DNA from: a virus
Taxonomy: Duplodnaviria > Caudoviricetes
Length of the DNA: 64,000 nt
Strand: one strand, 5' to 3'
IMG/VR virus record: IMGVR_UViG_3300022752_000014
In this document: piece after piece, positions 1 through 64,000 of the stretch
Numbering within the stretch: position 1 is the first letter of the stretch
Layout of the letters: every line of letters begins with the position of its first letter
The notes under the pieces: generated by a model
Databases searched by the model: none
Told to the model about the DNA's origin: nothing
Seen by the model: the letters and a program-made list of their open reading frames with translations, nothing else
Position numbers and translations under genes: made by a program

Positions 1-2
1 TA

Positions 3-1595
3 GATCGTATAGATTTCTCTAATGATTCTGCAACAACATCAGTTAGAGGACCATTAAGTTTAGCAAGAATATCTCCAACAGCAACAGGAAACTCTAATTA
101 TGGATGGTTTGGTGGTGGTAATTTAGGATCTCCAGCTGCTTTTGCTGCAGTATCAACAGTAGACCGTATAGATTTCTCCAATGATTCCTCAACAACATCA
201 GCAAGAGGTCCATTAAGTCAATCAAAACAAGCAACGGCAGCAACAGCAAACTCTAACTATGGTTGGTTTGCTGGTGGTGGTATCCCTGGGTCGCCATTAA
301 CAATATATTCAACAGTAGATCGTATAGATTTTTCTAATGACTCTGCAACAGCATCGCCAAGAGGACCATTAAGTTCCACAAGAAGATATTTTTCAGCAAC
401 AGGAAACTCTAATTATGGTTGGTTTAGCGGTGGTAGTATATCAACAGTAGACCGTATAGATTTTTCAAATGATTCCACAACAACATCAGTTAGAGGTCCA
501 TTAAGTTTGGCAAGAACAGGTTCGGCATCAACAGGAAACTCTAACTATGGTTGGTGGGGAGGTAATTATATTTTTCCGGCAACATATAACTCAACAGTAA
601 ACCGCATAGATTTCTCAAATGATTTAGCAACAACATCTGTTAGAGGACCATTAAGTGCAGCAAGAGGATATTTAGCAGCAACATCAGGACAGGCAAGGTC
701 TTCAAGCACTCGTCTACAAAAAGCAGGGAATTATGGTTGGTTTGGTGGTGGCGCATCTCCAGCACTAAGATCAGTAGTAGACCGTATAGATTTTTCTAAT
801 GATTTAGCAACAGCATCACCAAGAGGTGTACTAAGTGCAGCAAGATATCGTTTAGCAGCAACAGGAAACTCTAACTATGGTTGGTTTGGTGCTGGTTCTG
901 CTTCATCAAGAATAGATCGAATAGATTTCTCAAATGATTCCCCAACAGCATCACTAAGAGGTCCATTCGGTTCAACAAATCAATCATTGGCAGCAACAGG
1001 AAACTCTAATTATGGTTGGTTTGGTGGAGGTTATTCTGGTGGAGCATTAGCAACAGTAAACCGTATAGATTTTTCCAATGATTTAGCAACAGCATCACCA
1101 AGAGGTCCATTAAGTTTAGCAAGATATTTTTTAGGAGCAACAGGAAACTCTAACTATGGTTGGTTTGGTGGTGGTGCTCCCGCACCAGCAACACCAGTAT
1201 CAACAGTAGACCGTATAGATTTTTCAAATGATTCTGGAACAGCATCACCAAGAGGTCCATTAAGTGCAGCAAAATATACTTTAGCAGCAACAGGAAATTC
1301 TAACTACGGGTGGTATGGCGCAACAACTTCTGCAGGAACAACAGCAATAGACCGTATCAATTTCTCAAATGATACCTTAACTGCAACTCCAAGAAGTTTA
1401 TTAAGTTCATCAAGATTTGCTACAGCAGCAACAGGAAATTCTAATTATGGGTGGTTTGGTGGTGGTGCAACACCAACAATAGTAGCAACAGTAGACCGTA
1501 TCAATTTTTCTAATGATTCTGTAACAGCATCATTGAGAGGTTCATTAGGTGTAGCAAGACAAAATTTAGCAGCAACCTCCAACAGCACCAGATAA
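3..1595 (+). CDS. Kelch-like tandem beta-propeller repeat protein, 5' end outside the window
   Basis: The reading frame of the 507..1595 ORF is open from base 3. It has 11 copies of a ~45-50 aa unit STVDRIDFSNDxxTASxRGPLSxARxxxAATGNSNYGWFGGG. The GG/Y/W spacing is Kelch-like. Confidence 0.75.
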   Translation, partial: DRIDFSNDSATTSVRGPLSLARISPTATGNSNYGWFGGGNLGSPAAFAAVSTVDRIDFSNDSSTTSARGPLSQSKQATAATANSNYGWFAGGGIPGSPLTIYSTVDRIDFSNDSATASPRGPLSSTRRYFSATGNSNYGWFSGGSISTVDRIDFSNDSTTTSVRGPLSLARTGSASTGNSNYGWWGGNYIFPATYNSTVNRIDFSNDLATTSVRGPLSAARGYLAATSGQARSSSTRLQKAGNYGWFGGGASPALRSVVDRIDFSNDLATASPRGVLSAARYRLAATGNSNYGWFGAGSASSRIDRIDFSNDSPTASLRGPFGSTNQSLAATGNSNYGWFGGGYSGGALATVNRIDFSNDLATASPRGPLSLARYFLGATGNSNYGWFGGGAPAPATPVSTVDRIDFSNDSGTASPRGPLSAAKYTLAATGNSNYGWYGATTSAGTTAIDRINFSNDTLTATPRSLLSSSRFATAATGNSNYGWFGGGATPTIVATVDRINFSNDSVTASLRGSLGVARQNLAATSNSTR

Positions 1596-1619
1596 ATACT
1601 TTTAACTACATTATTGCAA

Positions 1620-2270
1620 ATGAATTTATTATCCAAAGTTTTGATTGCACCAAAAGTCATCAGTCAAGAAGGTATTGATGCTCTGGTAAATCATATGAAA
1701 ACTTCAAAAACAGAAGACCTTTCAGTATTTGATCCAGACAAATCCAATCAGACAAGAAGTACTGAATGGATTACTGATAAGAAAACAAGAGATACTCAAA
1801 TTGCTCCAATTGAACCTGTATTTCCACAGGTCAACGAACTGATGCATCATATCGTTAAGCAAGTCATCAATCCTTTTTATCAATTTGAAGTTGATAGTAG
1901 TGAGATTCCACAACTACTTTGTTATGGCATAGGAGGACACTACCAACCTCATATTGATGGTGAAGGTATTTGGACTGCACCAGATCAAACACAACTTTGG
2001 AGAAAGACAGTAGACCGTGATTTGTCTATGGTCCTATATTTGAATGATGAATTTGAAGGTGGTGACTTTGTATTTCCAGATCTTCATATTCGTATTCGTC
2101 CTGAACCTGGTCTTCTAGTTTGCTTTCCTTCAAATAGATATTATAGACACGGTGTTGAGCCAGTCACCAAAGGTAACAGATACTCGATGGTGACTTGGAT
2201 GACAATCAAAGGATTTGAGAGTATGGAAACTCAATCCAATAACTTAAAAGCAAAGTATGGAGTTTGTTAA
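1620..2270 (+). CDS. 2OG-Fe(II) oxygenase (prolyl-4-hydroxylase-like)
   Basis: HIDG (HxD), RDLSMVLYLNDEFEGGDFVF, HGVEPVTKGNRYSMVTW (distal H and R); late-type ATAAATA at 1592-1598. Confidence 0.9.
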   Translation: MNLLSKVLIAPKVISQEGIDALVNHMKTSKTEDLSVFDPDKSNQTRSTEWITDKKTRDTQIAPIEPVFPQVNELMHHIVKQVINPFYQFEVDSSEIPQLLCYGIGGHYQPHIDGEGIWTAPDQTQLWRKTVDRDLSMVLYLNDEFEGGDFVFPDLHIRIRPEPGLLVCFPSNRYYRHGVEPVTKGNRYSMVTWMTIKGFESMETQSNNLKAKYGVC

Positions 2271-2306
2271 TTCAAGTACTAATATAAATATCTAAAAACC
2301 AATAAG

Positions 2307-3101
2307 ATGTCCCAAACGAAAGCTCAGTTAGTCAGTAATATTGTTGGAAACGTATCAGGCGGTGCAAGTTTTACTGGTATTGTAACTGCTGCTGGTGGTT
2401 TTAGTGGCTCAATTACCGGTACTGCAACAACGGCAAGTTTCGCAACGACTTCTTTTGGACTATCAGGAAGTCCCAATATTACAGTTACAAATATTACTGG
2501 TGTTGCTGCTACATTTACTGGTAATGTATCAATCGCAGGAACATTAACTTATGAAGATGTTACGAATGTAGATTCTATTGGTCTTGTAACTGCAAGAACT
2601 GGCGTTAAGGTTACTGCGGGTGGTGTTGATATTACTGCTGGTGGTCTTAACGTAACTGCTGGTATTACTACTTTTTTTGGAGAACAAAGAGTTAGTACAG
2701 GTGCAGAAAAAGTCTTTAGAACAAATGGAAATACTGTAAGTCTTGTTTATAATTCATCAGGAAGTGCTGGCGGTAATGTTGGATATACAACCAATCCATC
2801 TGGAGACGTTACGTTAAATGTAACTGGTATTCCAACATCAAGTACTTTTAACGATTACTCCATTACTTTTGCGGTTATTGTTAATAACACAGGAACTGCA
2901 AGAACTGTTACTGCAATTAATTTAAATGGAGTTTCAAAAACTATTTTTTGGTCGGGAGGTTCCTTAAGTGCTGCTCTTGCTGGTGTAACAACAAATAATG
3001 GACACTCAATATTCTCTTTTACTGGAATTAATACAGTTGGATCAGCAGCAACAACATCAAATTATCAAGTATTTGGTGTTGTAAGTGGAGGATTCTGGTA
3101 A
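2307..3101 (+). CDS. virion fibre/decoration-like protein
   Basis: G/T/S-rich; YEDVTNVDSIGLVTARTGV motif typical of cyanophage tail-fibre-like proteins; perfect TATAAATA at 2283-2290. Confidence 0.65.
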   Translation: MSQTKAQLVSNIVGNVSGGASFTGIVTAAGGFSGSITGTATTASFATTSFGLSGSPNITVTNITGVAATFTGNVSIAGTLTYEDVTNVDSIGLVTARTGVKVTAGGVDITAGGLNVTAGITTFFGEQRVSTGAEKVFRTNGNTVSLVYNSSGSAGGNVGYTTNPSGDVTLNVTGIPTSSTFNDYSITFAVIVNNTGTARTVTAINLNGVSKTIFWSGGSLSAALAGVTTNNGHSIFSFTGINTVGSAATTSNYQVFGVVSGGFW

Positions 3102-3103
3102 TT

Positions 3104-4744
3104 ATGTCTCCATATATCACTAGACTTGGATCACCTGGAAGTTTCAATTCATTTGGAGTTGGTATAAGAAAAAAACCAACATATACAATCACTCCAAATA
3201 CATCATCAGTCAACGAAGGTTCTTCAGTCACATTTAATGTTGCTACAACTAATGTACCTAATGGAACCACCTTATATTGGACAACTTCTACTGTTTCTGG
3301 AAGCATTAATACATCAGATTTTAATGATGGAGTTACTAGTGGTTCGTTTACAATTAGCAACAACTTCGGATCAATTACAAGAACTTTAGCAAATGATGCA
3401 ACCACTGAAGGTTCTGAAAGTTTCCAACTTCAGTTAAGAACCGAATCGGTCAGTGGAACCATTGTCGCAACCAGTTCCACAGTTACGATTGGAGATACTT
3501 CACTAACACCTACTTACTCAGTATCACCATCAACATCATCAGTCAACGAAGGTTCTTCAGTTACATTTACTGTAACCACAACTAATGTTGCTGATGGAAC
3601 CACCTTGTATTGGACCACTTATACGAACTCCGGAACTATTAATAGTTCAGATTTTAATGATGGAGTAACAAGTGGTTCATTTACAATTACTAGTGGTTCA
3701 GGATCTATTGTAAGAACATTAGCAAATGATGTTACGACGGAAGGTTCTGAGAGTTTTGGAATATACATTAGAACCGTATCTACTTCAGGATCTATTGTTG
3801 CAACAAGTTCTGCCGTAACTATTAGTGACACCTCCACTTCTTCAGGTCAACAAGAATATACAACACCAGGAACTTATTCTTGGGTATGTCCTCAAGGTGT
3901 TACGAGTGTTTCTGTTGTCGCTGTTGGGGGTGGAGGAGATTCATTATCTGTAGGATCTGCAGGAAATGCTGGATGGTCTGCAGGCGGCGGTGGTGGTGGA
4001 TTGGGTTGGAAAAATAATATTGCAGTAACTCCTGGGCAATCATATACTGTTGTGGTTGGAGATTCTGGATTCTTCCAATCAACAGTTATATCTTACGGTT
4101 ACACACCTAAAGGTGGAGACTCCTACTTTATATCAACATCAATTGTTGCTGGTTTTGGTGGAGGAAGAGATGTGCCATTTCAATATTATGGTTCTTCAGT
4201 TGGTTCTAATGATTTTTATTCGCCCATAATAGGATCAACCAGTGTAGCAGTTGGTGGAACTTATGTTGGCGATGGTGGTGGTAATGGTGGCGATGGAGGC
4301 ACATGGACTGCTGGAGGAGGGTCATCTGATAGTTTAGTTGGTGGAGGTGGTGCTGGTGGATATACTGGAGTCGGTGGAACTGGTGGAAGTTATCCTAATG
4401 GCGGCCAAAATGGTAGTGGCGGTGGTGCCGGCGGTGGCGCTTCTGCATATTTTAGATCTCTTGGTGGTGGTCGTGCAAGTAGTGGTGGTGGTGTTGGAAT
4501 ATATGGACAGGGAACTTCTGGAACAGGAGCATCATTTAATGGGGGGACAAATCCTCTTGGCGGTGAGGGTGGATCTGGTGGAGCATCTGGACCATATGGT
4601 TCATATGGTGAAAGTGGAGGAGATGGAAGTTTTGGTGCGGGTGCAGGACTGCAAAGAATATCCGCAAATAGGAATACTGCAGGAGGTGGAGCGGTTCGTA
4701 TTATTTGGGGTATTGGAAGATCATACCCAAATAACGCAGCATAA
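3104..4744 (+). CDS. virion-associated protein with two Ig/Calx-beta-like repeats and a glycine-rich C-terminal domain
   Basis: Two 111-aa repeats starting TYxxxPxTSSVNEGSSVTF (3179 and 3512), then YTTPGTYSWVCPQGVTSVSVVAVGGGG and a Gly-rich tail. Confidence 0.7.
   Translation: MSPYITRLGSPGSFNSFGVGIRKKPTYTITPNTSSVNEGSSVTFNVATTNVPNGTTLYWTTSTVSGSINTSDFNDGVTSGSFTISNNFGSITRTLANDATTEGSESFQLQLRTESVSGTIVATSSTVTIGDTSLTPTYSVSPSTSSVNEGSSVTFTVTTTNVADGTTLYWTTYTNSGTINSSDFNDGVTSGSFTITSGSGSIVRTLANDVTTEGSESFGIYIRTVSTSGSIVATSSAVTISDTSTSSGQQEYTTPGTYSWVCPQGVTSVSVVAVGGGGDSLSVGSAGNAGWSAGGGGGGLGWKNNIAVTPGQSYTVVVGDSGFFQSTVISYGYTPKGGDSYFISTSIVAGFGGGRDVPFQYYGSSVGSNDFYSPIIGSTSVAVGGTYVGDGGGNGGDGGTWTAGGGSSDSLVGGGGAGGYTGVGGTGGSYPNGGQNGSGGGAGGGASAYFRSLGGGRASSGGGVGIYGQGTSGTGASFNGGTNPLGGEGGSGGASGPYGSYGESGGDGSFGAGAGLQRISANRNTAGGGAVRIIWGIGRSYPNNAA
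3179..3844 (+). repeat. intragenic tandem duplication with a 333-bp period
   Basis: CATCATCAGTCAACGAAGGTTCTTCAGT and CAGATTTTAATGATGGAGT occur in both copies. Confidence 0.9.
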
Positions 4745-4770
4745 ATTATTAAAAATACTTATGCACAATA

Positions 4771-4828
4771 GGACACTTTAAAAACTGGCACACTGACCTT
4801 CCAGAACCACCCTGGAAGGTTTTATAAT
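4771..4828 (+). promoter_or_regulatory. early-type promoter, class A (upstream box, stem-loop, -10)
   Basis: GGACACTTTAAAAACTGGCAC, perfect inverted repeat ACCTTCCAG/CTGGAAGGT (4796-4820), TATAAT at 4823-4828. Confidence 0.7.
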
Positions 4829-4953
4829 AGGTGAAGACACACGAAACCGATGAGGTACTCCACACTGGACAGATTGATTTTTGTCACATCCTTCATCTGG
4901 ATGACGCACTGGGGTGTTAAAGTATCTGAAGTGGCACTCAACGCACTATTCTG

Positions 4954-5391
4954 ATGCTCTCGCTTGAAACTTCTGGATACAATTATAGCAAGAAACGCTG
5001 CGAACGTATAGTCCACTGGTTCGTCTCTAAGAACCTTCCACGACACAAACTAGATATTTCCATTCATCACCGTGGATTGTACCGTGAGGGCGTTTATGGG
5101 TGGGTCTGGGCAACTGATTGTGACTACAGACCTCGTGCTTTTGAGATTGAGATGCATAATTTCATGACCCATGAGCATTATACCAAAACGCTTTTACACG
5201 AACTCTGGCACGTCTATCAGCACGTACAAGGTGCATTAAAGGACCGTTATGGTAAAAGACATTGGAGAGGTATTGATTTCTCTAATGTTGACTATGAAGA
5301 CCAACCCTGGGAACAACAAGCACACGAGATGGAAGAAGTTCTCTATGAAGAATACTTAAACTACTTGACAGACACCCAACAATCCCTGTAA
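4954..5391 (+). CDS. SprT-like zinc metallopeptidase-fold protein
   Basis: LLHELWHVYQH (HExxH) plus downstream PWEQQA. Confidence 0.7.
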   Translation: MLSLETSGYNYSKKRCERIVHWFVSKNLPRHKLDISIHHRGLYREGVYGWVWATDCDYRPRAFEIEMHNFMTHEHYTKTLLHELWHVYQHVQGALKDRYGKRHWRGIDFSNVDYEDQPWEQQAHEMEEVLYEEYLNYLTDTQQSL

Positions 5392-5401
5392 AATAACCTT
5401 T

Positions 5402-5638
5402 GTGGAGGTTAAAAAAACTATGATCTCAATGGAAACTCCTAAAACCAAAAAACGCTTTGTGAATGTCACTCCTCTGAGTGCGAAAGCAAAGAATCGCTTT
5501 ATCAACATTATGGGTTCTTTTCACTCCTGTGAGATTGAACAAGAAACTGACGATAAATTTTTTCTAGTATCCATTAATCGTCAATACTGCTTTTGGGTAC
5601 AGAAAACTGGTAACGAACACTGGGAAATTGTAAAATGA
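5402..5638 (+). CDS. hypothetical protein
   Basis: Co-oriented ORF; ATGA overlap with the next gene. Confidence 0.65.
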   Translation: MEVKKTMISMETPKTKKRFVNVTPLSAKAKNRFINIMGSFHSCEIEQETDDKFFLVSINRQYCFWVQKTGNEHWEIVK

Positions 5639-6021
5639 AACGACTGATTCCTTTACTGATTCTACTGACTGGTTCTGCATTTGCACAGACTGCGCCAGTA
5701 CCTACTAAACCCAAAGTGTATCGTCCTTTTACATATGAGACTCCTTGTGCATTAGACTCTAATCTCCAGACTCAATTTGATGTTTGCAAAGTGGTTGAGA
5801 CCCGTGAGACTGGTGGAGCACTGCGGACTCGTAACATCTATTCCAATAAGTTTAGTCTCACAATTAAGTCCTGGTTTGATAAAGAAAAAGGATTTATGAC
5901 TTGGGATAGTCACAATAAGTTTGCCTACAAATGGGAATATAAAGTTTCTGGTGTGGATAGGGAAGGTGCTTGGACTTTAGTAATGCCTGGATTTCTACTG
6001 CAAAACGTAAGTTGGGACTGA
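5635..6021 (+). CDS. hypothetical protein with signal peptide
   Basis: MKRLIPLLILLTGSAFA-Q signal-like N-terminus. Confidence 0.7.
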   Translation: MKRLIPLLILLTGSAFAQTAPVPTKPKVYRPFTYETPCALDSNLQTQFDVCKVVETRETGGALRTRNIYSNKFSLTIKSWFDKEKGFMTWDSHNKFAYKWEYKVSGVDREGAWTLVMPGFLLQNVSWD

Positions 6022-6058
6022 GAACCTGATTAAATAGTAGAAGAATAGGAGAGAGCCA

Positions 6059-6226
6059 ATGGTTGCTCTGTTTCTCACGACTATCATTACTTGTAATCAA
6101 GCAGTAAGTGTTATTCGTAAAATTGAAGCAAATGGTGCTATACCGACAAGTTTAAAAAACGAACTCATTCAAACCATTCGTGAAACTATTCCAACCTGTC
6201 CTGTGAAAGTTAAAAAAGATGGATGA
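6059..6226 (+). CDS. small hypothetical protein (55 aa)
   Basis: Read by hand (MVALFLTTIITCNQA...); GGAG RBS and TTAAATA at 6030-6036 upstream. Confidence 0.6.
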   Translation: MVALFLTTIITCNQAVSVIRKIEANGAIPTSLKNELIQTIRETIPTCPVKVKKDG

Positions 6227-6389
6227 AGCACCAGACATTAAATGGAACAGAGGATTGGATTTGTTTATTGAAAGTGTTCATAAACCAGATCACGAATTGA
6301 GACAATGTGCTCATAATCAAAAATGCTTCAATGAACTAATGGCAGTTCGTGAGCACGTATTAGAATATCTAAAACTATTAAGAAGATGA
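6219..6389 (+). CDS. small hypothetical protein (56 aa)
   Basis: Read by hand (MDEAPDIKWNRGLDLFIESVHKPD...); ATGA overlap with the next gene. Confidence 0.6.
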   Translation: MDEAPDIKWNRGLDLFIESVHKPDHELRQCAHNQKCFNELMAVREHVLEYLKLLRR

Positions 6390-6625
6390 ATCCATATACA
6401 ATTTGGTTCATATTATTTGCTTTTGCTGCATACTTTATCGTCACTGATGAAAGTGTTGCGAAGGCATTTTATTTTATTACAAAGATTGTAAGAAACAAGT
6501 TTGAAGTGTTTAAGTGGTGGTTGATTCATAATCCACAAACACCTTGGGCACGTTATTCTATGTGGAGACGCTCAAATCGACTTGCAAAAGAGTTGATGAA
6601 GGAGTTAGAATCTAAAAATAAATAA
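6386..6625 (+). CDS. small membrane protein
   Basis: N-terminal hydrophobic helix; coupled overlap. Confidence 0.65.
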   Translation: MNPYTIWFILFAFAAYFIVTDESVAKAFYFITKIVRNKFEVFKWWLIHNPQTPWARYSMWRRSNRLAKELMKELESKNK

Positions 6626-6645
6626 TCATTATCCGAATAATACAT

Positions 6646-6966
6646 ATGCTCTCTACACAATATCGTCTTCGTTTGGAAGCAATTTGCGAAAAGATTGCAC
6701 TTCACGAAGAGGTAAGTCTTGAAGATATGATCTGGGCGGAGAAACTTGCAAAAGTAAATCGAACTGCTGGAACAATGTTGCGGCAGGCAAGAAGAACAGC
6801 TGAAAATCCCAATATGAAGGAGGGAGATATGGATGATTTTTTGAATCAACTTGATATTGGTGGTACAGGTCACGAAAGATTTGGTAAAAGAAGTTTCGAA
6901 AGCACTGATGATATGGTAGATTGGTGGACTGAAGAACGTCCAGAAGACTGGAGGACAAGGGACTGA
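6646..6966 (+). CDS. cyanophage-type hypothetical protein
   Basis: MLSTQYRLRLEAIC N-terminus; ATAAATA at 6618-6624. Confidence 0.7.
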   Translation: MLSTQYRLRLEAICEKIALHEEVSLEDMIWAEKLAKVNRTAGTMLRQARRTAENPNMKEGDMDDFLNQLDIGGTGHERFGKRSFESTDDMVDWWTEERPEDWRTRD

Positions 6967-7667
6967 TGAGTTATGATGCTGTGTTTGTGTCTGACGTACA
7001 TCTTGGTACGACACGATGCAATGTAAAAAAGTTCTCTAAGTTTCTCAAAGAAATCAAAACCAAGAAACTGGTGTTTGTTGGTGATATTATTGATGTGTAT
7101 TGTTTAGAGAAATACAACACACATTGGAAAAAAGAACACACTGAATGCGTTCATCAAATTATGAACCTTGCAAAGAAAGGTGTGGAAATCGTTTATATTC
7201 CTGGAAATCACGAAGGAATGTTGAGACGATACTGTCCTTTTGAGCACAATAACTTCAAGATGGTTGAGGAGTATGTATATAAAACAAAAGATGGTGATAA
7301 GTATCTTTGCACTCACGGAGATCAACACTCTGAATTCTCTTCAGGTTCTTGGAAACAATTTGTGTTTAATTGGGGTTATGAACTAATTACTCCATTGAGT
7401 TTGTTTCTTGAAAAGATTTTTAGATTTTCATTGGTTTATGCACTTAAGAATACAATTCGTGGGAAGAATTATATCAATCAATATGAAACTGATTTAGCAA
7501 ACTATTGCAGACAGAAAGGAGACTATAAAGGTATCATTGTGGGGCACATTCACCACAACAATATGAGAAAGTTTGATAAGATTGAATATATGTGTTGTGG
7601 TGATTTTGTTGATACTTGCTCTGCGATTGTGGAAAAGAATGGATTCTTTCAGTCTATTAAATACTGA
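6966..7667 (+). CDS. calcineurin-like metallophosphoesterase, UDP-2,3-diacylglucosamine hydrolase (LpxH)-like
   Basis: SDVHLG, GDIID, GNHE, HGD, GHIH motifs in canonical order. Confidence 0.8.
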   Translation: MSYDAVFVSDVHLGTTRCNVKKFSKFLKEIKTKKLVFVGDIIDVYCLEKYNTHWKKEHTECVHQIMNLAKKGVEIVYIPGNHEGMLRRYCPFEHNNFKMVEEYVYKTKDGDKYLCTHGDQHSEFSSGSWKQFVFNWGYELITPLSLFLEKIFRFSLVYALKNTIRGKNYINQYETDLANYCRQKGDYKGIIVGHIHHNNMRKFDKIEYMCCGDFVDTCSAIVEKNGFFQSIKY

Positions 7668-7784
7668 TAAACTTATGTTAAGATATCAACACAAAACATA
7701 TAGATAGTGATACAATGTTGGAGTGAGAGCACTATGAACCCAAAACCAACTTCGTTATGATGTTCTTTGTGCATGGAGGTTATT

Positions 7785-7958
7785 ATGCACAACTTAATTT
7801 CTTTTAATCAATTAGCTGCTTGGAAACAACTTGAGCCATCTGTAAATGAATTTATTGATCAACACGAACTGATGAATGATTACTTCAATTGTATGATTGA
7901 ATGTGATGATAATCAGCAAAGTTGCAAGCGAATATGTAGAGAGATGTTGTCTTCTTGA
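7785..7958 (+). CDS. small Cys-containing hypothetical protein
   Basis: GGAGG RBS before ATG 7785; C-terminal YFNCMIECDDNQQSCKRICREM. Confidence 0.7.
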   Translation: MHNLISFNQLAAWKQLEPSVNEFIDQHELMNDYFNCMIECDDNQQSCKRICREMLSS

Positions 7959-7970
7959 ACCAATTTAAAA

Positions 7971-8014
7971 ACCGTCCACTCCCCCTTGACTTCTGGTTGA
8001 GGGGGTTTTATAGT
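7971..8014 (+). promoter_or_regulatory. sigma70-like promoter inside a stem-loop, class A
   Basis: TTGACT 7986-7991, 17-bp spacer, TATAGT 8009-8014; CCCCCTTGAC...GTTGAGGGGG inverted repeat; AACCGTCCAC box upstream. Confidence 0.8.
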
Positions 8015-8038
8015 ATCTGTATTGAAGCACCTCCTCCA

Positions 8039-8449
8039 ATGACTTACGACGCAACGGTTACTCTGAAGTTTGATAGCACTTGGACCCCCAACTACAATGT
8101 AGGTTCCCATGATGACTTTATCCCCGAAGAGCACTATGAGTTTAAGGTTCCTGCTGCTGACTTGACGGCAAAGCAATACTTCAAGTTGTTTGAGAAGTTC
8201 CTGCTGTGTGTAGGTATGTCTCCTTGTTCTATTCGTTCTGGTGCAATGTCCTTGGTCTTTAATGACTGGGTGAGTTTGGAAGAACAACGTAAGGTCTGCA
8301 AAGAATATGAACTGACGATGGATGAAGACCTTGAAGATAAGTTTCAAGAGTGGAAAGTGCGTGATGAAGAGATTGCTAAACTAGTAAAAGGTCCTATGGG
8401 CACTGTGCTGACTGAAGAAGAACTGACTAATCTTGAGGAGGGTGTGTGA
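8039..8449 (+). CDS. hypothetical early protein
   Basis: ATG 8039 lies downstream of the promoter; the ORF-track start at 7955 runs through the promoter. Confidence 0.7.
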   Translation: MTYDATVTLKFDSTWTPNYNVGSHDDFIPEEHYEFKVPAADLTAKQYFKLFEKFLLCVGMSPCSIRSGAMSLVFNDWVSLEEQRKVCKEYELTMDEDLEDKFQEWKVRDEEIAKLVKGPMGTVLTEEELTNLEEGV

Positions 8450-8718
8450 ACCTAATCAAACTTAAGCATCGTTATGATTTCGGACACGACTACTACGTTC
8501 AACTACTAAACTTTAAAAGGTATTCACTGCTTCAAGTATCGGTAAGTTGGATGATGGAACCCTGCTCTCCTTATATTCAAGTGAGTTGTGGTAACGGGCA
8601 TCTGTTGAGTGTTCTGTTCTGGGCCCATAAGTTTGGTTTTGATATTGATGTTTTGAATCGAACTTGGAACTTTGAACGACTTGAAAAACTTGATGAGAAT
8701 GAAAATGAAACTCCTTGA
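8446..8718 (+). CDS. hypothetical protein, paralog of the next gene
   Basis: DFGHDYYVQLL motif. Confidence 0.65.
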   Translation: MNLIKLKHRYDFGHDYYVQLLNFKRYSLLQVSVSWMMEPCSPYIQVSCGNGHLLSVLFWAHKFGFDIDVLNRTWNFERLEKLDENENETP

Positions 8719-8983
8719 CTATGTTCACTACGAAGACTTTGGACACGAATGGTATTTCCAAATACTTTCATTTTATCCTAAGTTTGCTCTGATTGATATG
8801 GTAGTCCAGTGGGATGAATATCCTGCAACTGAATGGTTTCCATTTCTAATCGTTGGTATTGGCCCCCGTGATATTGGATTCTCATTCCGTTGGAAATGGT
8901 TTGAGATTCGTTTTGATATTCTAGACTTTGACCCACGCAATTTAGCAACTTATCGTCGTTACAAATCAGGAGATTACCGATGA
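8705..8983 (+). CDS. hypothetical protein, paralog of the previous gene
   Basis: DFGHEWYFQIL motif. Confidence 0.65.
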   Translation: MKLLDYVHYEDFGHEWYFQILSFYPKFALIDMVVQWDEYPATEWFPFLIVGIGPRDIGFSFRWKWFEIRFDILDFDPRNLATYRRYKSGDYR

Positions 8984-9742
8984 GCGGAGGACACTTTGGC
9001 GACTACTGCTACTTTCAGGTATCCCAATTTGCTAGGGACTTGGAAGAAGAGATTGAACGCAATGGTAAACCCAGAAATGAAAATAGAACTTATGGTGAAG
9101 AATATTATCCAGAATATTCACCAGAAGTAATTGAGTATCTAGAAGAACAAGTCCATTTCATTCACAAAATTGCTGATATAATGTATCATATTGATAGGTT
9201 GTATTCTGGAGACCACGGAGAGGATAGTTTTATGGAACGGGTGAAAGAAGTAGAAGACAAGTATGGGAGTTGGTGATGACTGAATTCTATGTGATTATGT
9301 TGAAGAGGCAGGATGGTAAGGTCTATGCTGATTTACACAAGACCAATCAAGTCATTTACCTTACAATAGAAGATGCCTATGAGGAATTGAATAACACAGA
9401 GCATTTCAAAGAAAACTATCACATCGTAAAACTTATTGCTTGTTTGGATGGGGAGATTGAAAAACTATGACTGAATTTCAACCAAAACCACAAATACCAG
9501 AGCAAGTAGATGAAGGTCTGCGTAATGCTATGAAACAAGCAAAGAAAGATGGTGTATTTGATTGGGATCGTTTAAGAGAAGCGAATATTCACCCAATCGT
9601 AAAATACATTTGTACCTGTGATTTCTTTGGTGGAGGACAATTTTGTATTCACTTTACAGAGAAAAATATAATTCCCAATCGTTGGATACGATTTTGGACA
9701 CGAGTATTCTTTAATAGTAAATGGGAGTTTCTAAATGACTGA
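8980..9742 (+). other. three coupled small hypothetical genes (8980-9276, 9270-9470, 9467-9742)
   Basis: Overlapping start/stop codons, same strand. Confidence 0.65.
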
Positions 9743-9799
9743 GGACACTTGAAGAACTGGAACAGGAGAACTCACAGAGCCCTCTGGATGCCTTATAAT
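9743..9799 (+). promoter_or_regulatory. early-type promoter, class A
   Basis: GGACACTTGAAGAACTGGAAC, TATAAT at 9794-9799; same box-to-(-10) spacing as the 4771 promoter (51 vs 52 bp). Confidence 0.7.
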
Positions 9800-9822
9800 A
9801 CTCTCATAGACACAGACACCTG

Positions 9823-12627
9823 ATGAACCCAATCAAAATCGGCAAACTCAAAATCGGTATTTTTGAAAGTTTCCTCTTTCTCTTTGTATGTGCTAAACTA
9901 ACTCATACGATTGATTGGGGTTGGTTTTGGGTATTGTCTCCAGGTTGGATTGCCTTTTCTCTTGGTGCTATTGAAGGACTTACTGAATACTTTGAGGAAC
10001 AGAAGAACAAATGACTGACGAACAAATTATTCAAATTGCCCGAGAACATCTTTATGTTCTTACTTCTGTGAATGAGTGGTGTGGAGAGGATAAAGACATC
10101 TTGAAGTTTGCCCGAGAACTTTATACTGAACAAGAAGAACTTCTCAAAAAGTATCAACAAGAAATTGAGAAGTGTTGGAAACTTGCTCAACGACTTGATG
10201 CCCTAAATCCTGAACTTACTGGTGATTTTACTGAAACTCCAAGTGAGAGGATTGAACAACAACTTTGTGCTCTTGGTATTTTGAAATGACTGACGAACAA
10301 ATTGACCAACTTCGGGCACTTATTCAGTGTGAGATTGATTATGCCCTACAAGAAGAGGATGGATATAGGTTCTCATATGAAACCAAAGCATTCAACGATG
10401 GTGCTTGGGAAACTTTCAAGGAGACATTCAAATGATTGATAACTATGGTCCATACCCAGATGCGATGTTCGATGAAGCAGAACGTCGTGAGAAACTGAAT
10501 GCAGGTTTCAAGCAAGATGAGAATGGTAAATGGTATCGTCCTGAACTTAAAGAACTTACACGAAACGAACGTATTGAACTTGCTGAAAAAGAGATTGCTT
10601 ACATTGTGATGGGTGGGCAAGATGGACGAGAGTATGCTAACTCTATTGCTTTTCTTCTTCAAGTATTGGATAGTTTGAGAGATGAGTGAAATAGACATAT
10701 CAAAAGTTCTTATAGAAGGTGATACTGCAACCATTATGGGTGTAGAATACAAAAGAGTGGAGAACAAAATGAGTAGGTTCATTAAAAATCCTGATGAGAT
10801 TGTTCTGGAAGATGTAAAAATGGTTCATTATGAAGTGATGGAACCAGGTAAAGCAGTATGGTTAGGAATTTATCTTAACAATGGGAAAATGTATCACCTA
10901 AACATTGGTGGTGATAATCTTTGGGTAAACTATAGTGATGAAACGCCGTGAGATTTGAAAACCCGACAAAATGGGAAATCTTCCTTGATGGTTTCCGTAA
11001 TGTCCTGTATATTCTTGACTGTTATAATGACGGTGATGAATGGGGATATGGTGAGTTCTGGGAGAGTTTGAGTATCGGTTGGTTTCAGGAATATATCTAT
11101 CCTTATGATGACCCTTATTATCCAACTATCAGTCCAGAGCGCAGATTGCGATTAGCAGAAGAACCAGAAAGGATTATTCTGTCAGCAGAAGCATTTGATG
11201 AACTTGTGCGAAAAATCAATGAACCACAAGATCCTGCTGTGGTGGAAAGAATTAAAGAACTGATGAACCGTAAAGCACCTTGGGATGACAATGATGAGGA
11301 TTAGAGGATTTGTTATTTTCTTTGTGGGACTTGGATTTCTAGCATTTCTTATGAATGGCGCAGCAAACTGGTTGGAAATGCAACCAACACCAGTGGATAA
11401 AAAGTTTGAGGTGGTAGATACCTATAAGGGTTGTGATGTGGTGGAATATTCTCCCACAAATGCTGCAAGATATTATTACTTTTTGGACTGTCGTGGCTCT
11501 AACTGAAAAGGACAAAATATTCTACAACGTCTGGTGCTGTGCTTATCGCCGTAGATATGCTGCGAAACAAACACAAAACTGGGCATTGTATCAACGTGAA
11601 CACCAAACTTTGCTGATGTGCCTTAAAATAGCAAAGTGGACGAAATTTGATACCGACAAACCACGCCATCTAAAATAATGTTTAGCAGACAACTTAAAGG
11701 AACAGCAAAAAAGAAAACCACTATGAATTGGTGGGAATATTGGATCGGTCACTGTTGGATGACAGGATGGCAAACTATTCGTATGTCTTTCTGTAATTGG
11801 AGAGATTTAATGACTGGTAACTATGAAGGTTATGCACTGATGTTCTATGACGATCCTTATGAGGAATGTTATAATACTTTCTGGTGTTATTTGGGTGATG
11901 ATGATGTATTACCTAGAGACTTTCTTGAAGGTTTGATGGAGATGGCAGATCGTATTGAACGTGGTGAAGAGAAACTGATTCCTATTGATGAAAGTTTTTG
12001 GGAAGATTTGGACAAGTGGAGTGAAGAAGATGATGACGAAGTTTGATTATCAGTACGATGAACGTCGTTATGGTTGGGTAGTGGATAGTCGGTATCAGTG
12101 GATTAATATGCTAACCAAAATGCAGCAAAATAATCCACGACGTTTTAAGGAATTTGAATACTCTACTGCCACCATCTATCATCATATAGATAGACTGAAT
12201 CAAGAACAAAACATTTACGATTAGAACAATGGGAATGTTTGACTATCTTCGTTCTTCATATGATTTGGGCGAAGAATTTACAGAAGTAGAACTACACACA
12301 AAAGACATTGAAGAGTATGGTATTGGCGGCACAATGTCCCATTATTGGTTAGATCCTCACGGATATTTGTATTATATTGATTATTGGCACACTGCTGACT
12401 TTGTAGAAATCAAAGAAGGTGATGAGGGTTATAATGATAAAATGAAGTTTCTTAACTTTCAGTGGGTTCCTAATGGTAACAAAGGTAAAGTCTCTCCTTG
12501 GTTGATTACGAAATACGTGGAGGTTTATCCATCAACTTGGGACGGACAGTGGGAAGATTGGCCTCGTTGTAAAATCCACTTCAAGTATGGTAGACTTATG
12601 GACTACGACATCACCACTGGACGATGA
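9823..12627 (+). other. operon of small coupled hypothetical genes (9823, 10011, 10286, ~10432, 10682, 10948, 11285, ~11493, 11678, ~12024, 12229)
   Basis: Continuous + strand ORFs, most joined by ATGA/GTGA overlaps or short gaps. Confidence 0.65.
10948..11304 (+). CDS. hypothetical protein with a DUF1778/TacA-antitoxin-like C-terminus
   Basis: ERIILSAEAFDELVRKINEPQDPAVVERIKELM. Confidence 0.45.
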   Translation: MRFENPTKWEIFLDGFRNVLYILDCYNDGDEWGYGEFWESLSIGWFQEYIYPYDDPYYPTISPERRLRLAEEPERIILSAEAFDELVRKINEPQDPAVVERIKELMNRKAPWDDNDED

Positions 12628-13409
12628 AAGAGTTTGATTACTCTCTTGATTACAAAACTTTAGATTTCACGGATTTTAGTACAAGAAAACTATATAGAAT
12701 TGGCAGAGGAGAGCAGGGAGTTCTCTTGTGTCGCCCATATACCGAAGATATTTGTAAGTATTGGAGGTTCAGAGATGAGGCTACTGCTCGCAAATCTGCT
12801 CTTAAGATATACCAAATGTTCTGTTCGTATCGTAGGAACAACAGTTTGTTTAGTTTGGGAATTTGCAGATAATACAATTGTGTGGTCTCTTCACGCAAGT
12901 AAAAATATGCGAGTAAGTGTAATTGACAATAAATTGAGACTAGTTAAATTTAATCCTAAAGTTAAAAAATTAATAAAAAGTTGATAATTTTGTAAAATTA
13001 TTATCTAATATTGATAATAATCCATTATGATATTTGTGATGACAACTTTTACAAATAACAATACATTTGTCTAATTCTTGAGATAACTTTTCTTCAGTTA
13101 ACCCTTGCATAGTTCTCCCTGATAAGATATATTCCTTTTCGTTTTCGTCTATATGATGAAAATCCATACAACAAGGAGCATCAAATTTTCCACAACAATG
13201 ACATCCTAGTGTATTTTTAATAAAATCAAGTTTTTCTTTTCTATTTTTTCTTGCTTGTTGTTTGTATTTTCTTTGGTACGCTAAATGATCTTCGTAGTTT
13301 TTGAAAGGCATTAAAATTAAGGATATACTACAAATATTTATAACCCTAAATAGCAGCAAAAGACTCAAAGTATGTTATGATGCGTAAAACGTGGAGAGCA
13401 GCAGAATGA
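12624..13409 (+). pseudogene. DUF4385-like gene, disrupted
   Basis: N-terminal part YRIGRGEQGVLLCRPY...WRFRDEATARKSA stops early at 12872. A family-like C-terminal tail AAKDSKYVMMRKTWRAAE* lies at 13353-13409 and keeps an ATGA overlap with the next gene. Confidence 0.65.
12970..13311 (-). mobile_element. HNH (homing) endonuclease gene in antisense orientation
   Basis: CHCCG...MDFHH...KCIVICKSCHHKYH; AT-rich; own TATAAATA on the - strand at 13335-13342. Confidence 0.85.
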
Positions 13410-13717
13410 CTGAACCTTCTTTGTTTCCTTATGAGAACTTTCCAGTTAGATTGGAACAAAAAGCAGAAAATCGTATTTGTTGGTTCAAAGACGACTATGA
13501 CTTGCAAAAACATCTAATCCGTTATAAACTGGATAAGAGAACAATTAAGATTGATTATCGTGATGGAGAACCCGTTTCACCCAGTAAAAGGAACAAGAGA
13601 AGTGTGGAGCAAACACCTAAACCAAAAAGTAACAGAGGTTCAGGTTCAGTTCAAAAACGAAAATCCAGCGTGGATTCCACTGGAAACACTGCTCGCACTA
13701 CAAAGCGTAAAAAATGA
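13406..13717 (+). CDS. hypothetical protein
   Basis: Likely ATG 13406; FPVRLEQKAENRICWF; basic tail. Confidence 0.7.
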   Translation: MTEPSLFPYENFPVRLEQKAENRICWFKDDYDLQKHLIRYKLDKRTIKIDYRDGEPVSPSKRNKRSVEQTPKPKSNRGSGSVQKRKSSVDSTGNTARTTKRKK

Positions 13718-16021
13718 CTGAAGAAACTAAACTTATTCTTGGACTGATGCAGATTGATAATCTTACCAATCTACTCAAAGATAATGAATATGAAAAGTTT
13801 ATGTATAGTCATCTCATTTCAATTCAAGTAGAACTCAAACGACAATTAAATAATTATGGAAAAACAACTGATTGATAATGCTTTCTATGTGGAAGAAAAG
13901 AAATGGGGAACTTGGCAATCTCATTATCCTGATGGTAGTGGACTGATTACATCTCTCACGGAAGAAGAATGTATTCGTGCAAGTCGTTGGTACTTGAAAC
14001 AAAAACAAGAAGGATTTGACAAAGTAGAAACAAAGACTTATGATTCAGTAGTTGGTGGAAAACTATGACGACACGCACTTATACAACTAAATCTGGAAAT
14101 GTTTTTGAGTGGGAAGAGACACCAGAAACTGTAGAAGCAGTTAAGAACCTAACAGAGTTTGCTGGTAATTATCCTGGTCCTCTTTATGCACCACATCCAC
14201 ATTTAAGTAATGAAACTACGACTGACACCAAAACAACAGATGTGGGCTAATATCTTTCGTTGTGCTGTAGAACGTTCTGTGTTGCATCAAGGTACAGATA
14301 GATACGACAGAGAGTTCACAACAATCGTATTGGCACTACAAAAAGGTGAACAGTTCTGGAAAGAATTATTATGAAAAAGTTTATTAAGTGGTTTATATCA
14401 CCATCTAAAAAACCAATCGTAGAAACTGACGACGTTTATTCCAAGTTGATTGAACTTGAAGAACGGATTGTTGCACTTGAACAAGAGAACATCGAAACAT
14501 CTAATTGTTTGTATGAGTTGATGAATGCGATTGATGCTGTGGATGCACGTATAGATATTCTTACATTAGAAAAGTGGAGTGGTCCAGATGTATGATTTGG
14601 ATGATTTTGAAAAAGCCCTTGCTCACTTCGGTACGAGAGTGGACATCATTATTGCTCTTGAAATGGGCAACAAAATTGATGCCGCAGCAGCATATAAAGA
14701 AATTAAAGAAGAACTTAAAGAACTCAAGCGAGCCAAAAAACAATACGGAAAAGATATGTAGTAAATGTGGCGAAACAAAACCCCTTGACGATAAGCATTA
14801 TCAAGTGGTAAAATACTTTCGTCAGGGGTTCTCCTACTACTGCAATGAGTGTTCTAAACCTAAACCCAGAGAAGATTGATTATGGATTACAAAAAGTATT
14901 CTCTTGAAAACCTTGAAAATTGGTTGTACGATGCTCTTTCATGTGGAGAAGCGTCACCACACGAAATCTATTCTGTAATTCGTAAAGTCGTACAAGACCA
15001 GTACAACTATCACAAAGAACAATCACAGAAATGTTCTGGATTGTTGGAATTATTGAGTGGTCATCGTCCAGTCAAACTAGAGTGTGATAAAGATGATCCC
15101 TCTCCCGAATGTCAGAGTGCTTGGAATGATTTTTGGGAACAATCATATCTTTCTGGTGTGACTGATACTCCTGAAGAGGCAGAAGAACTCCGTGTTGAAA
15201 TAGAAAAAATGCGTGGAGAGGGTGGATTTGAGTGGACACCAACAGACGAAGATATAGAACACTCAAAATATTATTATGAGTATAATCGTAATGATCCAAA
15301 TCGAAAAGCACCAATGTATCATCCCGTCTGATGCACACTCTTGAATTATTAAAAGCACTTGCGCCATTTGTTGGTGGATTGTGTCTTGATAACTACATCC
15401 ACAGGCAAGGAGAACTCTGTAATATTAGAGATTATCCCGAATATGTGGTAAAATATGATAGACAAAAACCAGAAGATGCTTGCTATCGTGATGGCATCTT
15501 CTACCCCCGTTGTAAAGACTTGGAGAACCCTGAAGTATGGCACTATCACAATCTGTTGAAGAATCACTGAAAGAAGCAGAACAATCACTACGAAATGCAT
15601 TAGCATATGCAGCACGTCAAGAACGTCCGATGGTGTGTAGTGTAATTGCAGACCTTATCAGTCGTATTGAATCTGTAATGACAACAGATTCTCTGCTGGA
15701 TAAACTTGAAAGTCGTAAACCAGGAGATTCTGGTATGTTTGGATCATTCTTTCAAGATAATAATTAAGAACTGTAAAGCAATCCCGAAGAGATTGTTAAA
15801 TGTCTAGATAATTTATGTGGATATGGTAACATATCAGAGTATTCGGGAGCAAAACTATGACACTTTCATCTGGAAAACAACAAAAATTGACTGATGATGA
15901 ATGGAAAGAAATGACTGCACTGAAAAATGCAATCAATGATCGTCCACAGTCAGTCGTTCCAGAGAAAATGGAAGAGTTTACTGAATATCTGGTACGAAGT
16001 TTAAGAGAAAAGGGCGGTTGA
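13714..16021 (+). other. run of small hypothetical genes (13714-13875, 13856-14068, 14065-14250, 14240-14374, 14371-14595, 14579-14761, zinc-ribbon ORF ending 14879, 14876-15331, 15331-15570, 15537-15767, 15857-16021)
   Basis: Co-oriented, mostly coupled ORFs; several read by hand; CSKC...CNEC in the ORF ending 14879. Confidence 0.65.
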
Positions 16022-16023
16022 AT

Positions 16024-16069
16024 AACTGTCACAAGGGCACTGGACAAGTGCCCTTTTTTCATATATAGT
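16024..16069 (+). promoter_or_regulatory. terminator-like hairpin that also carries a sigma70-like promoter, class A
   Basis: AAGGGCAC/GTGCCCTT stem followed by a T-run; TGGACA 16041-16046, 17 bp, TATAGT 16064-16069; AACTGTCAC box upstream. Confidence 0.7.
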
Positions 16070-16090
16070 GACTTTAGAATATCAAATCCA

Positions 16091-16564
16091 ATGAACATCA
16101 AAGCAGTTCTACTTGCAAGTTTGATTGCAGCACCTATTCCTGCTTTTGCTCAACAGACTAACATCTATTCTGTCTGCACAAACTATCAAGAAAACTATAC
16201 GCCTGGATATTATGATAGTTATGGCAACTATGTTTCTGGTCGCGTAAATACAGAACGCTATAATGTTCAGTGCGGAACTGGTACATATTATCGCCCGAAC
16301 GGTGGCAATGTTTATCAATCTCCTGTCGCAGTTCCTATTCAACAACCACAGTATCGCCAACGCATCTGTAATCCTACTGCTGGTGCAGCATTAGGCGCTG
16401 GACTTGCATCTGCACTGACTGGCAATAGTTACAATTACGGTGGAAGTTATCAGCGAAACTATAATCGCAATAGTTCTTCTGGTAGTTGGAGTAATTATGG
16501 CACAAACAGTAATGGATGGACGCTATTTGGTGCTGGTCTGGGTGCATTGCTTTACAGTTGCTAA
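16091..16564 (+). CDS. exported/membrane protein with glycine-zipper-like helices
   Basis: Signal-like N-terminus (APIPAFA-Q); AGAALGAGLASAL and LFGAGLGALL. Confidence 0.7.
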   Translation: MNIKAVLLASLIAAPIPAFAQQTNIYSVCTNYQENYTPGYYDSYGNYVSGRVNTERYNVQCGTGTYYRPNGGNVYQSPVAVPIQQPQYRQRICNPTAGAALGAGLASALTGNSYNYGGSYQRNYNRNSSSGSWSNYGTNSNGWTLFGAGLGALLYSC

Positions 16565-16592
16565 GGGGGGACGCCCAAAGTGGATCTATAGT
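16563..16592 (+). promoter_or_regulatory. G6 element copy 1 (GGATCT variant)
   Basis: Overlaps the TAA of the upstream gene. Confidence 0.8.
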
Positions 16593-16609
16593 ATAAGCAC
16601 AACTCTCAA

Positions 16610-17023
16610 ATGGCAACTCGCTCACGTATCGGTCTTGAACTTTCTGATGGCAGTATTCTCTCTGCCTATCATCACTGGGATGGTTATCCCGAATGGTTGG
16701 GTCGTATTCTGACCACTCACTACAACACTAAATCTCTTGTCGAAGAACTGATTGACGGCGGAGATATGTCCTGTGCCTGGACAGATGAGCGTTGGGATGA
16801 TACTGGCGTGAAGGGAGTTTATGGTCCTCAATACTACTCCCAGCGTGGTGATGATTGCCCTCCTCGCCTTGATGCTGACCTCTGTGAGTATCTTCTTCCT
16901 GCTAATGGTGAAGAGTATCACTACCTCTTCCGCAATGGTGAATGGGTGTGCTATAATATGAATACTTTTGAGGAAAAACTTCCCGAAGTTGTTGAAATCC
17001 CTAACGGAGCACTTGCAGTATGA
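16610..17023 (+). CDS. cyanophage-type hypothetical protein
   Basis: MATRSRIG...YHHWDGYPEWLG; first gene after copy 1. Confidence 0.75.
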   Translation: MATRSRIGLELSDGSILSAYHHWDGYPEWLGRILTTHYNTKSLVEELIDGGDMSCAWTDERWDDTGVKGVYGPQYYSQRGDDCPPRLDADLCEYLLPANGEEYHYLFRNGEWVCYNMNTFEEKLPEVVEIPNGALAV

Positions 17024-18498
17024 GTAAGAAGTACGTCATCACTTTCGCTCTTGGTTTCATTGCTATGATTGGATGGAATGTATTTTTAATCCAACGCGAT
17101 GATGCAATGTATAAAGCATACTATCGCCAGCAAGCAATAGATAATCTTAAGCATCGCCCAAGTCTTGAGATTCGGTGATATACTTTCTTATCATCTCAGC
17201 AGCATTTGGATGGTTTTTTACTGTCCTATTCTCCAAACACTTTGATTACCTAGACGAAAATGACACCAAAACGCATCAAAGACCTCATCAAAAAAGCAGA
17301 GATGAATAAAGCAGCAGAAGAGTTTTGGAAGGAAATTGAAGCAGAAGCAGCAAAGTATGAGGTTCCTGTTGATTATTATCTTGCGGAATTTTATTGATGA
17401 CTTTTCTGTTTGGAATGGGACTGGGTTCTCTACTCACAATCGGTGCAGCATTTATCTTTGCTGCTGACCGAAATATCCTTGACGAAGGCGACGAAAACTA
17501 TTACAATTAAGGAGTAATTTACACAAAACAATGACACAGAAGTTTCTTTACATCGTTCAGCACTATGTTCCTTTTCCTGCTAGTGAATATGGTGGAGTTT
17601 GGAATGTAATTGCCGAAGATGATGATGAGTGTTTTGATCTCATCTCTGCCGAAGATAATGGTGGTTTCTATGAGAAATACTATAGTGATCTCAAAGAGAA
17701 CATCTTGAACTCGCAAACATTTGCACTTGCTGAAGATGTAGATTCTAGTGTTGTTGAAAGTTTTACTACTTGATGTTAAATGAATTTCCTCACAAATCTC
17801 CAAAAGGTTATTCTTACGAATTTACCGAGTTCAAGCGAAACGTTGTCGCCATTTGGTTACGTCATTCTGCTGTCTATGACTATAATAATGGTAAATCTGT
17901 TCGGACCATTTGGGGGTTCTTCAACACCAAAACCAAAAAATATCATTTACCCGTCAACAGTTCAACAGTTGGTGGTGTAGTAAATATAAAGGATACGCGG
18001 AATTATACCGCGATGCCTATCAAACAAACACCTTTAGAAAGTGCATTTGTATGACCTACGAACCCAAATTCAATGACTATGTGAAGTGGAATAACGGAAA
18101 AGGTGTTGAGGGTTGGGTTTATTTCAAAGATAAAGAGTATATTACAATTGAAGAATTGGTGCGTCCTAAAGATAAGACTAACTATAAAGCGTGTTCAATA
18201 CATCGGAATGACCGATTACTTGTGGTTTGTTACAAAGAACAGTGGTGTGAGTTAGAGTATGTCAAAACCAGAGAATCGGTGTATGAAGAAGAAAAAGAGC
18301 AAAACACTTTGGCGCTGGTGGGCGAAAGCACTTGGGGAGAAGGCAACGAAAAATGACAGAGAAGCAGACTACATTGCTGGTGTACGGACTTTTATATTCT
18401 TCACTTATCTCATTACTAATCTTTTTATTTGTGCGGGGGTCATAAGGCACTGGAATGATGTCCCAACAATAAATAATGAAAAAGTGTTGGTAAAATGA
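17020..18498 (+). other. small hypothetical genes (17020-17178, several micro-ORFs to ~17510, 17531-17773, 17770-18054, ~18051-18356, ORF ending 18498)
   Basis: Co-oriented, mostly coupled ORFs. Confidence 0.6.
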
Positions 18499-18686
18499 AG
18501 ACGTTTCAGCAATTTATGGAACAAGTTCCTGCAATGGAACCTAACTTTTATAGTCAGCAAGTTGCAAGACGCCAAGCAACACAAAAGACTGCACATATTA
18601 AGCACGTTCATTCCGAATTAGGTGCTGAAGCAAGAGCACAACAAGCAGCGAAACGTGCTAATATGAGAGCAATTCTGTCCCGTTGA
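18495..18686 (+). CDS. putative internal head protein with a T4 IP-like N-terminus
   Basis: MKTFQQFMEQ; ATAAATA at 18469-18475. Confidence 0.6.
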   Translation: MKTFQQFMEQVPAMEPNFYSQQVARRQATQKTAHIKHVHSELGAEARAQQAAKRANMRAILSR

Positions 18687-18690
18687 TTCA

Positions 18691-18720
18691 AAGGGGGGAC
18701 GCCCAAAGTGGACCTATAGT
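18691..18720 (+). promoter_or_regulatory. G6 element copy 2
   Basis: Exact consensus, 4 bp after the TGA. Confidence 0.8.
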
Positions 18721-18738
18721 GTAAGCAACAAACGAATT

Positions 18739-18876
18739 ATGGATTCCTTTGATGATCTGCAAATTGAAGAGTTTTCTTCTTTTGACTTTGTTGAAGAGAT
18801 GAATGAACCTCTCTTTGAAGAAGAGGATAATGACAAATCCTTCAACGCTTTCCTTAACTCTAACTTTGATTTTTGA
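18739..18876 (+). CDS. very acidic, Phe-rich microprotein (45 aa)
   Basis: Read by hand: MDSFDDLQIEEFSSFDFVEEMNEPLFEEEDNDKSFNAFLNSNFDF. Confidence 0.6.
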   Translation: MDSFDDLQIEEFSSFDFVEEMNEPLFEEEDNDKSFNAFLNSNFDF

Positions 18877-18881
18877 TTAGA

Positions 18882-19082
18882 ATGTCTGAAACTATTGCCA
18901 ACGTTCTGCCTCACCTGAAAGAACTTCAACAAGATTGGCGGCGACAAGATTTTGTATTCACAAAGGATCAACAACAACAATACGATCTGTTGATTGCAAC
19001 TCGCCGCGAACGTGTGCGCCAACTGTATGAAGAAGGTCGCGTCTTCAAAGGTTCATATAAAGCAAAGGAAGAGGAGTTCTAA
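18882..19082 (+). CDS. hypothetical protein
   Basis: ATG 18882 inside the ORF-track 18873 ORF. Confidence 0.65.
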   Translation: MSETIANVLPHLKELQQDWRRQDFVFTKDQQQQYDLLIATRRERVRQLYEEGRVFKGSYKAKEEEF

Positions 19083-19108
19083 ATACTAAAAAGAGTGTTT
19101 AGATAACG

Positions 19109-19708
19109 ATGAAGACGTTTCAGGAGTTTATGTCTCTTTGTGAAGATGTTCAGACGGGAGAAGACAAATCCAAAGCACTTGGATTTGCTGCAACCATCAA
19201 AACTGCACAAAAAGGTGGAAGAATCCGCCCTGAACGTAAAAAGACAACTCCTGAAATACGTCGCGTAAAAGCAGTTGGTGGTGGAAAGACCGAACCAGTT
19301 GAGTATAAACCAAGAAAAGACATTGGAACTGAACGTAAAGCAGAAACAAGAGTCCAGCAACCAGAACAAGAACGTGGAAGTGCAAGAGAAGCACAATTAG
19401 CAGCAGCAAAAGAAGAAAGAAGGAAAGCAGCACAAGCAAGAATTGCTGCAAAGAAAGCAGGTGCAAAACCTGAAGCAGCAAAACCAAAAGCAAAAGAAGC
19501 AGAAAAGGCAGCAACAAAATTACTGTCTAAAAAGAAACCAGAAACAAAACCAGCAGCAGGATACAAACCACCCAAAGCATCGGGACTTTCTACAAAAGAA
19601 AGAAAAGCACTCCTCAAGAAAGGTGAAAGAACTTTGCGTGATATTGTTCTCTCATCAACAGGTAAAAAGTCCGAAAAGGAACTTAAGCACAAATATACCT
19701 CCAAGTAA
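19109..19708 (+). CDS. Lys/Ala-rich putative internal head / DNA-binding protein
   Basis: MKTFQEFMSLCE N-terminus; histone-like K/A/P tract; CTAAATA at 19079-19085. Confidence 0.65.
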   Translation: MKTFQEFMSLCEDVQTGEDKSKALGFAATIKTAQKGGRIRPERKKTTPEIRRVKAVGGGKTEPVEYKPRKDIGTERKAETRVQQPEQERGSAREAQLAAAKEERRKAAQARIAAKKAGAKPEAAKPKAKEAEKAATKLLSKKKPETKPAAGYKPPKASGLSTKERKALLKKGERTLRDIVLSSTGKKSEKELKHKYTSK

Positions 19709-19710
19709 TT

Positions 19711-19740
19711 AAGGGGGGACGCGCAAAGTGGACCTATAAT
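19711..19740 (+). promoter_or_regulatory. G6 element copy 3 (GCGC, TATAAT variant)
   Basis: 2 bp after the TAA. Confidence 0.8.
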
Positions 19741-19780
19741 AGATACGCCACTAGACCCTTCTAGAATCGCCTACAACATC

Positions 19781-19975
19781 ATGGAAACAGTGACTATAGG
19801 GGTTGATACCCTGAAACGTATAATTCGTGACCTTGAGAGTGCAGTGAGTGTGTGTCACAATGTTGATTCATCTCAAGGTGCAGATTCCGAAAAAACGTAT
19901 CCTTATGCGACAGGATACTCGCGTGCTGCGATGACCTCTGCTATAATGGATCTTAACAACCTGATTGCCAAGTGA
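19781..19975 (+). CDS. hypothetical protein
   Basis: First ORF after copy 3; GTGA overlap with the helicase. Confidence 0.65.
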   Translation: METVTIGVDTLKRIIRDLESAVSVCHNVDSSQGADSEKTYPYATGYSRAAMTSAIMDLNNLIAK

Positions 19976-21147
19976 TTACTCTTCGTCCTCATCAAATCCG
20001 TGCTGTTGCTGCTATGCAAAAGCACAATAAAGGTCAGGTCATTGTGCCTACTGGTGGTGGTAAAACGCTGAAGATGATCTATGATACGATGCGTCAGTTT
20101 CAGTCTGAAACTCCGCAGACTGTTGTAGTTGTTGCTCCGCGTATTCTGCTTGCGGAGCAGTTGTCTTCTGAGTTTCTGGAGCATATCACTACTGCTGCTG
20201 TGTTTCATATTCACAGCGGAGAGACGCATCATGAAAGTTCTACTCGTCCTGCTGAGATTTGTGCGTGGGTTGAGAACAACAACTCTCGCCACAAGTTGAT
20301 CTTCACTACCTACAACTCTTTGCAGCGCATTGTTGATGCTGAGATTGATGTGGATACGATCTACTTTGATGAGGCACATAACAGCGTTCAGCGTCACTTT
20401 TTTCCTGCAACTGAGCACTTCAGTGCTAATGCTACCCGTTGCTACTTCTTTACTGCAACCAGGAAAACATCACTCACTCCTTCTAAACCAGGAATGAATG
20501 ATCGTGAGGTCTATGGTGATATTATTTGCCGCGTATCTGCTCCTGAACTTGTTGATGGAGGATACATTATTGCTCCTAAAATTGTAGCAAAGAAGTTTGA
20601 GGTTCTTGCTCCAAAACAGGTAACTGCTGAGTGTGACAGTAGCAATCTGATGGAAACTCTGGAGGATATTGACTGCAAAAAGATTCTGGTTTGTGTTAAG
20701 TCTGCGAAGCAACTTATCAACCTGATGTCTCATACTGACTGTGCTGCTCAACTAAATCAGCGTGGTTATTCTTATCTCTACATCACCTCAAAAACGGGAG
20801 CGATTATTGATGGTAAGAAGGTAAATCGTGAGGTATTTTTTGACACGCTCAACTCTTGGGGTCGTGACCCTAACAAGAAGTTTGTTTGCTTCCATCGCTC
20901 TATTTTGAGTGAAGGAATTAACGTAAGCGAACTAGAGGCGGTCGTCTTTCTTCGCAATATGAATGTAATCGAAATGACGCAAACTATCGGTCGCGTCCTT
21001 CGCCTCGGTGGCAAAGAGAAGGTTTTCGGTCTCTGTGTTGTACCCGTATATTCCAAAGTTGGAGTATCTACAGAGCGAGCACTTCAGCGAGTTGTTGATA
21101 CTGTGTTTGAGAAGGGTGAGATGCTTGATAGTGTTGTTCGTCGCTAA
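19972..21147 (+). CDS. superfamily 2 DEAH helicase (ResIII-like)
   Basis: PTGGGKT, YFDEAH, TAT, LSEGINV, QTIGRVLR. Confidence 0.9.
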   Translation: MITLRPHQIRAVAAMQKHNKGQVIVPTGGGKTLKMIYDTMRQFQSETPQTVVVVAPRILLAEQLSSEFLEHITTAAVFHIHSGETHHESSTRPAEICAWVENNNSRHKLIFTTYNSLQRIVDAEIDVDTIYFDEAHNSVQRHFFPATEHFSANATRCYFFTATRKTSLTPSKPGMNDREVYGDIICRVSAPELVDGGYIIAPKIVAKKFEVLAPKQVTAECDSSNLMETLEDIDCKKILVCVKSAKQLINLMSHTDCAAQLNQRGYSYLYITSKTGAIIDGKKVNREVFFDTLNSWGRDPNKKFVCFHRSILSEGINVSELEAVVFLRNMNVIEMTQTIGRVLRLGGKEKVFGLCVVPVYSKVGVSTERALQRVVDTVFEKGEMLDSVVRR

Positions 21148-21172
21148 ATAATCCAAGAGTTGCTGTAAAGAA

Positions 21173-21586
21173 ATGGACATTTTTGAAGATTTGAAACATT
21201 TTCCTTTTGATGAAAATTATGAAATTCTGTCGGACTGGTGTTCTGGTAAGCGCAATAGATTTTATGGGTTAAAGCACACTGAAGAATCAAAACAAGTTAT
21301 GAGCAAATCAATTAAAGAGCAATTTGCTAACGGCAGGGTGACTCACAATAAAGGAAAATATGCTCCAGATGATACTGTTGGATATAGTGCTCTTTATATG
21401 AGAGAGTATAGGGAAGGAAAGAAAAGAGTTTCAAAAGATAGACGATATATTACTCCCGATGGTAAAACAATTACAGTTGAAGATGTAAAAAAATACTGCA
21501 AAGAGAATGGATTAACCTATCAAAGTATGTTAAAGTTGCACAGAGGAATACTCAATCAACATAAAGGATACAGGAAAGCGCGGTGA
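21173..21586 (+). CDS. NUMOD3-type DNA-binding protein (homing-endonuclease remnant)
   Basis: FYGLKHTEESKQVMS...THNKGK; YITPDGKTITV...YCKENGL; no recognisable GIY-YIG or HNH domain. Confidence 0.7.
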   Translation: MDIFEDLKHFPFDENYEILSDWCSGKRNRFYGLKHTEESKQVMSKSIKEQFANGRVTHNKGKYAPDDTVGYSALYMREYREGKKRVSKDRRYITPDGKTITVEDVKKYCKENGLTYQSMLKLHRGILNQHKGYRKAR

Positions 21587-21590
21587 ACAA

Positions 21591-21773
21591 ATGAAAGAGG
21601 GTTTCTTAGTTTCTAATGGACTCTACGCTGCTGTACCTTATGGCAACAAAGGATACATCATTATACACAATGGTCAGCAACTTGAGAAAGTGTGTAGAAC
21701 TGAAGATTCTGCACGAAAGTATATCAATGCTCATCGTAAGGGTAAATCAGTCGCACAACTTCCCGTTGATTAA
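21591..21773 (+). CDS. hypothetical protein
   Basis: Its stop abuts copy 4. Confidence 0.65.
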   Translation: MKEGFLVSNGLYAAVPYGNKGYIIIHNGQQLEKVCRTEDSARKYINAHRKGKSVAQLPVD

Positions 21774-21803
21774 AAGGGGGGACGTGCAAAGTGGACCTAT
21801 AGT
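21774..21803 (+). promoter_or_regulatory. G6 element copy 4 (GTGC variant)
   Basis: Directly after the TAA. Confidence 0.8.
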
Positions 21804-21817
21804 ATCACCAAAAAATT

Positions 21818-22705
21818 ATGTTTGTCACTGAGGATCTCAAATCTGCTGTGAATGAGGCAGAGTCATTTCAACAAGAGAGCAGTTATTCTGACTTGATTTG
21901 TCTCAAATCCACGAAAGGTGGTGTTGGTCTTAACACCTTTGAGACTGCACTTGTCAATGCCAAAGAGTATATGAGCGATGAGGATGTTACGTTCTATCGT
22001 AACTTTTATCGCAACTATTCTTCTCCTCTTTGTGTTCTTCCTAAAGGGCACAGTGGCAAATGTTCTTGTTCCTATGGTAAGTTCTTTGTTGATAAGTTTG
22101 CAAAGAAAATTAAGGATTGTGATACTACTCCTGGAGATGATGACATTCTCTACAAAAATCGAGCACGTCGTATCTTTCCCATTCAGGTTAATAAGAATCA
22201 ATACACAGTTCTGAACGCAAAATATACTTGGAAGGCAAAAAATATCAAAATGAAAGCAGCAATCCCCGCTGAGTTTGGTGGCACTAATTTCACCATTGCC
22301 ACCGCACATTTTGACTTTGCTGCTATTTTGCTGCTGCAAAAAGGAATTGAGCATAAACTATCCGAAGATGTGGAGTTTAAGTTGCTTGAACGTGCTCAAG
22401 ACATTGTTGATGAGTTTGTAGCACAGGGCATCGACATTGTTGATGAGAATGGACAACTTTGTTGCCCTGTGTTAGGATGTACTATTGAACCAGAATGGTA
22501 CGAGACTGATGATAAGAACCCAAATCAAGTTCAGTTTGGTCACGTCCAACCGATTCGCTCCGATAAGTATATGACCCGTGGTGGTAATGTTGTACCTATC
22601 ACCCGCAACGGTAACCTAATGCAATCCGATAAATCTATTCAGCAAACTTATGCAGACCAAGAAGCAGCAGTCGAACGTCGTAAAGCAAGGAGATTGCCTT
22701 GTTGA
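21818..22705 (+). CDS. putative type II restriction endonuclease, HNH-type (BstXI-like)
   Basis: LCVLPKGHSGKC, TPGDDDILYKNRARR, C-terminal CCPVLG...FGHVQP...GNVVPITRNGNLMQ; overlaps a methyltransferase gene. Confidence 0.55.
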   Translation: MFVTEDLKSAVNEAESFQQESSYSDLICLKSTKGGVGLNTFETALVNAKEYMSDEDVTFYRNFYRNYSSPLCVLPKGHSGKCSCSYGKFFVDKFAKKIKDCDTTPGDDDILYKNRARRIFPIQVNKNQYTVLNAKYTWKAKNIKMKAAIPAEFGGTNFTIATAHFDFAAILLLQKGIEHKLSEDVEFKLLERAQDIVDEFVAQGIDIVDENGQLCCPVLGCTIEPEWYETDDKNPNQVQFGHVQPIRSDKYMTRGGNVVPITRNGNLMQSDKSIQQTYADQEAAVERRKARRLPC

Positions 22706-23591
22706 GTTAGAAAAATTAGAAGATAAATCAGTCGATCTCATTCTCATTGATCCGCCATACAACATCGGCAAAGATGAATGGGACGACTTTGGAATCACCA
22801 AAAAAGGTTATCAACCAAAACCCTATACTGGTGAATCTTACTATGACTGGATGCAAGAAGTATTTGTTGCACTAAGTCGCGTTATGAAAGATTCAGGTTC
22901 ATTCTGGTTCTTTCACAATGACTTTAGAATGATGGCAGAATTGGATCGACGTATTCAATCTACCACGGACTTTGAGTATAAAAATTTTATTGTCTGGAAT
23001 AAGTTATTTCCTGGATGCAAACAAGAGGGATTCTTGAATGGTTTTGTGCAAGTTGAAGGTCTAAACAATTTCCAGAAAATGGCAGAGTATATGTTATTCT
23101 ATACTCGCAAAGATATTCATCTTAAGTTAAAAGAACGACGGATGGAGTTAGGTGTTAAATCATCTGATATTAGCAAGGAGATATTGAGTAAAACTGGTGG
23201 ATTGACTGGTTGGTACAGTAACATTGAAACTGGTAAAAATTACCCCACAGAGGAGACAATTATTCCAATTACCAAATATTTGGGATTCACAATGAACGAT
23301 CTTGTGCCAAAGTTCTATAATCAGAAGAACAGTCATTCTATTTGGCAATATGATTTTGATTCCAAAAAGATGGGTCATTTAACACCAAAACCAATCGAAT
23401 TGCTTAAAAACATTATTGTTCATTGCACTGATCCTGGTGATTTAGTTTTAGATTGTTTTGGTGGGAGTGGTAGCACTGCTGTTGCATGTATTGAAACTGA
23501 TCGTAACTATCTGTTGATCGAAAAAGAACAAAAATATGTTGAGATTGCGGAAGATAGGATAGCACGGTATTCTGCACGATTGCCTATCTGA
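22650..23591 (+). CDS. beta-class N4-C/N6-A DNA methyltransferase with an internal XRE-like HTH
   Basis: GDCL...DLILIDPPYN, HLTPKPIELL, LDCFGGSGSTA; insert LKERRMELGVKSSDIS...YSNIETGKNYP. Confidence 0.92.
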   Translation: MQTKKQQSNVVKQGDCLVELEKLEDKSVDLILIDPPYNIGKDEWDDFGITKKGYQPKPYTGESYYDWMQEVFVALSRVMKDSGSFWFFHNDFRMMAELDRRIQSTTDFEYKNFIVWNKLFPGCKQEGFLNGFVQVEGLNNFQKMAEYMLFYTRKDIHLKLKERRMELGVKSSDISKEILSKTGGLTGWYSNIETGKNYPTEETIIPITKYLGFTMNDLVPKFYNQKNSHSIWQYDFDSKKMGHLTPKPIELLKNIIVHCTDPGDLVLDCFGGSGSTAVACIETDRNYLLIEKEQKYVEIAEDRIARYSARLPI

Positions 23592-23595
23592 TTGA

Positions 23596-23625
23596 AAGGG
23601 GGGACGCCCAAAGTGGACCTATAGT
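23596..23625 (+). promoter_or_regulatory. G6 element copy 5
   Basis: Exact consensus; ATG follows immediately. Confidence 0.8.
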
Positions 23626-24516
23626 ATGAAGAACACTCATCTCGAACATCCTGAAGATTCTATCCTCAGCGGTGACCTTTCTGTGTTAGATTGGTTCACT
23701 GCTGGTGGTGACCTCAGTGTAAAGATTGACGGTGCTCCTGCTGTTGTTTGGGGTACGAATCCTGCAACTGGTAAGTTCTTTGTGGGCACCAAGAGTGTGT
23801 TCAACAAAGTAAAGATCAAGATCAACGAATCACACGAAGACATTGATGCGAACCACCAAGGAAATGTCGCGCAAATCCTTCATTGCTGTCTGGATTCTTT
23901 GCCTCGCATCGCTGGCATTGTGCAAGGTGACTTTATCGGGTTTGGTGGACTTTCGGAATACACTCCCAATACTATCACCTACCAGTTCCCAGAAGTAATC
24001 ACTCAAAGCATCATCATTGCTCCGCATACTTGTTACGTTGCGAAGAATGATCTGCGTGATGCTGTTGCAATCCCCGACTTTTATCTGTGGATTGATACAT
24101 CTCACGTCAAGTTTGTAAAACCTGAAGCATATATCGCTCACGGTCAAGATTCGTTTGCTGATGTCAAAGAAGTCTGCGATTTTGCCCGTCAAATGTCAAC
24201 AATGTGTCAGTTTGTTCAGGGTAAGCAACTTGCCAACCTGAAGAAACAACTTAATGCCAAGATTCGTGAGGGTCTTCCTATCAGCGACACTGACACCTTT
24301 GATTGCGATCCTAACTTGATTCGTCTGTGGTCATTGGTAAAATCAATCAAAGATGATTGTTTGTTCCTGTGTCGCAATTATGGTCCTGCAGCATATCTGA
24401 ACAGCAACAGAATTGATGCGGAAGGTTATGTCCTCACCAATCAGTTTGGTATGATGAAGTTGGTCAATCGTGAGGTATTCTCTCATGCAAACTTCAATCT
24501 AGCAAAGAATTGGTAA
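23626..24516 (+). CDS. cyanophage protein (DUF6267-like) with nucleotidyltransferase/ligase-like motifs
   Basis: MKNTHLEHPED; SVKIDG, VQGDF, AEGYVL, MMKLVN. Confidence 0.6.
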   Translation: MKNTHLEHPEDSILSGDLSVLDWFTAGGDLSVKIDGAPAVVWGTNPATGKFFVGTKSVFNKVKIKINESHEDIDANHQGNVAQILHCCLDSLPRIAGIVQGDFIGFGGLSEYTPNTITYQFPEVITQSIIIAPHTCYVAKNDLRDAVAIPDFYLWIDTSHVKFVKPEAYIAHGQDSFADVKEVCDFARQMSTMCQFVQGKQLANLKKQLNAKIREGLPISDTDTFDCDPNLIRLWSLVKSIKDDCLFLCRNYGPAAYLNSNRIDAEGYVLTNQFGMMKLVNREVFSHANFNLAKNW

Positions 24517-24544
24517 GGGGGGACGCCCAAAGTGGACCTATAGT
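24515..24544 (+). promoter_or_regulatory. G6 element copy 6
   Basis: Overlaps the TAA; ATG follows immediately. Confidence 0.8.
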
Positions 24545-25003
24545 ATGAGCAACACTACCATGCAAGTCCAAGCACAGCAAGTCATTGCAGATTCGGTCCT
24601 TAAGAATACCTATCTGCTGATTGAAGCACTCAAAGACAATTATCGTCAGTATTCTATCCGTTCTCATCAACGTTCTGTAGAGAACTTTGACTTTACTTAT
24701 GATGGATCTCCTTCGGTTCAGTCGCAATATCATCAGCAGAAGATTGATGAACTCAAGTCTGGCAAGTGTGACATTGATTATACCATTGAGTCTGGCAAAA
24801 AGTATCACAAAGTCATCTTTATTGATGGTGGCGGTGGTCGCTCTGCTCACTGCTTCGTTGACAAAAAGACTGGCGAAGTGTATAAGTCGGAATCCTGGAA
24901 GTCTCCTGCCAAAGGTGTACGTTACGACCTGCGATTGATCGCTGATCGTGAATACCTGCTGGAAAATGCTGATTGGTCGGGTGGTTATTTGTACGCAAAG
25001 TGA
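24545..25003 (+). CDS. phage hypothetical protein
   Basis: GKKYHKV...HCFVDKKTGEVYKSESWKSPAKGVRYDL. Confidence 0.75.
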   Translation: MSNTTMQVQAQQVIADSVLKNTYLLIEALKDNYRQYSIRSHQRSVENFDFTYDGSPSVQSQYHQQKIDELKSGKCDIDYTIESGKKYHKVIFIDGGGGRSAHCFVDKKTGEVYKSESWKSPAKGVRYDLRLIADREYLLENADWSGGYLYAK

Positions 25004-25008
25004 TTGAA

Positions 25009-25272
25009 ATGACTTACTCTAACCTCTCCAAGATTCGCCCGAAGTTGAGAACATCGGGCAACATTACTGGTAATTTTGGTAAATCAAAGGTCAAAGCAGG
25101 ATCTACACTCAATGACATTGGTGTAAGTAATGCTGAAGTCATCAAATGTACCACACAAGATGAATACCTGAAGCGACTGTATTATGCTTTTGATAACACT
25201 TCCGAACCTAAACTTCGTCAGTTCATTTATACTGAGATCAAGAAGATTCACATTCAGAGAGGAACTTGGTAA
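25009..25272 (+). CDS. hypothetical protein
   Basis: MTYSNLSKIRPKLRT; ATG 25009. Confidence 0.7.
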   Translation: MTYSNLSKIRPKLRTSGNITGNFGKSKVKAGSTLNDIGVSNAEVIKCTTQDEYLKRLYYAFDNTSEPKLRQFIYTEIKKIHIQRGTW

Positions 25273-25281
25273 GGTGATGCA

Positions 25282-25311
25282 AAGGGGGGACGCCCAAAGT
25301 GGACCTATAGT
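25282..25311 (+). promoter_or_regulatory. G6 element copy 7
   Basis: Exact consensus; ATG follows. Confidence 0.8.
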
Positions 25312-26327
25312 ATGAGCAACACTACGATGGATCAAGTCTTCCACTATCACACCAACTGGAAAGAGGGTAAAGTGAATCAAATGTGGATTCAGCAAGTTAC
25401 ACCCGAATGGCAAGAATGTGACCACAAATACGTTGCCATCGCTCTCAATCCTGAAACTAACAAAAGCATGGTAATGTCTCATCCTCGCAGTCATTATGAT
25501 ACTCTCCAGTGGGTTCGTAAGTTCTGCGGTTCTTTCTGCATCCTGAACTGATTATGAAAAACTATCGTCTGTTGATTGAGTATTGGGTTCCTGATGAAGA
25601 TGAGAACCTATACGAAGAAAAGTTCATTCAATCGCGTTCATCTTGTGGTAAAATTGCTGATGATTACTTAGCACAAGACCGCACAAATCTTATCCGTTCC
25701 GTTGAAGTTACCCCTGTTTGATTATGGCAAATAACAATACTCTCGCACATCTTCGTGATCGTGTGCAACGTTTGATTGAACAACAGGGCGAAGATGCACC
25801 TGCTGCTGCATTTATCTTTACCAACGAAGATGTATTTGTTTGGGATGAAGATGGTGGCAATCAAATACCTGTAGAGCGTGATATTGCGTTCGACATTCTC
25901 AACGAAGTTGAAGACTATGATTATATCTACACGCAAGTGTTTGATCTCATCGAAGAAGAAATCAAGTCTCGCAATCTTAACAACAAATGACTGAGCACAC
26001 TGGTTACACTTTCAATCGCGTTGAGTTCACTGCAAACGAGGAAACTTGCATCCTGAAGTTTCTCAATGAAGCACGAGAATGTGGATACCCAAGTAAGAAC
26101 GAACAATGGTATCCTGTCATCGATTCTATCATTCAAAAGTTTTTCGATTCTAACATTCAAGAAGCACAGGAGTTTCAGACACGATGAAGTACATTGTTGA
26201 TCTATACGTTGGTGGTAAAGTCTTCAAGGAAGAAGTACAAGCAAACTCACCAAAAGATGCACGAGAGACTGCACTTGCTCGCAATCCTACTGCAAAAGTT
26301 GTGAGTGTCAATGTCAGTTTTCGATGA
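25312..26327 (+). other. module of five small genes (25312-25551, 25554-25721, ~25724-25990, 25987-26187, 26184-26327)
   Basis: Co-oriented, closely spaced ORFs; two read by hand. Confidence 0.7.
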
Positions 26328-26331
26328 TTGA

Positions 26332-26361
26332 AAGGGGGGACGCCCAAAGTGGACCTATAGT
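26332..26361 (+). promoter_or_regulatory. G6 element copy 8
   Basis: Exact consensus; ATG follows. Confidence 0.8.
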
Positions 26362-26932
26362 ATGAGAACAACTTTCACCGTCCGTTTTGATTCCAATGCC
26401 CTGGATTCTCCAGAGTACATTGGACCTTTCTACTCCGAAGATGATGCCCAAGACTATTGCGATGCCCGTAACGGTTCTTTAGCACTTTCTGGGATTCCTT
26501 CTTCTGTTGCTTGTTACTCTGTTGTTGACTGATGATGACACAAACCACTCTTACTTTTGAGGAGATTGATGCTCTCCTTAAGTTCATTGAGTTTCACACT
26601 GATTCATTACGAATTGATGAAGAATCTGCGGAGGAATTGAATGAACTTATTGGGTGCGATGTTGATGCACTCTACAATAAACTTTCTGAAATGCAGGATG
26701 AAGTCTAATGCAATTCCAAGTTACCACAATCGAGTTTGATTTTACTGAAGATAATGACATTCTGCGTGGCACAGATGCAGAATGGCAAGAATACCAACAA
26801 ATCGTAATTGATGACACGTTAGCAACAATTTGGGAGGCATGTGATGAAGATGATCTAGTCGAAGAGATTACATGTGCAACTGGTTGGTGTATCAAGTCCA
26901 TCGATTATCGCCATGTTCTTAACACTTTCTAA
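26362..26932 (+). other. module of three small acidic genes (26362-26532, 26532-26708, 26708-26932)
   Basis: TGATG/TAATG overlaps. Confidence 0.7.
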
Positions 26933-26943
26933 TTGATGAAACA

Positions 26944-26973
26944 AAGGGGGGACGCCCAAAGTGGACCTATAGT
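26944..26973 (+). promoter_or_regulatory. G6 element copy 9
   Basis: Exact consensus; ATG follows. Confidence 0.8.
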
Positions 26974-27695
26974 ATGAACACTACTCCTTTCAACTTCCAA
27001 ACCGACATCACTCCTGCACTTCTGGAGTTTATGCTCAATACTGCACCTTTCACTGATTTGAATGATTGTGTAGATTTTGTCTGCAATGTTTTTGACCTCG
27101 ATGCAACTGATGAATTGATTGATTCGATTGCTGATGAGTTCGATGCTTTCTTCGGTAACTGAAATGTTTATTCTGAATGATACAGCAAAGAATGATTCTG
27201 CTGTTCAACTTGCACTGAGAGAGTATGCACAACGTCTTCAAGATGAGGAAGATTATCGTCAGAAAGTTTTATCAGGTGAGGTAATTCCACAACGCACAAC
27301 AGTTCATAACATCTCTGACCGTGACTAAAATTATCTCACTTGTGTTCATTGTAGCACTACTTTTCTCACCGTCGATTCGTTCACTGACTGCCAACACTTT
27401 ACATACTGTTGCTGACATTATCTCACCACAACAATGACATTCTCAACTGACCAAATCTCCTCTCTTAAAGCACTCATTGAGTTTCATGATGATTGGGAAG
27501 AATTAAGCGAACTTCTTGGCACTGATATTGAAACTCTCTACAATGTAGTCTGCTCACTTGATAAAAACAATGATTGAAACTGATTATCACACAATTCCCA
27601 CAAACATCTACGACAAGATTAAAGAACAAGCAGAGGAGTTAGGTATTTCGATTGATTACTTTTTGATGGAGTTTTGTAAGGTTTCCGATTCCTGA
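26974..27695 (+). other. module of microgenes (26974-27162, ~27164-27328, ~27321-27437, 27434-27577, ~27570-27695)
   Basis: Co-oriented short ORFs. Confidence 0.6.
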
Positions 27696-27699
27696 ATCA

Positions 27700-27729
27700 A
27701 AGGGGGGACGCCCAAAGTGGACCTATAGT
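27700..27729 (+). promoter_or_regulatory. G6 element copy 10
   Basis: Exact consensus, 4 bp after a TGA. Confidence 0.8.
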
Positions 27730-27750
27730 ATAAGCACTCAACCAACCATC

Positions 27751-28477
27751 ATGCGTAAGATCGAACAACAAATCATCTCTGCAATTCGTAACAACAAGGA
27801 TCTGAAAGTTGCGAACACTCAAGTCATCAACTATACCAACAGTTCTGATGTTTATCTGCACGGTAATCTGATCGCTCGGATTGGCGAAACCTGGATGGAA
27901 TTGTTCCATGCTGGGTATCAAACAAACACCACAAAAAGTCGTCTTAATGCACTTCTCCAAGCGTTCGGTATGGAAGGTGAGTATATCTTCCAGAAGAACT
28001 TTCAGTGGTTTATTAACTATCAAGGAGCACCGATTCCGTTCTTTAATGGTATGCGTCTGAACTGAATCTATCACTCTTCATTCACACTTACTCAACACAA
28101 ACAAAATGGAACTTACTCAAGACCAATACGATAAACTTCTTGCCAACTATATTGAGCAGATTGTTGATGGTATGGATCTCGACAGTTTGGTACAATTTGC
28201 AAGCGAACAACTTGAACTGAATCTGCGTGAAAGTTGCTCAACTCCAGATGAACTGATCGAAGAGATTTCACTCTTTTATGATGAAGACTATGTGAATGAT
28301 ATGGTGGAAAGTGTACTTAACTGATAAGAGTTTGATACAATGAGAACAACGATTCGCTGGTTTTGTCCTTATTCTCAAGGGTGGAAGTTTCAAGGGTTTA
28401 ATACCTACAATGAAGCAGAAAGAATGGTTGATTTTTATACACGAGCAGGGACGATTGCATCTATTATGACATACTAA
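27751..28477 (+). other. module of three genes (27751-28065, 28106-28324, 28340-28477)
   Basis: Co-oriented ORFs ending at a terminator. Confidence 0.7.
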
Positions 28478-28480
28478 CTC

Positions 28481-28506
28481 AGAGGGGATTACACCCCTCT
28501 TTTTTT
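28481..28506 (+). terminator. rho-independent terminator
   Basis: AGAGGGG-ATTACA-CCCCTCT followed by a T-run. Confidence 0.85.
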
Positions 28507-28729
28507 ATGCTTTTTCGTCAAAATAAGGTTAAAAAGGTATTAAATCAATTAAAAAATGTAATTAAAAATATAAATGAGTGATTTATTTGTTATTGATACG
28601 TATTCTCAATAAGGGTGATAATGCTATGAATTCGTATCAATTAGAGGGCATTAATCGTCTATTAAATGTGCTGAGACCTTGTGATTTAGACCCTTATAAA
28701 TGTGCTGAAGTCTTGTGATCTTTGCGTGC

Positions 28730-28758
28730 ATTGTATCAGCACTCCGCCAAAATGTCAA
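28730..28758 (-). promoter_or_regulatory. leftward sigma70-like promoter
   Basis: - strand TTGACA, 17 bp, TACAAT with extended TGn; no ORF downstream. Confidence 0.7.
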
Positions 28759-28815
28759 GTCCCCCGCTGTCACAAAATCCCCACAATCCCCCCGCATAAA
28801 ATCCACACCCCGCCG

Positions 28816-28863
28816 ATAAATACTCCCCAGGACGTTGACAATAATTCCCAGGTATCTTATAGT
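28816..28863 (+). promoter_or_regulatory. late ATAAATA plus near-consensus sigma70 promoter
   Basis: ATAAATA 28816-28822; TTGACA 28835-28840, 17 bp, TATAGT 28858-28863. Confidence 0.8.
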
Positions 28864-28891
28864 ATCTAAAGAACACCAACGGAGCGTACCT

Positions 28892-29065
28892 ATGTCAGTA
28901 GCGTATCAACAAGCGCAGAAGCAGCGTTATAGAATCACTCTGGATCTATCAGTGTTCGGTGACTTCGACCCCCACCAGATTGACTGGGAGAAGTTATTCA
29001 AACTGGAACCTGCGGAAAAGTGTGAAGCATACGTTGAGGACTTAAGTACACCTGACCGTTGGTGA
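28892..29065 (+). CDS. cyanophage-type hypothetical protein
   Basis: GGAG RBS, MSVAYQQAQKQRYRITLDLSV; the ORF-track TTG start is the promoter -35. Confidence 0.75.
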   Translation: MSVAYQQAQKQRYRITLDLSVFGDFDPHQIDWEKLFKLEPAEKCEAYVEDLSTPDRW

Positions 29066-29098
29066 GTTGGTAACAACGAACGTGCTGTGAGTGAATCA

Positions 29099-29128
29099 AA
29101 GGGGGGACGCTTAAAGTGGACCTATAGT
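29099..29128 (+). promoter_or_regulatory. G6 element copy 11 (GCTT variant)
   Basis: ATG follows immediately. Confidence 0.8.
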
Positions 29129-30179
29129 ATGAACATCAACGACCTCCTCTCCAGCATCGCTCTCACTGAAGAACTTGCGATGGAAAACTATCAACAACGC
29201 AATGGAGTTGTTGATTATCGCCTCGATGGAGTTTGTAATCACTACTTCCCCAAATATACCTGGAGTGGTCTTAATGACGGTGAAGTTTGCCTGACCTGTA
29301 AAGTTTCCAAGACTGTAAAAGGGCAGTTCCGTTATACCTTTCAAGTGGACGGTAAGCGTATCGCAGAGAAGATGATTGTCTCTGAGTTCCTTGCTCTTGG
29401 TGCGCTTCGGTAAGTTATACTTAAGTCTCACACAGTTCTTTACATTTTCCAAACACAAATGACCGTCACTTTCCAAACAAATCTGTCTGACACTGAGTAT
29501 AACGGTTGGACGAATTATGAAACCTGGAATGTTGCTCTCTGGATCAACAATGATGAGGGTTTGTATCGCCTTGCTCAAGAGTGTGGTGATTATCAAACCT
29601 TCTGTGATTACGTTGGTTCAGATGCAGTAACTGGTGATGGGGTTCGTTATAATGACCCCGCTGTAAATGTCGTCCAGATTGATAGTGACGTTTTCGACTA
29701 CTGATTCACACTTAACACTCACACTTTCGTTATCAACAATCATGCGTTACATTCCGTCTTCCCGTTATACTCTGGATGAGATCGCAGAGCAATGTCGTGC
29801 TGCTATCAATCGTCCCGCTCAGTATCACAAACCAGTGGTGATCAATGTTTATGATGAGGTGCGTAAGTTCTATCGCTACAATGACACTTCGAAGTTCTGG
29901 AGTTATGATGCACCACTGATCGCACAGTAAGGTATACAAAGGGGAATGAGATGCGCCCCTATAAAGACACTCACTCAACACACAGTTATTAACACTTAAC
30001 AACACAAAATGTCCAAGTCGATTGCACTTTCTCTGCTTGCTCAAGGTAACAACGGCAATGAGATTCTGTCCATTCTCGATGCACTCGTCGCTGATAATGT
30101 GAGTGGTTTTGATTATATCGAATCGCCCGTGATTGAGCAGGTGATTGGTGTTCCTACACTCAAGGAGATTGCGTTCTAA
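29129..30179 (+). other. last module genes (29129-29413, 29459-29704, ~29741-29930, 30009-30179)
   Basis: Co-oriented ORFs; YNGWTNYETWNVALWINNDEG in 29459; 30009 read by hand. Confidence 0.7.
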
Positions 30180-30189
30180 TGTGATGCTT

Positions 30190-30234
30190 ACTGTGTGCCC
30201 CGTGATTGACATCGTGGGGCAGCAGTGTTATACT
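30190..30234 (+). promoter_or_regulatory. sigma70 promoter with its -35 at a hairpin loop
   Basis: TTGACA 30206-30211, 17 bp, TATACT 30229-30234; stem TGCCCC-GT-GAT/ATC-GT-GGGGCA. Confidence 0.8.
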
Positions 30235-30410
30235 TGGTGATGTCGTGATTCGGCAGTTAATCCGGTGCGGTTCTTATGGCGCCGTGGCGGCGTTGTGGTT
30301 ATAATCCCCCGATGCCCCCCCGTATTAAAAAAAGCAAACTACCCTAACCTACAGAGGTGACAAATCGACCTCTAAATATCAAACACATAAAAATTTTCCG
30401 GAGGTAAAAA

Positions 30411-30866
30411 ATGGGAGTCAAATGGATTCATAAAGGTGGATATTCCCGCCCCGATAAAAGAACTGTGAGAAAAGGTGGAAAGAAGTAATCGCCCCTATTG
30501 GAACTTCTGGAAGGTTGTATTGGCGGGCTGGATGATACGCTATCCACGCCCGTTTTTTGTTGCACTAGGATTTTGTATGGTGCTGATATATAATGCAGTG
30601 ACAAAATAAAACTGAAAGAAAAAATTCCGGAGATATTTTTTATGACCGCAGTAGAAAAGGTATATCACATTTATGCAAAGGATAAGTGTTTATTTCATTC
30701 ATTAAAAGAAGATGAATTTAAAACGACTTGGAATACTTTACATCGAATGGTTGGAGTCATGAAGACTGATTATACTACTGATGATTTGAACTTTATTGAA
30801 CTCTCAGTCAGTTCTGGAGGTGGTGGGGACAAATCATATGACCCAATTGGAAGTCCATCTTACTAA
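30411..30866 (+). other. three microgenes (30411-30488 basic 25 aa; 30475-30609 membrane 44 aa; 30642-30866)
   Basis: GGAGG RBS and CTAAATA before 30411; PYWNFWKVVLAGWMIRYP read by hand. Confidence 0.6.
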
Positions 30867-30920
30867 TTGACAAAAGCATATATAGACTGATAAAATTGAC
30901 ATTGAAGGTTTATTTCTCTT

Positions 30921-31685
30921 ATGGCAAAAGGATTTACTGTTAAAGCAACTGCACCAACTCCAAAACAAGAATGGGATATTGATGCAATCAAAGAAAGAAT
31001 GCGTGGGAAGAGTATTGTATTCTGTCTTCCTGGTCGTGGGTGTTCTTTTATTTTTCTGAAGAACTTTGTACAACTGTGCTTTGATATGGTACAGAATGGA
31101 ATGAGTATTCAGATTTCACAAGATTATAGTTCAATGGTGAACTTTGCACGTTGCAAATGTTTAGGTGCAAATGTTCTTCGCGGTCCCAAGCAAGTTCCTT
31201 GGGATGGTAAACTAGAATATGATTATCAACTCTGGATTGACTCGGATATTGTCTTTGATACAAACAAGTTCTGGCAACTCTGTGATCTTTCTCTCTCAGA
31301 AGATGGAACAGAACGTGAGATTACTGCTGGTTGGTATGCCACTGAAGATGGACACACAACTTCTGTCGCACACTGGTTAGAAGAAGATGACTTCCGCAAG
31401 AATGGTGGAGTGATGAATCACGAAACCGTTGATTCAATTTCAAAGCGTAGAAAGCCTTTCACAGTGGATTACACTGGATTTGGTTGGGTCCTGATCAAAA
31501 AAGGTGTCTTTGAAAATCTGGAGTATCCCTGGTTTGCTCCAAAGATGCAAGTCTTTGAATCTGGCAATGTTCAAGATATGTGCGGTGAGGATGTTTCATT
31601 CTGTCTTGATGCAAAGGATGCGGGCTTTGAGATTTGGTGCGATCCTCGTATTCGTGTTGGGCACGAAAAGACTCGTATTATCTGA
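30921..31685 (+). CDS. GT-A fold glycosyltransferase-like protein
   Basis: LWIDSDIVF (DxD), VDYTGFGWVLI, GEDVSFC, RVGHEK; TTGACA-18-TAAAAT at 30867-30896. Confidence 0.75.
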   Translation: MAKGFTVKATAPTPKQEWDIDAIKERMRGKSIVFCLPGRGCSFIFLKNFVQLCFDMVQNGMSIQISQDYSSMVNFARCKCLGANVLRGPKQVPWDGKLEYDYQLWIDSDIVFDTNKFWQLCDLSLSEDGTEREITAGWYATEDGHTTSVAHWLEEDDFRKNGGVMNHETVDSISKRRKPFTVDYTGFGWVLIKKGVFENLEYPWFAPKMQVFESGNVQDMCGEDVSFCLDAKDAGFEIWCDPRIRVGHEKTRII

Positions 31686-31970
31686 TGAACTATAACGTAC
31701 TTTACAAAGGACGTAAAATTTATATGAATCTCACTGCAGAAGAGTGTAGTGAGATTCTTCAAGACTTCTCTGAGCGTTTTTACTCGGGTGAAGATATTAA
31801 TCCAAACGATTTAGAACTGGAGGAAATTTATGGCTAAAGGCGGAAGTAGTAAGGTTATTTTTGAACCTGGCGCTCCTAAGAAAACTCGTCAGGGACGCTC
31901 AGCTCGTACATTACTCAGTGCGACCTCTCGTAATGGTAAAAAGAAGCGTTATAGAGGGCAAGGACGATAA
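31685..31970 (+). other. two small genes (31685-31837; basic 31830-31970 ending KKKRYRGQGR)
   Basis: Coupled ORFs, read by hand. Confidence 0.65.
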
Positions 31971-31977
31971 AATGAAT

Positions 31978-32011
31978 AGAGTGCTTAAATAGAAGTAAGC
32001 ACTCTTTTTTT
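31978..32011 (+). terminator. terminator hairpin overlapping a late-promoter-like TTAAATA
   Basis: AGAGTGCTT/AAGCACTCT stem plus T-run. Confidence 0.7.
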
Positions 32012-32533
32012 ATGACTGAGAAAGAAAATCATATTTTGAATTGGATACGTGAAGTATCTAAAGTCAGAGAAGAATTAAATGGATTTGCAATTTGTCCTTT
32101 TGCTTCGAATGCAAAATATCGCATCGTAGAGTGCTCTGCAAGCGCCATAGAACCCATTGAAGATATGGATGTGATAATCTATATCATTGAGGATGAATTT
32201 AATCTTGATGAGGTTCAAAAATGGGTTGATATTTGCAACTCAAAGTATGATGAATGGAAGTTTTTTGAAGACTGTGGCACATATGACACATTCATTAATG
32301 GAATTCAAACAAACAATGGCAAATATAATTTAATTTTAGGGCAACCAACTCAAAAATTACGCAAGTTTCGGGAAAATTTAGCAAAAACATCCTATTATGA
32401 TATGTGGGATGATGACTATCTCAAAGAAATACTAGAAAATGACTATGACATCATTGAAAAACGGGATAGCAACCCCGTAAAAAGTTCTGATTTAACAAAT
32501 CAGGAGCAAAACAATGACCAAACAAGTCGATAA
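32012..32533 (+). CDS. DUF1415-like protein
   Basis: WIREVSKVREELNGFAICPFA. Confidence 0.55.
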   Translation: MTEKENHILNWIREVSKVREELNGFAICPFASNAKYRIVECSASAIEPIEDMDVIIYIIEDEFNLDEVQKWVDICNSKYDEWKFFEDCGTYDTFINGIQTNNGKYNLILGQPTQKLRKFRENLAKTSYYDMWDDDYLKEILENDYDIIEKRDSNPVKSSDLTNQEQNNDQTSR

Positions 32534-32768
32534 AGACGAAAATTTTATGAAAAATGAATGGGGAACTCAGTATTTGGCAAGTGAATATGGTTGGGAGACC
32601 AAAATAGAGAAGCAAAAGATGCTTCGTGAGATCGCAAATGACGATTTAACACCCAAAAAACACGATTTTTACCATCAAAGTGAAATTCACTCAAAAATTC
32701 GCAACGATGAGGACTATGATGACTGGGAATATGGAACGGAACCCATTTATGAGCCCAAAAATCCTTAA
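32514..32768 (+). CDS. hypothetical protein
   Basis: ORF directly upstream of gp25. Confidence 0.65.
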   Translation: MTKQVDKDENFMKNEWGTQYLASEYGWETKIEKQKMLREIANDDLTPKKHDFYHQSEIHSKIRNDEDYDDWEYGTEPIYEPKNP

Positions 32769-32794
32769 TAAATAAGGTAGAATTATCATATCTA

Positions 32795-33196
32795 ATGCCA
32801 CTCGAAAGGGTAAGTCAGGGTTTTAAAGATATTAGCATGTCATTTCAGGTTAATCCCCTGAATAGTGACCTGATTGCCCTTAAAAATGAAACTGCAATCT
32901 CTCGCTCTATTCGTAATATTGTATTTACAGTGCCTGGAGAGAAGTTTTTTAATGAAAATTTTGGATCTAGAGTTTCTCAAAGTTTATTTGAAAATGTTGA
33001 TGAGATTTCGGCATCAACTATTGAAGATGAAATACGAAATTCAATACGCAACTATGAACCAAGAGTTCAATTAGTAAGCGTGAATGTTTATCCAGATTAT
33101 GATAATAATTCTTTTGATGTAGTAATCGTCTATAACATTATTGGAGCAGACGTTCCTGCTCAACAGTTACAATTTGTATTGCAACCTACAAGGTAA
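32795..33196 (+). CDS. gp25: baseplate wedge subunit gp25
   Basis: FKDISMSF...GEKFFNENFGS...IRNYEPRV; ATAAATA 32768-32774. Confidence 0.93.
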   Translation: MPLERVSQGFKDISMSFQVNPLNSDLIALKNETAISRSIRNIVFTVPGEKFFNENFGSRVSQSLFENVDEISASTIEDEIRNSIRNYEPRVQLVSVNVYPDYDNNSFDVVIVYNIIGADVPAQQLQFVLQPTR

Positions 33197-35122
33197 ATGC
33201 CACTAGTAAACTTTACAAATCTGGACTTCGACCAGATTAAAACAACGCTTAGGGATTATCTTAAGTCAAATTCCAATTTTACTGATTATGACTTTGAGGG
33301 GTCTAATCTCTCAACGATTCTTGATGTTCTGGCATACAATACCTATATTACTTCATATAATGCAAATATGGTTGCAAATGAAGTATTCATTGATAGTGCA
33401 ACTCTAAGAGAGAATGTAGTTGCACTTGCAAGAAACATTGGATATGTACCAAGATCAAAAAAAGCATCAAGAGCAACAGTAAGTTTTTTTGTAGACTGTT
33501 CAAATATAACCCCAACACCAGTTTCACTAACGCTTAAGAAGGGTCCTGTTGCAAGCACATCAGGTACATTTAGTAATCAATCATTTGTTTTCTCAATCTT
33601 AGAAGATATTACTGTTCCAGTTTATGATAATATCGCAGAATTTAATAACATAGCAATTTATGAAGGAACTTTATTAACTTCTAACTTTACTTATACTGAT
33701 CGAAATCCAAATCAAAGATTTATATTACCAAACTCTGGAATTGACACTAGTTTAATTTCTACAATTGTAAAAAATAGTCAACAATCAACAGTTTCCGTAA
33801 AGTATAATCAACAAGATAGTCTTTTTTCAATTGATAAAGAATCTGAGATTTACTTTATACAAGAAATTGAAGATGAAAGATATGAATTAATTTTTGGTGA
33901 TAATGTCTTTGGTAAAAAACTACAAGAAGGTAATTATATTGAAGTTTCATATATTACAACCAATGGAGACTCAGCAAATGGAGTCAGTCAATTTGTATTT
34001 TCTGGTAGATTAACATACACAAGAAATTCGACTGATTATGTTGTAACTTCTGGAATATCGTTGTTGACCACTGGATTAACATCATCTGGTGGTGAAAATA
34101 TAGAATCCGTAGAGTCAATTAAAAAATATGCACCAAGAATCTATTCTTCTCAAAACAGAGCAGTCACTGCAAATGACTATGAAACTCTAATACCTGCAAA
34201 AATTTATCCAGAAACTGAATCTATATCAGTCTTTGGCGGAGAAGAATTGATTCCTCCCCAATACGGTAAAGTTTTTATCAGTATCAAACCAAGAAGTGGA
34301 GATTTTCTTTCAAATTTAGTCAAAGAAAATATCAAATTAAAACTTAAAAAATATTCTGTTGCTGGAATTGTTCCCGAAATTTTAGATCTTAAGTATCTGT
34401 ATATTGAAACCGATTCTAAAGTTTATTACAATACAAATCTTGCTCCAAGTGCATCTTACGTTTCAAGTATTGTTCAATCAAATGCAACTAAGTATTCGGA
34501 ATCAACTGAATTAAATAAGTATGGTGCCAGATTTAAGTATAGTAAGTTTTTAAAAATTATTGATGATAGTCACGAATCAGTGACTTCAAATATTACCAAG
34601 ATACAAATTAGAAGAGATCTTAGAACCTCACTGAATAGTTTTGCAGAGTATTCAATTGGATTTGGAAATGAATTCCACATTAATAGTATGAGTGGATACA
34701 ATATTAAGTCTACTGCATTCAGAGTAAGCGGAATTTCTCAAGATGTTTATCTTTCTGATGTTCCAAATACAGATAGAGTAACTGGTTCAATATTCTTCTT
34801 TAATGTTCCAAATGCCTCATCAACTACGCCAACAATTTTAAAAAGAAATGTGGGGGTAATTAACTATAAATCTGGAATTATTACCCTCAATCCAGTTATT
34901 ATTACTTCAGCAAAACAAAAAAATGGGCAACCAATAATTGAAATATCCGCCACACCAAAATCAAATGATGTGATTGGATTGCAGGATTTGTATTTGCAAC
35001 TAGATATTAGTAAGAGTAATTTTGAAATGGTCATCGATGAAATTTCTTCTGGATTAGACCCTTCAGCATCAAATTACATTGTATCATCAAGTTACACTAA
35101 CGGGAATTTAGTAAGATTATAA
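33197..35122 (+). CDS. gp6: baseplate wedge subunit gp6
   Basis: LDFDQIK...FTDYDFEGSNLS...QNRAVTANDY...PPQYGKVFISIKP. Confidence 0.95.
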   Translation: MPLVNFTNLDFDQIKTTLRDYLKSNSNFTDYDFEGSNLSTILDVLAYNTYITSYNANMVANEVFIDSATLRENVVALARNIGYVPRSKKASRATVSFFVDCSNITPTPVSLTLKKGPVASTSGTFSNQSFVFSILEDITVPVYDNIAEFNNIAIYEGTLLTSNFTYTDRNPNQRFILPNSGIDTSLISTIVKNSQQSTVSVKYNQQDSLFSIDKESEIYFIQEIEDERYELIFGDNVFGKKLQEGNYIEVSYITTNGDSANGVSQFVFSGRLTYTRNSTDYVVTSGISLLTTGLTSSGGENIESVESIKKYAPRIYSSQNRAVTANDYETLIPAKIYPETESISVFGGEELIPPQYGKVFISIKPRSGDFLSNLVKENIKLKLKKYSVAGIVPEILDLKYLYIETDSKVYYNTNLAPSASYVSSIVQSNATKYSESTELNKYGARFKYSKFLKIIDDSHESVTSNITKIQIRRDLRTSLNSFAEYSIGFGNEFHINSMSGYNIKSTAFRVSGISQDVYLSDVPNTDRVTGSIFFFNVPNASSTTPTILKRNVGVINYKSGIITLNPVIITSAKQKNGQPIIEISATPKSNDVIGLQDLYLQLDISKSNFEMVIDEISSGLDPSASNYIVSSSYTNGNLVRL

Positions 35123-35126
35123 TCAA

Positions 35127-38100
35127 ATGACAGAAAAGAGAGTTCAGTTTAGCAACATCGTTCAGAACCAACTTCCTGCGTATGTTAGGGAGGAATTTCC
35201 GTTAATCTCTGAATTTCTATCACAATATTATATTTCACAAGAGTTTCAAGGCGCTCCCGTTGATCTTATTCAAAATATAGATCAATATGTAAAGGTTGAT
35301 GAAATTGCAAATAATTCAAATTCCCTATATCTTTCAACAAGTATCAATGATATTGATACTACAATTGTTGTAGATGTTGGCAAAAATCCAGAAGGGACAC
35401 TAAACTTTCCCGACTCTTATGGACTTCTCCAAATTGGTGATGAGATTATTACATATACTGGAAAAACAACAAATTCATTTACTGGTTGTATAAGAGGGTT
35501 TAGTGGAATTACTTCATATACAACTCAAAATGCTCCTGACCAACTAACTTTTAAATCATCAAAGTCTTCTTCACACAATTCTGGGACTAAAGTTGTAAAT
35601 TTAAGTTCTTTATTCTTAAAGCAATTTTTATCAAAGATAAAATATCAACTTTCTCCAGGATTTGAAGATAGAACTTTATATTCGGGATTGGATCAATCAA
35701 TCTTTTTAAAACAGATTAAAGATTTTTATCAAAGTAAAGGAACTGACGAATCTTTTATTATTTTGTTTAAAGTTTTATATGGAAAAGACGTTAAAATTAT
35801 AAAACCAAAAGAAAATCTGTTTAGACCCTCTGATGCTCAATATAGATTAACTAATGATGTAGTAGTAGAAAGCATTTCTGGAGATCCATCAGATTTAATC
35901 AACCAGACATTACAACAAAATGCATATGGAAATATATCATATGCTCGCAGTCCAATAACTTATATTGAAAAAATAGTTTCTGGTGTTGGTAATACCTATT
36001 ATAAACTAAGTTTAGACTCTGGATACAACAGGGATATTATCGCTAATGGCGCAACCGTAGGAAAATTCACAGTTCATCCACAAACAAAAATAATTGGACC
36101 AGTATCTACTGGGGTTACTGTTTTTGATGTAGATTCTACTGTTGGATTTTCTTCAAGTGGAGAACTCCTAGTAAAATATGGAGATGATAGCACAGGAATA
36201 GTTACATATACTTCAAAAACTTTAACTCAGTTTTTTGGTTGCTCTGGAGTTTCTAAAACTATCCTTGATGGAGCAGCAATTGGTATTAATACATATGCAA
36301 GCGCGTATAAACCAAATGGTTCTCTTGTAAAACTAAGAGTAACCTCTGTTTTAAATTCTACCGAAATCATTGGAGATACTCGTTATCATTCAAAAGATGA
36401 TACTTCCATAATCAGAACTTTAGGTGTTAAGATCGAAGACACCCCTTCAAAAAATTGGTTTTTTAATATTCCAGTTTCATATAAGGTGAAGTCTATTTTT
36501 TCTCTTGGCACAAATGATACTTACAATATAACAACAGATAAAAAGAATGTTTTAAAAATTGGCGATAAAGTTGATGTTATTTCAAGTTCCGGAGTTAAAA
36601 AAACTTCAACTGTCATTGACTTAATCTCTGATACTACATTCACAATAAAGGGTCAAGGATCACTTTCCTTATCTGATACTTATACTATTAAAAAAATAAT
36701 ACTTAAGGTAAATTCCTCTTTTTTCCCAGGTGCATCTACTTTAAATTCAAATGTACAGAATGTATACAAATTAAATCAAAAAACTTTAGTCTCTTCACCA
36801 TCAATTCCCAGTTATTATAATCAATCTTTAAATGCTACTAATAGATTGGTAACAATCTCCGGATCATTCTCAGGCGATACCTTTACCATCACACCAAACT
36901 CAGATCACGGATTTTATACAGGAGATTCTGTTTATTATACTCCTGCTTCTCCCACAAACTCTTTATTTGATGAAGGGATATATTTTATTAAGAGAGTAGA
37001 TTCAAATAAAATTAAACTAGCAAAAAGTAGATCAAATATTTTTAATAATATATTTGTTTCAATTTCTAGTGCAACAACAGTAACTAGTGATAAAATTGAA
37101 CTATATGATTTAAAATCAAAAACTCTTGGTTCTCAAAAAATCCTTAGAGAAATAGATACTCCTATTGAAGATGGAAATGTATATGAAACAAATCCAGGAT
37201 TTACTGGAATTTTAATTAATGGTGTAGAAGTTTTAAATTATAAAGCAAGCGAATCAATTAATTATGGAAAACTAGAAAGAGTAAACGTAATTGCTCCTGG
37301 TTCAAATTATGATATTATTAATCCACCAGTTTTAAGTATATCAGATTCTGTAGGTAGTGGTGCAACTGGTTTTTGTGCAATTAAGGGTTCTCTTCAAGAG
37401 ATTAGAATTATTGATCCTGGATTTGATTACCTAGACACTCCAATAATTAAAATTACTGGTGGCAATGGTGTTGGCGCAAAAGCATATGCCAATATGAAAT
37501 TGATTAGTCATGAATCTGTATTTAATTCGCAAGGAAATGCAGCACTTATTGATATTGGCAGTGCAACATCAACTATTGGATTTACGACATACCATAAATT
37601 TAGAAATGGCGAAAGAGTCATTTATAAAACAGACAGTCAAAGAGGAGTTGGTGGATTATCAACAGATTCATCATACTTTGTTTCAGTAAAAGATAATTTT
37701 ACAGTTAAATTACACAACACTTTGAATGATGCAATATCTGGAATTAATACCGTAGTTTTATCATCGTATGGTATAGGAAATCATAAGTTACAATCATATA
37801 ACCAAAAATCCGTTCTTAAATCAATTAACATTGAGAATCCAGGGTTTGGTTATGAAAATAAAAAAAGAACAACTACACATTTGGGAATTAATACTTCACT
37901 ATCTCAAATTGAAATTGAATCGCATAATTATGAATCAGGAGAAACTATAGTTTATACTACAGATTTTACTCCTATTGGTGGTCTTTCAACAAACACCAAC
38001 TACATCGTAACCAAAGTCAATGACAATGAATTCAAGTTATCTACCGTTGGTGTAGGTAGCACTGATTATGATTTTTACTACAAAACTAAACAGTATGTTG

Positions 38101-41100
38101 ATCTAACGTCTACAGGAATTGGTACACACACATTTAACTATCCAGAAATAAAAGTAGAACTCATAGGTAATGTTGGATTATCCTCAATTGGAACAAAAAC
38201 ATTTGATGCGGTTGTTCAACCTATTTTTAGAGGTCAAATCACTTCAGTTCATCTAACTTCAAAAGGTGTTGGATATGGTTCATCTGAAATTATTAATTTC
38301 TACAGACAACCTTCTTTTGCATTGAAGTCTGGCAAATCAGCACAATTAAACCCAATAGTATCAACAGATGGGAGACTTATAGAAGTTTTAGTTGATAATG
38401 TTGGATCTGAATACAATTCTCCACCAACCCTAACCATCATTGGAAGCGGTTCTGGTGCGGTAGTTACACCAATCATTACAAATGGTCAATTAACATCGGT
38501 TAAAGTAATTGAGAGTGGGTTGGGATATACGCAAGAGTCAACTTCTATTATTGTGACGCCTGCTGGGTCTTCTGCAGAGTTTAGTGGAAAGATTCAATCT
38601 TGGACTATTAATCTTTATAAAAAATATTATTCATCAATTACACCAGATGATGGTTTTGTTACAAAGGGATTAAATGAAAAGTTTGGTCTTCAGTATTCAC
38701 ATCTTTATGCACCAAGAAAGTTAAGAGAAATTATTCAACCAGTAGATCAGAGTGGAAATAAAGTTTATGGTAAAACTGATTTAGCAAAGGAAAACAATGT
38801 TGAAGCGAACTCTACAAGTCACTCGCCAATTATTGGATGGGCATATGATGGAAATCCAATTTATGGACCATATGGTTATGTTACAAAAACTGGTGGCATT
38901 GTTTCTCAATTAAAATCTTCATATATTTTAGAAAATAAACCAAATAGACCATCATCTACATTATTTGAGTCTGGATTTTTTGTAGAAGACTTTACTTATT
39001 ATAAAAAATCTGACGACACATTCCTTGATGAAAAAAATGGAAGATTCTGCGTAACTCCAGAATATCCTAAAGGAGTTTATGCATATTTTGCTACGTTTGA
39101 AACTTCTCCAGATAGTGGTGGAAAATTTGTAGGATACAAACAACCAAAGTTTCCATATCTAATTGGTAATTCATTTAAGTCAAAACCAAATGAATTTAAT
39201 TTCCTAAAAAATTCAAATCAAGACGATTTTGATTTGAATCAGACCAATTGGTCCAGAAATACTTATTTTTATAACTTAATAAATGATGAAGCATCGTATC
39301 CATATATTACAGTTCCTAATAAATTAAATCAAACTGTAGACGTTAAATTTGCAACTCCTGGAGTAATAGAGTCAATAGGTATTGTAACAGGTGGTCAAAA
39401 CTATAGAGTTAATGATTCTTTAGTTTTTGATAATACAAATACTCAAGGAGATGGTGCAAGTGCTAGAATTTTTAAACTTAAAGGAAAAGAAGTAACAACA
39501 GTTAGTGTTGCAACCAGTTCTATCTCTGAAGTAGAAATATATCCAGGAGAAAATAAAGATGACTATATTATTTTTGCAGAGAATCCACACAACTTTAAAA
39601 ATTACGATGATATTGCAGTATCTGGATTAAATACAACTTCATCATTACTTGAAGGTTCTTATCAAATAGGTGTGTCTACAAATATTCTTATTCTCTCTGG
39701 AATTGGAACCACTACGGGAACAATTACCACCGGCATAGGAAGTACAGGAGTAACTGGTATTATAACTTATATTAATGTAAAAGGTACTCTAAATTATCCA
39801 ATTATAAGAGAAAATGATGTTTTATCAATAGAAAATGAAAAAGTTAAAGTTCTGAACGTAGATAAATTAAATTCTAGAATTCGTGTTATTAGATCTTATC
39901 AAGGAACATCTGGTGTAGCTCACACTGCATCAACATTAATCAAAGAATCTCCAAGAAAACTTACTATTAATGCGGGATACAAAACATCTTATGATTATAG
40001 AATAAACAAGCAATTATATTTTAATCCTGCAGATTCTGTTGGATTAGGGACACTTTTTGGAGTTGGCATTGGCACTACAATTACTTTTAGTAATCCTGGA
40101 GCAGGAATAACTCAGATATTCATCCCAACAAAATCAATCTATATTCCAGGACACGGATTAGAAACAGGTGATCTTGTCACTTATTCAAATAATGGTGGGT
40201 CTTCGCTTGTAATTTCTTCTACTGGAATCGGAACAACTTCTTTATCCGACCAATCAAACGTTTATGTTGCAAAAATTTCAGATGATTTAATTGGTATTGC
40301 TACAGTTAGAGTTGGTTTAGGTTCTACAGGCACTTTCGTCGGAATCGCAAGTACTCAAAGATCTGAATCAACGGTTTACTTTATTTCAAATGGAACTGGG
40401 GTATATCATAGTTTTAAAACTAACTTTAGTGTAATTACAGGAACTATTGAAAGAAATATTGTTACGGTTTCGTGTGCTGCCACTCACGGGTTGAATAATA
40501 ATGATACTGTTTATATTGATGTCAATCCTTCAATTTCAACAACTATTACAGTTAAGTATGATGATTATAATAGAAAAGTAATAGTCAATCCAAAATCATT
40601 TGCAGGTGTCAATACATCAACAAATACAATTACAATATCCAATCACGGATTCTATAGTGGCCAAAAAGTAATTCATACCTCAACAGCACCTTCTGGTGGA
40701 TTGCAAAATGAAGGAGAATACTTTATTGTAAAAGTTGATAAAAATAATTTTAAATTATCAACTACATTCTATGGTGCAACAAAACTTATACCTACTATAG
40801 TAGGAATTACAAGTTCATCAACTGGTAATATTTCTCCTATCAATCCACCTTTAACCCTTTATAAAAATTCTCAAGTAATATTTGATGTATCCGATTCTTC
40901 TCTATCTTATGTAAATCAATCACAAAGATATCCTGCGTTTAGTTTGGATTTTTATAGAGATAGTAATTTTACTCAAATTTTTGAAACCAGCGGTAAGAAA
41001 AATACATTTGAAGTACAAAAATCTGGAATTGTTGGAGTATCGTCAAATGCAAAAGTTATTCTCACTGTTAATAGCAATATTCCACAAAAGTTATATTATA

Positions 41101-44100
41101 AACTTACTCCAGTCTATGAAAGCACAATTCCAGATGATAAAAAGTATCTTGGAATAGATTCTGAAATTGTTTTAAATAATCAAATTGAAGTATTAGAAAG
41201 TAAGTATAATGGTGAAAAAGTTATAACTTCAGTATCATCAACAAGTTTTACATATACTTTACCAACAACACCAGAAAATTCCTCATACGTAAGTTCAGCA
41301 TCAAGTATCAGTTATACAACAAATTCTACAAATGCCTTTGGATCTATTTCCGAAATTGAAATTGTAAATGGCGGAAGAAATTATTATTCACTACCTGGAA
41401 TTTCTACCATTATTTCGTCAAACGGACAAAATGCAATTTTAGAAGCATCTAGCACTTCTATTGGAAAAATTAAAAAAACAAAAATTAATGATATTGGATT
41501 TGATTTCCCAAGTGATTTAACCCTCAGACCTAGTGTTTCTTTGAATCAGGTCATCAAAGTAGAACCACTGTCATCACTTAAATCAGTTGGAGTTAATTCT
41601 TTTGGAAGGGGATATTCATCTGCACCAAAACTTTTAGTGTTTGATGGAAAAACTAATAAAATAATTCCAGAAGTTGATTTGAAATATACTCTTGGACAAA
41701 ATCAAGTTGAAATTCGCAAAAATACTTATGGTTTAAACAATGCAACTCCAACTATTCTTCCAGTACAAAATTCAAACGGAGTTGGTATTGGTTCAATAAA
41801 ATACAATTCAAATACAAAAGAAGTTATTGTTACTTTATCCGTAGGATTCAGCACAGCAGATTCTTTCCCATTCAAAGTAAATGACAGAGTTCTAATTGAA
41901 GGTATTAGTGTAGGAGTGGGGTCTACTGCAACTGGATATAATTCAGAAAATTATAATTACAAATTATTCACACTTACTTCCGTCACAGAAAATAGAGGTG
42001 GAATTGGGTCTGTATCTTATAGTCTTGATGGGATTTTAACAGGTTCTCAAATACCAGGAACTTATGATCCTGTCAATTCCGCTGGAAGAATTATACCAGA
42101 AAAATATTTCCCAAGTTTTGAGATCCAACTACAAAAAAATAATTATCTAATCGGGGAACCAATAAAATCAAATACGACTTCTGGTTATGTTGATGGTTGG
42201 AATTCAACTATAAATCAACTTAGAGCAGTATCTAAAGATAACTTCATTGAAGGAGAAATTATTGAAGGATTAACATCAAAAACTCAAGGAATCGCAAGTA
42301 TTGTAGACACCACAGATTCCTTCTTCAAGTTAGATTCAACATCACTAGTTGATAATGGGTGGCAAGTTAATGCCGGATTCTTAAATACCAATTCAGAAAG
42401 AATTCAGGATAGTGATTTCTACCAAAACTTCTCATATTCAATTAAATCCCAAGTAAGTTATGATGATTGGAAAGATGCGGTAAGCACCTTAAATCATACA
42501 ACAGGATTTAAGAAATTTGCTGAATATCAATTAGAAACAAAAAATTCCAACTCAATGGCAGTTGGATTATCTACAGAGAAAACTTATATTGACGTAACAT
42601 CTGATATTATTAGTTTTGTAGATTTAAACTGTGTCACTGATTTTGATCTAGTAAGAGAAAATTCTCTTAAACTTGGAGAAAAAACATTCTCAAATGAGAT
42701 TACTTTTTCTAATAAAATTTTAACCGATTATTCTGAATCAATTGGTAATAGAGTTCTATCTATTGATGATATAAGTTCTGAATTTAATAGCAATCCAAGA
42801 TCGACAAGATTTTCAGAAGTTCATAGATTTTCACTATCTGATGCTAGAGCACAAAAGTATATTACTTATGTAAGTGATAGAAGATATGTTGGACAACGGC
42901 AGTTGATGTTAGTTACTTTACTGCATAGTGATGGGGTTGGTTATCTTAATCAATATGCAAGACTAGAATCAACATATGATTTAGGATCATTTGATTTTTC
43001 TATTGAGGGATCTGAAGGAATTCTGACATTCAATCCAACTAATTACTCAATTAATGATTATACTGTTACTACTTTAGCATACAATCTTAAAGATGTAATG
43101 CTTGGTATCAATACCCTTAATTTTGGGGACTTAGTAACTACTCAAACAAGTAGTGGATCAGTTTCTTCTGGTTCTACAACAATCGTTGGTGTTGGAACCA
43201 CATATACTTCTGCCAAAGTTCTAGTTGAACTTACAGGATCAAACGGTCAATATGAATTTGATGAATTAAACATAGTTCACGATGGAACTAATGTAGAGTT
43301 ACTTGAATATGGTCAAATTACAAATCATTCCTTAGATGTTTATTCTAGTTCTGGACTCGGAACTTATTATCCATATATTTCTGGATCTCAACTTAAAGTA
43401 GATTTTTATCCAAATACTGGAGTTGCAGTAACGTTTAATACTTTCCAAACTCTTTTAGGTGGATCCTCTTCTGGAATTGGAACTTATGATATGAAACACG
43501 CCAGACTTCAGGGCATATCAACTTCAATATCATCTTCTGGATCTCCAGTGGCTACATCAATCATTGAATATCCTGGAGATTATGATTGCTCATATAGCAT
43601 TGTTCAAGTTGCCGATACCACAAATAATAGATATCAATTGTCCGAAATTGCTGCTTTAGATAATCAAACGGATGAAAGTTCTGGAGAAACTTATATTGTT
43701 GAATTTGCAAATGTAGAGACTTATTCTGGTCTTGGTACTTTTGGTATTAGAAAAAATTCATCAACAACACAAATAACTTTTACGCCATTAGCAAATATCA
43801 ACACAAGAGTCGTTGGATTCTTTAATGCTTTAAGATCTCAAGATGATGTAAAAGATGTAGTTTCATTTAACAATGGTAGTATTGAAACAAATTTCGGAAC
43901 TTATTTTGGCACTGAAAGAGATATTAAACGAGCATTTGATCTAAAACATAAAGGATATCAAATATTCAGAAGAGATTTTGATGGTAGCAGTGTTTCTATT
44001 GCAAACACTCTTACAAATTCAATTACAATTCCAAATCACTTTTTCGTTACTGGAGAGCAAATTACTTATACAAATCCTGGAGCAGGAACTACACAAGCGA

Positions 44101-47100
44101 TAGGAATTACTTCTACTGACTTTGGAGTTGGTATTGGAACAACAGACAAATTGCCATCTAGTGTTTATGTGGTGAAAGTTAATGAAAATACGATTAAACT
44201 TTCTAAGAGTGCTCAAGATGCTTTAAATTCAACTCCAAATGTTTTAGACTTAACAACCGTAGGTATAGGGACTTCGCACGCATTTATTTCTACAAATCAA
44301 AATGCAAAAGTTATTGTTGCAATTGATAATTTAATTCAAGCACCTATTGTTGCTACGGCACAAACAACTACATTATTAATTAATGCATTTAGTACTGATG
44401 ACATACTTTATGTCAGCGGAATAACTTCTTTCTTTGGTGGAGATTTGATTAAGATTGGAAATGAAATTATGAGAATTGACTCTGTTGGTGTTGGAAGTAC
44501 AAATGCAATCAGAGTTAGAAGACCTTGGATGGGAACAGCAGTCGCGGGATATTCCACAGGATCTTTAGTGACAAAGGTAAATGGAAATTACAATATTGTA
44601 GATAATACCATTAATTTCATAGAAGCTCCTTTTGGAAATATACCTTTAAGTACAAGCACAAATCCGCCAAATGAAAGAGACTGGATTGGAATATCAACAA
44701 GTTCTAGATTCCAAGGGAGAACCTTCCTAAGATCTGGATCTCCTGCGAGTACGAACGAAACTTATTCTAAAAATTATATTTTTACTGATATTTCAAATCA
44801 ATTCAATGGAAAAACAAAAAATTTCAATCTAAAATCAAATGGATCAAACGTAACAGGAATCGCTACAGAAAATGCTGTCATACTAATTAATGATATCTTC
44901 CAGGGACCCGGTTTAACTAATGATTATAATTTGGTAGAGTCTGCTGGAATAACTTCCATTACATTTACTGGTGCTGCTACCTCTATTGCATATGATGTGA
45001 ATACTTCATCTTTACCTTCTGGTGGTGTAATAGTATCGGTAGGATCTACAGAGGGTTTTGGATATCAACCTTTGGTCTCCGCAGGTGGCACTGCAATTGT
45101 ATCTGGTCTCGGCACCATTTCTTCTATTAGTATTGGCAACAGTGGATCTGGATATAGATCTGGTCTACAAGTTGTAAGAGTTGGAGTGGCAACATCATCT
45201 ACAGGAGTTTTACCAATTCAATTTATTGGTATTGCATCAGTAAGTAATGGACACGTTGTTAGTGTTGCTATTACAAATCCAGGATCTGGATACACTTCAA
45301 CAAATCCACCATATGTAATAATTGATTCTCCTCTCTCATACTCAAATCTTTCCCTTGTTTATAGTTCTTCTTCAGTAACTGGTGTAGGAAGTCAAGCAAC
45401 AGTTGATGTTGTTGTTGGTCAAGGATCAAGTGTTATAGATTTTGAAATCAAAAATCTTGGGTATGGATATGGTCAAGGAGAGATACTTACAGTTTCTATT
45501 GGTGGAACGGTTGGAATTCCTACAGATCCAACTAAACCATTTAAAGAATTCCAAATCTCTATTCAGAATACAATTAATAATAAGTTTAATGGATGGTCAA
45601 TTGGAGAACTTCAAGTCTTAGATAATATTGAAAACTTATTTGATGGATCAAGATTAATATTCCCATTAAAAGTTGCTGGATCATTGAAATCATTTAGATC
45701 AGCAAAAGGTTCAAACATCAATATTCAAGATAATTTCTTAGTCTTCTTGAATGATGTCTTACAAGTGCCTGGATCTGGATATCAGTTTGCTGGTGGTAGT
45801 GTAATTACATTTACAGAAGCTCCAAAATCTGGAGATACTTGCAAAATTATTTTCTATAGAGGAAGTGGTTCAATTGATGTTATTGAAAGAAATATATTAG
45901 AAACTGTTAAACTCGGTGATGGGCTAACAATTGGTTATGATGCTGGTTTAGGTCAATCTCCGACTTTACAAGAGAGCGAAAGAACTGTAAATTTCATTGA
46001 ATCCGAATCTACAAATTTAGTCAAAACTTTACCATACTATGGTCCAGGATTATCAAATAATCCAATTACATTAAGACCAGTTACTTGGTGTAGACAAACT
46101 GAAGATAAAATTATTGACGAAAAAGAAGTTGGTAAGGACAGAATTCTATATGAAGCTTCTATCTACCCATCTTCATATTTAATTCAATCAGTTGGAATTG
46201 GATCTACCATTGCATTTGTCGATACAATTCGTCCATTCTTTAATCCAATTAATGAAAATGATATTTCATTGACATTCCAAAAAGATATTGCAATCTTATC
46301 TCAAGATAGCAAAGTTGCCGCGGCTGCTACTGCAATTGTAAGCATTGCAGGAACTATTTCTTCAATACAAATCTCTGACGGCGGATTTGGTTATACAAGT
46401 TCTCCAACAGTAACAATTGAAAATGCAGTTGGATTTGGATCAACGGCAGTGGGTATTGCATCAATCACTGCTGGAATTGTAACTTCTATCTCTATAACAG
46501 GACCAGGAACGGGATACACATCAACGAATGTTCCAAACGTTCTCATTTCTCCACCCGCTTTCTCAGTCGAAGAAAACACAGTTAATAGTTATGAAGGAGA
46601 CTTTGGAATTATTACGGGAGTTTCTACAACATCTGTAGGTGTTGCTTCTACTGGAGTAGTATTTGATTTTGTAATTCCAAATGATTCTCCACTTAGAAAT
46701 TCTTCAATTACTGGAGTAACAACAGTTAGTGGAATCACTACAGGATATTATTTTGTTGTTCATCGTTCTAATGTTGGTAAAGGAGTTACTTCTTTAAATT
46801 CTAATGGTTCTACTATTGGAATAGGCACTACTTTCTTAGATAATGTCTATCAAGCAGTTGCAGTTTCTATTGCACAAACCGCTGTTCCTGGTTTAGGAAT
46901 AACTCACGTTGCAAAAGTAACAGTAAGTCTTTCTTCTTATAATAATCTTTCTGGAATGGGTTATAGTAGTTTCTTTGGTGAGTATAGTTGGGGAAGAATT
47001 TCTTTGGGAAGCAGAAAGAAAGAAAGTGCTTACAATGCATATGTCACAAATGGTTATGTTGGAATTGCAACAGGAACTATGATTCGAAGAAATTCTCCCC

Positions 47101-47126
47101 TTAAATACCTCAATTACATTTCATAA
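35127..47126 (+). CDS. gp7: giant baseplate wedge initiator / structural protein, gp7-like (3999 aa)
   Basis: Lies between gp6 and gp8; IKDFYQSKGT, HSPIIGWAYDGNPIYGPYGY, IQDSDFYQNFSYSIKS; many repeated beta domains. Confidence 0.85.
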   Translation: MTEKRVQFSNIVQNQLPAYVREEFPLISEFLSQYYISQEFQGAPVDLIQNIDQYVKVDEIANNSNSLYLSTSINDIDTTIVVDVGKNPEGTLNFPDSYGLLQIGDEIITYTGKTTNSFTGCIRGFSGITSYTTQNAPDQLTFKSSKSSSHNSGTKVVNLSSLFLKQFLSKIKYQLSPGFEDRTLYSGLDQSIFLKQIKDFYQSKGTDESFIILFKVLYGKDVKIIKPKENLFRPSDAQYRLTNDVVVESISGDPSDLINQTLQQNAYGNISYARSPITYIEKIVSGVGNTYYKLSLDSGYNRDIIANGATVGKFTVHPQTKIIGPVSTGVTVFDVDSTVGFSSSGELLVKYGDDSTGIVTYTSKTLTQFFGCSGVSKTILDGAAIGINTYASAYKPNGSLVKLRVTSVLNSTEIIGDTRYHSKDDTSIIRTLGVKIEDTPSKNWFFNIPVSYKVKSIFSLGTNDTYNITTDKKNVLKIGDKVDVISSSGVKKTSTVIDLISDTTFTIKGQGSLSLSDTYTIKKIILKVNSSFFPGASTLNSNVQNVYKLNQKTLVSSPSIPSYYNQSLNATNRLVTISGSFSGDTFTITPNSDHGFYTGDSVYYTPASPTNSLFDEGIYFIKRVDSNKIKLAKSRSNIFNNIFVSISSATTVTSDKIELYDLKSKTLGSQKILREIDTPIEDGNVYETNPGFTGILINGVEVLNYKASESINYGKLERVNVIAPGSNYDIINPPVLSISDSVGSGATGFCAIKGSLQEIRIIDPGFDYLDTPIIKITGGNGVGAKAYANMKLISHESVFNSQGNAALIDIGSATSTIGFTTYHKFRNGERVIYKTDSQRGVGGLSTDSSYFVSVKDNFTVKLHNTLNDAISGINTVVLSSYGIGNHKLQSYNQKSVLKSINIENPGFGYENKKRTTTHLGINTSLSQIEIESHNYESGETIVYTTDFTPIGGLSTNTNYIVTKVNDNEFKLSTVGVGSTDYDFYYKTKQYVDLTSTGIGTHTFNYPEIKVELIGNVGLSSIGTKTFDAVVQPIFRGQITSVHLTSKGVGYGSSEIINFYRQPSFALKSGKSAQLNPIVSTDGRLIEVLVDNVGSEYNSPPTLTIIGSGSGAVVTPIITNGQLTSVKVIESGLGYTQESTSIIVTPAGSSAEFSGKIQSWTINLYKKYYSSITPDDGFVTKGLNEKFGLQYSHLYAPRKLREIIQPVDQSGNKVYGKTDLAKENNVEANSTSHSPIIGWAYDGNPIYGPYGYVTKTGGIVSQLKSSYILENKPNRPSSTLFESGFFVEDFTYYKKSDDTFLDEKNGRFCVTPEYPKGVYAYFATFETSPDSGGKFVGYKQPKFPYLIGNSFKSKPNEFNFLKNSNQDDFDLNQTNWSRNTYFYNLINDEASYPYITVPNKLNQTVDVKFATPGVIESIGIVTGGQNYRVNDSLVFDNTNTQGDGASARIFKLKGKEVTTVSVATSSISEVEIYPGENKDDYIIFAENPHNFKNYDDIAVSGLNTTSSLLEGSYQIGVSTNILILSGIGTTTGTITTGIGSTGVTGIITYINVKGTLNYPIIRENDVLSIENEKVKVLNVDKLNSRIRVIRSYQGTSGVAHTASTLIKESPRKLTINAGYKTSYDYRINKQLYFNPADSVGLGTLFGVGIGTTITFSNPGAGITQIFIPTKSIYIPGHGLETGDLVTYSNNGGSSLVISSTGIGTTSLSDQSNVYVAKISDDLIGIATVRVGLGSTGTFVGIASTQRSESTVYFISNGTGVYHSFKTNFSVITGTIERNIVTVSCAATHGLNNNDTVYIDVNPSISTTITVKYDDYNRKVIVNPKSFAGVNTSTNTITISNHGFYSGQKVIHTSTAPSGGLQNEGEYFIVKVDKNNFKLSTTFYGATKLIPTIVGITSSSTGNISPINPPLTLYKNSQVIFDVSDSSLSYVNQSQRYPAFSLDFYRDSNFTQIFETSGKKNTFEVQKSGIVGVSSNAKVILTVNSNIPQKLYYKLTPVYESTIPDDKKYLGIDSEIVLNNQIEVLESKYNGEKVITSVSSTSFTYTLPTTPENSSYVSSASSISYTTNSTNAFGSISEIEIVNGGRNYYSLPGISTIISSNGQNAILEASSTSIGKIKKTKINDIGFDFPSDLTLRPSVSLNQVIKVEPLSSLKSVGVNSFGRGYSSAPKLLVFDGKTNKIIPEVDLKYTLGQNQVEIRKNTYGLNNATPTILPVQNSNGVGIGSIKYNSNTKEVIVTLSVGFSTADSFPFKVNDRVLIEGISVGVGSTATGYNSENYNYKLFTLTSVTENRGGIGSVSYSLDGILTGSQIPGTYDPVNSAGRIIPEKYFPSFEIQLQKNNYLIGEPIKSNTTSGYVDGWNSTINQLRAVSKDNFIEGEIIEGLTSKTQGIASIVDTTDSFFKLDSTSLVDNGWQVNAGFLNTNSERIQDSDFYQNFSYSIKSQVSYDDWKDAVSTLNHTTGFKKFAEYQLETKNSNSMAVGLSTEKTYIDVTSDIISFVDLNCVTDFDLVRENSLKLGEKTFSNEITFSNKILTDYSESIGNRVLSIDDISSEFNSNPRSTRFSEVHRFSLSDARAQKYITYVSDRRYVGQRQLMLVTLLHSDGVGYLNQYARLESTYDLGSFDFSIEGSEGILTFNPTNYSINDYTVTTLAYNLKDVMLGINTLNFGDLVTTQTSSGSVSSGSTTIVGVGTTYTSAKVLVELTGSNGQYEFDELNIVHDGTNVELLEYGQITNHSLDVYSSSGLGTYYPYISGSQLKVDFYPNTGVAVTFNTFQTLLGGSSSGIGTYDMKHARLQGISTSISSSGSPVATSIIEYPGDYDCSYSIVQVADTTNNRYQLSEIAALDNQTDESSGETYIVEFANVETYSGLGTFGIRKNSSTTQITFTPLANINTRVVGFFNALRSQDDVKDVVSFNNGSIETNFGTYFGTERDIKRAFDLKHKGYQIFRRDFDGSSVSIANTLTNSITIPNHFFVTGEQITYTNPGAGTTQAIGITSTDFGVGIGTTDKLPSSVYVVKVNENTIKLSKSAQDALNSTPNVLDLTTVGIGTSHAFISTNQNAKVIVAIDNLIQAPIVATAQTTTLLINAFSTDDILYVSGITSFFGGDLIKIGNEIMRIDSVGVGSTNAIRVRRPWMGTAVAGYSTGSLVTKVNGNYNIVDNTINFIEAPFGNIPLSTSTNPPNERDWIGISTSSRFQGRTFLRSGSPASTNETYSKNYIFTDISNQFNGKTKNFNLKSNGSNVTGIATENAVILINDIFQGPGLTNDYNLVESAGITSITFTGAATSIAYDVNTSSLPSGGVIVSVGSTEGFGYQPLVSAGGTAIVSGLGTISSISIGNSGSGYRSGLQVVRVGVATSSTGVLPIQFIGIASVSNGHVVSVAITNPGSGYTSTNPPYVIIDSPLSYSNLSLVYSSSSVTGVGSQATVDVVVGQGSSVIDFEIKNLGYGYGQGEILTVSIGGTVGIPTDPTKPFKEFQISIQNTINNKFNGWSIGELQVLDNIENLFDGSRLIFPLKVAGSLKSFRSAKGSNINIQDNFLVFLNDVLQVPGSGYQFAGGSVITFTEAPKSGDTCKIIFYRGSGSIDVIERNILETVKLGDGLTIGYDAGLGQSPTLQESERTVNFIESESTNLVKTLPYYGPGLSNNPITLRPVTWCRQTEDKIIDEKEVGKDRILYEASIYPSSYLIQSVGIGSTIAFVDTIRPFFNPINENDISLTFQKDIAILSQDSKVAAAATAIVSIAGTISSIQISDGGFGYTSSPTVTIENAVGFGSTAVGIASITAGIVTSISITGPGTGYTSTNVPNVLISPPAFSVEENTVNSYEGDFGIITGVSTTSVGVASTGVVFDFVIPNDSPLRNSSITGVTTVSGITTGYYFVVHRSNVGKGVTSLNSNGSTIGIGTTFLDNVYQAVAVSIAQTAVPGLGITHVAKVTVSLSSYNNLSGMGYSSFFGEYSWGRISLGSRKKESAYNAYVTNGYVGIATGTMIRRNSPLKYLNYIS

Positions 47127-47146
47127 ATAGATAAAAAACTGCTCAA

Positions 47147-48697
47147 ATGGCTGCAATTATAACTGATCAGATTAGAATATTAAATGCTAAGAATTTTGTT
47201 GCTGGGGTAAGTTCTTCGGGTAATTCCTATTACTCTTTTATAGGACTACCAAATCCAACAGAAATTCAATCTGATTGGGACACAAACCCTCCTTCACCAA
47301 AAGATTCTTTTGACGAAGAAAATAGTTATTGGGATACTATGATTGCACTTAAGAGAATTAGTGCATCTGAAGTTAGACAAGTTGTTCAAAAAAGGTTTTG
47401 GTCTTCTGGAACAACTTATGATATGTATCGTCATGATTATAGTAGATCAAATACTGCTAAAGTTTCTGGAGCAACCAATTTATATGCAGCATCTTATTAT
47501 ATTTTAAACAGTGATTATAGAGTTTACATATGCCTACAAAACGGAACAACACCAGACACTCCAAATGGAAAACCCTGCCTAGATGAACCAACATTTACAG
47601 ATCTAGAACCAAGATCCGCTGGTTCAAGTGGCGATGGTTATATTTGGAAATATCTGTATACTCTAAAACCTGCAGAGGTTACTAAGTTTGAAACTTCTGA
47701 TTTTATTCCTGTTCCTGCAAATTGGGATTCTTCCGTCGACAATACTGCAGTAAGAGATAATGCAGTGGATGGTTCAATCAAAATTGTAACAATAACCAAC
47801 AGAGGTGTGGGATTAGGAACTGCAAATAGAACTTACACTAGAGTTCCTATTAAAGGAGATGGAACTGGTGCTGAGTGTACTATTGTTGTCAATAATGATT
47901 CAAAAGTAGAAACGGTTACGGTCTCAAGTCAAGGATCTGGATATACTTATGGAAATGTTGATCTGTTAGCGGGAGGAGTACCAACAGGAACAACTAGACC
48001 CACCTTTAATGTAATTATTTCACCAAAAGGTGGCCACGGTGCAGATATATATCGTGAGTTGGGTGCATATAATGTTCTTCTTTATTCAAGAATAGAAAAT
48101 GATATTCAAAATCCAGATTTTATAACTGGGAATCAAATTGCCAGAGTTGGAATTGTTGAAAATCCAAAAGTAAGTTCTGGCACTCTACTTACATCCGATA
48201 AAGCAAGTGCAGTTTATGCTCTTAAATTAACTGGTATTGGATATAGTTCTGCAACATTTATTGCAGACTCATATGTAAAGCAGACAGTTGCAACAGGAAC
48301 TACTGCTGTTGGAAGAGTAGTTAGTTATGATCAAACCACAGGTGTTTTAAAGTATTGGCAAGACAGATCTCTAGCAGGATTTAATACTGTTGGTGTTGCA
48401 GTTACTAATCCAACATACGGATTCGATTTAACAGAATTTACTAGTTCTCCATCAACTGGAGGAAGTTTAACGATTGTTCCTTCCTCTGGTTCTAATTTAG
48501 CAATTGATACTTCTTTCACAGGTATATCTACAGTAATAAATAGTAGGACATATTACCTTGGACAGGAATTTACTAATGGTTTAGCAAATCCTGAAGTCAA
48601 AAAGTATTCAGGAAATATCATTTACGTTGACAACCGTCCAGCAATCACTAGATCATCAAACCAAAAAGAAGATATTAAAGTCATTTTGCAGTTCTAA
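47147..48697 (+). CDS. gp8: baseplate wedge subunit gp8
   Basis: WDTMIALKRI...WSSGTTYDMYRHDY...DGYIWKYLYT...YVDNRPAITR; ATAAATA 47123-47129. Confidence 0.93.
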   Translation: MAAIITDQIRILNAKNFVAGVSSSGNSYYSFIGLPNPTEIQSDWDTNPPSPKDSFDEENSYWDTMIALKRISASEVRQVVQKRFWSSGTTYDMYRHDYSRSNTAKVSGATNLYAASYYILNSDYRVYICLQNGTTPDTPNGKPCLDEPTFTDLEPRSAGSSGDGYIWKYLYTLKPAEVTKFETSDFIPVPANWDSSVDNTAVRDNAVDGSIKIVTITNRGVGLGTANRTYTRVPIKGDGTGAECTIVVNNDSKVETVTVSSQGSGYTYGNVDLLAGGVPTGTTRPTFNVIISPKGGHGADIYRELGAYNVLLYSRIENDIQNPDFITGNQIARVGIVENPKVSSGTLLTSDKASAVYALKLTGIGYSSATFIADSYVKQTVATGTTAVGRVVSYDQTTGVLKYWQDRSLAGFNTVGVAVTNPTYGFDLTEFTSSPSTGGSLTIVPSSGSNLAIDTSFTGISTVINSRTYYLGQEFTNGLANPEVKKYSGNIIYVDNRPAITRSSNQKEDIKVILQF

Positions 48698-48703
48698 AGA
48701 ATT

Positions 48704-51700
48704 ATGTCTCAGGCAACTAACCTCAATGTAGCTCCATATTTTGATGACTTTGATGCAAACAATGGATATCATAGAGTTCTTTTTAAACCAGGATATCCTG
48801 TACAGGCAAGAGAACTAACAACTTTACAATCGATATTACAAAACCAAATTGAAAAATTTGGTCAACATTTTTTTAAAGAAGGTGCAAAGGTAATTCCAGG
48901 AAATACTGGATATACTCAACTTTACTATGCAGTAGAGCTGCAAAATACATATCTTGGCGTACCTGTTTCTGCTTATGCAGATCAGTTGGTGGGGACAAAA
49001 ATAACAGGACAGACATCTGGGGTAACAGCAGTTGTAGATAAAGTTTTATCTTCTACTGACTCTGAAAGGGGCAACTTAACTCTTTATGTAAATTACATAT
49101 CATCAAATACTCAAAATAATTCTACACAGCAATTTTCTGACGGAGAATTGTTAACTTGTAATACACAAATTACATCTGGGTTATTGGGTAATTCATTAAT
49201 TACTGCCGGACAACCATTTGCATCAACAATTGCACAAAATGCAACTTCTATTGGATCTGCATTTTCAATCACAAATGGAGTTTATTTTGTTAGAGGTCAG
49301 TTTGTAAATGTAAATACTGAAACTTTGATTTTAGATCAATATTCCAACACACCAAACTATAGAGTTGGATTGTTTATTAATGAAGAGATTGTTACATCTT
49401 ATATGGACGAATCTCTAAATGACAATTCTCAAGGATTTAATAATTATTCTGCTCCTGGTGCGGATAGATTAAAAATTACAGTTTCATTATTTAAAAAATC
49501 CTTAACTGATTTTAATGATGGAAACTTTGTTGAACTGGCAACAATTAAAGATGGAGTAATTAGATCTCAGCAAAAAACAACAGAATATAGTCTTGTTACA
49601 GATGAACTAGCAAGAAGGACATATGCAGAATCTGGCGATTATTACGTAACTCCTTTTGATGTATCATTAAAAGAATCACTTAATGATAATGTAGGAAACA
49701 ATGGACTTTTCGATGCGGGACAGTTTACTTACAGTGGTTCAACTCCATCACAAAATTTAGCTGTTTATCAATTTTCTCCAGGAAAAGCGTTTGTTAGAGG
49801 ATATGAATGCGAAACTATAAGTCCTACATTTTTAGATTGTCCTAAACCAAGAACTACCAAAACTCTTGAAAATCAATCATTAAATTATAATACGGGACCA
49901 ACTCTAAAGTTAAATAGAGTTTATGGAGCTCCAAAAATTGGAATTGGCAATACATACGTATTAAGTCTTAGAAACTCTAGAGTTGGAACAAATCAAAGAA
50001 CTGCTCCCGGAAAAGAAATAGGGGTGGCTAGAGTTTATGACTTCAGACTAGAGTCTGGTTCATATGATACTGCAAATGCAAATCTAAATCAATGGAATAT
50101 TTCTCTATATGATGTACAAACTATTACAGAAATAACATTAAATGAAGCGATTACCTTATCTACACCTACTTTTATCAAAGGTAAAAATAGTGGTGCGACA
50201 GCATTTTTAAAAGATTCTGTCACTGCTGGAGTAGCACTTACTGTTTACGATAAAACTGGCGATTTTATCCTAAACGAATCATTTATTATTGATGGTATTG
50301 AAAACACTAGAGTGGCGACTGCGATTACTTCTTATGGTTTTTCCGATATTCAATCAGTTTATGGAATTGTTGGATCTGCCTCTACATTCTCTGCAGATAC
50401 AATTGAATCTGTAAAATTCAATGTGGGAATAGCAAGTATTACGCCTCTTTCCGCTGGTGTTAGTACAATCACAAGCCCAAATAAGTTATTTTCCGGAAGA
50501 TCCGTTAAAGTTGGAAACCTAATTCAATATAGTGACCCCGCTTTTACTGATCCTGTTTATGCAAGAGTTGTTAGCACTGGAAACACCTCAGTTTCTGTTG
50601 CCGGCGTAACAACAGTATCGGGAATTAATGAAGCTAAATTACCAACGGTTGCTCTCAATGTAACCGATCTCAAAATTTTAGGAACAAATTTAGAAACTTC
50701 AACAGACAATACACTATACACAAGACTTCCTAAAGTCAATATTTCAAATGTAGATTTAACAAATGCCGTTCTTGGAATTAGAACAGTCTTTACAGTAAAT
50801 ATATCCCAAAATCAATTAACTATTCCGGTAACTGCCGGTAATAATGAAACTTTCTTACCATTTGACGAAGAACGATATGCATTAATTACTTCAAATGGAC
50901 AAACTGAAGTTTTAACCTCAGATAGAGTGCAAATTGATTCTAGTGGAACTTCTCTCACAATCTATAATCTTTCTACCTCATCAGATACTGGGGCAACTTT
51001 AATTGCGACAACTAGAAAAATAAAACCAAAGGAAAAAATCAAGAGAAAAAATAGAGTCAATTATGTTATTGTAGATAAGTCAAAATATGAGCACTCTGGT
51101 TTAGGAGCAACTACTCTAAATGATGGACTTACTTACGGTAACTATCCATTTGGAACTAGAGTTCAGGATGAAATTATTTCTCTTAATGAGGCGGACATCA
51201 TTGAAGTTCATGGAATATTTGAATCCACAAATACTTCAACGGCATCAGCACCTACCGTTGTTCTTTCTTCAATTAGTGGCACAACGGCAACCACGTCAGA
51301 TTTGATTATTGGCGAAAAAGTAACAGGTCAAACTAGTGGTGCTGTTGCGATTGTTGCCGAAAAGATTAATGATACGCAGATATCATTTATTTACAAAAAT
51401 CAAAAAATCTTTAAAGAGGGAGAGACTTTAAAATTTGAAGAATCTCAAATTCAAGCAGTAGTTCAAACAATAAATTCTTCAAGTTTTGATATTTCTTCAA
51501 ACTTTACATTTACAAATGGTCAAGAAATAACATTTTATGATTATGGTTCAATAAGAAGAAAACCAGAATTTCAGGAACCGACTAAAAAATTAAAAATATA
51601 TTTTTCTAATGGATATTATGGGTCTAATGATGACGGAGATATAACTACAACTAATTCTTATAACACTTTTGACTATTCAAAAGAAATTCAATCAATAAAT

Positions 51701-54700
51701 GGAATTAGAAATACTGATATTATTGACATTCGTCCCAAAACTTCAACATATACTGTCAGTGTAGATGCAAGATCTCCATTAGAATTCTATGGCAGAACGT
51801 TTAATTCATCAGGAAACTCTGCTAAAAATATTCTAGCATCTGATGAATCAATTCTAACTACATTCTCATTCTATCTTGGAAGAATTGATAGAGTTTACCT
51901 TACTAAAGAAGGAAAATTCCAAGTCAAGTATGGAGTTCCTGCAGAAAAACCAGAGAAGCCAGTATCTGTCGATGATGCACTAGAAATCGCAACTATCAAT
52001 CTTCCAGCATATCTTTATAATGTTTCTCAAGCATCTATTCAATTCTTGGAGCACAAAAGATATAGAATGGTTGATATTAAACAACTTGAAAATAGAATTA
52101 AAAATCTTGAATATTATACCGCTTTATCTTTACTTGAAACAAATACTGCAAATCTATTCATTCCAGATAATGATGGACTGAATAGATTCAAGTCTGGATT
52201 TTTTGTTGATAATTTTACCTCACTATTAGCTCAAGAGGACTCTGTTCTTTATAAAAACAGTATTGATATCACCAATAAGCAATTAAGGCCAAGACATTAT
52301 ACAAACTCTGTTGATTTAATTTTTGGTCCTATAACTGGTGTTGATCCAACAGAAGATCTTGCATTTACTCCTATTGAAGGCGTTAATGTAAGAAAATCAA
52401 AAGATATTATCACATTAGACTATGCAGAAGTTGAATGGTTAAAGCAATCTTTTGCAACTAGATCAGAAAGCATTACTCCATTCTTAATTAGTTTTTGGCA
52501 GGGAACACTAGAACTAACTCCAGCATCTGATACCTGGGTTGATACTGTAAGACTTCAAGCAAAAACTATTCAGGCAGAAGGTAATTATGCAGAAACTTTA
52601 TCAAATGCAGTCAGAACTCTTAATGTAGATCCTCAAACAGGATTTGCCCCTGTTGTTTGGAATGCATGGCAGACCAATTGGACCGGTTCATCAGTTGTTA
52701 CTAGCACTTCAACAAGAACAGAATCTTCTTCTAGAACTTTTGGTGTTGGTGGTTGGATTAATGGTGGAACTGGTAGTGCTCAGTTGTTTGAAGCTCAAAC
52801 AACTTCAGTTATTCAAGAAACTGTCACGCAAGTAGTATCAACTGGAGTTCAGTCAAGAACTGGTACGAGAACGATCATAACTGAACAATTTGATAATACG
52901 TCTGTAGGTGACCGCGTTGTAAGTAGAAATCTCATCCCTTATATGAGATCAAGAAATATTCAATTTGTTTCCAAAAAACTCAAACCACTAACTCAAATTT
53001 ATGCATTCTTTGATGGCGTTAATGTAACAAAATACTGTGTTCCAAAACTATTAGAAATCTCCATGATCTCTGGAACATTTGCTGTTGGTGAAAAAGTTAT
53101 TGCAACAGTTCAAAATACAGGACTTAATCCAAGTCTAGGACAGGATTTGGCAAGAATTTCTTTTAGAGTTGCACAATCAAATCATAAAGAAGGTCCATAT
53201 AATGCAGCAACAACAACCTATCCAAATAATCCATACACGGGTCAAATTCTGCAATCAACATATTCATCTACTTCAAATATTTTAAATGTTGATACATTTT
53301 CACTTTCGAATCAACCTCAAGGAGAATATAGTGGATGGGTAGAGTCTGGTATGATACTGGTGGGTCAAACTAGTGGAGCTCAGGCAACTTTAACTAAAGT
53401 AAGACTTGTTTCTGATTTATCAGCAACACTAATCGGAAGTTTTTTCATTCCCAATCCAAATACAAATATTCATCCAAAATTTGAAGCTGGAACTAAAACA
53501 TTCACATTAGTAAATAGCAATTCTAATGACCAGAATGTTGCTACGACTATTGCTGAAGAAGGATTTATATCTAGTGGGACTCTTGAAACTGTCCAAGAAA
53601 ATATTATCTCAGTAAGAAACGCAAGAATTCAAAATAAACAAGAGTTTGAAGAGAGAGCAATTTCTAGTTCATCATCATCATCTTCTGCTAACGTTATCGG
53701 TCAAGCAACAACAACTAATCTTATTGGATGGTACGATCCTCTAGCACAATCTTTCTTGGTTGAGGATAATACTGGAGTATTTTTAACAAAATGCGATGTA
53801 TTCTTTAGATCGAAAGATGACATGGATATTCCAGTCACCTTCCAGTTGAGAACAATGCAGAATGGATTTCCAACGCAAAAAATTCTTCCATTCTCTGAAA
53901 TTACTTTAGATCCAGCAGATGTTCAAACATCCGCCGATGGTTCTGTTGCAACAACTTTTGATTTTGATGCTCCTGTTTATCTAGAGGGTGGCAAAGAATA
54001 TTGCATATGTCTTGCATCAAACTCCACAAAATATAGTGTTTATATTTCAAGAATTGGAGAAAATGATCTTTTAACTCAGACATTTATTTCTAATCAACCA
54101 TATCTTGGATCTCTATTCAAGTCACAAAATGCTTCCACTTGGGAGGCAAGTCAGTGGGAAGATCTTAAGTTTACTCTTTATAGAGCAGACTTTTTAACTT
54201 CAGGAACTGTAGAGTTTTACAACCCAGAACTCACTGAAGGCAACAAGCAAATTCCTACATTAATGCCAAATTCAATCAATCTAATTTCCAATAAGATTAG
54301 AGTTGGACTTGGATCGACTGTTGTAGATGCTGGATTAACCTTAGGTAATAAAGTTATTCAACAAGGAACTAATGCAACTGCGACTTATGTTGGATCTGCA
54401 GGAAGTGCCACTGGCAAACTAAATGTAATCAATTCTGGTATTGGATATACTCCATCTAGTGGGGGATTAACAATTAATAATATTAATCTAGTAACTATTA
54501 CTGGTAATGGTAAAAATGCAACAGCAAATGTCACAGTTTCTAATGGAGTTGCTATTGCAGCAACTGTTGTAAGCGGTGGTGTTGGTTATCAAGTTGGTGA
54601 TGTTGTTGGAATTAGTACATTTGGATCAATTTCTGTTGGGAAAAATGCAAGATTTTCTGTTGGACTTATTACTGCAACAAATCAATTAATACTTGATAAT

Positions 54701-56167
54701 GTTCAAGGAGAATTTGTAGTTGGATCTGCAAAAACTGTTCAATATATTAATAGTTCTGGTATAACCACAACTCTGAACGCAGCATCTGGTGGCGGAGTGT
54801 TTATCAATGCTATTGAAACTATAAGCGATGGTTTACATTTTAAAGTTAATCATCAAAACCACGGAATGTATTCTAATCAAAATTATGTGACTCTTTCTAA
54901 TATACAATCTGATATAAATCCAACGAAACTCAGTATTGCATATAATTCAAATTCAACTGGATCTATCAGTGTTGATAGTGCTACTAACTTCTCATCTTTT
55001 GAAAATGTTGGTGTTGGAACCACAAATCCAGGATATCTTTTAATAGGCGATGAAGTTATTGAATATACATCAGTTTCTGGTAATCTTATTGGAGGAAATA
55101 TTTCTAGAGGGGCATCACCGAAGAATTATCCAGCAGGAACTCCCGTTTATAAGTATGAACTCGGCGGCGTTTCTTTAAAGAGAATTAACAAAACACACTA
55201 TCTTGGAGATGTAACAATTTCTAATCCAATTACTTTTGATTCATATCACGTAAAACTTGATATGGGATTAAGTGGAATTGGCAGAACTTCCGACGTAGGT
55301 TATCCAAAACTGTTCATCAATCAAACCAAATCTGCTGGTGGATATAACATTAAGGCAACTCAAAATATGCCTTATGAAATTATTACGCCAATTGTACAAA
55401 ACTTAACTGTAAGAGGAACTTCTTTAAGTGCATCTTTAAGAACAGTTACTGGTTCAAGTATTAGTGGAAATGAAATTCCATTCATTGATAATGGATTTGA
55501 AAATATAACCGTTAATAGTCCAAATTACTTAGATAGTACAAGGATTATTTGTTCTAAAATCAATGAAAACGCAAGGTTGACATCTTTGCCTGGTAACAAA
55601 TCAATGAATCTAAGACTGCAATTGGATACAGCAGATTCCAAACTGACACCTGTCATTGATACTCAAAGAGTCAGCACAATATTAACTTCAAATAGAGTTA
55701 ATAGCGTAATCTCAAATTATGCAACTGATTCTAGAGTTAATACCATTGATCAAGATCCATCTGCTTTCCAATATATTTCCAAAGAAATTAATTTGGAAAA
55801 TGGTGCAAGTTCAATCAAAGTTCTATTAAATGCCCATATTAATCAATATTGTGATATCAGAGCACTCTATGCAATCAGCGAAAAACCAAACTTCAATCCA
55901 GTTTTTGTTCCTTTCCCTGGTTACACTAATCTGAATACTAGAAATGAAGTTATAAGTTTTGAAAATAGCGATGGACGCTCAGATGTATTTGTAACCCCTA
56001 CACAATCTCTGGGATTCGAATCCTCTGATATTGAATTTAAAGAATATTCGTTCACTATTGATAAACTTCCTTCCTTTAAGTCATACAGAATCAAGCTTGT
56101 CCTGACTTCAACAAATCAAGTTTATGTGCCAAGAATTAAAGATTTGAGAGTTATTGCTTTAGCGTGA
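48704..56167 (+). CDS. large virion structural protein (VrlC / DUF4815-like)
   Basis: PYFDDFD...RVLFKPGYPVQARELTTLQSILQNQ; RFKSGFFVDNF; DPLAQSF. Confidence 0.88.
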   Translation: MSQATNLNVAPYFDDFDANNGYHRVLFKPGYPVQARELTTLQSILQNQIEKFGQHFFKEGAKVIPGNTGYTQLYYAVELQNTYLGVPVSAYADQLVGTKITGQTSGVTAVVDKVLSSTDSERGNLTLYVNYISSNTQNNSTQQFSDGELLTCNTQITSGLLGNSLITAGQPFASTIAQNATSIGSAFSITNGVYFVRGQFVNVNTETLILDQYSNTPNYRVGLFINEEIVTSYMDESLNDNSQGFNNYSAPGADRLKITVSLFKKSLTDFNDGNFVELATIKDGVIRSQQKTTEYSLVTDELARRTYAESGDYYVTPFDVSLKESLNDNVGNNGLFDAGQFTYSGSTPSQNLAVYQFSPGKAFVRGYECETISPTFLDCPKPRTTKTLENQSLNYNTGPTLKLNRVYGAPKIGIGNTYVLSLRNSRVGTNQRTAPGKEIGVARVYDFRLESGSYDTANANLNQWNISLYDVQTITEITLNEAITLSTPTFIKGKNSGATAFLKDSVTAGVALTVYDKTGDFILNESFIIDGIENTRVATAITSYGFSDIQSVYGIVGSASTFSADTIESVKFNVGIASITPLSAGVSTITSPNKLFSGRSVKVGNLIQYSDPAFTDPVYARVVSTGNTSVSVAGVTTVSGINEAKLPTVALNVTDLKILGTNLETSTDNTLYTRLPKVNISNVDLTNAVLGIRTVFTVNISQNQLTIPVTAGNNETFLPFDEERYALITSNGQTEVLTSDRVQIDSSGTSLTIYNLSTSSDTGATLIATTRKIKPKEKIKRKNRVNYVIVDKSKYEHSGLGATTLNDGLTYGNYPFGTRVQDEIISLNEADIIEVHGIFESTNTSTASAPTVVLSSISGTTATTSDLIIGEKVTGQTSGAVAIVAEKINDTQISFIYKNQKIFKEGETLKFEESQIQAVVQTINSSSFDISSNFTFTNGQEITFYDYGSIRRKPEFQEPTKKLKIYFSNGYYGSNDDGDITTTNSYNTFDYSKEIQSINGIRNTDIIDIRPKTSTYTVSVDARSPLEFYGRTFNSSGNSAKNILASDESILTTFSFYLGRIDRVYLTKEGKFQVKYGVPAEKPEKPVSVDDALEIATINLPAYLYNVSQASIQFLEHKRYRMVDIKQLENRIKNLEYYTALSLLETNTANLFIPDNDGLNRFKSGFFVDNFTSLLAQEDSVLYKNSIDITNKQLRPRHYTNSVDLIFGPITGVDPTEDLAFTPIEGVNVRKSKDIITLDYAEVEWLKQSFATRSESITPFLISFWQGTLELTPASDTWVDTVRLQAKTIQAEGNYAETLSNAVRTLNVDPQTGFAPVVWNAWQTNWTGSSVVTSTSTRTESSSRTFGVGGWINGGTGSAQLFEAQTTSVIQETVTQVVSTGVQSRTGTRTIITEQFDNTSVGDRVVSRNLIPYMRSRNIQFVSKKLKPLTQIYAFFDGVNVTKYCVPKLLEISMISGTFAVGEKVIATVQNTGLNPSLGQDLARISFRVAQSNHKEGPYNAATTTYPNNPYTGQILQSTYSSTSNILNVDTFSLSNQPQGEYSGWVESGMILVGQTSGAQATLTKVRLVSDLSATLIGSFFIPNPNTNIHPKFEAGTKTFTLVNSNSNDQNVATTIAEEGFISSGTLETVQENIISVRNARIQNKQEFEERAISSSSSSSSANVIGQATTTNLIGWYDPLAQSFLVEDNTGVFLTKCDVFFRSKDDMDIPVTFQLRTMQNGFPTQKILPFSEITLDPADVQTSADGSVATTFDFDAPVYLEGGKEYCICLASNSTKYSVYISRIGENDLLTQTFISNQPYLGSLFKSQNASTWEASQWEDLKFTLYRADFLTSGTVEFYNPELTEGNKQIPTLMPNSINLISNKIRVGLGSTVVDAGLTLGNKVIQQGTNATATYVGSAGSATGKLNVINSGIGYTPSSGGLTINNINLVTITGNGKNATANVTVSNGVAIAATVVSGGVGYQVGDVVGISTFGSISVGKNARFSVGLITATNQLILDNVQGEFVVGSAKTVQYINSSGITTTLNAASGGGVFINAIETISDGLHFKVNHQNHGMYSNQNYVTLSNIQSDINPTKLSIAYNSNSTGSISVDSATNFSSFENVGVGTTNPGYLLIGDEVIEYTSVSGNLIGGNISRGASPKNYPAGTPVYKYELGGVSLKRINKTHYLGDVTISNPITFDSYHVKLDMGLSGIGRTSDVGYPKLFINQTKSAGGYNIKATQNMPYEIITPIVQNLTVRGTSLSASLRTVTGSSISGNEIPFIDNGFENITVNSPNYLDSTRIICSKINENARLTSLPGNKSMNLRLQLDTADSKLTPVIDTQRVSTILTSNRVNSVISNYATDSRVNTIDQDPSAFQYISKEINLENGASSIKVLLNAHINQYCDIRALYAISEKPNFNPVFVPFPGYTNLNTRNEVISFENSDGRSDVFVTPTQSLGFESSDIEFKEYSFTIDKLPSFKSYRIKLVLTSTNQVYVPRIKDLRVIALA

Positions 56168-56168
56168 T

Positions 56169-56396
56169 ATGAATTATTTGAAAGTTGAGGGATATACTCA
56201 TTTAATGCGAGATGAAAAAACCAATTCTATTGTTAATACCAATATGTCTGAATATCAAGAGTATATCTCAAGAAGAAATTCTAAAAATGAAGAGAATCAA
56301 AAAGTACAGAATATAGAAGAAGAACTTGCTAGTATGAAAAATGATATTGATGAAATTAAAATGTTACTTAGGAGTTTAGTAAATGAATCCAAATGA
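56169..56396 (+). CDS. small coiled-coil protein
   Basis: KVEGYTHLMRDEKTNSIVN plus heptad tail. Confidence 0.75.
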   Translation: MNYLKVEGYTHLMRDEKTNSIVNTNMSEYQEYISRRNSKNEENQKVQNIEEELASMKNDIDEIKMLLRSLVNESK

Positions 56397-56562
56397 AATT
56401 GAATTAGAAGATCTGTCAAAAAGTTTCGAATATATGAAAGCCTGTCTTGAAATTGATTCGATAGAGGATATTGAACAAATTAAAACCATTGCGAAGGCAT
56501 ATATGAAACTATATCTCAAGCAGCAAGAGGTTTTGAAAGATCTCATAAAAATCAATCCATAA
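56383..56562 (+). CDS. small helical protein, possibly NblA-like fold
   Basis: Read by hand: MNPNEIELEDLSKSFEYMKACLEIDSIEDIEQIKTIAKAYMKLYLKQQEVL. Confidence 0.6.
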   Translation: MNPNEIELEDLSKSFEYMKACLEIDSIEDIEQIKTIAKAYMKLYLKQQEVLKDLIKINP

Positions 56563-56583
56563 ATATTTAAAAAGTAGAAAATA

Positions 56584-57429
56584 ATGGCGCAACCATCTAC
56601 TAGACAAGAATTAATCGATTACTGCAAAAGAAAACTGGGAGCGCCAGTTTTGGAAATCAACGTTGCGGACGAACAAATCGACGATTTAGTCGATGATGCG
56701 GTGCAATTTTTTCAGGAAAGACATTTTGATGGTGTATATCCTGCTTTTTATAAGTATCAGTTAACTCAAGCAGATATTGATAGAGGAAGATCCAGAGGGA
56801 ATAACACTTCAGTAGGTATAGCAACTACTTCTGCAACTGCAAATATTGTAGGAACAGCAACAACTTTTACATACGAAGAAAATAGTAATTATCTTCAGGT
56901 TCCCCCAAATGTAATTGGAGTTAATAAACTATTTTTATTTGATGGCGCTAATACCATTACTCATAATATGTTCAGTGTTAAATACCAATTATTCTTGAAT
57001 GATATTTACTACTGGGGTGCTACAGAACTCTTAAGTTATGCAATGGTAAAAACATATTTGGAAGATTTAGATTTCTTATTAACAACGCAAAAGCAAATTC
57101 GTTTTAATAAAAGGCAAGATAGACTTTATTTGGATATTGATTGGGGTTCAGTAAATGTAGGACAATATATTATTATTGATTGCTATGCGACCTTAAATCC
57201 AAATGATTATCCAAGAGTATGGAATGATTCTTTTCTAAAACCATATCTCACTTCATTGATAAAGCGTCAATGGGGTCAAAATATGATGAAATTTACTGGT
57301 GTTAAATTACCAGGTGGAGTTGAATTAAATGGTAGGCAAATGTACGATGATGCTCAAAGAGAAATTGACATCTTAATGGAGAAGATGTCAAATACTTATG
57401 AACTTCCACCTTATGATATGATTGGTTAA
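56584..57429 (+). CDS. gp13: neck protein gp13
   Basis: LIDYCKRKLGAPVLEINVADEQIDD...KRQWGQNMMKFTGVKLPGGVELNG; ATAAATA 56559-56565. Confidence 0.95.
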   Translation: MAQPSTRQELIDYCKRKLGAPVLEINVADEQIDDLVDDAVQFFQERHFDGVYPAFYKYQLTQADIDRGRSRGNNTSVGIATTSATANIVGTATTFTYEENSNYLQVPPNVIGVNKLFLFDGANTITHNMFSVKYQLFLNDIYYWGATELLSYAMVKTYLEDLDFLLTTQKQIRFNKRQDRLYLDIDWGSVNVGQYIIIDCYATLNPNDYPRVWNDSFLKPYLTSLIKRQWGQNMMKFTGVKLPGGVELNGRQMYDDAQREIDILMEKMSNTYELPPYDMIG

Positions 57430-57433
57430 TCGT

Positions 57434-58849
57434 ATGTTGAATCCATTTTTTTTACAAGGATCTGCTGGAGAGCAAGGTTTAATCCAAGATCTTATCAATG
57501 AACAACTCCGTATGTATGGAATTGATATATTTTATCTTCCAAGAAAATATCTTACAGAAAAAACCGTTATAAAAGAAGTTATCGAATCTGTATTTAATGA
57601 GTCATATCCCATAGAAGCTTACATAGAAAACTATGAGGGATATGGAGATAATACTGTTATGTTATCAAAATTTGGAATACAGGCATTAAATGAATTAACA
57701 ATAACTGTCTCCAAAGAAAGATTTGAAAATTATATAGTTCCTCTTATAAAAGAAAAACCGAATATTAAATTAGGAACTCGACCAAGAGAAGGTGATTTAG
57801 TTTATTTCCCTCTTGGTGATAGATTATTTGAAGTAAAATTTGTAGAGCACGAACAACCATTTTATCAACTACAAAAAACTTATGTTTACACTTTAAAATG
57901 TGAACTCTTTAGATATGAAGATGAAGTTATTGATACTGGCATTAGTGAGATTGATGATAATATGTCAGAAGGAGATGTTACTGAATATGGTCCTAGTGGC
58001 GGTATATCTATTACACAAACACTTACTATGGTTGGTCTGGGATCAACGGCAACTGCAACAACAACTTTAGTAAACGGAGGTATACGATTTATAACAGTAA
58101 CCAATCGCGGAGGAGGATATTCTACAATTCCAAAGGTAGGAATATCCTCTGCCCCAAGCACTGGTTTAACAGGAATTGCAACAGCAATTATGATTGAAGG
58201 AATTGTTGTATGTAATGATAACATCAATCCAAAAAATAAATCAGTTCAAAGTGTTCAATTAAAAAATCCTGGATTTGGTTATACCGTTGCTCCTAAAATT
58301 AAGTTTATTGGTGGAGGAGGTTCTGGAGCTGCTGCAACGTCTACTATAGGAACAGGATTAATCGGTCCAATTACACTAACAAATGTAGGATCAGGATACA
58401 CTACAGCACCATCTATAACTTTTTCTGGCGTTTCTACCGTATCTGCATCCGCAACAGCTGTAGTTAATCAAGACGGAACAATTGCAGAAGTGAGAATTAT
58501 TAATTCTGGTTTAGGATACACTCAAGCACCTACAATAACAATATCTTCTCCATCTTTTGTTGGAATTGGAACTTATGAATATAATGAAGTTGTTACCGGA
58601 AGCACTAGCAATACAACTGCAAGAGTTAGGTCTTGGAATTCAATTACAAATTCTCTTGAAGTTTCAAATGTGTCAGGATCATTTGTAAGAGGAGAAAATA
58701 TTGTTGGATCTGCTTCTTCAGCATCATATGTTCTCCTGGGAGTTGATGTCAATAATCCCCAAAATGCTTATGCTGATAACTCAGATATAGAAACTGAGGC
58801 AGACAATATTATTGATTTTACAGAATCAAATCCTTTTGGAATGCCATAA
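57434..58849 (+). CDS. gp14: neck protein gp14 with an internal repeat insertion
   Basis: LINEQLRMYGIDIFYLPR...PREGDLVYFP...YTLKCELFRY...DFTESNPFG. Confidence 0.92.
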   Translation: MLNPFFLQGSAGEQGLIQDLINEQLRMYGIDIFYLPRKYLTEKTVIKEVIESVFNESYPIEAYIENYEGYGDNTVMLSKFGIQALNELTITVSKERFENYIVPLIKEKPNIKLGTRPREGDLVYFPLGDRLFEVKFVEHEQPFYQLQKTYVYTLKCELFRYEDEVIDTGISEIDDNMSEGDVTEYGPSGGISITQTLTMVGLGSTATATTTLVNGGIRFITVTNRGGGYSTIPKVGISSAPSTGLTGIATAIMIEGIVVCNDNINPKNKSVQSVQLKNPGFGYTVAPKIKFIGGGGSGAAATSTIGTGLIGPITLTNVGSGYTTAPSITFSGVSTVSASATAVVNQDGTIAEVRIINSGLGYTQAPTITISSPSFVGIGTYEYNEVVTGSTSNTTARVRSWNSITNSLEVSNVSGSFVRGENIVGSASSASYVLLGVDVNNPQNAYADNSDIETEADNIIDFTESNPFGMP

Positions 58850-58895
58850 ATACAATTTACTATTTGATTAAATAGTATCATCAGGAAGTAATCAA

Positions 58896-59897
58896 ATGTT
58901 TGAATATTTTTATAACGAAATTTTAAGAAAAACTGTTATAGCATTTGGATCTTTGTTTAATGATATTAGCATTAAACACACAGATAATTCAAATCAAATC
59001 ATTGATGTTATTAAGGTGCCTTTGGCTTATGGACCAACGCAGAAATTTTTAGCAAGACTTGAGCAATCTCCAGATCTTAATAAACCAGTTCAAATCACAC
59101 TACCAAGAATGTCATTTGAATTTACTGGGTTGACTTATGATGCATCTAGAAAAGTAACAACAACTCAAACATTTACCGCAGGAACAGCAGAGGATGGTAC
59201 GGTAATTAAAAAAACATATATGCCTGTTCCTTATAATATGCAATTTGAACTATCTATTATGTCTAAGTTAAATGATGATGCATTGCAAATCGTGGAGCAA
59301 ATTTTACCATATTTTCAACCATCTTATACTCTAACAGTAGAACTTATTGATGCTATTAATGAGAAAAGAGATATTCCCGTTGTCTTGGAAAATGTAACTT
59401 TTCAAGATGATTATGAAGGCAACTTTACTACAAGAAGAGTTTTAATTTATACATTAAGATTTACTGCAAAAACTTATCTGTTTGGTCCATCCAAAACAGC
59501 AACGAAAGATATTGTCAAAAAGACCACTATCAGTTATATCACTGGCGATACAACTTCTGCACCAAAACGCGAAGTTGTCTATACGTCGGAACCAAGAGCA
59601 ATCAAAAATTATACAGGTATAGTTTTAACTAATCTTGCTAAGGATATTACAACTGAAGATATTCTTATTGAAGTTAATAATGCATCCTCAATTTCCACTA
59701 ACACATATTTGGATATTGAAGGAGAAGAGGTATATGTAAGACTTAAGACTGGAAATGTTCTTACTGTTGATAGGGGTAGAGATGGCACAACTGTTACTTC
59801 GCATCTGACTGGTGCTGCAGTCAAGTCCATTACAACTGCAGATAATGCCCTTATTGAAGAAGGAGATGACTTTGGATTTAGTGGTTCGACATCATGA
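58896..59897 (+). CDS. gp15: tail sheath stabiliser / terminator gp15
   Basis: KVPLAYGPTQKFLARL...ITLPRMSFE...QIVEQILPYFQP. Confidence 0.95.
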   Translation: MFEYFYNEILRKTVIAFGSLFNDISIKHTDNSNQIIDVIKVPLAYGPTQKFLARLEQSPDLNKPVQITLPRMSFEFTGLTYDASRKVTTTQTFTAGTAEDGTVIKKTYMPVPYNMQFELSIMSKLNDDALQIVEQILPYFQPSYTLTVELIDAINEKRDIPVVLENVTFQDDYEGNFTTRRVLIYTLRFTAKTYLFGPSKTATKDIVKKTTISYITGDTTSAPKREVVYTSEPRAIKNYTGIVLTNLAKDITTEDILIEVNNASSISTNTYLDIEGEEVYVRLKTGNVLTVDRGRDGTTVTSHLTGAAVKSITTADNALIEEGDDFGFSGSTS

Positions 59898-60328
59898 AAA
59901 TGACAAAAAAATTTGATGAATTGAATAATACATTTAACGTATCTGGAGAAATTGTTTCTGCTGATATTGATAATTCAATCGAAAAAGTAGAAAAAATTGC
60001 AACAACTGTAGATGATGTCAAAAAAGACTACGAATACACCAGAGGAAATTTATATTCTTTAATTGAAAAGGGGCAAGAAGCAATTAATGGGATTCTTGAA
60101 CTTGCCCAAGAAAGTGAAATGCCTAGAGCCTATGAAGTTGCCGGTCAACTTATTAAAAATGTAGCAGATGCAACTGATAAGTTAATGGATCTTCAGAAAA
60201 AATTAAAAGATATTGAAGAGGAAAAAGTTGGTAAAGGTCCAACGACTGTGAATAATGCTTTATTTGTTGGGTCCACTGCAGAATTAGCAAAGTTACTCAA
60301 ACAACAATCTCAAGATGAAAACGTTTAA
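59894..60328 (+). CDS. gp16: terminase small subunit gp16
   Basis: DYEYTRGNLYSLIEKGQEAINGILELAQESEMPRAYEVAGQLIK...FVGSTAEL. Confidence 0.95.
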   Translation: MKMTKKFDELNNTFNVSGEIVSADIDNSIEKVEKIATTVDDVKKDYEYTRGNLYSLIEKGQEAINGILELAQESEMPRAYEVAGQLIKNVADATDKLMDLQKKLKDIEEEKVGKGPTTVNNALFVGSTAELAKLLKQQSQDENV

Positions 60329-60470
60329 ACAGTTTCAAGAAGAGTGGACTAATAAATATAAAAAGAGTATTGATTGCTCTAATCCAAAAGGGTTTTCTCA
60401 ACGCGCTCATTGTGCGGGGAGAAGAAAAAGAGCAAAAGGTGAGCAGACTAAATCAAAACCAGTTGAATAA
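60315..60470 (+). CDS. small protein with a T4 IP-like N-terminus
   Basis: Read by hand: MKTFKQFQEEWTNKYKKSIDCSNPKGFSQRAHCAGRRKR. Confidence 0.7.
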   Translation: MKTFKQFQEEWTNKYKKSIDCSNPKGFSQRAHCAGRRKRAKGEQTKSKPVE

Positions 60471-62155
60471 TGCCCAGAATCAAACCACATAAAACAGTTG
60501 AGCAAATTGCAAAGAAGCATCGTCTTGATGTTTCTTTCATTCAAAAGCAACTTGATATGGGCGAACCTATTGAACATGAACATACAAAAGATCATAAACT
60601 TGCTATGGACATTGCTCTTCAGCATTTAGATGAAATTCCAGACTACTATACTCGCCTCAAAAAAATGGAAGCAGATGCTAAAAAACATCATAAAAAGTTC
60701 AAAGATGTTACTGAAGAAGGTCTTCAAGATTGGTATAGAAGTAAATCAAAAGATGGTAAGCGTGGTTGGGTAAATGTTGTTACGGGCGGAACTTGTGCAA
60801 GTGATGAACCTGGAGAAGGAGTTCCTAAGTGTGTATCTTCAGAAAAAAGAGCAAGCATGACTCCAGCAGAAAGGCTTTCTGCAGCGAGAAGAAAAAAAGC
60901 AGCAGATCCTGGACAACAAGAAAAGACAGGTGCAGCAAAACCAACTTATGTTCCTACCGATAAACCAAAAAATAAAATGAAAGAAGAAATGGATTTACAA
61001 GAAGTAAAAGATAAACCAGGCAAAGGTAGTGGAACAAAAGATGCCTGTTATCATAAAGTAAAATCACGTTACAGTGTTTGGCCATCTGCATACGCATCAG
61101 GAGCACTTGTCAAATGTCGTAAAGTGGGTGCAGATAACTGGGGTAATAAATCAGAAGCAGTCGAAGAGCAAAGATATTGTCCTTTATGTGATAAGAGAGA
61201 AACAAGGTCTGAATGTTCTTATGGTGGAAAGGCATGGGATAAAGTTTCTGTCAAAGACCATGAGTATTCAATGGCAAGGTCAGAACTTTCCACGATTGCA
61301 AATGCAGTTAAAAGACTTGAAAAGAAAGTAGGTAAAGGTGAAGGAGATCTTGAAGCTTGGGTTCAATCAAAAATTACCAAAGCAGCAGATTATATTGATA
61401 CTGCAGCAGATTATCTTGATAGTGGCGAAATGGAAGAAATGAAATGTTGGCCTGGTTATAAAAAAAAGGGAACTCAAGAATTATTCGGAAAAAAATATAA
61501 TCGTTGTGTTAAAAAAGAAAACGTAACTATTGAAGATGCAAATGGAAATACTTTTGCTGAAGTTGTAGATATAATCAAACCAGAACCCATTAAGGGATTT
61601 AAATCTCAATTAGATGAGGCAACACGTCTACAAGCAGAAACTGGTAACATAATTTCAATTACAATTTCTTGGAGAGGAAAATACCACGGTATTCAAATGT
61701 TTTTCCCACAAACAAAATTACCTACCAGAAATGAAATTTCAGATGAAATTAATAAAGTTTATCCAGGCGCAAAAGTAATTTATCATTCAGTTTCTGAAAT
61801 CAAACCAGGGCAACCATTGATTAGGATTGGTTATCAAGGCGGAAGTTCTGCAAAACCAGGGTCAAATAAAAATTATGTAAAAACAATGGGCGAAGAAGTT
61901 GTTTCTGAAGTTGCAGCATGGCAGCGTAAGGAGGGTAAAAATAAAAAAGGTGGACTTAACGAAAAAGGACGCAAATCTTACGAAGCAGAACATCCTGGAA
62001 GTGACCTTAAAGCACCTAGCAAAAAGGTTGGAAATCCCCGTAGAAAGAGTTTCTGTGCTCGAATGAAAGGTATGAAGGCAAAACTAACAAGTGCAAAAAC
62101 TGCACGAGATCCTGATTCAAGAATCAATAAATCTCTTAGAGCTTGGAATTGTTAA
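60470..62155 (+). CDS. modular basic head-associated protein (DUF5661/DUF5872/DUF6321-like blocks)
   Basis: Blocks EHEH...QHLDEIPDYY, DACYHKVK...WPSAYASG, AWQRKEGKN..GGLN...RRKSFCARM separated by acidic linkers. Confidence 0.7.
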   Translation: MPRIKPHKTVEQIAKKHRLDVSFIQKQLDMGEPIEHEHTKDHKLAMDIALQHLDEIPDYYTRLKKMEADAKKHHKKFKDVTEEGLQDWYRSKSKDGKRGWVNVVTGGTCASDEPGEGVPKCVSSEKRASMTPAERLSAARRKKAADPGQQEKTGAAKPTYVPTDKPKNKMKEEMDLQEVKDKPGKGSGTKDACYHKVKSRYSVWPSAYASGALVKCRKVGADNWGNKSEAVEEQRYCPLCDKRETRSECSYGGKAWDKVSVKDHEYSMARSELSTIANAVKRLEKKVGKGEGDLEAWVQSKITKAADYIDTAADYLDSGEMEEMKCWPGYKKKGTQELFGKKYNRCVKKENVTIEDANGNTFAEVVDIIKPEPIKGFKSQLDEATRLQAETGNIISITISWRGKYHGIQMFFPQTKLPTRNEISDEINKVYPGAKVIYHSVSEIKPGQPLIRIGYQGGSSAKPGSNKNYVKTMGEEVVSEVAAWQRKEGKNKKGGLNEKGRKSYEAEHPGSDLKAPSKKVGNPRRKSFCARMKGMKAKLTSAKTARDPDSRINKSLRAWNC

Positions 62156-62172
62156 TATAAAGGAACTTTATT

Positions 62173-63822
62173 ATGTCAAATGATGTTTATCTTGGTAATC
62201 CGCTTCTAAAAAAAGCAAACACTCCTATTGAGTTTACTCAAGAGCAAATTCTTGAGTTTGTTAAGTGTAAAGATGATCCGGTTTACTTTGCAAAAAACTA
62301 TGTAAAAATTGTAACGCTGGATCATGGTCTACAGACATTCCAACCATACCATTTCCAAGAGAAATTAATCAATAATTTTCATCAACACAGATTTAATATC
62401 TGTAAAATGCCACGACAGACTGGTAAGTCTACAACAGTTGTTTCTTTCCTATTGCATTATGCAGTTTTCAATGACAACGTAAATATTGGTATTCTTGCAA
62501 ACAAAGCAGCAACTGCAAGAGAGTTGCTTGATAGATTACAAACTGCATATGAAAATTTACCCAAGTGGATGCAGCAGGGTATTATTGCTTGGAATAAAGG
62601 ATCATTGGAGTTAGAAAATGGCAGTAAGATATTGGCAGCTTCTACATCTGCGAGTGCTGTCCGAGGTATGTCGTTTAATATCCTCTTCCTCGACGAATTC
62701 GCTTTCGTTCCAAACCATATTGCAGATTCCTTCTTTGCATCTGTTTATCCTACTATTACTTCTGGTAAACAAACAAAAGTCATCATAGTCTCCACTCCAC
62801 ACGGTATGAATCATTTCTACCGTATGTGGCACGATGCCGAAAAAGGTAAAAACGAATATGTATTTACGGATGTTCACTGGAGTGAAGTTCCTGGTCGTGA
62901 TGAAGAATGGAAAAAACAAACTATTGCAAACACTTCAGATCAACAATTCAAAGTAGAATTTGAATGCGAATTTTTAGGATCTGTTGATACTTTGATTGCA
63001 CCAAGTAAACTCAGAACCCTCGTATACGACGCCCCTAAGACCCGTAGTGCGGGTTTAGATGTTTATGAAGACCCAGTAGAGAATCACGATTATTTGATTA
63101 CTGTAGACGTTGCTAGAGGGGTAGGAAATGATTATTCAGCGTTCACAGTAGTGGATATTACTCAGTTTCCTCATAAAGTTGTCGCTAAGTATCGAAATAA
63201 TGAAATTAAACCAATGCTTTTTCCAAGTATAATTCACGAAACTGCAACTGCTTATAATAGTTCTTATATTCTATGTGAAGTTAATGATGTTGGAGACCAA
63301 GTAGCAAGCATTCTTCAATATGATCTTGAATACAATAATCTTTTAATGTGCTCAATGAGAGGAAGAGCTGGTCAAATTGTGGGGCAGGGTTTTTCTGGAA
63401 AGAAAACTCAACTTGGAGTTAAGATGTCCAAAACTGTTAAAAAAGTTGGATGCCTCAATTTAAAAACAATGATTGAAGAAAGTAAGTTACTTATTTCTGA
63501 TTACGAAATTATTTCAGAACTAACGACATTTATTCAAAAACACAATTCATTTGAGGCAGAAGAAGGATGTAATGATGACCTTGCAATGTGCCTTGTAATC
63601 TATGCTTGGTTGGTCGCACAAGATTATTTTAAAGAACTTACAGATCAAGATGTAAGAAAGAGATTATATGAAGAACAAAAAAATCAAATTGAACAGGATA
63701 TGTCCCCATTTGGATTTATCTCTGATGGATTAGATGATTCAAGTTTCGTAGATACTGATGGTGATAGATGGTTTACTGACGAGTATGGTGATCGTGCATA
63801 TATGTGGGAGTATCTTTCTTAA
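62173..63822 (+). CDS. gp17: terminase large subunit gp17
   Basis: PRQTGKST, LDEFAFVP, VSTPHG, DVARG, DDLAM. Confidence 0.97.
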   Translation: MSNDVYLGNPLLKKANTPIEFTQEQILEFVKCKDDPVYFAKNYVKIVTLDHGLQTFQPYHFQEKLINNFHQHRFNICKMPRQTGKSTTVVSFLLHYAVFNDNVNIGILANKAATARELLDRLQTAYENLPKWMQQGIIAWNKGSLELENGSKILAASTSASAVRGMSFNILFLDEFAFVPNHIADSFFASVYPTITSGKQTKVIIVSTPHGMNHFYRMWHDAEKGKNEYVFTDVHWSEVPGRDEEWKKQTIANTSDQQFKVEFECEFLGSVDTLIAPSKLRTLVYDAPKTRSAGLDVYEDPVENHDYLITVDVARGVGNDYSAFTVVDITQFPHKVVAKYRNNEIKPMLFPSIIHETATAYNSSYILCEVNDVGDQVASILQYDLEYNNLLMCSMRGRAGQIVGQGFSGKKTQLGVKMSKTVKKVGCLNLKTMIEESKLLISDYEIISELTTFIQKHNSFEAEEGCNDDLAMCLVIYAWLVAQDYFKELTDQDVRKRLYEEQKNQIEQDMSPFGFISDGLDDSSFVDTDGDRWFTDEYGDRAYMWEYLS

Positions 63823-64000
63823 TGGAACTTGATAAGCAAATACGATTAGGTCATTTGTTGCTTGTTGATAGAAAATGTAGAGTCTGCGGAGAAATGAAAA
63901 ATTTGATAGATGGATTTTACCAAACTCGCAAAGATAGGGGTCCAGTTGCATCTTCATATTCTTATGAGTGTAAAGAATGCACCATACACAGAATCATCGA
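63822..64000 (+). CDS. zinc-ribbon small protein, runs off the window
   Basis: RKCRVCGEMK...YECKEC. Confidence 0.65.
   Translation, partial: MELDKQIRLGHLLLVDRKCRVCGEMKNLIDGFYQTRKDRGPVASSYSYECKECTIHRII

Follow-up and report, generated by a model that had tools for sequence, protein, structure and literature searches.

The repeat array and its gene modules

The stretch of DNA analysed here (the window, 64 kb) comes from a freshwater T4-like cyanomyovirus, recognized by its gp6 and gp8 domains, whose nearest isolates are Synechococcus phages. In its early-gene region, which precedes the baseplate genes, a motif scan detected 11 matches to a 30-bp element at no more than two mismatches, all on the + strand and all placed between + strand ORFs. 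Zero matches are expected, since none arose in 100 dinucleotide-preserving shuffles of the window. Coordinates and spacings agree exactly with those of a preliminary description of this DNA, which had counted 11 copies in one orientation and none outside the array; indeed, neither half of the element is found elsewhere in the window. The copies vary only at positions 12–14, apart from single changes at positions 23 and 29.

Copy 1 (16563–16592, one mismatch) overlaps the TAA of ORF 16091–16564 and is followed by ATAAGCACAACTCTCAA and the ATG of a gene encoding 137 amino acids (16610–17023). Behind copy 2 (18691–18720), an 18-nt leader beginning with GTAAGCAAC precedes an ATG at 18739. Copy 3 (19711–19740), which carries CGC at positions 12–14 and ends in TATAAT, heads a module with a helicase gene (19972–21147); its matches to ResIII, DEAD and Helicase_C bear out the initial annotation. 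Copy 4 (21774–21803, TGC at positions 12–14) heads a strain-specific module composed of an ORFan (21818–22705) and a DNA methyltransferase gene (22650–23591). These two genes had been taken for a restriction-modification pair. The methyltransferase is confirmed, but its supposed restriction partner matches no family in Pfam, PHROGs, NCBIfam, PADLOC or PDB sequences, and the pair is therefore unverified.

Copy 5 (23596–23625) adjoins the ATG of gene 23626–24516, whose product had been called ligase-like; the K-I-D-G motif is present in the sequence, and the family matched is DUF6267/phrog_455. Copy 6 (24515–24544) overlaps the upstream TAA and adjoins the ATG of a DUF7717 gene (24545–25003), copy 7 (25282–25311) heads a five-gene module (25312–26327) and copy 8 (26332–26361) adjoins the ATG of gene 26362–26532, the product of which has an N-terminus, M-x-x-T-F-T-V-R-F, kept in relatives. 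Copy 9 (26944–26973) adjoins the ATG of gene 26974–27162, copy 10 (27700–27729) is separated by a 21-nt leader from the ATG of a Kyano_Gp96-family gene (27751–28065) and copy 11 (29099–29128, CTT at positions 12–14) adjoins the ATG of a mobile single-gene cassette (29129–29413). The intergenic placement of the copies and the TAA overlaps at copies 1 and 6 are as first described; the short distance to the upstream stop holds for copies 2–10 (0–11 nt) but reaches 33 nt at copy 11.

The conserved unit extends beyond 30 bp, with a multi-frame stop (TGAWTSA) upstream and a leader (RTRAGCAMC) downstream. The region itself is not the accessory island it was thought to be: it corresponds to the conserved early region of a phage clade, and many lineages have elements at these gene junctions too.

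Signals in and around the array

No sigma70 promoter was called at any of the 11 copies, where the -35 position reads AGGGGG, and no terminator was called at any copy in the window. Folding of six copies with their flanks revealed no stem-loop, hairpin or inverted repeat (z 0.09 to 1.03, comparable to shuffled sequence), in keeping with the early remark that the element has neither a long stem-loop nor TTGACA. Host-like signals do surround the array and form a separate class. Just upstream, at 16033–16069 on the + strand, a terminator-like hairpin is followed by a sigma70-like promoter (TGGACA-17-TATAGT, 16041–16069). On the same strand, a strong terminator-like hairpin (28481–28500) and a TTGACA-17-TATAGT promoter (28835–28863) end the run of elements 1–10. 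No strong terminator lies between the first promoter and 28481.

A shared core and a genome-specific box

The 3′ core of the element, AAAGTGnnCCTATAGT, was found in more than 120 IMG/VR viral contigs, about 40 of which hold at least three copies, and in isolates including SynMITS9220M01 and S-SM2; every copy lies on the gene strand. The element has two parts. An invariant 16-nt 3′ core of the form AAAGTG-KM-CCTATAGT is common to all lineages, while the 14-nt 5′ box is genome-specific. In the window, the 5′ half reads AAGGGGGGACG and the 14-nt box takes the form AAGGGGGGACGnnn. The box is uniform inside each genome and different among genomes (mean identity 0.88 within a source vs 0.44 between sources), is uncoupled from the DUF6267 phylogeny and ranges in relatives from Shine-Dalgarno-like G-runs to CACCTCC, the anti-Shine-Dalgarno sequence itself. 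Two contigs (L066 and L075) carry mixed box types, evidence that a module can be acquired along with an element of foreign origin.

The marine phage SynMITS9220M01 displays ATGTTACTCACCYCT-AAAGTGTCCCTATAGT-ATG at the same gene junctions as the window, and all nine of its + strand copies are confined to one 11-kb early region of a 190-kb genome. The exact core AAAGTGnnCCTATAGT is absent from Syn9, which carries about four copies of a diverged look-alike (GTGTATTCTATAAGAGTC / GTGTATTCTATAAGAGTCAAAGG) at 18–20 nt from the ATG. At equivalent junctions, S-SRM01 and Syn9 present TATAAT-N6-GTAAKCA.

Position of the start codon

Downstream of the core, the sequence continues with R-T-R-A-G-C-A. Positional statistics were computed over 206 unique element copies, +1 being the first base after TATAGT. 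A purine occupies +1 in 100% of them and T occupies +2 in 98%, independently of whether the triplet serves as a start codon. The ATG begins exactly at +1 in 63% of the copies; in the remaining 37%, the triplet at +1 is GTA, ATA or one of a few others and the ATG is found at +16 to +22, that is 15–21 nt further on. The family consensus also comprises C at +6 (66%) and A at +7 (83%). No Shine-Dalgarno sequence is present, the ATG standing either directly after TATAGT or after an A/C-rich leader devoid of GGAG. For several conserved ORFs (the DUF6267 gene and those beginning at 26362, 26974 and 29129), the ATG at +1 is the sole start codon available, and a transcript beginning some 7 nt past TATAGT could therefore not express the gene attached to the element.

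Gain, loss and movement of modules

Window genes led by an element are also element-led in relatives in 150 of 227 comparisons, as opposed to 36 of 507 for other genes, which shows that the element is inherited with its downstream gene. The clearest rearrangement concerns the 1822-bp methylase module, missing in one relative (L002) with both breakpoints within elements, the junction joining the left flank of copy 4 to the right flank of copy 5. Among relatives, this slot (21773–23626) is empty or holds an unknown module, the methylase alone, or the ORFan with the methylase. The single-gene cassettes 16610–17023 and 29129–29413 occupy different element-bounded slots in relatives.

Breakpoints of gene gain and loss were compared with the positions of the elements. 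Over 149 distinct types of synteny breaks, the left side falls at an element junction in 37%, the right side in 34% and both in 15%, against null expectations of 23%, 23% and 5.5%; however, 45% of the break types touch no element junction. Adjacent gene pairs are split by insertions at 45% of element junctions vs 25% elsewhere. The order of the backbone modules is largely kept among relatives, a residual-divergence test for mosaicism at the elements was weak (p ~0.007, with no correlation even within modules) and the joints listed from four metagenome runs lie mostly at ordinary gene boundaries.

An early expression signal with a probable passive role in recombination

In one clade of T4-like cyanophages (Kyanoviridae), early-gene modules are headed by a conserved, strand-specific expression signal, and the 11 repeats are a freshwater variant of it. 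From the sequence comparisons, we favor, at a probability of roughly 60%, a predicted non-sigma70 early promoter and leader cassette that would double passively as recombination homology. The host polymerase, together with a further factor, would read the element, and transcription would begin no more than 2 nt away from the invariant purine that immediately follows TATAGT. Leaderless mRNAs would result where the ATG lies at +1, and mRNAs with leaders of about 15–21 nt lacking a Shine-Dalgarno sequence where RTR is GTA or ATA. C at +6 and A at +7 fit a conventional start about 7 nt downstream of a TATAGT -10 box; a start at +1 thus requires unconventional recognition.

Each element is passed on together with the gene behind it. 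The multi-frame stop, the element and the conserved leader amount to about 45–55 bp of near-identical DNA per copy, which the general recombination system of the phage could use as homology; modules would thereby be deleted, inserted and permuted at elements more than at other junctions. Modules are apparently gained, lost and moved at the repeats more than elsewhere through ordinary homologous recombination and not by an integron-like machine, their shuffling being a probable by-product of repeated sequence, as has been proposed for the PeSLs of other T4-like phages, rather than of site-specific cassette chemistry. Of the dual role first proposed, expression signal and recombination joint, the link to the downstream gene and the frequent gain, loss and transposition of modules between elements are retained, whereas integron-like excision and insertion is unsupported.

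Alternative explanations

A somewhat unlikely alternative places the signal in RNA, as an intercistronic element of long early transcripts that would be either a RegA-type activator or repressor site, or a processing site creating a 5′ end at the AUG, where ribosomes could load without a Shine-Dalgarno sequence. The promoter at 16041–16069 and the lack of a strong terminator until 28481 make a single long transcript possible, on which the element could then act, and RNA contigs cross the elements (these derive from one RNA run, have loose ends and carry no RNA-end information). RegA is listed in the annotated Syn9 record, no -35 box or sigma70 promoter was called at any copy, the AUG region folds no better than shuffled sequence does (z 0.1 to 1.0), which suits initiation independent of a Shine-Dalgarno sequence, and the fixed spacing of the 63% of copies with ATG at +1 is typical of translation signals. 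Against this reading, the other 37% give the spacing two peaks, which suits a transcript start more than a ribosome site. In addition, +1 stays a purine and +2 stays T where the triplet is no codon, and the genome-specific 5′ box, varying from G-runs to CACCTCC, has no evident RNA role.

A bolder version of the promoter reading, in our opinion unlikely, invokes an uncharacterized mode of early transcription. The start would coincide with the start codon and yield leaderless mRNAs, while the 14-nt box would be read by a co-evolving specificity factor, encoded by the phage or delivered by the virion. Each lineage would thus possess a private early-gene code, and crossovers in the shared core would re-address imported cassettes to that code.

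A standard sigma70 promoter of the host, with TATAGT as the -10 box, no -35 box and a start at the A about 7 nt downstream, is quite improbable. TATAGT does agree with TAnnnT, the C and A at +6 and +7 make up a common start dinucleotide at the spacing usual for a -10 box, a clear -35 box is often missing from marine picocyanobacterial promoters and TATAAT-N6-GTAAKCA stands at the equivalent junctions of S-SRM01 and Syn9. Yet such a start would remove the sole start codon in most copies, including those of the DUF6267 gene, of the genes beginning at 26362, 26974 and 29129 and of their homologues, and the element is inherited with exactly the gene that would lose it. Moreover, an invariant core of 16 nt and a genome-specific box far exceed the needs of a -10 hexamer.

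The integron-like array of the preliminary description, in which the element is a site-specific joint and a dedicated recombinase excises circles and duplicates or swaps single modules, appears very improbable. Element-bounded modules that are present, absent or permuted between relatives, and the mixed boxes of L066 and L075, would suit it. However, neither tyrosine (PF00589) nor serine recombinases were detected in the complete genomes of SynMITS9220M01 and S-SM2 or among the approximately 28 window ORFs scanned, while P-SSP7 and 12–14 control genomes scored positive. The element shows neither inverted repeats nor hairpins, every cassette bears its own expression signal whereas integron cassettes are promoterless, backbone order is conserved, 45% of breaks lie away from elements and the metagenome joints listed are mostly at plain gene boundaries.

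A promoter for a single-subunit phage RNA polymerase of the T7/SP6 type would fit the near-leaderless layout if the G of TATAG, which precedes the ATG by 2 nt, were the first transcribed base; aligned with the SP6 promoter, the core matches at 10–11 of 14 positions in register (xAxGTGxCxCTATAG). This reading is largely refuted and retains next to no probability. T4-like phages generally use the host polymerase, and no PF00940 polymerase was detected in SynMITS9220M01, S-SM2 and S-SRM01, all searched as complete genomes, the P-SSP7 control polymerase being found with E = 2.7e-69.

Significance for cyanophage early regions

How T4-like cyanophages, in which MotA and AsiA are missing, initiate their early programme is poorly understood. 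The window and more than 90 related contigs sharply define one early element, with a 16-nt core, an invariant purine and a genome-uniform upstream box, a pattern from which leaderless translation and a specific trans-acting factor that reads the element would follow. These predictions are testable in the culturable phages SynMITS9220M01, S-SM2 and S-B05. Promoter-bounded module shuffling of the kind described below for PeSLs would extend to cyanophage early regions and would help to explain the turnover of small host-takeover and anti-defence genes.

Comparison with known systems

Integron attC/attI arrays likewise line up gene cassettes in one direction with a short element recurring between them. 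They differ from the present array, for which no integrase was detected in the two complete genomes and the window ORFs scanned, whose element neither folds like attC nor contains imperfect inverted repeats, and in which each cassette has an expression signal in place of the single Pc promoter of integrons.

Promoter-early stem-loops (PeSLs) were described in the T4-like phages RB49/phi1, PST/T4 and nt-1/KVP40 (Arbiol et al. 2010, PMC2839356; Comeau et al. 2014, PMC4122927), and shuffling of this type was judged unlikely in cyanophage S-PM2 (Puxty et al. 2015, PMC4503421). Like the present elements, PeSLs are short, repeated intergenic units, codirectional with the genes; they lie in hyperplastic early regions of T4-like genomes, and each ends at the start codon of the following gene. 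Indels, replacements and displacements between relatives often end in PeSLs, a sign of homologous recombination among the copies; in the present array such breaks are enriched at the elements, but 45% lie elsewhere. Unlike PeSLs, the element has no stem-loop or terminator, no sigma70 -35/-10 pair (spaced by about 17 nt in PeSLs) and no Shine-Dalgarno sequence, directly adjoins the start codon and is built of a clade-wide core and a genome-specific box.

According to Doron and co-workers in 2016, a novel non-host-like element, conserved and abundant, reportedly precedes the early genes of T4-like cyanophages (Syn9, P-TIM40), and host-like promoters are said to serve their middle genes. Two signal classes, the element and sigma70-like promoters, are adjacent in the window as well. 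Syn9 differs by lacking AAAGTGnnCCTATAGT and by its approximately four copies of GTGTATTCTATAAGAGTCAAAGG with the ATG 18–20 nt away. We know of no earlier description of the genome-specific 5′ box and the adjoining ATG.

T4 middle promoters, which combine a MotA box at -30 with a -10 box and rely on sigma appropriation by AsiA and MotA, resemble the element in pairing a hexamer like a -10 box with an upstream, phage-specific box instead of a -35 box. In the element, the start codon is so placed that the usual start site is excluded, and motA and asiA are missing from T4-like cyanophages (PMC5780444, citing Doron 2016 and Thompson 2016). By analogy, T4 middle promoters are a possible model for a phage factor that would read the genome-specific 5′ box.

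The repeated element and its family

The element under study is a 30-bp repeat present in the window in 11 copies (16563, 18691, 19711, 21774, 23596, 24515, 25282, 26332, 26944, 27700 and 29099), all on the + strand and with at most two mismatches. These coordinates and the spacings between them (612-2128 bp) are exactly those of the preliminary description, and the count expected in shuffled sequence is 0. Either half, searched alone, is absent from the rest of the 64-kb window. It consists of a 14-nt 5' box and of a 3' core common to all lineages and ending in TATAGT; variation is mostly found at positions 12-14 (CCC, CGC, TGC or CTT). Comparison of the flanks of the 11 copies showed that the conserved unit exceeds 30 bp: a TGAWTSA string, with stops in several frames, lies 5' of most copies and RTRAGCAMC directly follows all of them. 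The triplet beginning at +1, the base directly after TATAGT, is ATG in seven copies and opens the downstream ORF used in six (copies 5-9 and 11). Copies 1, 2 and 10 are followed by ATA or GTA with an ATG 17-21 nt downstream, copy 4 by ATC with an ATG at 14 nt and copy 3 by AGA with an ATG at 40 nt. The repeated unit reaches about 12 nt into coding sequence (ATGAGCAACACT). The N-termini MSNTT and MNTT are common to unrelated element-led proteins (e.g. those starting at 24545, 25312 and 26974), and in some relatives the same 15 nt form an in-frame leader ahead of a second ATG.

The element belongs to a larger family. The marine phage SynMITS9220M01 carries ATGTTACTCACCYCT-AAAGTGTCCCTATAGT-ATG at matching junctions, for example ahead of its DUF6267 and DUF7717 homologues, and its whole genome holds nine + strand copies, all inside 38.9-50.0 kb. 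A pattern scan found AAAGTGNNCCTATAGT in at least 120 IMG/VR contigs; among the matches listed, about 40 contigs have 3-12 copies, on the gene strand without exception. The isolates S-SM2, S-B05, S-B43, RN05-S and RB11-B also carry it. Positional statistics were drawn from 206 unique copies of 93 sources, at the positions that the search pattern leaves free: a purine occupies +1 in all copies (100%), T occupies +2 in 98%, and A is found at +4 in 90% and at +7 in 83%. The +1 triplet is ATG in 63%, GTA in 21% and ATA in 11%, and copies lacking ATG at +1 have their first ATG at +16 to +22.

The phage and its early region

The window derives from the genome of a T4-like cyanomyovirus. At 33-56 kb it has gp6 and gp8 domains of the baseplate as well as a 3999-aa ORF, nucleotide matches among phage isolates are to Synechococcus phages only, and homologues of the DUF6267 protein, which had no match in a PDB sequence search, occur in 467 phage records, nearly all of them cyanophages. 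Near-identical DNA is present in freshwater metagenomes of 10 studies; the scan of metagenome contigs contributed one additional locus only. In the baseplate module, the gp8-like gene lies between two very long ORFs, 35127-47126 (3999 aa) and 48704-56167 (2487 aa).

The array is a block of small + strand early-type genes located immediately upstream of the baseplate genes. Because marine SynMITS9220M01, S-SM2 and Syn9 share this layout, the array represents the conserved early region of this clade and not a foreign island or accessory insertion. Its G+C content (38-44%) is above that of the structural block (30-35%); over the whole window, the early-gene half (1-32000) has 37-45% G+C and the structural and baseplate half (32000-64000) 30-36%.

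Module turnover at the elements

To compare gene order, 48 window genes were placed in 90 related loci (designated by L-numbers), each locus being represented by the succession of its genes and elements. This approach replaced a tblastx breakpoint scan whose output was dominated by cross-matches between element copies and leaders. The backbone keeps a conserved order and has its elements at matching junctions: 18739-19708, helicase to 21591-21773, DUF6267, DUF7717 and following genes, then the modules starting at 25312, 26362 and 27751. Despite this conservation, changes of element-bounded modules, i.e. of the genes between successive elements, are common. The slot 21773-23626 is empty in some loci and in others holds an unknown module, a methylase alone or, as in the window, an ORFan and the methylase. 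To the left of the single-gene cassette 16610-17023, 10 different neighbours occur, and gene 29129-29413, which follows the 27751 module in the window, precedes it in seven loci. L095 and L106 have DUF6267 and DUF7717 in swapped order, and in L095 the methylase occupies a different place. L002 has an additional module of about 1 kb ahead of the 25312 gene, and one of its junctions has the left flank of window copy 4 and the right flank of copy 5, joined within the element itself.

The proposal that the element is a recombination joint could be examined over 149 distinct break types, the 11 element junctions being counted among the 47 junctions of the window. The left boundary falls at an element junction in 37% of break types (null 23%), the right boundary in 34% (null 23%) and both in 15% (null 5.5%). 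Insertions split 45% of adjacent gene pairs at element junctions versus 25% elsewhere. The break and insertion counts are phylogenetically non-independent and miss weak homologues of tiny ORFs, and thus show direction, not magnitude. The proposal is partly supported: breaks are enriched at element junctions and the L002 join lies inside an element, but 45% of break types touch none (null 59%). Many other changes are unrelated to the element: L003 has two insertions (at 17395 and 18050), and a metagenome contig shows the exact deletion of a single gene, from 26526 to 26708. A module-wise divergence test gave a weak signal only. The metagenome runs were examined as contigs, in which the repeat itself causes assembly breaks at elements; many joints that apparently go back have only about 30 nt on one side and correspond to one element aligned with a different copy. 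In three runs, the depth over the methylase module (about 21.0-23.5 kb) is about 1% of that over its neighbours, which, no bridging contig being listed, does not count as evidence.

The integron-like interpretation of the array is not supported. No tyrosine or serine recombinase was found in the complete SynMITS9220M01 and S-SM2 genomes, used as proxies for the window phage and with positive controls, nor among the window ORFs scanned. Repeated regulatory units could instead provide the phage's own recombination system with portable homology, and the gene-order comparison suggests that the elements raise module turnover at their sites without monopolising it.

Two cargo genes deserve mention. 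In the 137-aa ORF 21173-21586, a NUMOD3 motif is accompanied by weak matches to PHROGs of the HNH/homing-endonuclease kind. The ORF sits between the helicase gene and 21591-21773, which are directly adjacent in 41 related loci, and has the appearance of an endonuclease gene recently inserted at an element-free junction. Since elements persist in these 41 loci, the gene and the element are unrelated, and the element was rejected as a homing-endonuclease target. The 295-aa ORFan 21818-22705 adjoins the DNA methyltransferase gene; its product had no match in Pfam, PHROGs, NCBIfam, PADLOC or PDB sequences. Relatives have the methylase without it, and a contig of metagenome run X2 spanning 20923-23624 holds an identical copy. 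Its product could be a restriction or anti-defence partner.

A genome-specific 5' box

At least 12 forms of the 5' half are known across relatives. The window shares AAGGGGGGACGCCC with L002, L057 and L012; further forms are AACTCTGGGGCCTTC, TTAAAGTTACTCACCTCC, AACTTGGATCCTCT and TTACTGGGCCCCTG. Mean identity of the 14-nt box is 0.88 within a source versus 0.44 between sources; single-linkage clustering merged distinct types by chaining, and its type count was not used. The form of the box is uncoupled from gene phylogeny as judged by DUF6267: the proteins nearest to the window's (82-84% identity) lie behind other boxes, and other contigs with the G-run box encode DUF6267 proteins merely 52-58% identical to it. 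Contigs of a freshwater RNA run (at least 85% identity) have, in their loose ends, a TTACTCACC-type box at the position of window copy 2, and L066 and L075 each contain mixed and hybrid boxes. The box being uniform within a genome, different between genomes and uncoupled from phylogeny, something must maintain its uniformity, whether gene conversion between the copies or selection exerted by a reader specific to the genome.

Where expression may start

The element is inherited together with the gene downstream: for genes that have an element in front of them in the window, an element also precedes the gene in relatives in 150 of 227 cases, versus 36 of 507 for other genes. An ordinary -10 box at TATAGT would put the transcription start about 7 nt downstream, and the family consensus has C at +6 and A at +7. 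The ATG at +1 is the sole possible start codon in several conserved genes (DUF6267 and those starting at 26362, 26974 and 29129); the DUF6267 protein begins with MKNTHLEH, its Pfam profile starting at residue 3, and the product of the 26362 gene begins with M-x-x-TFTVRF. A plain -10 promoter is thus implausible because it would never serve the attached, co-inherited gene. The purine at +1 and the T at +2 are kept in codon and non-codon triplets alike, and the spacing from element to ATG is two-peaked, at 0 nt and at about 15-21 nt. Both features fit a transcript that would begin at or just before +1, as a leaderless mRNA in one form and with a short leader in the other.

A serious rival is that the element acts at the RNA level, within a long transcript. 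A sigma70-like promoter, host-like in the promoter scan, lies at 16041-16069 near a terminator-like hairpin and the next strong terminator only at 28481, making one long transcript possible; contigs of one RNA run, stored in this form and free of RNA-end information, span elements. A ribosome-binding signal fits the constant +1/+2 bases and the two-peaked spacing less well than a transcript start does. Shared pairing of the box with 16S rRNA is argued against by the opposite polarity of the box types, the window's being a Shine-Dalgarno-like G-run and another common one (L022, L031, L093, L058 and L005) containing the anti-Shine-Dalgarno sequence CACCTCC. A structured RNA was rejected, since folds at the element are no more stable than those of shuffles (z 0.09 to 1.03) and an Rfam scan of the window gave no match. 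A tRNA scan was likewise negative. The core resembles the SP6 promoter in register; a T7/SP6-type promoter was rejected, the PF00940 polymerase being absent from SynMITS9220M01, S-SM2 and S-SRM01 (positive control: P-SSP7 polymerase, E = 2.7e-69). A sigma70 -35/-10 promoter was discarded, the promoter scan calling 0 of the 11 copies.

The same scan called a perfect TTGACA-17-TATAGT host-like promoter at 28835-28863, near a terminator-like hairpin, another host-like promoter at 30206-30234 and, on the opposite strand, TTGACA-17-TACAAT at 28758-28730. Between elements 10 and 11, the array is broken at 28481-28863 by a strong terminator-like hairpin, an ORF-poor stretch and promoters.

Comparison with known systems

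The literature searched contains no description of the two-part build with a genome-specific box, of a start codon abutting such an element or of such cassette behaviour in cyanophages. A non-host-like class of early elements in Syn9 and P-TIM40 was reportedly recognized by Doron and colleagues in 2016; its motif is not given in other papers citing that work. The element probably belongs to this class. The Syn9 record (L129, NC_008296.2) has, at 46340-51067, about four copies of GTGTATTCTATAAGAGTCAAAGG upstream of the small genes gp63, gp68, gp73 and gp78. Lying in the region equivalent to the array, GTGTATTCTATAAGAGTCAAAGG may be a diverged homologue of the element core, of which Syn9 has only this look-alike. 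In the freshwater phage S-SRM01, which by DUF6267 is the nearest isolate, early junctions carry another recurring unit in place of the element (L007, MW015081.1, 2900-22500), made of AACTGGCACA, about 30 nt, TATAAT, 6 nt and GTAAKCA.

The PeSL units have been described as repeated regulatory units serving as recombination homology (Arbiol et al. PMC2839356; Comeau et al. PMC4122927). The element differs from them in being without their three defining features, i.e. stem-loop, sigma70 hexamers and Shine-Dalgarno sequence, but it works functionally like a PeSL, and the picture of module turnover obtained here agrees with these descriptions.

What the first reader, a model, noticed from the sequence alone, without database searches (positions are those of the whole stretch)
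21774..23625. Candidate complete restriction-modification system as a single module between copies 4 and 5
Seen: a 295-aa ORF with a Cys/His N-terminal motif and an HNH-like C-terminus overlaps a beta-class MTase by 56 bp, and the pair is bounded exactly by two G6 elements. From memory the motifs resemble the BstXI family (CxLxxGHxGK; TP.G...Y.N; late CP..., H..P, N...Q); this needs confirming. Phages usually carry orphan MTases, and intact R+M pairs are uncommon. The nuclease is first in the transcript. Inference: pre-methylated virion DNA is protected while host or co-infecting phage DNA is cut.
Basis: partly seen in the sequence, partly recalled or inferred. Interest (0 to 1): 0.72.

Follow-up and report, generated by a model that had tools for sequence, protein, structure and literature searches.

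The report
Phage-borne DraIII-type restriction-modification gene pair
A T4-like cyanophage from lake water carries an intact pair of genes, a DNA-cutting enzyme related to DraIII and its protective methylase, and genomes with this pair have removed the enzyme's likely target word from their own DNA, which suggests that the enzyme really cuts in infected cells.

Summary
A 295-aa ORF (21818-22705) overlaps a beta-class N6-adenine methyltransferase gene (22650-23591) by 56 nt, and two copies of a 32-nt junction repeat bracket the pair.

The ORF matches no Pfam, PHROG or NCBIfam model. Its confident AlphaFold model matches only DraIII (PDB 4L0K; Z 12.4, 194 of 208 residues). A profile of 61 relatives hits DraIII at E 8e-12. 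The catalytic His and Asn and the N-terminal Cys/Cys/His/Cys zinc site are invariant. DraIII's second zinc site is missing.

The methylase ortholog lies beside the nuclease homolog in 44 of 44 viral loci, in tandem or convergent. Carriers include cyanophage P-SSM2, giant-virus contigs and a Gracilibacteria contig.

New here: carrier genomes are depleted 2- to 20-fold in CA-N5-TG, and four non-carrier cyanophages are not. This phage has no CACNNNGTG (DraIII's site) in 107 kb, where 13 are expected.

Verdict: a genuine virus-borne type IIP restriction-modification system and a divergent DraIII relative. The BstXI assignment is not supported. The role, cutting unmethylated host or rival DNA, is inferred.

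Earlier unchecked notes of this scan report other restriction cassettes and site-purged genomes in cyanophages, and one DraIII-like enzyme in a bacterium.

The parts
21773..21804 (+). Junction repeat copy 4 (32 nt), just upstream of the nuclease gene. It probably carries the module's expression signal.
   Evidence: 11 copies against 0 expected; alignment. Relatives carry their own lineage-specific repeats at the same two positions around the pair.
21818..22705 (+). R gene: 295-aa restriction endonuclease of the DraIII family (HNH, beta-beta-alpha-metal).
   Evidence: AF2 model pLDDT 93.5. DraIII 4L0K: Foldseek E 4e-5; VIA Z 12.4, 194/208 aligned, next best Z 4.2. Profile against PDB: E 7.7e-12. 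dN/dS 0.08-0.15.
21899..22063 (+). N-terminal zinc-site residues C28, C72, H78 and C82, including the motif C-V-L-P-K-G-H-S-G-K-C.
   Evidence: C28, C72 and H78 are invariant and C82 is >=90% conserved in 61 diverse homologs. The motif aligns to DraIII C22/H28/C32. In DraIII these residues bind zinc and are essential.
22529..22624 (+). Beta-beta-alpha-metal catalytic core, residues 238-269: general base H242, N257, and metal-binding N266.
   Evidence: H242 and N266 are invariant and N257 is >=90% conserved. They align to DraIII H183, N193 and N202. H183A and N202A inactivate DraIII. Model: strands 238-242 and 258-262, helix 263-269.
22650..22705 (+). 56-nt overlap of the R 3' end with the M 5' end.
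   Evidence: The same overlap occurs in the close relatives L002-L015. P-SSM2-type relatives instead have a gap of 5-14 nt.
22650..23591 (+). M gene: 313-aa beta-class N6-adenine DNA methyltransferase.
   Evidence: PF01555 at E 3.6e-42; phrog_67 at 1e-64. Nearest solved structures are M.MboIIA and CcrM. dN/dS 0.04-0.06.
22749..22760 (+). MTase motif IV, DPPY (residues 34-37).
   Evidence: Read from the translation; aligned to M.MboIIA DPPY.
23457..23477 (+). MTase motif I, FGGSGST (residues 270-276), the AdoMet-binding motif.
   Evidence: Aligned to M.MboIIA FMGSGTT.
23595..23626 (+). Junction repeat copy 5, just downstream of the M stop codon. Its last base is the A of the next gene's ATG.

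Best explanation
The two genes form a working type IIP restriction-modification system carried by a T4-like cyanomyophage.

R is a divergent relative of DraIII.
- Its N-terminal domain is held by a Cys-Cys-His-Cys zinc site.
- Its C-terminal beta-beta-alpha-metal (HNH) domain has H242 as general base and N266 as metal ligand.
- It most likely acts as a homodimer joined through the C-terminal domains.

M is a beta-class N6-adenine methyltransferase that marks the same word.

The target class of the family is a gapped palindrome with a CA-N5-TG core. In this phage the target is most likely CACNNNGTG, which is DraIII's site.

Both genes are read from one unit that starts at the upstream junction repeat, with R first and M overlapping it.

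Inferred, not shown:
- Virion DNA arrives already methylated and is nearly free of sites, so it survives.
- Unmethylated host DNA and DNA of rival phages are cut.
For: Shown by tools:

1. Fold and sequence homology to DraIII over almost its whole length.
- Model pLDDT 93.5.
- Foldseek E 4e-5, probability 1.0.
- VIA Z 12.4, rmsd 4.2, 194 aligned; the next entry has Z 4.2.
- Profile of 61 homologs against DraIII: E 7.7e-12 over residues 13-222 of 227.

2. Conserved functional residues. The catalytic H242 and N266 and the zinc ligands C28, C72 and H78 are invariant in 61 sequences that share as little as 21% identity. The DraIII residues they align with are essential for activity.

3. Purifying selection on both genes: dN/dS 0.08-0.15 for R and 0.04-0.06 for M.

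4. Strict linkage of R and M.
- The M ortholog (50-93% identity) is adjacent in 44 of 44 IMG/VR loci that have downstream DNA. It lies in tandem or convergent, while R falls to 26% identity.
- The pair is also convergent in a Gracilibacteria contig.
- Among 50,697 phage records, R and M occur in exactly the same 5 records.

5. Site avoidance.
- An unbiased scan of 2816 dinucleotide-gap-dinucleotide patterns puts CA-N5-TG as the only gapped pattern among the strongest carrier-specific depletions (ratio 0.35, p 9e-224).
- Whole carrier contigs against the counts at gaps in the same codon phase: 35 vs about 520, 53 vs about 410, 53 vs about 275, 6 vs about 125, 24 vs about 150; P-SSM2 671 vs about 1450.
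- Four non-carrier cyanomyophages show no depletion.
- CACNNNGTG against its reversed control: carriers 19:63, non-carriers 271:280, Fisher p 8e-6.
- This phage has 0 CACNNNGTG in the 64-kb window (8.2 expected). It again has 0 in 43 kb more of the same phage, fetched afterwards (4.8 expected). Total: 0 against 13.0, with the control GTGNNNCAC at 10.

6. Homodimer model.
- Score 0.68; best of 3 controls 0.00.
- In calibration the mark was reached by 20 of 30 proteins solved as pairs of one chain and by 1 of 23 solved as single chains.
- The runs agree in at least 94% of contacts, and the partner's pLDDT is at least 91.
- A DraIII dimer has been solved, so this pass may reflect likeness to that structure.
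Against: - No enzyme activity, methylation or expression was measured.
- The protein itself matches no Pfam, PHROG or NCBIfam model, including PF21586 DraIII.
- DraIII's second zinc site (C157, C160, H198, C201) is essential in DraIII. Here the aligned residues are C216, L219, T262 and G265, so the site is not conserved.
- This phage is not depleted in CA-N5-TG overall: 345 against 325, 412 and 400 at the same-phase gaps. Only 8-32 kb is about half-depleted. Its target may therefore be narrower than in its relatives, or the cassette may be recent.
- No substitutions in R or M track the strength of depletion.
- P-SSM2 does not avoid CACNNNGTG more than other CA-N5-TG words.
- Avoidance is correlative evidence.
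Confidence: 0.8

Rival explanations
1. The pair is a selfish, mobile R-M cassette. It persists by post-segregational killing or by recombination between junction repeats, and gives the phage little benefit. The nuclease is active, but its 'role' is only its own maintenance.
For: - The pair sits as one module in a repeat-bounded accessory island.
- Relatives have their own repeats at the same borders.
- Nearly identical R genes sit in backgrounds with very different purge levels: L009 ratio 0.06, L011 ratio 0.54. This suggests recent transfer between genomes.
- The family occurs in cyanophages, giant viruses and a CPR bacterium.
Against: - Depletion of a four-base-equivalent word by 5- to 20-fold across whole genomes implies long residence and sustained nuclease pressure in several lineages.
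- Strong purifying selection on R.
- Selfishness and usefulness are not mutually exclusive.
Confidence: 0.3
2. Avoidance of the site is imposed by host R-M systems of the same specificity. The phage methylase is an anti-restriction device, and the nuclease is a passenger or is inactive.
For: - Phage methyltransferases are commonly read as anti-restriction (general knowledge; PMC12801897).
- Cyanophages avoid several other palindromes, such as GGCC and CATG, whether or not they carry this pair.
Against: - P-RSM3 is not depleted, although it was isolated on the same host strain as the carrier P-SSM5 (NATL2A): CA-N5-TG 1259 against 1228 and 1351; CACNNNGTG 33 against control 27.
- Depletion follows the pair into giant-virus contigs, which have quite different hosts.
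- M never occurs without R in 50,697 phage records.
- R is intact, with invariant catalytic residues and dN/dS of about 0.1.
Confidence: 0.1
3. The 295-aa protein is a free-standing HNH homing endonuclease or DNA-repair nuclease that merely lies beside an orphan methylase.
For: - HNH homing endonucleases are common in T4-like phages.
- The upstream ORF 21173-21586 has weak NUMOD3 and homing-endonuclease-like matches.
Against: - The similarity to DraIII covers both domains, not only the HNH core.
- Linkage to the same methylase family is kept through changes of gene orientation and down to 26% identity.
- The predicted dimer is symmetric.
- The motif avoided by carriers is palindromic.
- The gene is not inserted into a conserved gene, an intron or an intein.
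Confidence: 0.04

Closest known systems
R.DraIII / M.DraIII of Deinococcus radiophilus (type IIP, CACNNN^GTG; PDB 4L0K; Pfam PF21586; PMC3996161)
   Same: [quoted passage not shown]
- General-base His and metal-binding Asn.
- N-terminal Cys-Cys-His-Cys zinc site, with the shared motif C.LP.GHSGKC.
- Predicted dimer through the C-terminal domain.
- Gapped-palindrome target class.
- This phage lacks DraIII's exact site in 107 kb.
   Different: - About 21% identity, and no hit of PF21586 to this protein.
- About 70 extra residues: an N-terminal helix bundle and an insert between the first two zinc ligands.
- The second, C-terminal zinc site is absent.
- An extra conserved loop, YMTRGGN, lies between the two strands.
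- It is carried by lytic viruses.
- In most carriers the avoided word is the looser CA-N5-TG.
Restriction-modification systems of chloroviruses, such as the CviAII and CviJI systems of PBCV-1-like viruses (from general knowledge)
   Same: - They are virus-encoded type II R+M pairs with short, frequent target words.
- They are thought to degrade host DNA while the viral DNA is methylated.
- Distant members of the present family lie in giant-virus contigs, one of them beside a major capsid gene.
   Different: - The named chlorovirus enzymes have contiguous target words, not gapped ones.
- Their sequences were not compared here, so kinship was not examined.
- No virion association or host-DNA degradation has been shown for the present pair.
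BstXI (CCANNNNN^NTGG; Pfam PF09552), with PflMI/Esp1396I (CCAN5TGG), BstAPI (GCAN5TGC) and AlwNI (CAGNNNCTG)
   Same: - All recognise gapped palindromes with outer CA...TG. The recognition sites are from general knowledge; Esp1396I is quoted in PMC10644984.
- One distant family member touches the C-terminal end of RE_BstXI at E 0.038.
   Different: - RE_BstXI does not match the window protein.
- Protein-level kinship of PflMI, BstAPI or AlwNI with this family was not tested here.
Other phage-borne restriction enzymes reported by this scan in cyanophages: a Bsp6I-like GCNGC cassette, a PvuII-fold CATG nuclease and a CTAG nuclease (unchecked AI notes)
   Same: - A restriction enzyme carried by a T4-like or large phage.
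- The phage's own genome is purged of the target word.
   Different: - The nuclease folds and target words differ.
- Several of those cases lack a methylase. Here the methylase is always kept.

Membership tests
DraIII-family HNH type IIP restriction endonuclease (PDB 4L0K, PF21586) | Beta-beta-alpha-metal core with a general-base His and a metal-binding Asn. | tested here: met
   H242 and N266 are invariant in 61 homologs. They align to DraIII H183 and N202. The model has strands 238-242 and 258-262 and helix 263-269.
DraIII-family HNH type IIP restriction endonuclease (PDB 4L0K, PF21586) | Whole-protein fold: N-terminal helical domain plus C-terminal HNH domain. | tested here: met
   VIA Z 12.4, rmsd 4.2, 194 of 208 residues aligned, model 25-291; the next entry has Z 4.2. 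Foldseek E 4e-5, probability 1.0.
DraIII-family HNH type IIP restriction endonuclease (PDB 4L0K, PF21586) | N-terminal zinc site Cys-Cys-His-Cys (DraIII C4, C22, H28, C32). | tested here: met
   C28, C72 and H78 are invariant and C82 is >=90% conserved. C72/H78/C82 align to C22/H28/C32. The match of C28 to C4 is inferred from the structural range only. Metal binding itself cannot be tested here.
DraIII-family HNH type IIP restriction endonuclease (PDB 4L0K, PF21586) | C-terminal zinc site (DraIII C157, C160, H198, C201), essential in DraIII. | tested here: not met
   The aligned residues are C216, L219, T262 and G265. T262 is invariant among the cyanophage homologs.
DraIII-family HNH type IIP restriction endonuclease (PDB 4L0K, PF21586) | Match to the curated Pfam model PF21586. 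| tested here: not met
   No Pfam family matches at E<=1. Only distant relatives reach the model: P0305 scores 27.3 bits against a cut-off of 27. Homology rests on the profile built here (E 7.7e-12).
DraIII-family HNH type IIP restriction endonuclease (PDB 4L0K, PF21586) | Homodimer through the C-terminal domain. | tested here: inconclusive
   The model supports the dimer: score 0.68, best control 0.00. The mark was reached by 20 of 30 proteins solved as pairs of one chain and by 1 of 23 solved as single chains. Runs agree in at least 94% of contacts; pLDDT is at least 91; the interface is 206-221 and 264-291. This may reflect likeness to the solved DraIII dimer.
DraIII-family HNH type IIP restriction endonuclease (PDB 4L0K, PF21586) | Recognition of CACNNNGTG and cleavage that leaves 3-nt 3' overhangs. 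| not testable with these tools
   Only indirect evidence: 0 sites against 13.0 expected in 107 kb of this phage. The family-wide avoided word is the looser CA-N5-TG.
Type II restriction-modification system | A separate nuclease gene and a cognate methyltransferase gene that are adjacent and inherited together. | tested here: met
   Adjacent in 44/44 viral loci, in tandem or convergent, and in a Gracilibacteria contig. Present together in the same 5 of 50,697 phage records.
Type II restriction-modification system | Methylation of the target protects it against cleavage by the partner nuclease. | not testable with these tools
   This needs a methylome and cleavage assays.
Beta-class N6-adenine / N4-cytosine DNA methyltransferase (PF01555) | Match to the Pfam model, with motif IV (D/S)PPY before motif I FxGxG. 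| tested here: met
   E 3.6e-42, 145 bits against a cut-off of 26.7. DPPY at 34-37 and FGGSGST at 270-276. DPPY points to N6-adenine by general knowledge; the base methylated was not tested.
BstXI family (PF09552 RE_BstXI) | Match to the curated Pfam model. | tested here: not met
   No hit at E<=1 for the window protein. One of 61 family members hits the last 84 model positions at E 0.038, below the cut-off.
Free-standing HNH homing endonuclease | Not tied to a methylase; lies in or beside the gene it targets; has a long asymmetric target. | tested here: not met
   It is always paired with the same methylase family. The predicted dimer is symmetric. The avoided word is palindromic.

The most novel reading that the evidence does not exclude
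This is a previously unrecognised, virus-specialised branch of the DraIII family. Most of its members would cut the very frequent word CANNNNNTG, a specificity I could not find described. Cyanophages and giant viruses of eukaryotes would share it and use it offensively to shred host and rival DNA. The carriers have rewritten their own genomes to remove up to 95% of the sites and methylate the rest. Within the branch, specificity would tighten and loosen: CACNNNGTG in this phage, CA-N5-TG elsewhere.
Probability: 0.4. Interest if true: 0.78.

Novelty: new variant of a known kind. Interest (0 to 1): 0.62.

Why it matters
- Lytic phages are usually seen as targets of restriction that carry only orphan methylases. 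Here a T4-like cyanophage lineage, including the long-studied P-SSM2, keeps a complete restriction system. In the P-SSM2 records the nuclease gene (PSSM2_067) is annotated as a hypothetical protein.
- The scale of the genome-wide loss of the target word is an unusually clear sign that the nuclease acts during infection.
- It gives a concrete candidate for host-DNA breakdown or for exclusion of competing phages in picocyanobacteria.
- It offers a candidate new restriction specificity that can be tested in a week of bench work.
- It links phage and giant-virus gene pools.
- It shows that avoidance analysis can assign target words to unannotated viral nucleases.

Tried and rejected
Searches that found nothing or could not be run:
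- Pfam, PHROG and NCBIfam scans of R gave no hit. Neither did phmmer of R against PDB sequences.
- Megablast of the module against phage records found nothing.
Bacterial DraIII-type loci, including that of Deinococcus, could therefore not be fetched.
- No whole genome is held for the window.
- The records behind L035, L037, L038, L044 and L130-L132 are not held for pattern searches.

Analyses that led nowhere:
- A null model using the other gap lengths of the same half-site proved too noisy, because of codon periodicity. It was replaced by carrier against non-carrier comparisons and by gaps in the same codon phase.
- A search for substitutions in R or M that track depletion strength found none. 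Nearly identical R genes sit in strongly and weakly purged loci, and M is evenly conserved, including its middle region.

RNA evidence:
- One transcriptomic run holds an identical 252-nt contig inside M (23047-23298).
- A second 'RNA' run, probably DNA, holds identical pieces at the R start and in M.
- Contigs cannot show transcription, so no claim of expression is made.

Other:
- The exact window repeat is absent from all 129 fetched loci.
- A literature search for CANNNNNTG returned only longer sites such as CCAN5TGG.
- Searches for a described R-M system in P-SSM2-like cyanophages found none. REBASE could not be consulted.
Full report
WHAT IS THERE

On the + strand, ORF 21818-22705 (295 aa) is followed by ORF 22650-23591 (313 aa). 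They overlap by 56 nt. A 32-nt repeat occurs 11 times between 16562 and 29129, against 0 expected. Its copies at 21773-21804 and 23595-23626 bracket the pair.

The window is part of a T4-like cyanomyophage.
- Neighbouring genes are a helicase, terminase, sheath, portal and gp23.
- Its structural genes are closest to Synechococcus phage Bellamy.
- Identical DNA is found mainly in lake and other freshwater metagenomes, and in some sediment metagenomes, from about ten studies.

THE METHYLASE

The downstream gene is an ordinary beta-class DNA methyltransferase.
- PF01555 matches at E 3.6e-42.
- DPPY lies at residues 34-37 and FGGSGST at residues 270-276.
- The nearest solved relatives are M.MboIIA and CcrM.
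- A weak helix-turn-helix signal (E 0.015, below threshold) lies in the middle, in the region where target recognition is expected.

THE NUCLEASE

The 295-aa protein matches nothing in Pfam, PHROGs, NCBIfam or PDB sequences.

It has about 60 close homologs, all unannotated. They include PSSM2_067 of Prochlorococcus phage P-SSM2, which sits beside the annotated DNA methyltransferase PSSM2_068.

An exhaustive profile search of 1.84 billion representatives finds only 151 clusters.

An AlphaFold model built on 24 homologs is confident (pLDDT 93.5, pTM 0.91). It matches one solved structure far above all others, the type IIP enzyme DraIII (4L0K).
- Foldseek: E 4e-5, probability 1.0.
- VIA: Z 12.4, rmsd 4.2, 194 of 208 residues aligned. 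The next entries are Cas9 HNH domains at Z 4.2 and PacI at Z 3.4.

A profile of 61 diverse family members then reaches DraIII by sequence, at E 7.7e-12 over residues 13-222 of 227. One distant member passes the Pfam DraIII model.

Mapping onto the DraIII paper (PMC3996161):
- H242 aligns with the general base H183.
- N266 aligns with the metal ligand N202.
- N257 aligns with N193.
- C72, H78 and C82, in the shared motif C.LP.GHSGKC, align with C22, H28 and C32 of the first zinc site. C28 probably corresponds to C4.
- Of these residues, C28, C72, H78, H242 and N266 are invariant in the 61 sequences; C82 and N257 are conserved in at least 90%.
- DraIII's second zinc site (C157, C160, H198, C201) is not kept. 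The aligned residues are C216, L219, T262 and G265.

The protein also has about 70 extra residues. It is a divergent branch of the family, not a plain member.

A single distant relative touches its C-terminal end at E 0.038.

A homodimer model passes its controls.
- The score is 0.68 and the best control 0.00.
- The mark was reached by 20 of 30 proteins solved as pairs of one chain and by 1 of 23 solved as single chains.
- The runs agree in at least 94% of contacts, and pLDDT is at least 91.
- The interface lies in the C-terminal domain, as in DraIII.
- Because the DraIII dimer has been solved, this may reflect likeness to it.

ARE THE TWO GENES A SYSTEM?

- In all 44 IMG/VR loci with DNA downstream of an R homolog, an orthologous methylase (50-93% identity) is adjacent. 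It lies in tandem in most loci and convergent in four, while R identity falls to 26%.
- A Gracilibacteria MAG contig has the convergent form.
- Among 50,697 phage records, R and M occur in exactly the same five records: P-SSM2 three times, P-SSM5, and one virus from a single-cell amplified genome.
- Both genes are under strong purifying selection: dN/dS 0.08-0.15 for R and 0.04-0.06 for M.
- Distant members lie in true giant-virus contigs. One pair sits beside an NCLDV major capsid gene. Another contig carries N-myristoyltransferase and thymidine kinase genes.

TARGET WORD, INFERRED FROM AVOIDANCE

I first tested DraIII's site, CACNNNGTG.
- It is absent from the window, where 8.2 are expected and other gap lengths give 3-10.
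- In whole records, counts of the site against its reversed control are 13:33 for P-SSM2 and 14:32 for P-SSM5, and 1:7, 1:7, 1:7, 0:3, 1:3 and 3:5 for six carrier contigs.
- Nine non-carrier cyanomyophages sum to 271:280.
- Leaving out P-SSM5 and one near-duplicate contig and adding the window (0:5), the carriers sum to 19:63; Fisher p is 8e-6.

A differential scan then showed that the avoided word in most carriers is broader: CA-N5-TG.
- Of 2816 dinucleotide-gap-dinucleotide patterns, CA-N5-TG is the only gapped one among the strongest carrier-specific depletions (ratio 0.35, p 9e-224).
- Whole carrier contigs hold 35, 53, 53, 6 and 24 copies, where gaps in the same codon phase give about 520, 410, 275, 125 and 150.
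- P-SSM2 holds 671 against about 1450, evenly along its genome.
- P-RSM3, Bellamy, RN05-S and S-8S53 are not depleted.
- P-RSM3 was isolated on the same host strain as the carrier P-SSM5. This argues against a cause in the host.

THIS PHAGE IS THE ODD ONE

CA-N5-TG is not depleted in it overall (345 against 325, 412 and 400). Only 8-32 kb is about half-depleted.

To test the narrower reading, I walked 43 kb further along an assembly contig that is 100% identical to the window's end. CACNNNGTG is again absent there (0 against 4.8 expected). The total is 0 against 13.0 in 107 kb, while the control GTGNNNCAC occurs 10 times. Sites with one CAC half and one CAA half are about halved (35 against 64).

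The simplest reading is that this enzyme cuts CACNNNGTG, like DraIII, and that its relatives read only the CA...TG core. A recent arrival of the cassette is the alternative.

Neither R nor M shows substitutions that track the difference. M is evenly conserved across carriers, so it may methylate the broad word everywhere. This point remains open.

MODULE BORDERS

Relatives carry their own repeats at the same two borders of the pair.
- L003 has a variant of the G-rich element.
- L007 has an unrelated 29-nt repeat, identical on both sides of the pair.
- L019 has a 65-nt element.
- The window's exact element occurs in none of 129 loci.

The borders therefore look like lineage-specific expression signals, one per module, and not like part of the R-M system.

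HOW IT MOST LIKELY WORKS

Shown:
- An intact DraIII-type HNH nuclease and a cognate-type methylase, always linked and under selection.
- Genome-wide loss of a gapped CA...TG palindrome in carriers.

Inferred:
- R dimers cut unmethylated sites in host or rival DNA soon after infection.
- The phage genome is safe because it arrives methylated, is re-methylated after replication, and holds few or no sites.
- R and M are translated from one message, and the 56-nt overlap may couple them.

Not shown: activity, methylated base, timing of expression, or any benefit to the phage.

NOVELTY

- Type II systems and the DraIII fold are known, and virus-borne R-M systems are known from chloroviruses.
- New here: the recognition that this unannotated cyanophage gene family, P-SSM2's gene included, is a DraIII relative; its variant architecture; its spread to giant viruses; and the avoidance signature that predicts its target.
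- I found no paper that describes it. REBASE could not be checked.
- Earlier unchecked notes of this scan report other restriction cassettes and site-purged genomes in cyanophages, and one DraIII-like enzyme in a bacterium. The general theme therefore recurs.

Noticed in passing
window 1-64000: CATG is very rare in this phage: 34 copies against about 250-320 expected, far below the four non-carrier cyanophages. Earlier notes of this scan link CATG-free cyanophages to a PvuII-fold nuclease. I did not look for such a gene here.
   Followed up: partly
window 8001-32000: CA-N5-TG is about half-depleted only in the early/accessory region (68 against about 120), not in the structural genes. One possible explanation is that this region is exchanged with purged relatives. 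This remains unexplained.
   Followed up: partly
window 16562-29129; L003, L007, L019: Related phages have their own junction repeats at the same intergenic positions, and the repeats are quite different from one lineage to the next. This looks like concerted evolution of a promoter-like signal, one per module. In 7 of the 11 window copies the next gene's ATG follows TATAGT directly.
   Followed up: partly
window 23589-23643 and 24510-24562: In other freshwater samples, contigs that end in junction-repeat copies 5 and 6 continue into sequence that lies beside other copies in this window, for example downstream of copies 9 and 11 (loose ends). This may be an assembly ambiguity at a 32-nt repeat, or real reshuffling of modules.
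   Followed up: no
L138 10279-11127 (same phage, about 25 kb beyond the window's right end); L137 9438-10355: The same phage also encodes a Dam-type methylase (PF02086). A near-identical strain from another sample carries an S-adenosylmethionine lyase gene (PF23780) that is absent at that position in this one.
   Followed up: no
L037 3749-7384; L044 3743-8312: Distant copies of the R-M pair lie in giant-virus contigs. One sits directly beside an NCLDV major capsid gene. Another lies near N-myristoyltransferase and thymidine kinase genes.
   Followed up: partly
window 21173-21586: A 137-aa ORF has weak NUMOD3 and homing-endonuclease-like matches but no nuclease domain. It may be a remnant of a homing endonuclease, or a DNA-binding protein.
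   Followed up: no
window 23100-23330 (M residues about 150-220): A weak helix-turn-helix signal (HTH_19/HTH_3, E about 0.015, below threshold) lies inside the methylase, between motifs IV and I, where the target-recognition region is expected.
   Followed up: no
Bellamy genome (L082-L092): The non-carrier phage Bellamy is strongly depleted in CA-N1-TG: 193 copies against about 1000. Another restriction specificity may have shaped that genome.
   Followed up: no

Follow-up and report, generated by a model that had tools for sequence, protein, structure and literature searches.

The window, that is, the whole 64,000-nucleotide stretch analysed, is to judge from its sequence that of an uncultured freshwater T4-like cyanomyovirus, a relative of S-SM2. 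Its gene content is T4-like (gp6, gp8, and neck-protein domains), with 76% amino acid identity between its gp6 and that of S-SM2, and a giant ORF returns a weak match with a baseplate-wedge protein and is syntenic with an annotated gp7. Upstream of gp25/gp6, both genomes carry one block of short repeats, the G6 elements, which are located on the coding strand only, in intergenic gaps just past stop codons. In the window, 11 copies of this ~40-base signal head groups of small genes (Table 1), all on the + strand between 16.5 and 29.1 kb (11 in 12.6 kb), and in S-SM2 the 12 copies out of 12 lie within 42.7-58.5 kb. A search with the 28-mer of the element at ≤2 mismatches reports 11 occurrences in the window, all on the + strand, and none in shuffled sequence. 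On the + strand between 16.0 and 28.6 kb, a 5-GC-pair stem followed by a T run is present only in the two terminators of Table 1, the other terminator-like matches having 3-4 GC pairs; no strong terminator was found inside the block (16.06-28.48 kb).

Table 1. Features of the G6 block and of its surroundings in the window.
Feature	Position	Strand	Description
Terminator hairpin (16033-16055) overlapping a TGGACA-17-TATAGT promoter with a Syn9-type AACTGTCACA box	16033..16069	+	Left border of the G6 block
G6 copy 1	16562..16605	+	GGATC variant; ATA after hexamer; ATG 17 nt downstream
G6 copy 2	18690..18733	+	GTA after hexamer; ATG 18 nt downstream
CTAAATA, late-promoter-like	19079..19085	+	23 nt upstream of the p199 start
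p199	19109..19708	+	Basic 199-aa protein; N-terminus MKTFQEFMSLCE like the T4 capsid-targeting sequence; C-terminal helix (residues 162-184) co-varies with box type
G6 copy 3	19710..19753	+	GCGC and TATAAT variant, then AGA; ATG 40 nt downstream; begins 2 nt past the p199 stop codon
G6 copy 4	21773..21816	+	GTGC variant; ATC after hexamer; ATG 14 nt downstream
G6 copy 5	23595..23638	+	Abutting ATG at 23626, sole start of a DUF6267 ligase-like gene
G6 copy 6	24514..24557	+	Abutting ATG; second in-frame ATG 15 nt further
G6 copy 7	25281..25324	+	Abutting ATG; second in-frame ATG 15 nt further
G6 copy 8	26331..26374	+	Abutting ATG; no nearby in-frame alternative
G6 copy 9	26943..26986	+	Abutting ATG; next in-frame ATG is codon 20
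G6 copy 10	27699..27742	+	ATA after hexamer; ATG 21 nt downstream
Intrinsic terminator, strong	28481..28500	+	5-GC-pair stem and T run
Canonical TTGACA-17-TATAGT promoter	28835..28863	+	Same hexamer as the G6 element
G6 copy 11	29098..29141	+	GCTT variant; abutting ATG; next in-frame ATG is codon 18

The hexamer is TATAGT in ten of the 11 window copies and TATAAT in the remaining one. Taken as a -10, it places AGGGGG in the -35 slot at a 17-bp spacer, as the sequence-only reading had it, and GGGGGG at 16 bp; as there is no -35, its claim that this cannot be an ordinary sigma70 promoter stands. A consensus promoter scan called none of the G6 copies and did call the canonical promoter of Table 1. 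Apart from the G6 copies, TATAGT belongs to three promoters of the window, with TTGACA and TGGACA at 17 bp and with TTGACT at 17 bp (by eye). An ATG directly follows TATAGT in 6 of the 11 copies (5, 6, 7, 8, 9, and 11), and for copies 5, 8, 9, and 11 no alternative lies in frame within 45 nt, both as previously described. The ATG of copy 5 is a real start: position 1 of the Pfam DUF6267 profile aligns with residue 3, and S-SM2, SynMITS9220M01, and IMG/VR contigs preserve this junction. The clustering of substitutions in the CCC triplet is likewise seen in the window copies, and no stretch is less conserved than this triplet when 222 relatives are compared. The proposed two GGAC units are present in this lineage and in contig L001, but most relatives carry GTCCC on the right, which makes the repeat inverted and not direct, and neither form occurs in the other box types.

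The element belongs to a superfamily with 426 unique copies in IMG/VR contigs, together with those of S-SM2 and SynMITS9220M01 and an AT-rich form in P-TIM68, all sharing the core AAAG-YGTCCC-TATAGT-RTRAGCAC. Each lineage has its own 9-nt box at the -35 position, and more than 20 box types occur on the one shared core; inside a genome the box is invariant, while the adjoining triplet varies. In most G6 relatives the box forms a GGGAC-N9-GTCCC inverted repeat, whereas the non-G6 box types are not palindromic. Among the 222 relatives, the hexamer follows a TAnnnT pattern (T.94, A.87 ... T.97/.90), which its variants AGTAGT, CATAGT, and TATTGT keep in one of two registers; conservation is strong and continuous from about -12 to +7 around it, including positions +1 to +4, with a conserved CA at +6/+7 past the hexamer, and both a -35 and an extended -10 TGn are absent. 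The leader is A/C-rich and G-poor without a Shine-Dalgarno sequence, and that of the P-TIM68 version contains AAGGA. No Rfam family matches the element, and folding of a window copy returns no stable hairpin, no better than shuffles (z +0.73), and no separate upstream stem-loop terminator.

Across the superfamily, the ATG abuts the hexamer in 192 of 426 copies (45%). It is in frame with an ORF of at least 30 codons in 181 of these 192, and the second ATGs that follow are in frame in 93 cases against one out of frame, which supports recognition of the abutting ATG by ribosomes. For at least 35 of the 181 ORFs, no further start is available in frame over 30 codons. Compared with independent base frequencies, the triplet after the hexamer is enriched ~2-fold in ATG and depleted ~4-fold in GTG. 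The other copies have GTA or ATA at this place and a start codon 15-35 nt downstream, with uniform frames where the triplet is not ATG; of 222 G6 copies, 73% have a start codon 14-36 nt downstream in any frame (61/42/56). The distance from hexamer to start is bimodal and variable (0 or 15-36+ nt), and the repeat itself includes a start codon and the codons that follow it (MSNTT-like). The abutting start codon raises a clear question of start-site choice or leaderless translation that three cultured phage-host pairs can answer.

A candidate reader of the box is the p199 protein. Motifs like the CTAAATA upstream of its gene also precede the p199 homologues of S-SM2, SynMITS9220M01, and P-TIM68, and the homologues keep both the N-terminal tag and the late-type motif. 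The distance between boxes correlates with that between the p199 C-terminal modules (r 0.73; partial Mantel r 0.73 given the N-terminal part, p≤0.0005). When p199 is divided into quarters, only the last one correlates with the box (0.68), and every quarter of the controls (helicase, DUF6267, DUF7717, p137, and p104) stays at r≤0.25. The C-module is a confidently predicted helix (pLDDT 86-93), and no recognisable DNA-binding, sigma-like, or MotA-like domain was found in p199. The module is of the G-type in S-SM2 and of the TTA-type in P-TIM68, and in S-B05 it is that of contigs L201 and L116; in these three assignable cultured phages it fits the box. SynMITS9220M01, however, has the same box as S-B05 and a TTA-type C-module, i.e. 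one box with different modules. Moreover, the end of the p199 gene abuts a G6 copy, so that part of the covariation could be linkage. The earlier proposal of a phage factor that recognises the element is plausible for the upstream box, as the latter is lineage-specific and co-varies with the p199 C-module, and this covariation is compatible with an activator and a repressor alike, which it cannot separate.

PeSL/PmSL cassettes are present in the T4-type phages RB49/phi1, PST, and nt-1, in an account that makes no mention of cyanophages (Comeau 2014, PMC4122927). Like G6, they are short conserved regulatory repeats, dense in a hyperplastic early region, that lie on the coding strand and extend as far as the next gene's start codon, and they bound modules that are inserted, deleted, or replaced; PmSL has an activator box in place of the -35, as G6 would have. 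Such module boundaries are directly observed here: the R-M-like module at 21818-23591 is missing from five relatives (contigs L190, L148, L147, L183, and L001), in which homology breaks within ~35 nt of G6 copies 4 and 5. In contrast to PeSL, G6 has no upstream stem-loop terminator (window copy), no -35, and no Shine-Dalgarno sequence, its start codon abuts the -10-like hexamer in 45% of copies, and its box is lineage-private and tied to a phage protein.

T4 middle promoters combine a MotA box at -30 with a sigma70 -10 and are read by MotA with AsiA. They resemble G6 in having a -10 and a ~9-bp phage-specific box at about -35 to -26, ~13 bp off the -10, and in either case a specificity factor encoded by the phage seems to be required. 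The G6 box GGGGGGACG, however, differs from the MotA box (a/t)(a/t)(a/t)TGCTT(t/c)A, to which the boxes of other lineages are also unrelated, position alone being analogous; an invariant AAAG-YGTCCC core fills the G6 spacer, and p199, unlike MotA, has no MotA-like domain and is apparently virion-delivered and not early-expressed. The T4 internal proteins and Alt carry the capsid-targeting sequence MKTYQEFIAE, a tag of the kind that ends in an (L/I)xE cleavage site, are cut by gp21, and are injected with the DNA. p199 resembles these proteins in its tag-like N-terminus, is very basic, and has the late-type TAAATA upstream, also found with its homologues, without any homology outside the tag. 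We know of no T4 internal protein that reads a promoter. T4-like cyanophages use the host RNA polymerase, together with the phage gp55 and gp33 for late genes, and are reported to be devoid of motA and asiA (PMC5780444). They are among the most abundant viruses of lakes and oceans, and little is understood of how their early transcription is timed in the absence of MotA and AsiA; the element family offers a testable system in this respect, with a shared core, a private box, a matched protein module, hundreds of public copies, and versions in cultured phages.

The element is most likely a phage-specific promoter, its upstream half being apparently matched to one phage protein and not to a host sigma factor. 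Our best explanation, to which we give about even chances as a whole, is that G6 would represent, in this lineage, a promoter cassette widespread among cyanomyoviruses, which the host RNA polymerase would read by a MotA-like logic and which would also act as a PeSL-like recombination seam. TATAGT, or the overlapping TAGTRT, would serve as a sigma70-type -10, and the -35 hexamer would be replaced by the private box at about -34 to -26, which the C-terminal helix of p199 would recognise, whether directly or not. This protein would be expressed late and, being capsid-targeted in appearance, may be injected with the DNA; should p199 prove to be an injected reader of the box, it would provide phages with a novel means of labelling their promoters as they enter the cell, and would explain the diversification of the box. 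The predicted transcription start is the conserved CA ~7 nt past the hexamer, which would give the majority class short (~8-28 nt), G-poor, Shine-Dalgarno-less leaders. A single A-to-G change would create the ATG right after the hexamer, presumably translated on read-through transcripts from upstream copies, and the copies would double as seams for the swapping of gene modules. Against this explanation count the 45% of copies with an abutting ATG, the conservation through +1 to +4, which is unusual for sigma70 promoters, and the fact that, in the copies whose abutting ATG is the sole in-frame start within 30 codons, a promoter starting ~7 nt past the hexamer could not express the gene that it heads, an odd design kept from S-SM2 to SynMITS9220M01.

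In the model of the sequence-only reading, transcription would begin within TATAGT or right behind it, at the G of TATA/G or the A of ATG, yielding 0-2-nt leaders in the ATG class and 15-35 nt elsewhere, with an enzyme that does not use TATAGT as a sigma70 -10. Such a start, which we consider unlikely, would agree with the frequent and functional abutting ATG, with the enrichment of ATG and the depletion of GTG, with the DUF6267 junction conserved in distant phages, and with a conserved stretch that reaches +7 as in T7-type promoters. T7/SP6 promoters, whose conserved block of about 23 bp has TATA at -4..-1 and G at +1, also have a conserved stretch ending in CTATAG, conserved transcribed bases, and a lineage-specific upstream part, and between -13 and +1 the family core agrees in 11 of 14 positions with what we take to be the SP6 promoter, the same bases being also explained as a -10; the variable part of G6, however, lies at about -26 to -18 and not at -12 to -8 in that numbering. 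The T7/SP6-type polymerase suggested by the sequence-only reading found no support, as no signature of a single-subunit or two-barrel RNA polymerase was detected in the window or the complete S-SM2 genome within the reach of the following searches. PF00940 has no match in the complete S-SM2 genome, in a search whose control genomes gave no signal either. The T7 motifs A and C and DxDGD are absent from all stop-to-stop frames of at least 500 aa in the complete S-SM2 genome, and DxDGD, the one motif checked in the window, from its four largest ORFs; five large S-SM2 ORFs are without a Pfam domain and could hide a cryptic polymerase. T4-like cyanophages are moreover described as dependent on the host polymerase (PMC5780444), the hexamer varies like a -10 and stands elsewhere in the window at the canonical distance from TTGACA, and read-through transcripts explain the frame bias equally well. 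That, in a large group of T4-like cyanophages, the accessory early block is transcribed from a start at or within TATAGT by non-sigma70 initiation, with 0-2-nt leaders for nearly half of the cassettes and an injected 199-aa protein reading the private box by a swappable C-terminal helix, seems to us quite improbable.

Read-through across a block without strong internal terminators would also suit an element that is not mainly a promoter, its -10 likeness being incidental: an RNA processing or stability site, a Shine-Dalgarno-independent translation module bound by p199, or a DNA seam only. The start codon and first codons inside the repeat and the gain or loss of modules exactly at the elements would fit, as would an RNA-library contig of a relative that spans a gene into the element (possibly DNA carry-over); assembled metatranscriptome contigs break at the repeat. 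We hold this to be rather improbable, as the window copy folds no better than shuffles, the non-G6 boxes have no complementary arm, Rfam returns no match, and the TAnnnT conservation and the A/C-rich downstream leader fit a promoter; the bimodal and variable distance to the start is moreover unsuited to a fixed translation signal. The box could also act as an operator for p199, which would then be a repressor or a shut-off factor that later silences -35-independent promoters that work with the host polymerase alone. Overlap with the -35 and spacer region is usual for repressor sites, and the inverted repeat of most G6 relatives and the covariation agree with this; the non-palindromic non-G6 boxes, the expected weakness of an unaided promoter with neither a -35 nor an extended -10 TGn, and the capsid-targeting-like N-terminus and late-type promoter of p199, which point to delivery at the start of infection, make it very unlikely.

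A regulatory element has reportedly been described before early genes of Syn9 and P-TIM40. Like G6, it is conserved, does not look like sigma70, and occupies the same part of the genome of T4-like cyanophages, in front of early genes. Syn9 returns no match with the G6 core, the PWM maximum being at background. Its own repeat consists of a GTG(G/T)CACA box, ~30 nt, then GTGTATTCT, and an AAGG-containing leader. At least two copies of the Syn9 type lie in the window to the left of the G6 block, at 4783 and 16024, and G6 therefore represents a second, distinct class.

In the window, the large ORFs encode domains of the T4 baseplate and neck (gp6, gp8 and neck protein). The gp6 of the window shares 76% identity with the gp6 of Synechococcus phage S-SM2 and 74.5% with that of Bellamy, and lake and other freshwater metagenomes contain near-identical DNA. 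By these sequence criteria, the window is therefore that of an uncultured freshwater T4-like cyanomyovirus. For the G6 region, megablast reports one match with a cultured phage, a short one. An ORF of 3999 aa, which weakly matches a baseplate wedge, occupies the position at which S-SM2 and Bellamy annotate gp7; it contains a YHYH domain (residues 1227-1325) and is devoid of a polymerase motif. A 2487-aa DUF4815 ORF is also present.

The G6 element, a repeat of about 40 bases with a TATAGT hexamer, is represented by 11 copies of a 28-mer, all on the + strand, where chance predicts none, and every copy occupies an intergenic gap right behind a stop codon. The sequence-only reading had reported six copies with an ATG straight after TATAGT, which we confirm (copies 5-9 and 11). 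The ensuing triplet is ATA or GTA in copies 1, 2 and 10 and ATC in copy 4, and copy 3 has the hexamer TATAAT followed by AGA; in all of these an ATG lies 14-40 nt downstream of the hexamer. After the hexamer, RTRAGCAAC is conserved in coding and non-coding contexts alike and so belongs to the element. In the window the -35 slot reads GGGGGG; other lineages fill it with unrelated sequences.

Two IMG/VR scans returned at least 222 unique copies with the G6 box, the 9-nt sequence at the -35 position, and at least 426 unique copies anchored on the core. With the last base of the hexamer as reference, the stop codon occupies about -36 to -34; AA, the 9-nt box, a variable triplet, AAAG, YGTCCC, TATAGT and RTRAGCAC come next. 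Among the matches listed, one common core is combined with more than 20 lineage-private box types. In S-SM2, 12 homologous copies, whose box is GGGGGGTCG, form a single block (42.7-58.5 kb) upstream of gp25/gp6, the same placement as in the window, and SynMITS9220M01 has a different box, TTACTCACC, ahead of the common core. The 13 AT-rich copies of P-TIM68 (L239 17066-26036) exhibit a GTTAGTTACC box and an AAAT-TGAC core; most share an AAGGA-containing leader, and an ATG-TAA mini-frame adjoins the hexamer. The element was not found in Syn9, in the 42 kb of Bellamy examined, or as a description in the literature searched. Assembled metagenome and metatranscriptome contigs, DNA and RNA alike, break at the 30-nt repeat and are uninformative on transcription starts; RNA runs contain relatives at 90-95%, where DNA carry-over is possible.

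Several features are evidence for a sigma70-type -10 in this element. Conservation of the hexamer follows TAnnnT in either of two overlapping registers, a pattern preserved by the variants AGTAGT, CATAGT and TATTGT, and CA is conserved at +6/+7 after it. TATAGT also serves two window promoters in the promoter scan, with TTGACA and TGGACA at exactly 17 bp, and a third read by eye, with TTGACT at 17 bp. Most family members have their start codon 15-35 nt beyond the hexamer, in no fixed frame, and the leader in between is poor in G and lacks a Shine-Dalgarno sequence. The content of the -35 slot, together with the absence of TGn, is in turn evidence against a plain sigma70 promoter, and the closest functional parallel of the element appears to be the T4 middle (MotA-box) promoter, by analogy a host-RNA polymerase -10 joined to a box read by a phage factor. 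Sigma54-like and ECF-like readings gave poor matches as judged by eye and were discarded; sigma54 is not known from cyanobacteria. GGGACG can pair with YGTCCC in most G6 relatives. An RNA hairpin as a general feature is rejected, the window copy folding no better than shuffles, S-SM2 having a T-T mismatch and the other box types lacking a complementary arm; Rfam matched no family in the window. A G-run acting as a Shine-Dalgarno sequence bridged by a hairpin, in the style of T4 genes 25 and 38, is likewise discarded, as abutting ATGs are equally many with non-G boxes.

The proposal in the sequence-only reading that a phage factor reads the element holds at the level of covariation, the lineage-private box co-varying with the C-terminal module of p199, a 199-aa protein that we regard as the candidate reader of the box. 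P199 starts with MKTFQEFMSLCE, is very basic, has CTAAATA 23 nt upstream and matches no Pfam or PHROG family. More than 80 loci have a homologue placed among the elements, and homologues occur also in S-SM2, SynMITS9220M01, P-TIM68 and S-B05; only 10 of 50,697 phage records contain one, neither Syn9 nor Bellamy being among them. The N-terminal three quarters are conserved whatever the box type, and the 45-60 C-terminal residues form discrete modules that track the box. Box distance correlates with C-module distance (r 0.73; partial r 0.73 given the N-terminal part, p<=0.0005, 2000 permutations), the reverse partial being -0.23. When six proteins from the same loci were each cut into quarters as a control, the correlation was confined to the last quarter of p199 (0.68, partial 0.66), with r<=0.25 for the quarters of the helicase, DUF6267, DUF7717, p137 and p104. 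One cluster of N-terminal parts of p199 spans 11 box types, and each of these comes with a distinct kind of C-module, a pattern indicative of module swaps, not of common ancestry. This covariation is to be read with the caveat that the p199 stop codon adjoins one element copy, and one-to-one matching with the caveat that the TTACTCACC box pairs with two different C-modules. In the structure model most of the protein is disordered, and the C-module forms a single helix predicted with confidence (residues 162-184, pLDDT 86-93). Another small basic protein, of 63 aa, with a capsid-targeting-like start MKTFQQFMEQ and TAAATA 19 nt upstream, has homologues in eight related contigs.

The ATG abutting the hexamer bears on where transcription starts. 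Among the matches listed, counted over all box types together, it is present in 192 of 426 copies, and opens an ORF of at least 30 codons in 181 of the 192. Among these 181, a second in-frame ATG follows within 10 codons in 93, most commonly 15 nt on, an out-of-frame ATG lies within 30 nt in just one, and in 35 the first 30 codons offer no further in-frame start. Still among the matches listed, copies with another triplet have their real start in any frame, and, compared with what independent base frequencies would give, ATG is too frequent and GTG too rare. Because of these ORF and frame statistics and the ATG excess, the abutting ATG is, on sequence grounds, seen by ribosomes. Copy 5 heads a DUF6267 / phrog_455 gene, the most widely conserved among genes placed directly on an element; its ATG at 23626 is judged a genuine start codon because the match to the DUF6267 profile sets in at residue 3. 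A KIDG sequence, matching the KxDG ligase motif, lies ~30 residues beyond the profile start, by which the protein is classed as ligase- or nucleotidyltransferase-like. The element with its abutting ATG is retained ahead of this gene from S-SM2 to SynMITS9220M01. In Bellamy (L124 12215-12277) the homologous gene follows TTGCAA-17-TATCTT, its ATG coming after exactly 6 nt; from this spacing one would predict an ordinary leaderless mRNA made from a host-type promoter.

A sigma70-type start, at least 7 nt downstream, would exclude the abutting ATG from the element's own transcript. Read-through would be the simplest reconciliation: the scan reports only weaker + strand matches between two + strand terminator hairpins (Table), and therefore upstream copies could supply ATG-containing transcripts. 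This would be an odd design, in which a promoter unable to serve the gene it heads is conserved for DUF6267. Since read-through is itself inferred and odd, the start within TATAGT favored by the sequence-only reading, yielding a near-leaderless mRNA, stays unlikely without becoming negligible. Its T7-like version found no support: PF00940 has no match in the complete S-SM2 genome, in a search whose control genomes were likewise without signal; T7 motifs A and C and DxDGD are absent from all S-SM2 frames of at least 500 aa, and DxDGD from the four largest ORFs of the window; and Pfam found no phage RNA polymerase in nine large S-SM2 ORFs, five of them without any Pfam domain.

In its genome-evolution behaviour, the G6 element resembles the PeSL/PmSL regulatory repeat cassettes of T4-type phages, although by sequence or parts it is a member neither of these nor of the T4 middle promoters. 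Copies 4 and 5 bound a module in which an N6_N4 DNA methyltransferase gene overlaps a 295-aa ORF that is unmatched in Pfam and PHROG. By tblastx, five related contigs lack the module, homology breaking within ~35 nt of these copies; such loss is PeSL-like behaviour (PMC4122927). Two further related contigs carry parts of it elsewhere.

Features of the window discussed in the text
Feature	Position	Strand	Remark
Syn9-type repeat	4783-4850		left of G6 block
Syn9-type repeat	16024-16069		left of G6 block
Hairpin	16033-16055	+	5-GC-pair stem, T run
G6 28-mer copies	16565-29128	+	11 copies
63-aa basic protein	18495-18686
p199	19109-19708	+	candidate box reader
Module	21818-23591		295-aa ORF, methyltransferase
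DUF6267 gene	23626-24516		on copy 5
Hairpin	28481-28500	+	5-GC-pair stem, T run
Non-coding stretch	28500-28870		~370 bp behind terminator, several C-runs
Near-consensus promoter	28758-28730	-	divergent pair with 28835-28863, in non-coding stretch
Near-consensus promoter	28835-28863	+	divergent pair with 28758-28730, in non-coding stretch
3999-aa ORF	35127-47126		gp7-like

Identity of the G6 element with the Syn9 early element is rejected, as the G6 core is unmatched in Syn9, whose repeat differs (a GTG(G/T)CACA box, ~30 nt, then GTGTATTCT). At least two copies of a Syn9-type repeat occur in the window as a second promoter class with an AACTG(G/T)CACA box, a ~30-nt hairpin and a -10, and Syn9 has at least four repeats built alike at 46-53 kb; this class is possibly the early element published for Syn9. 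G+C is ~0.38-0.43 across most of the early/accessory half of the window (1-32000), with 0.34-0.35 in two 2-kb windows there, and falls to 0.31-0.36 in the baseplate/structural half (32000-64000).
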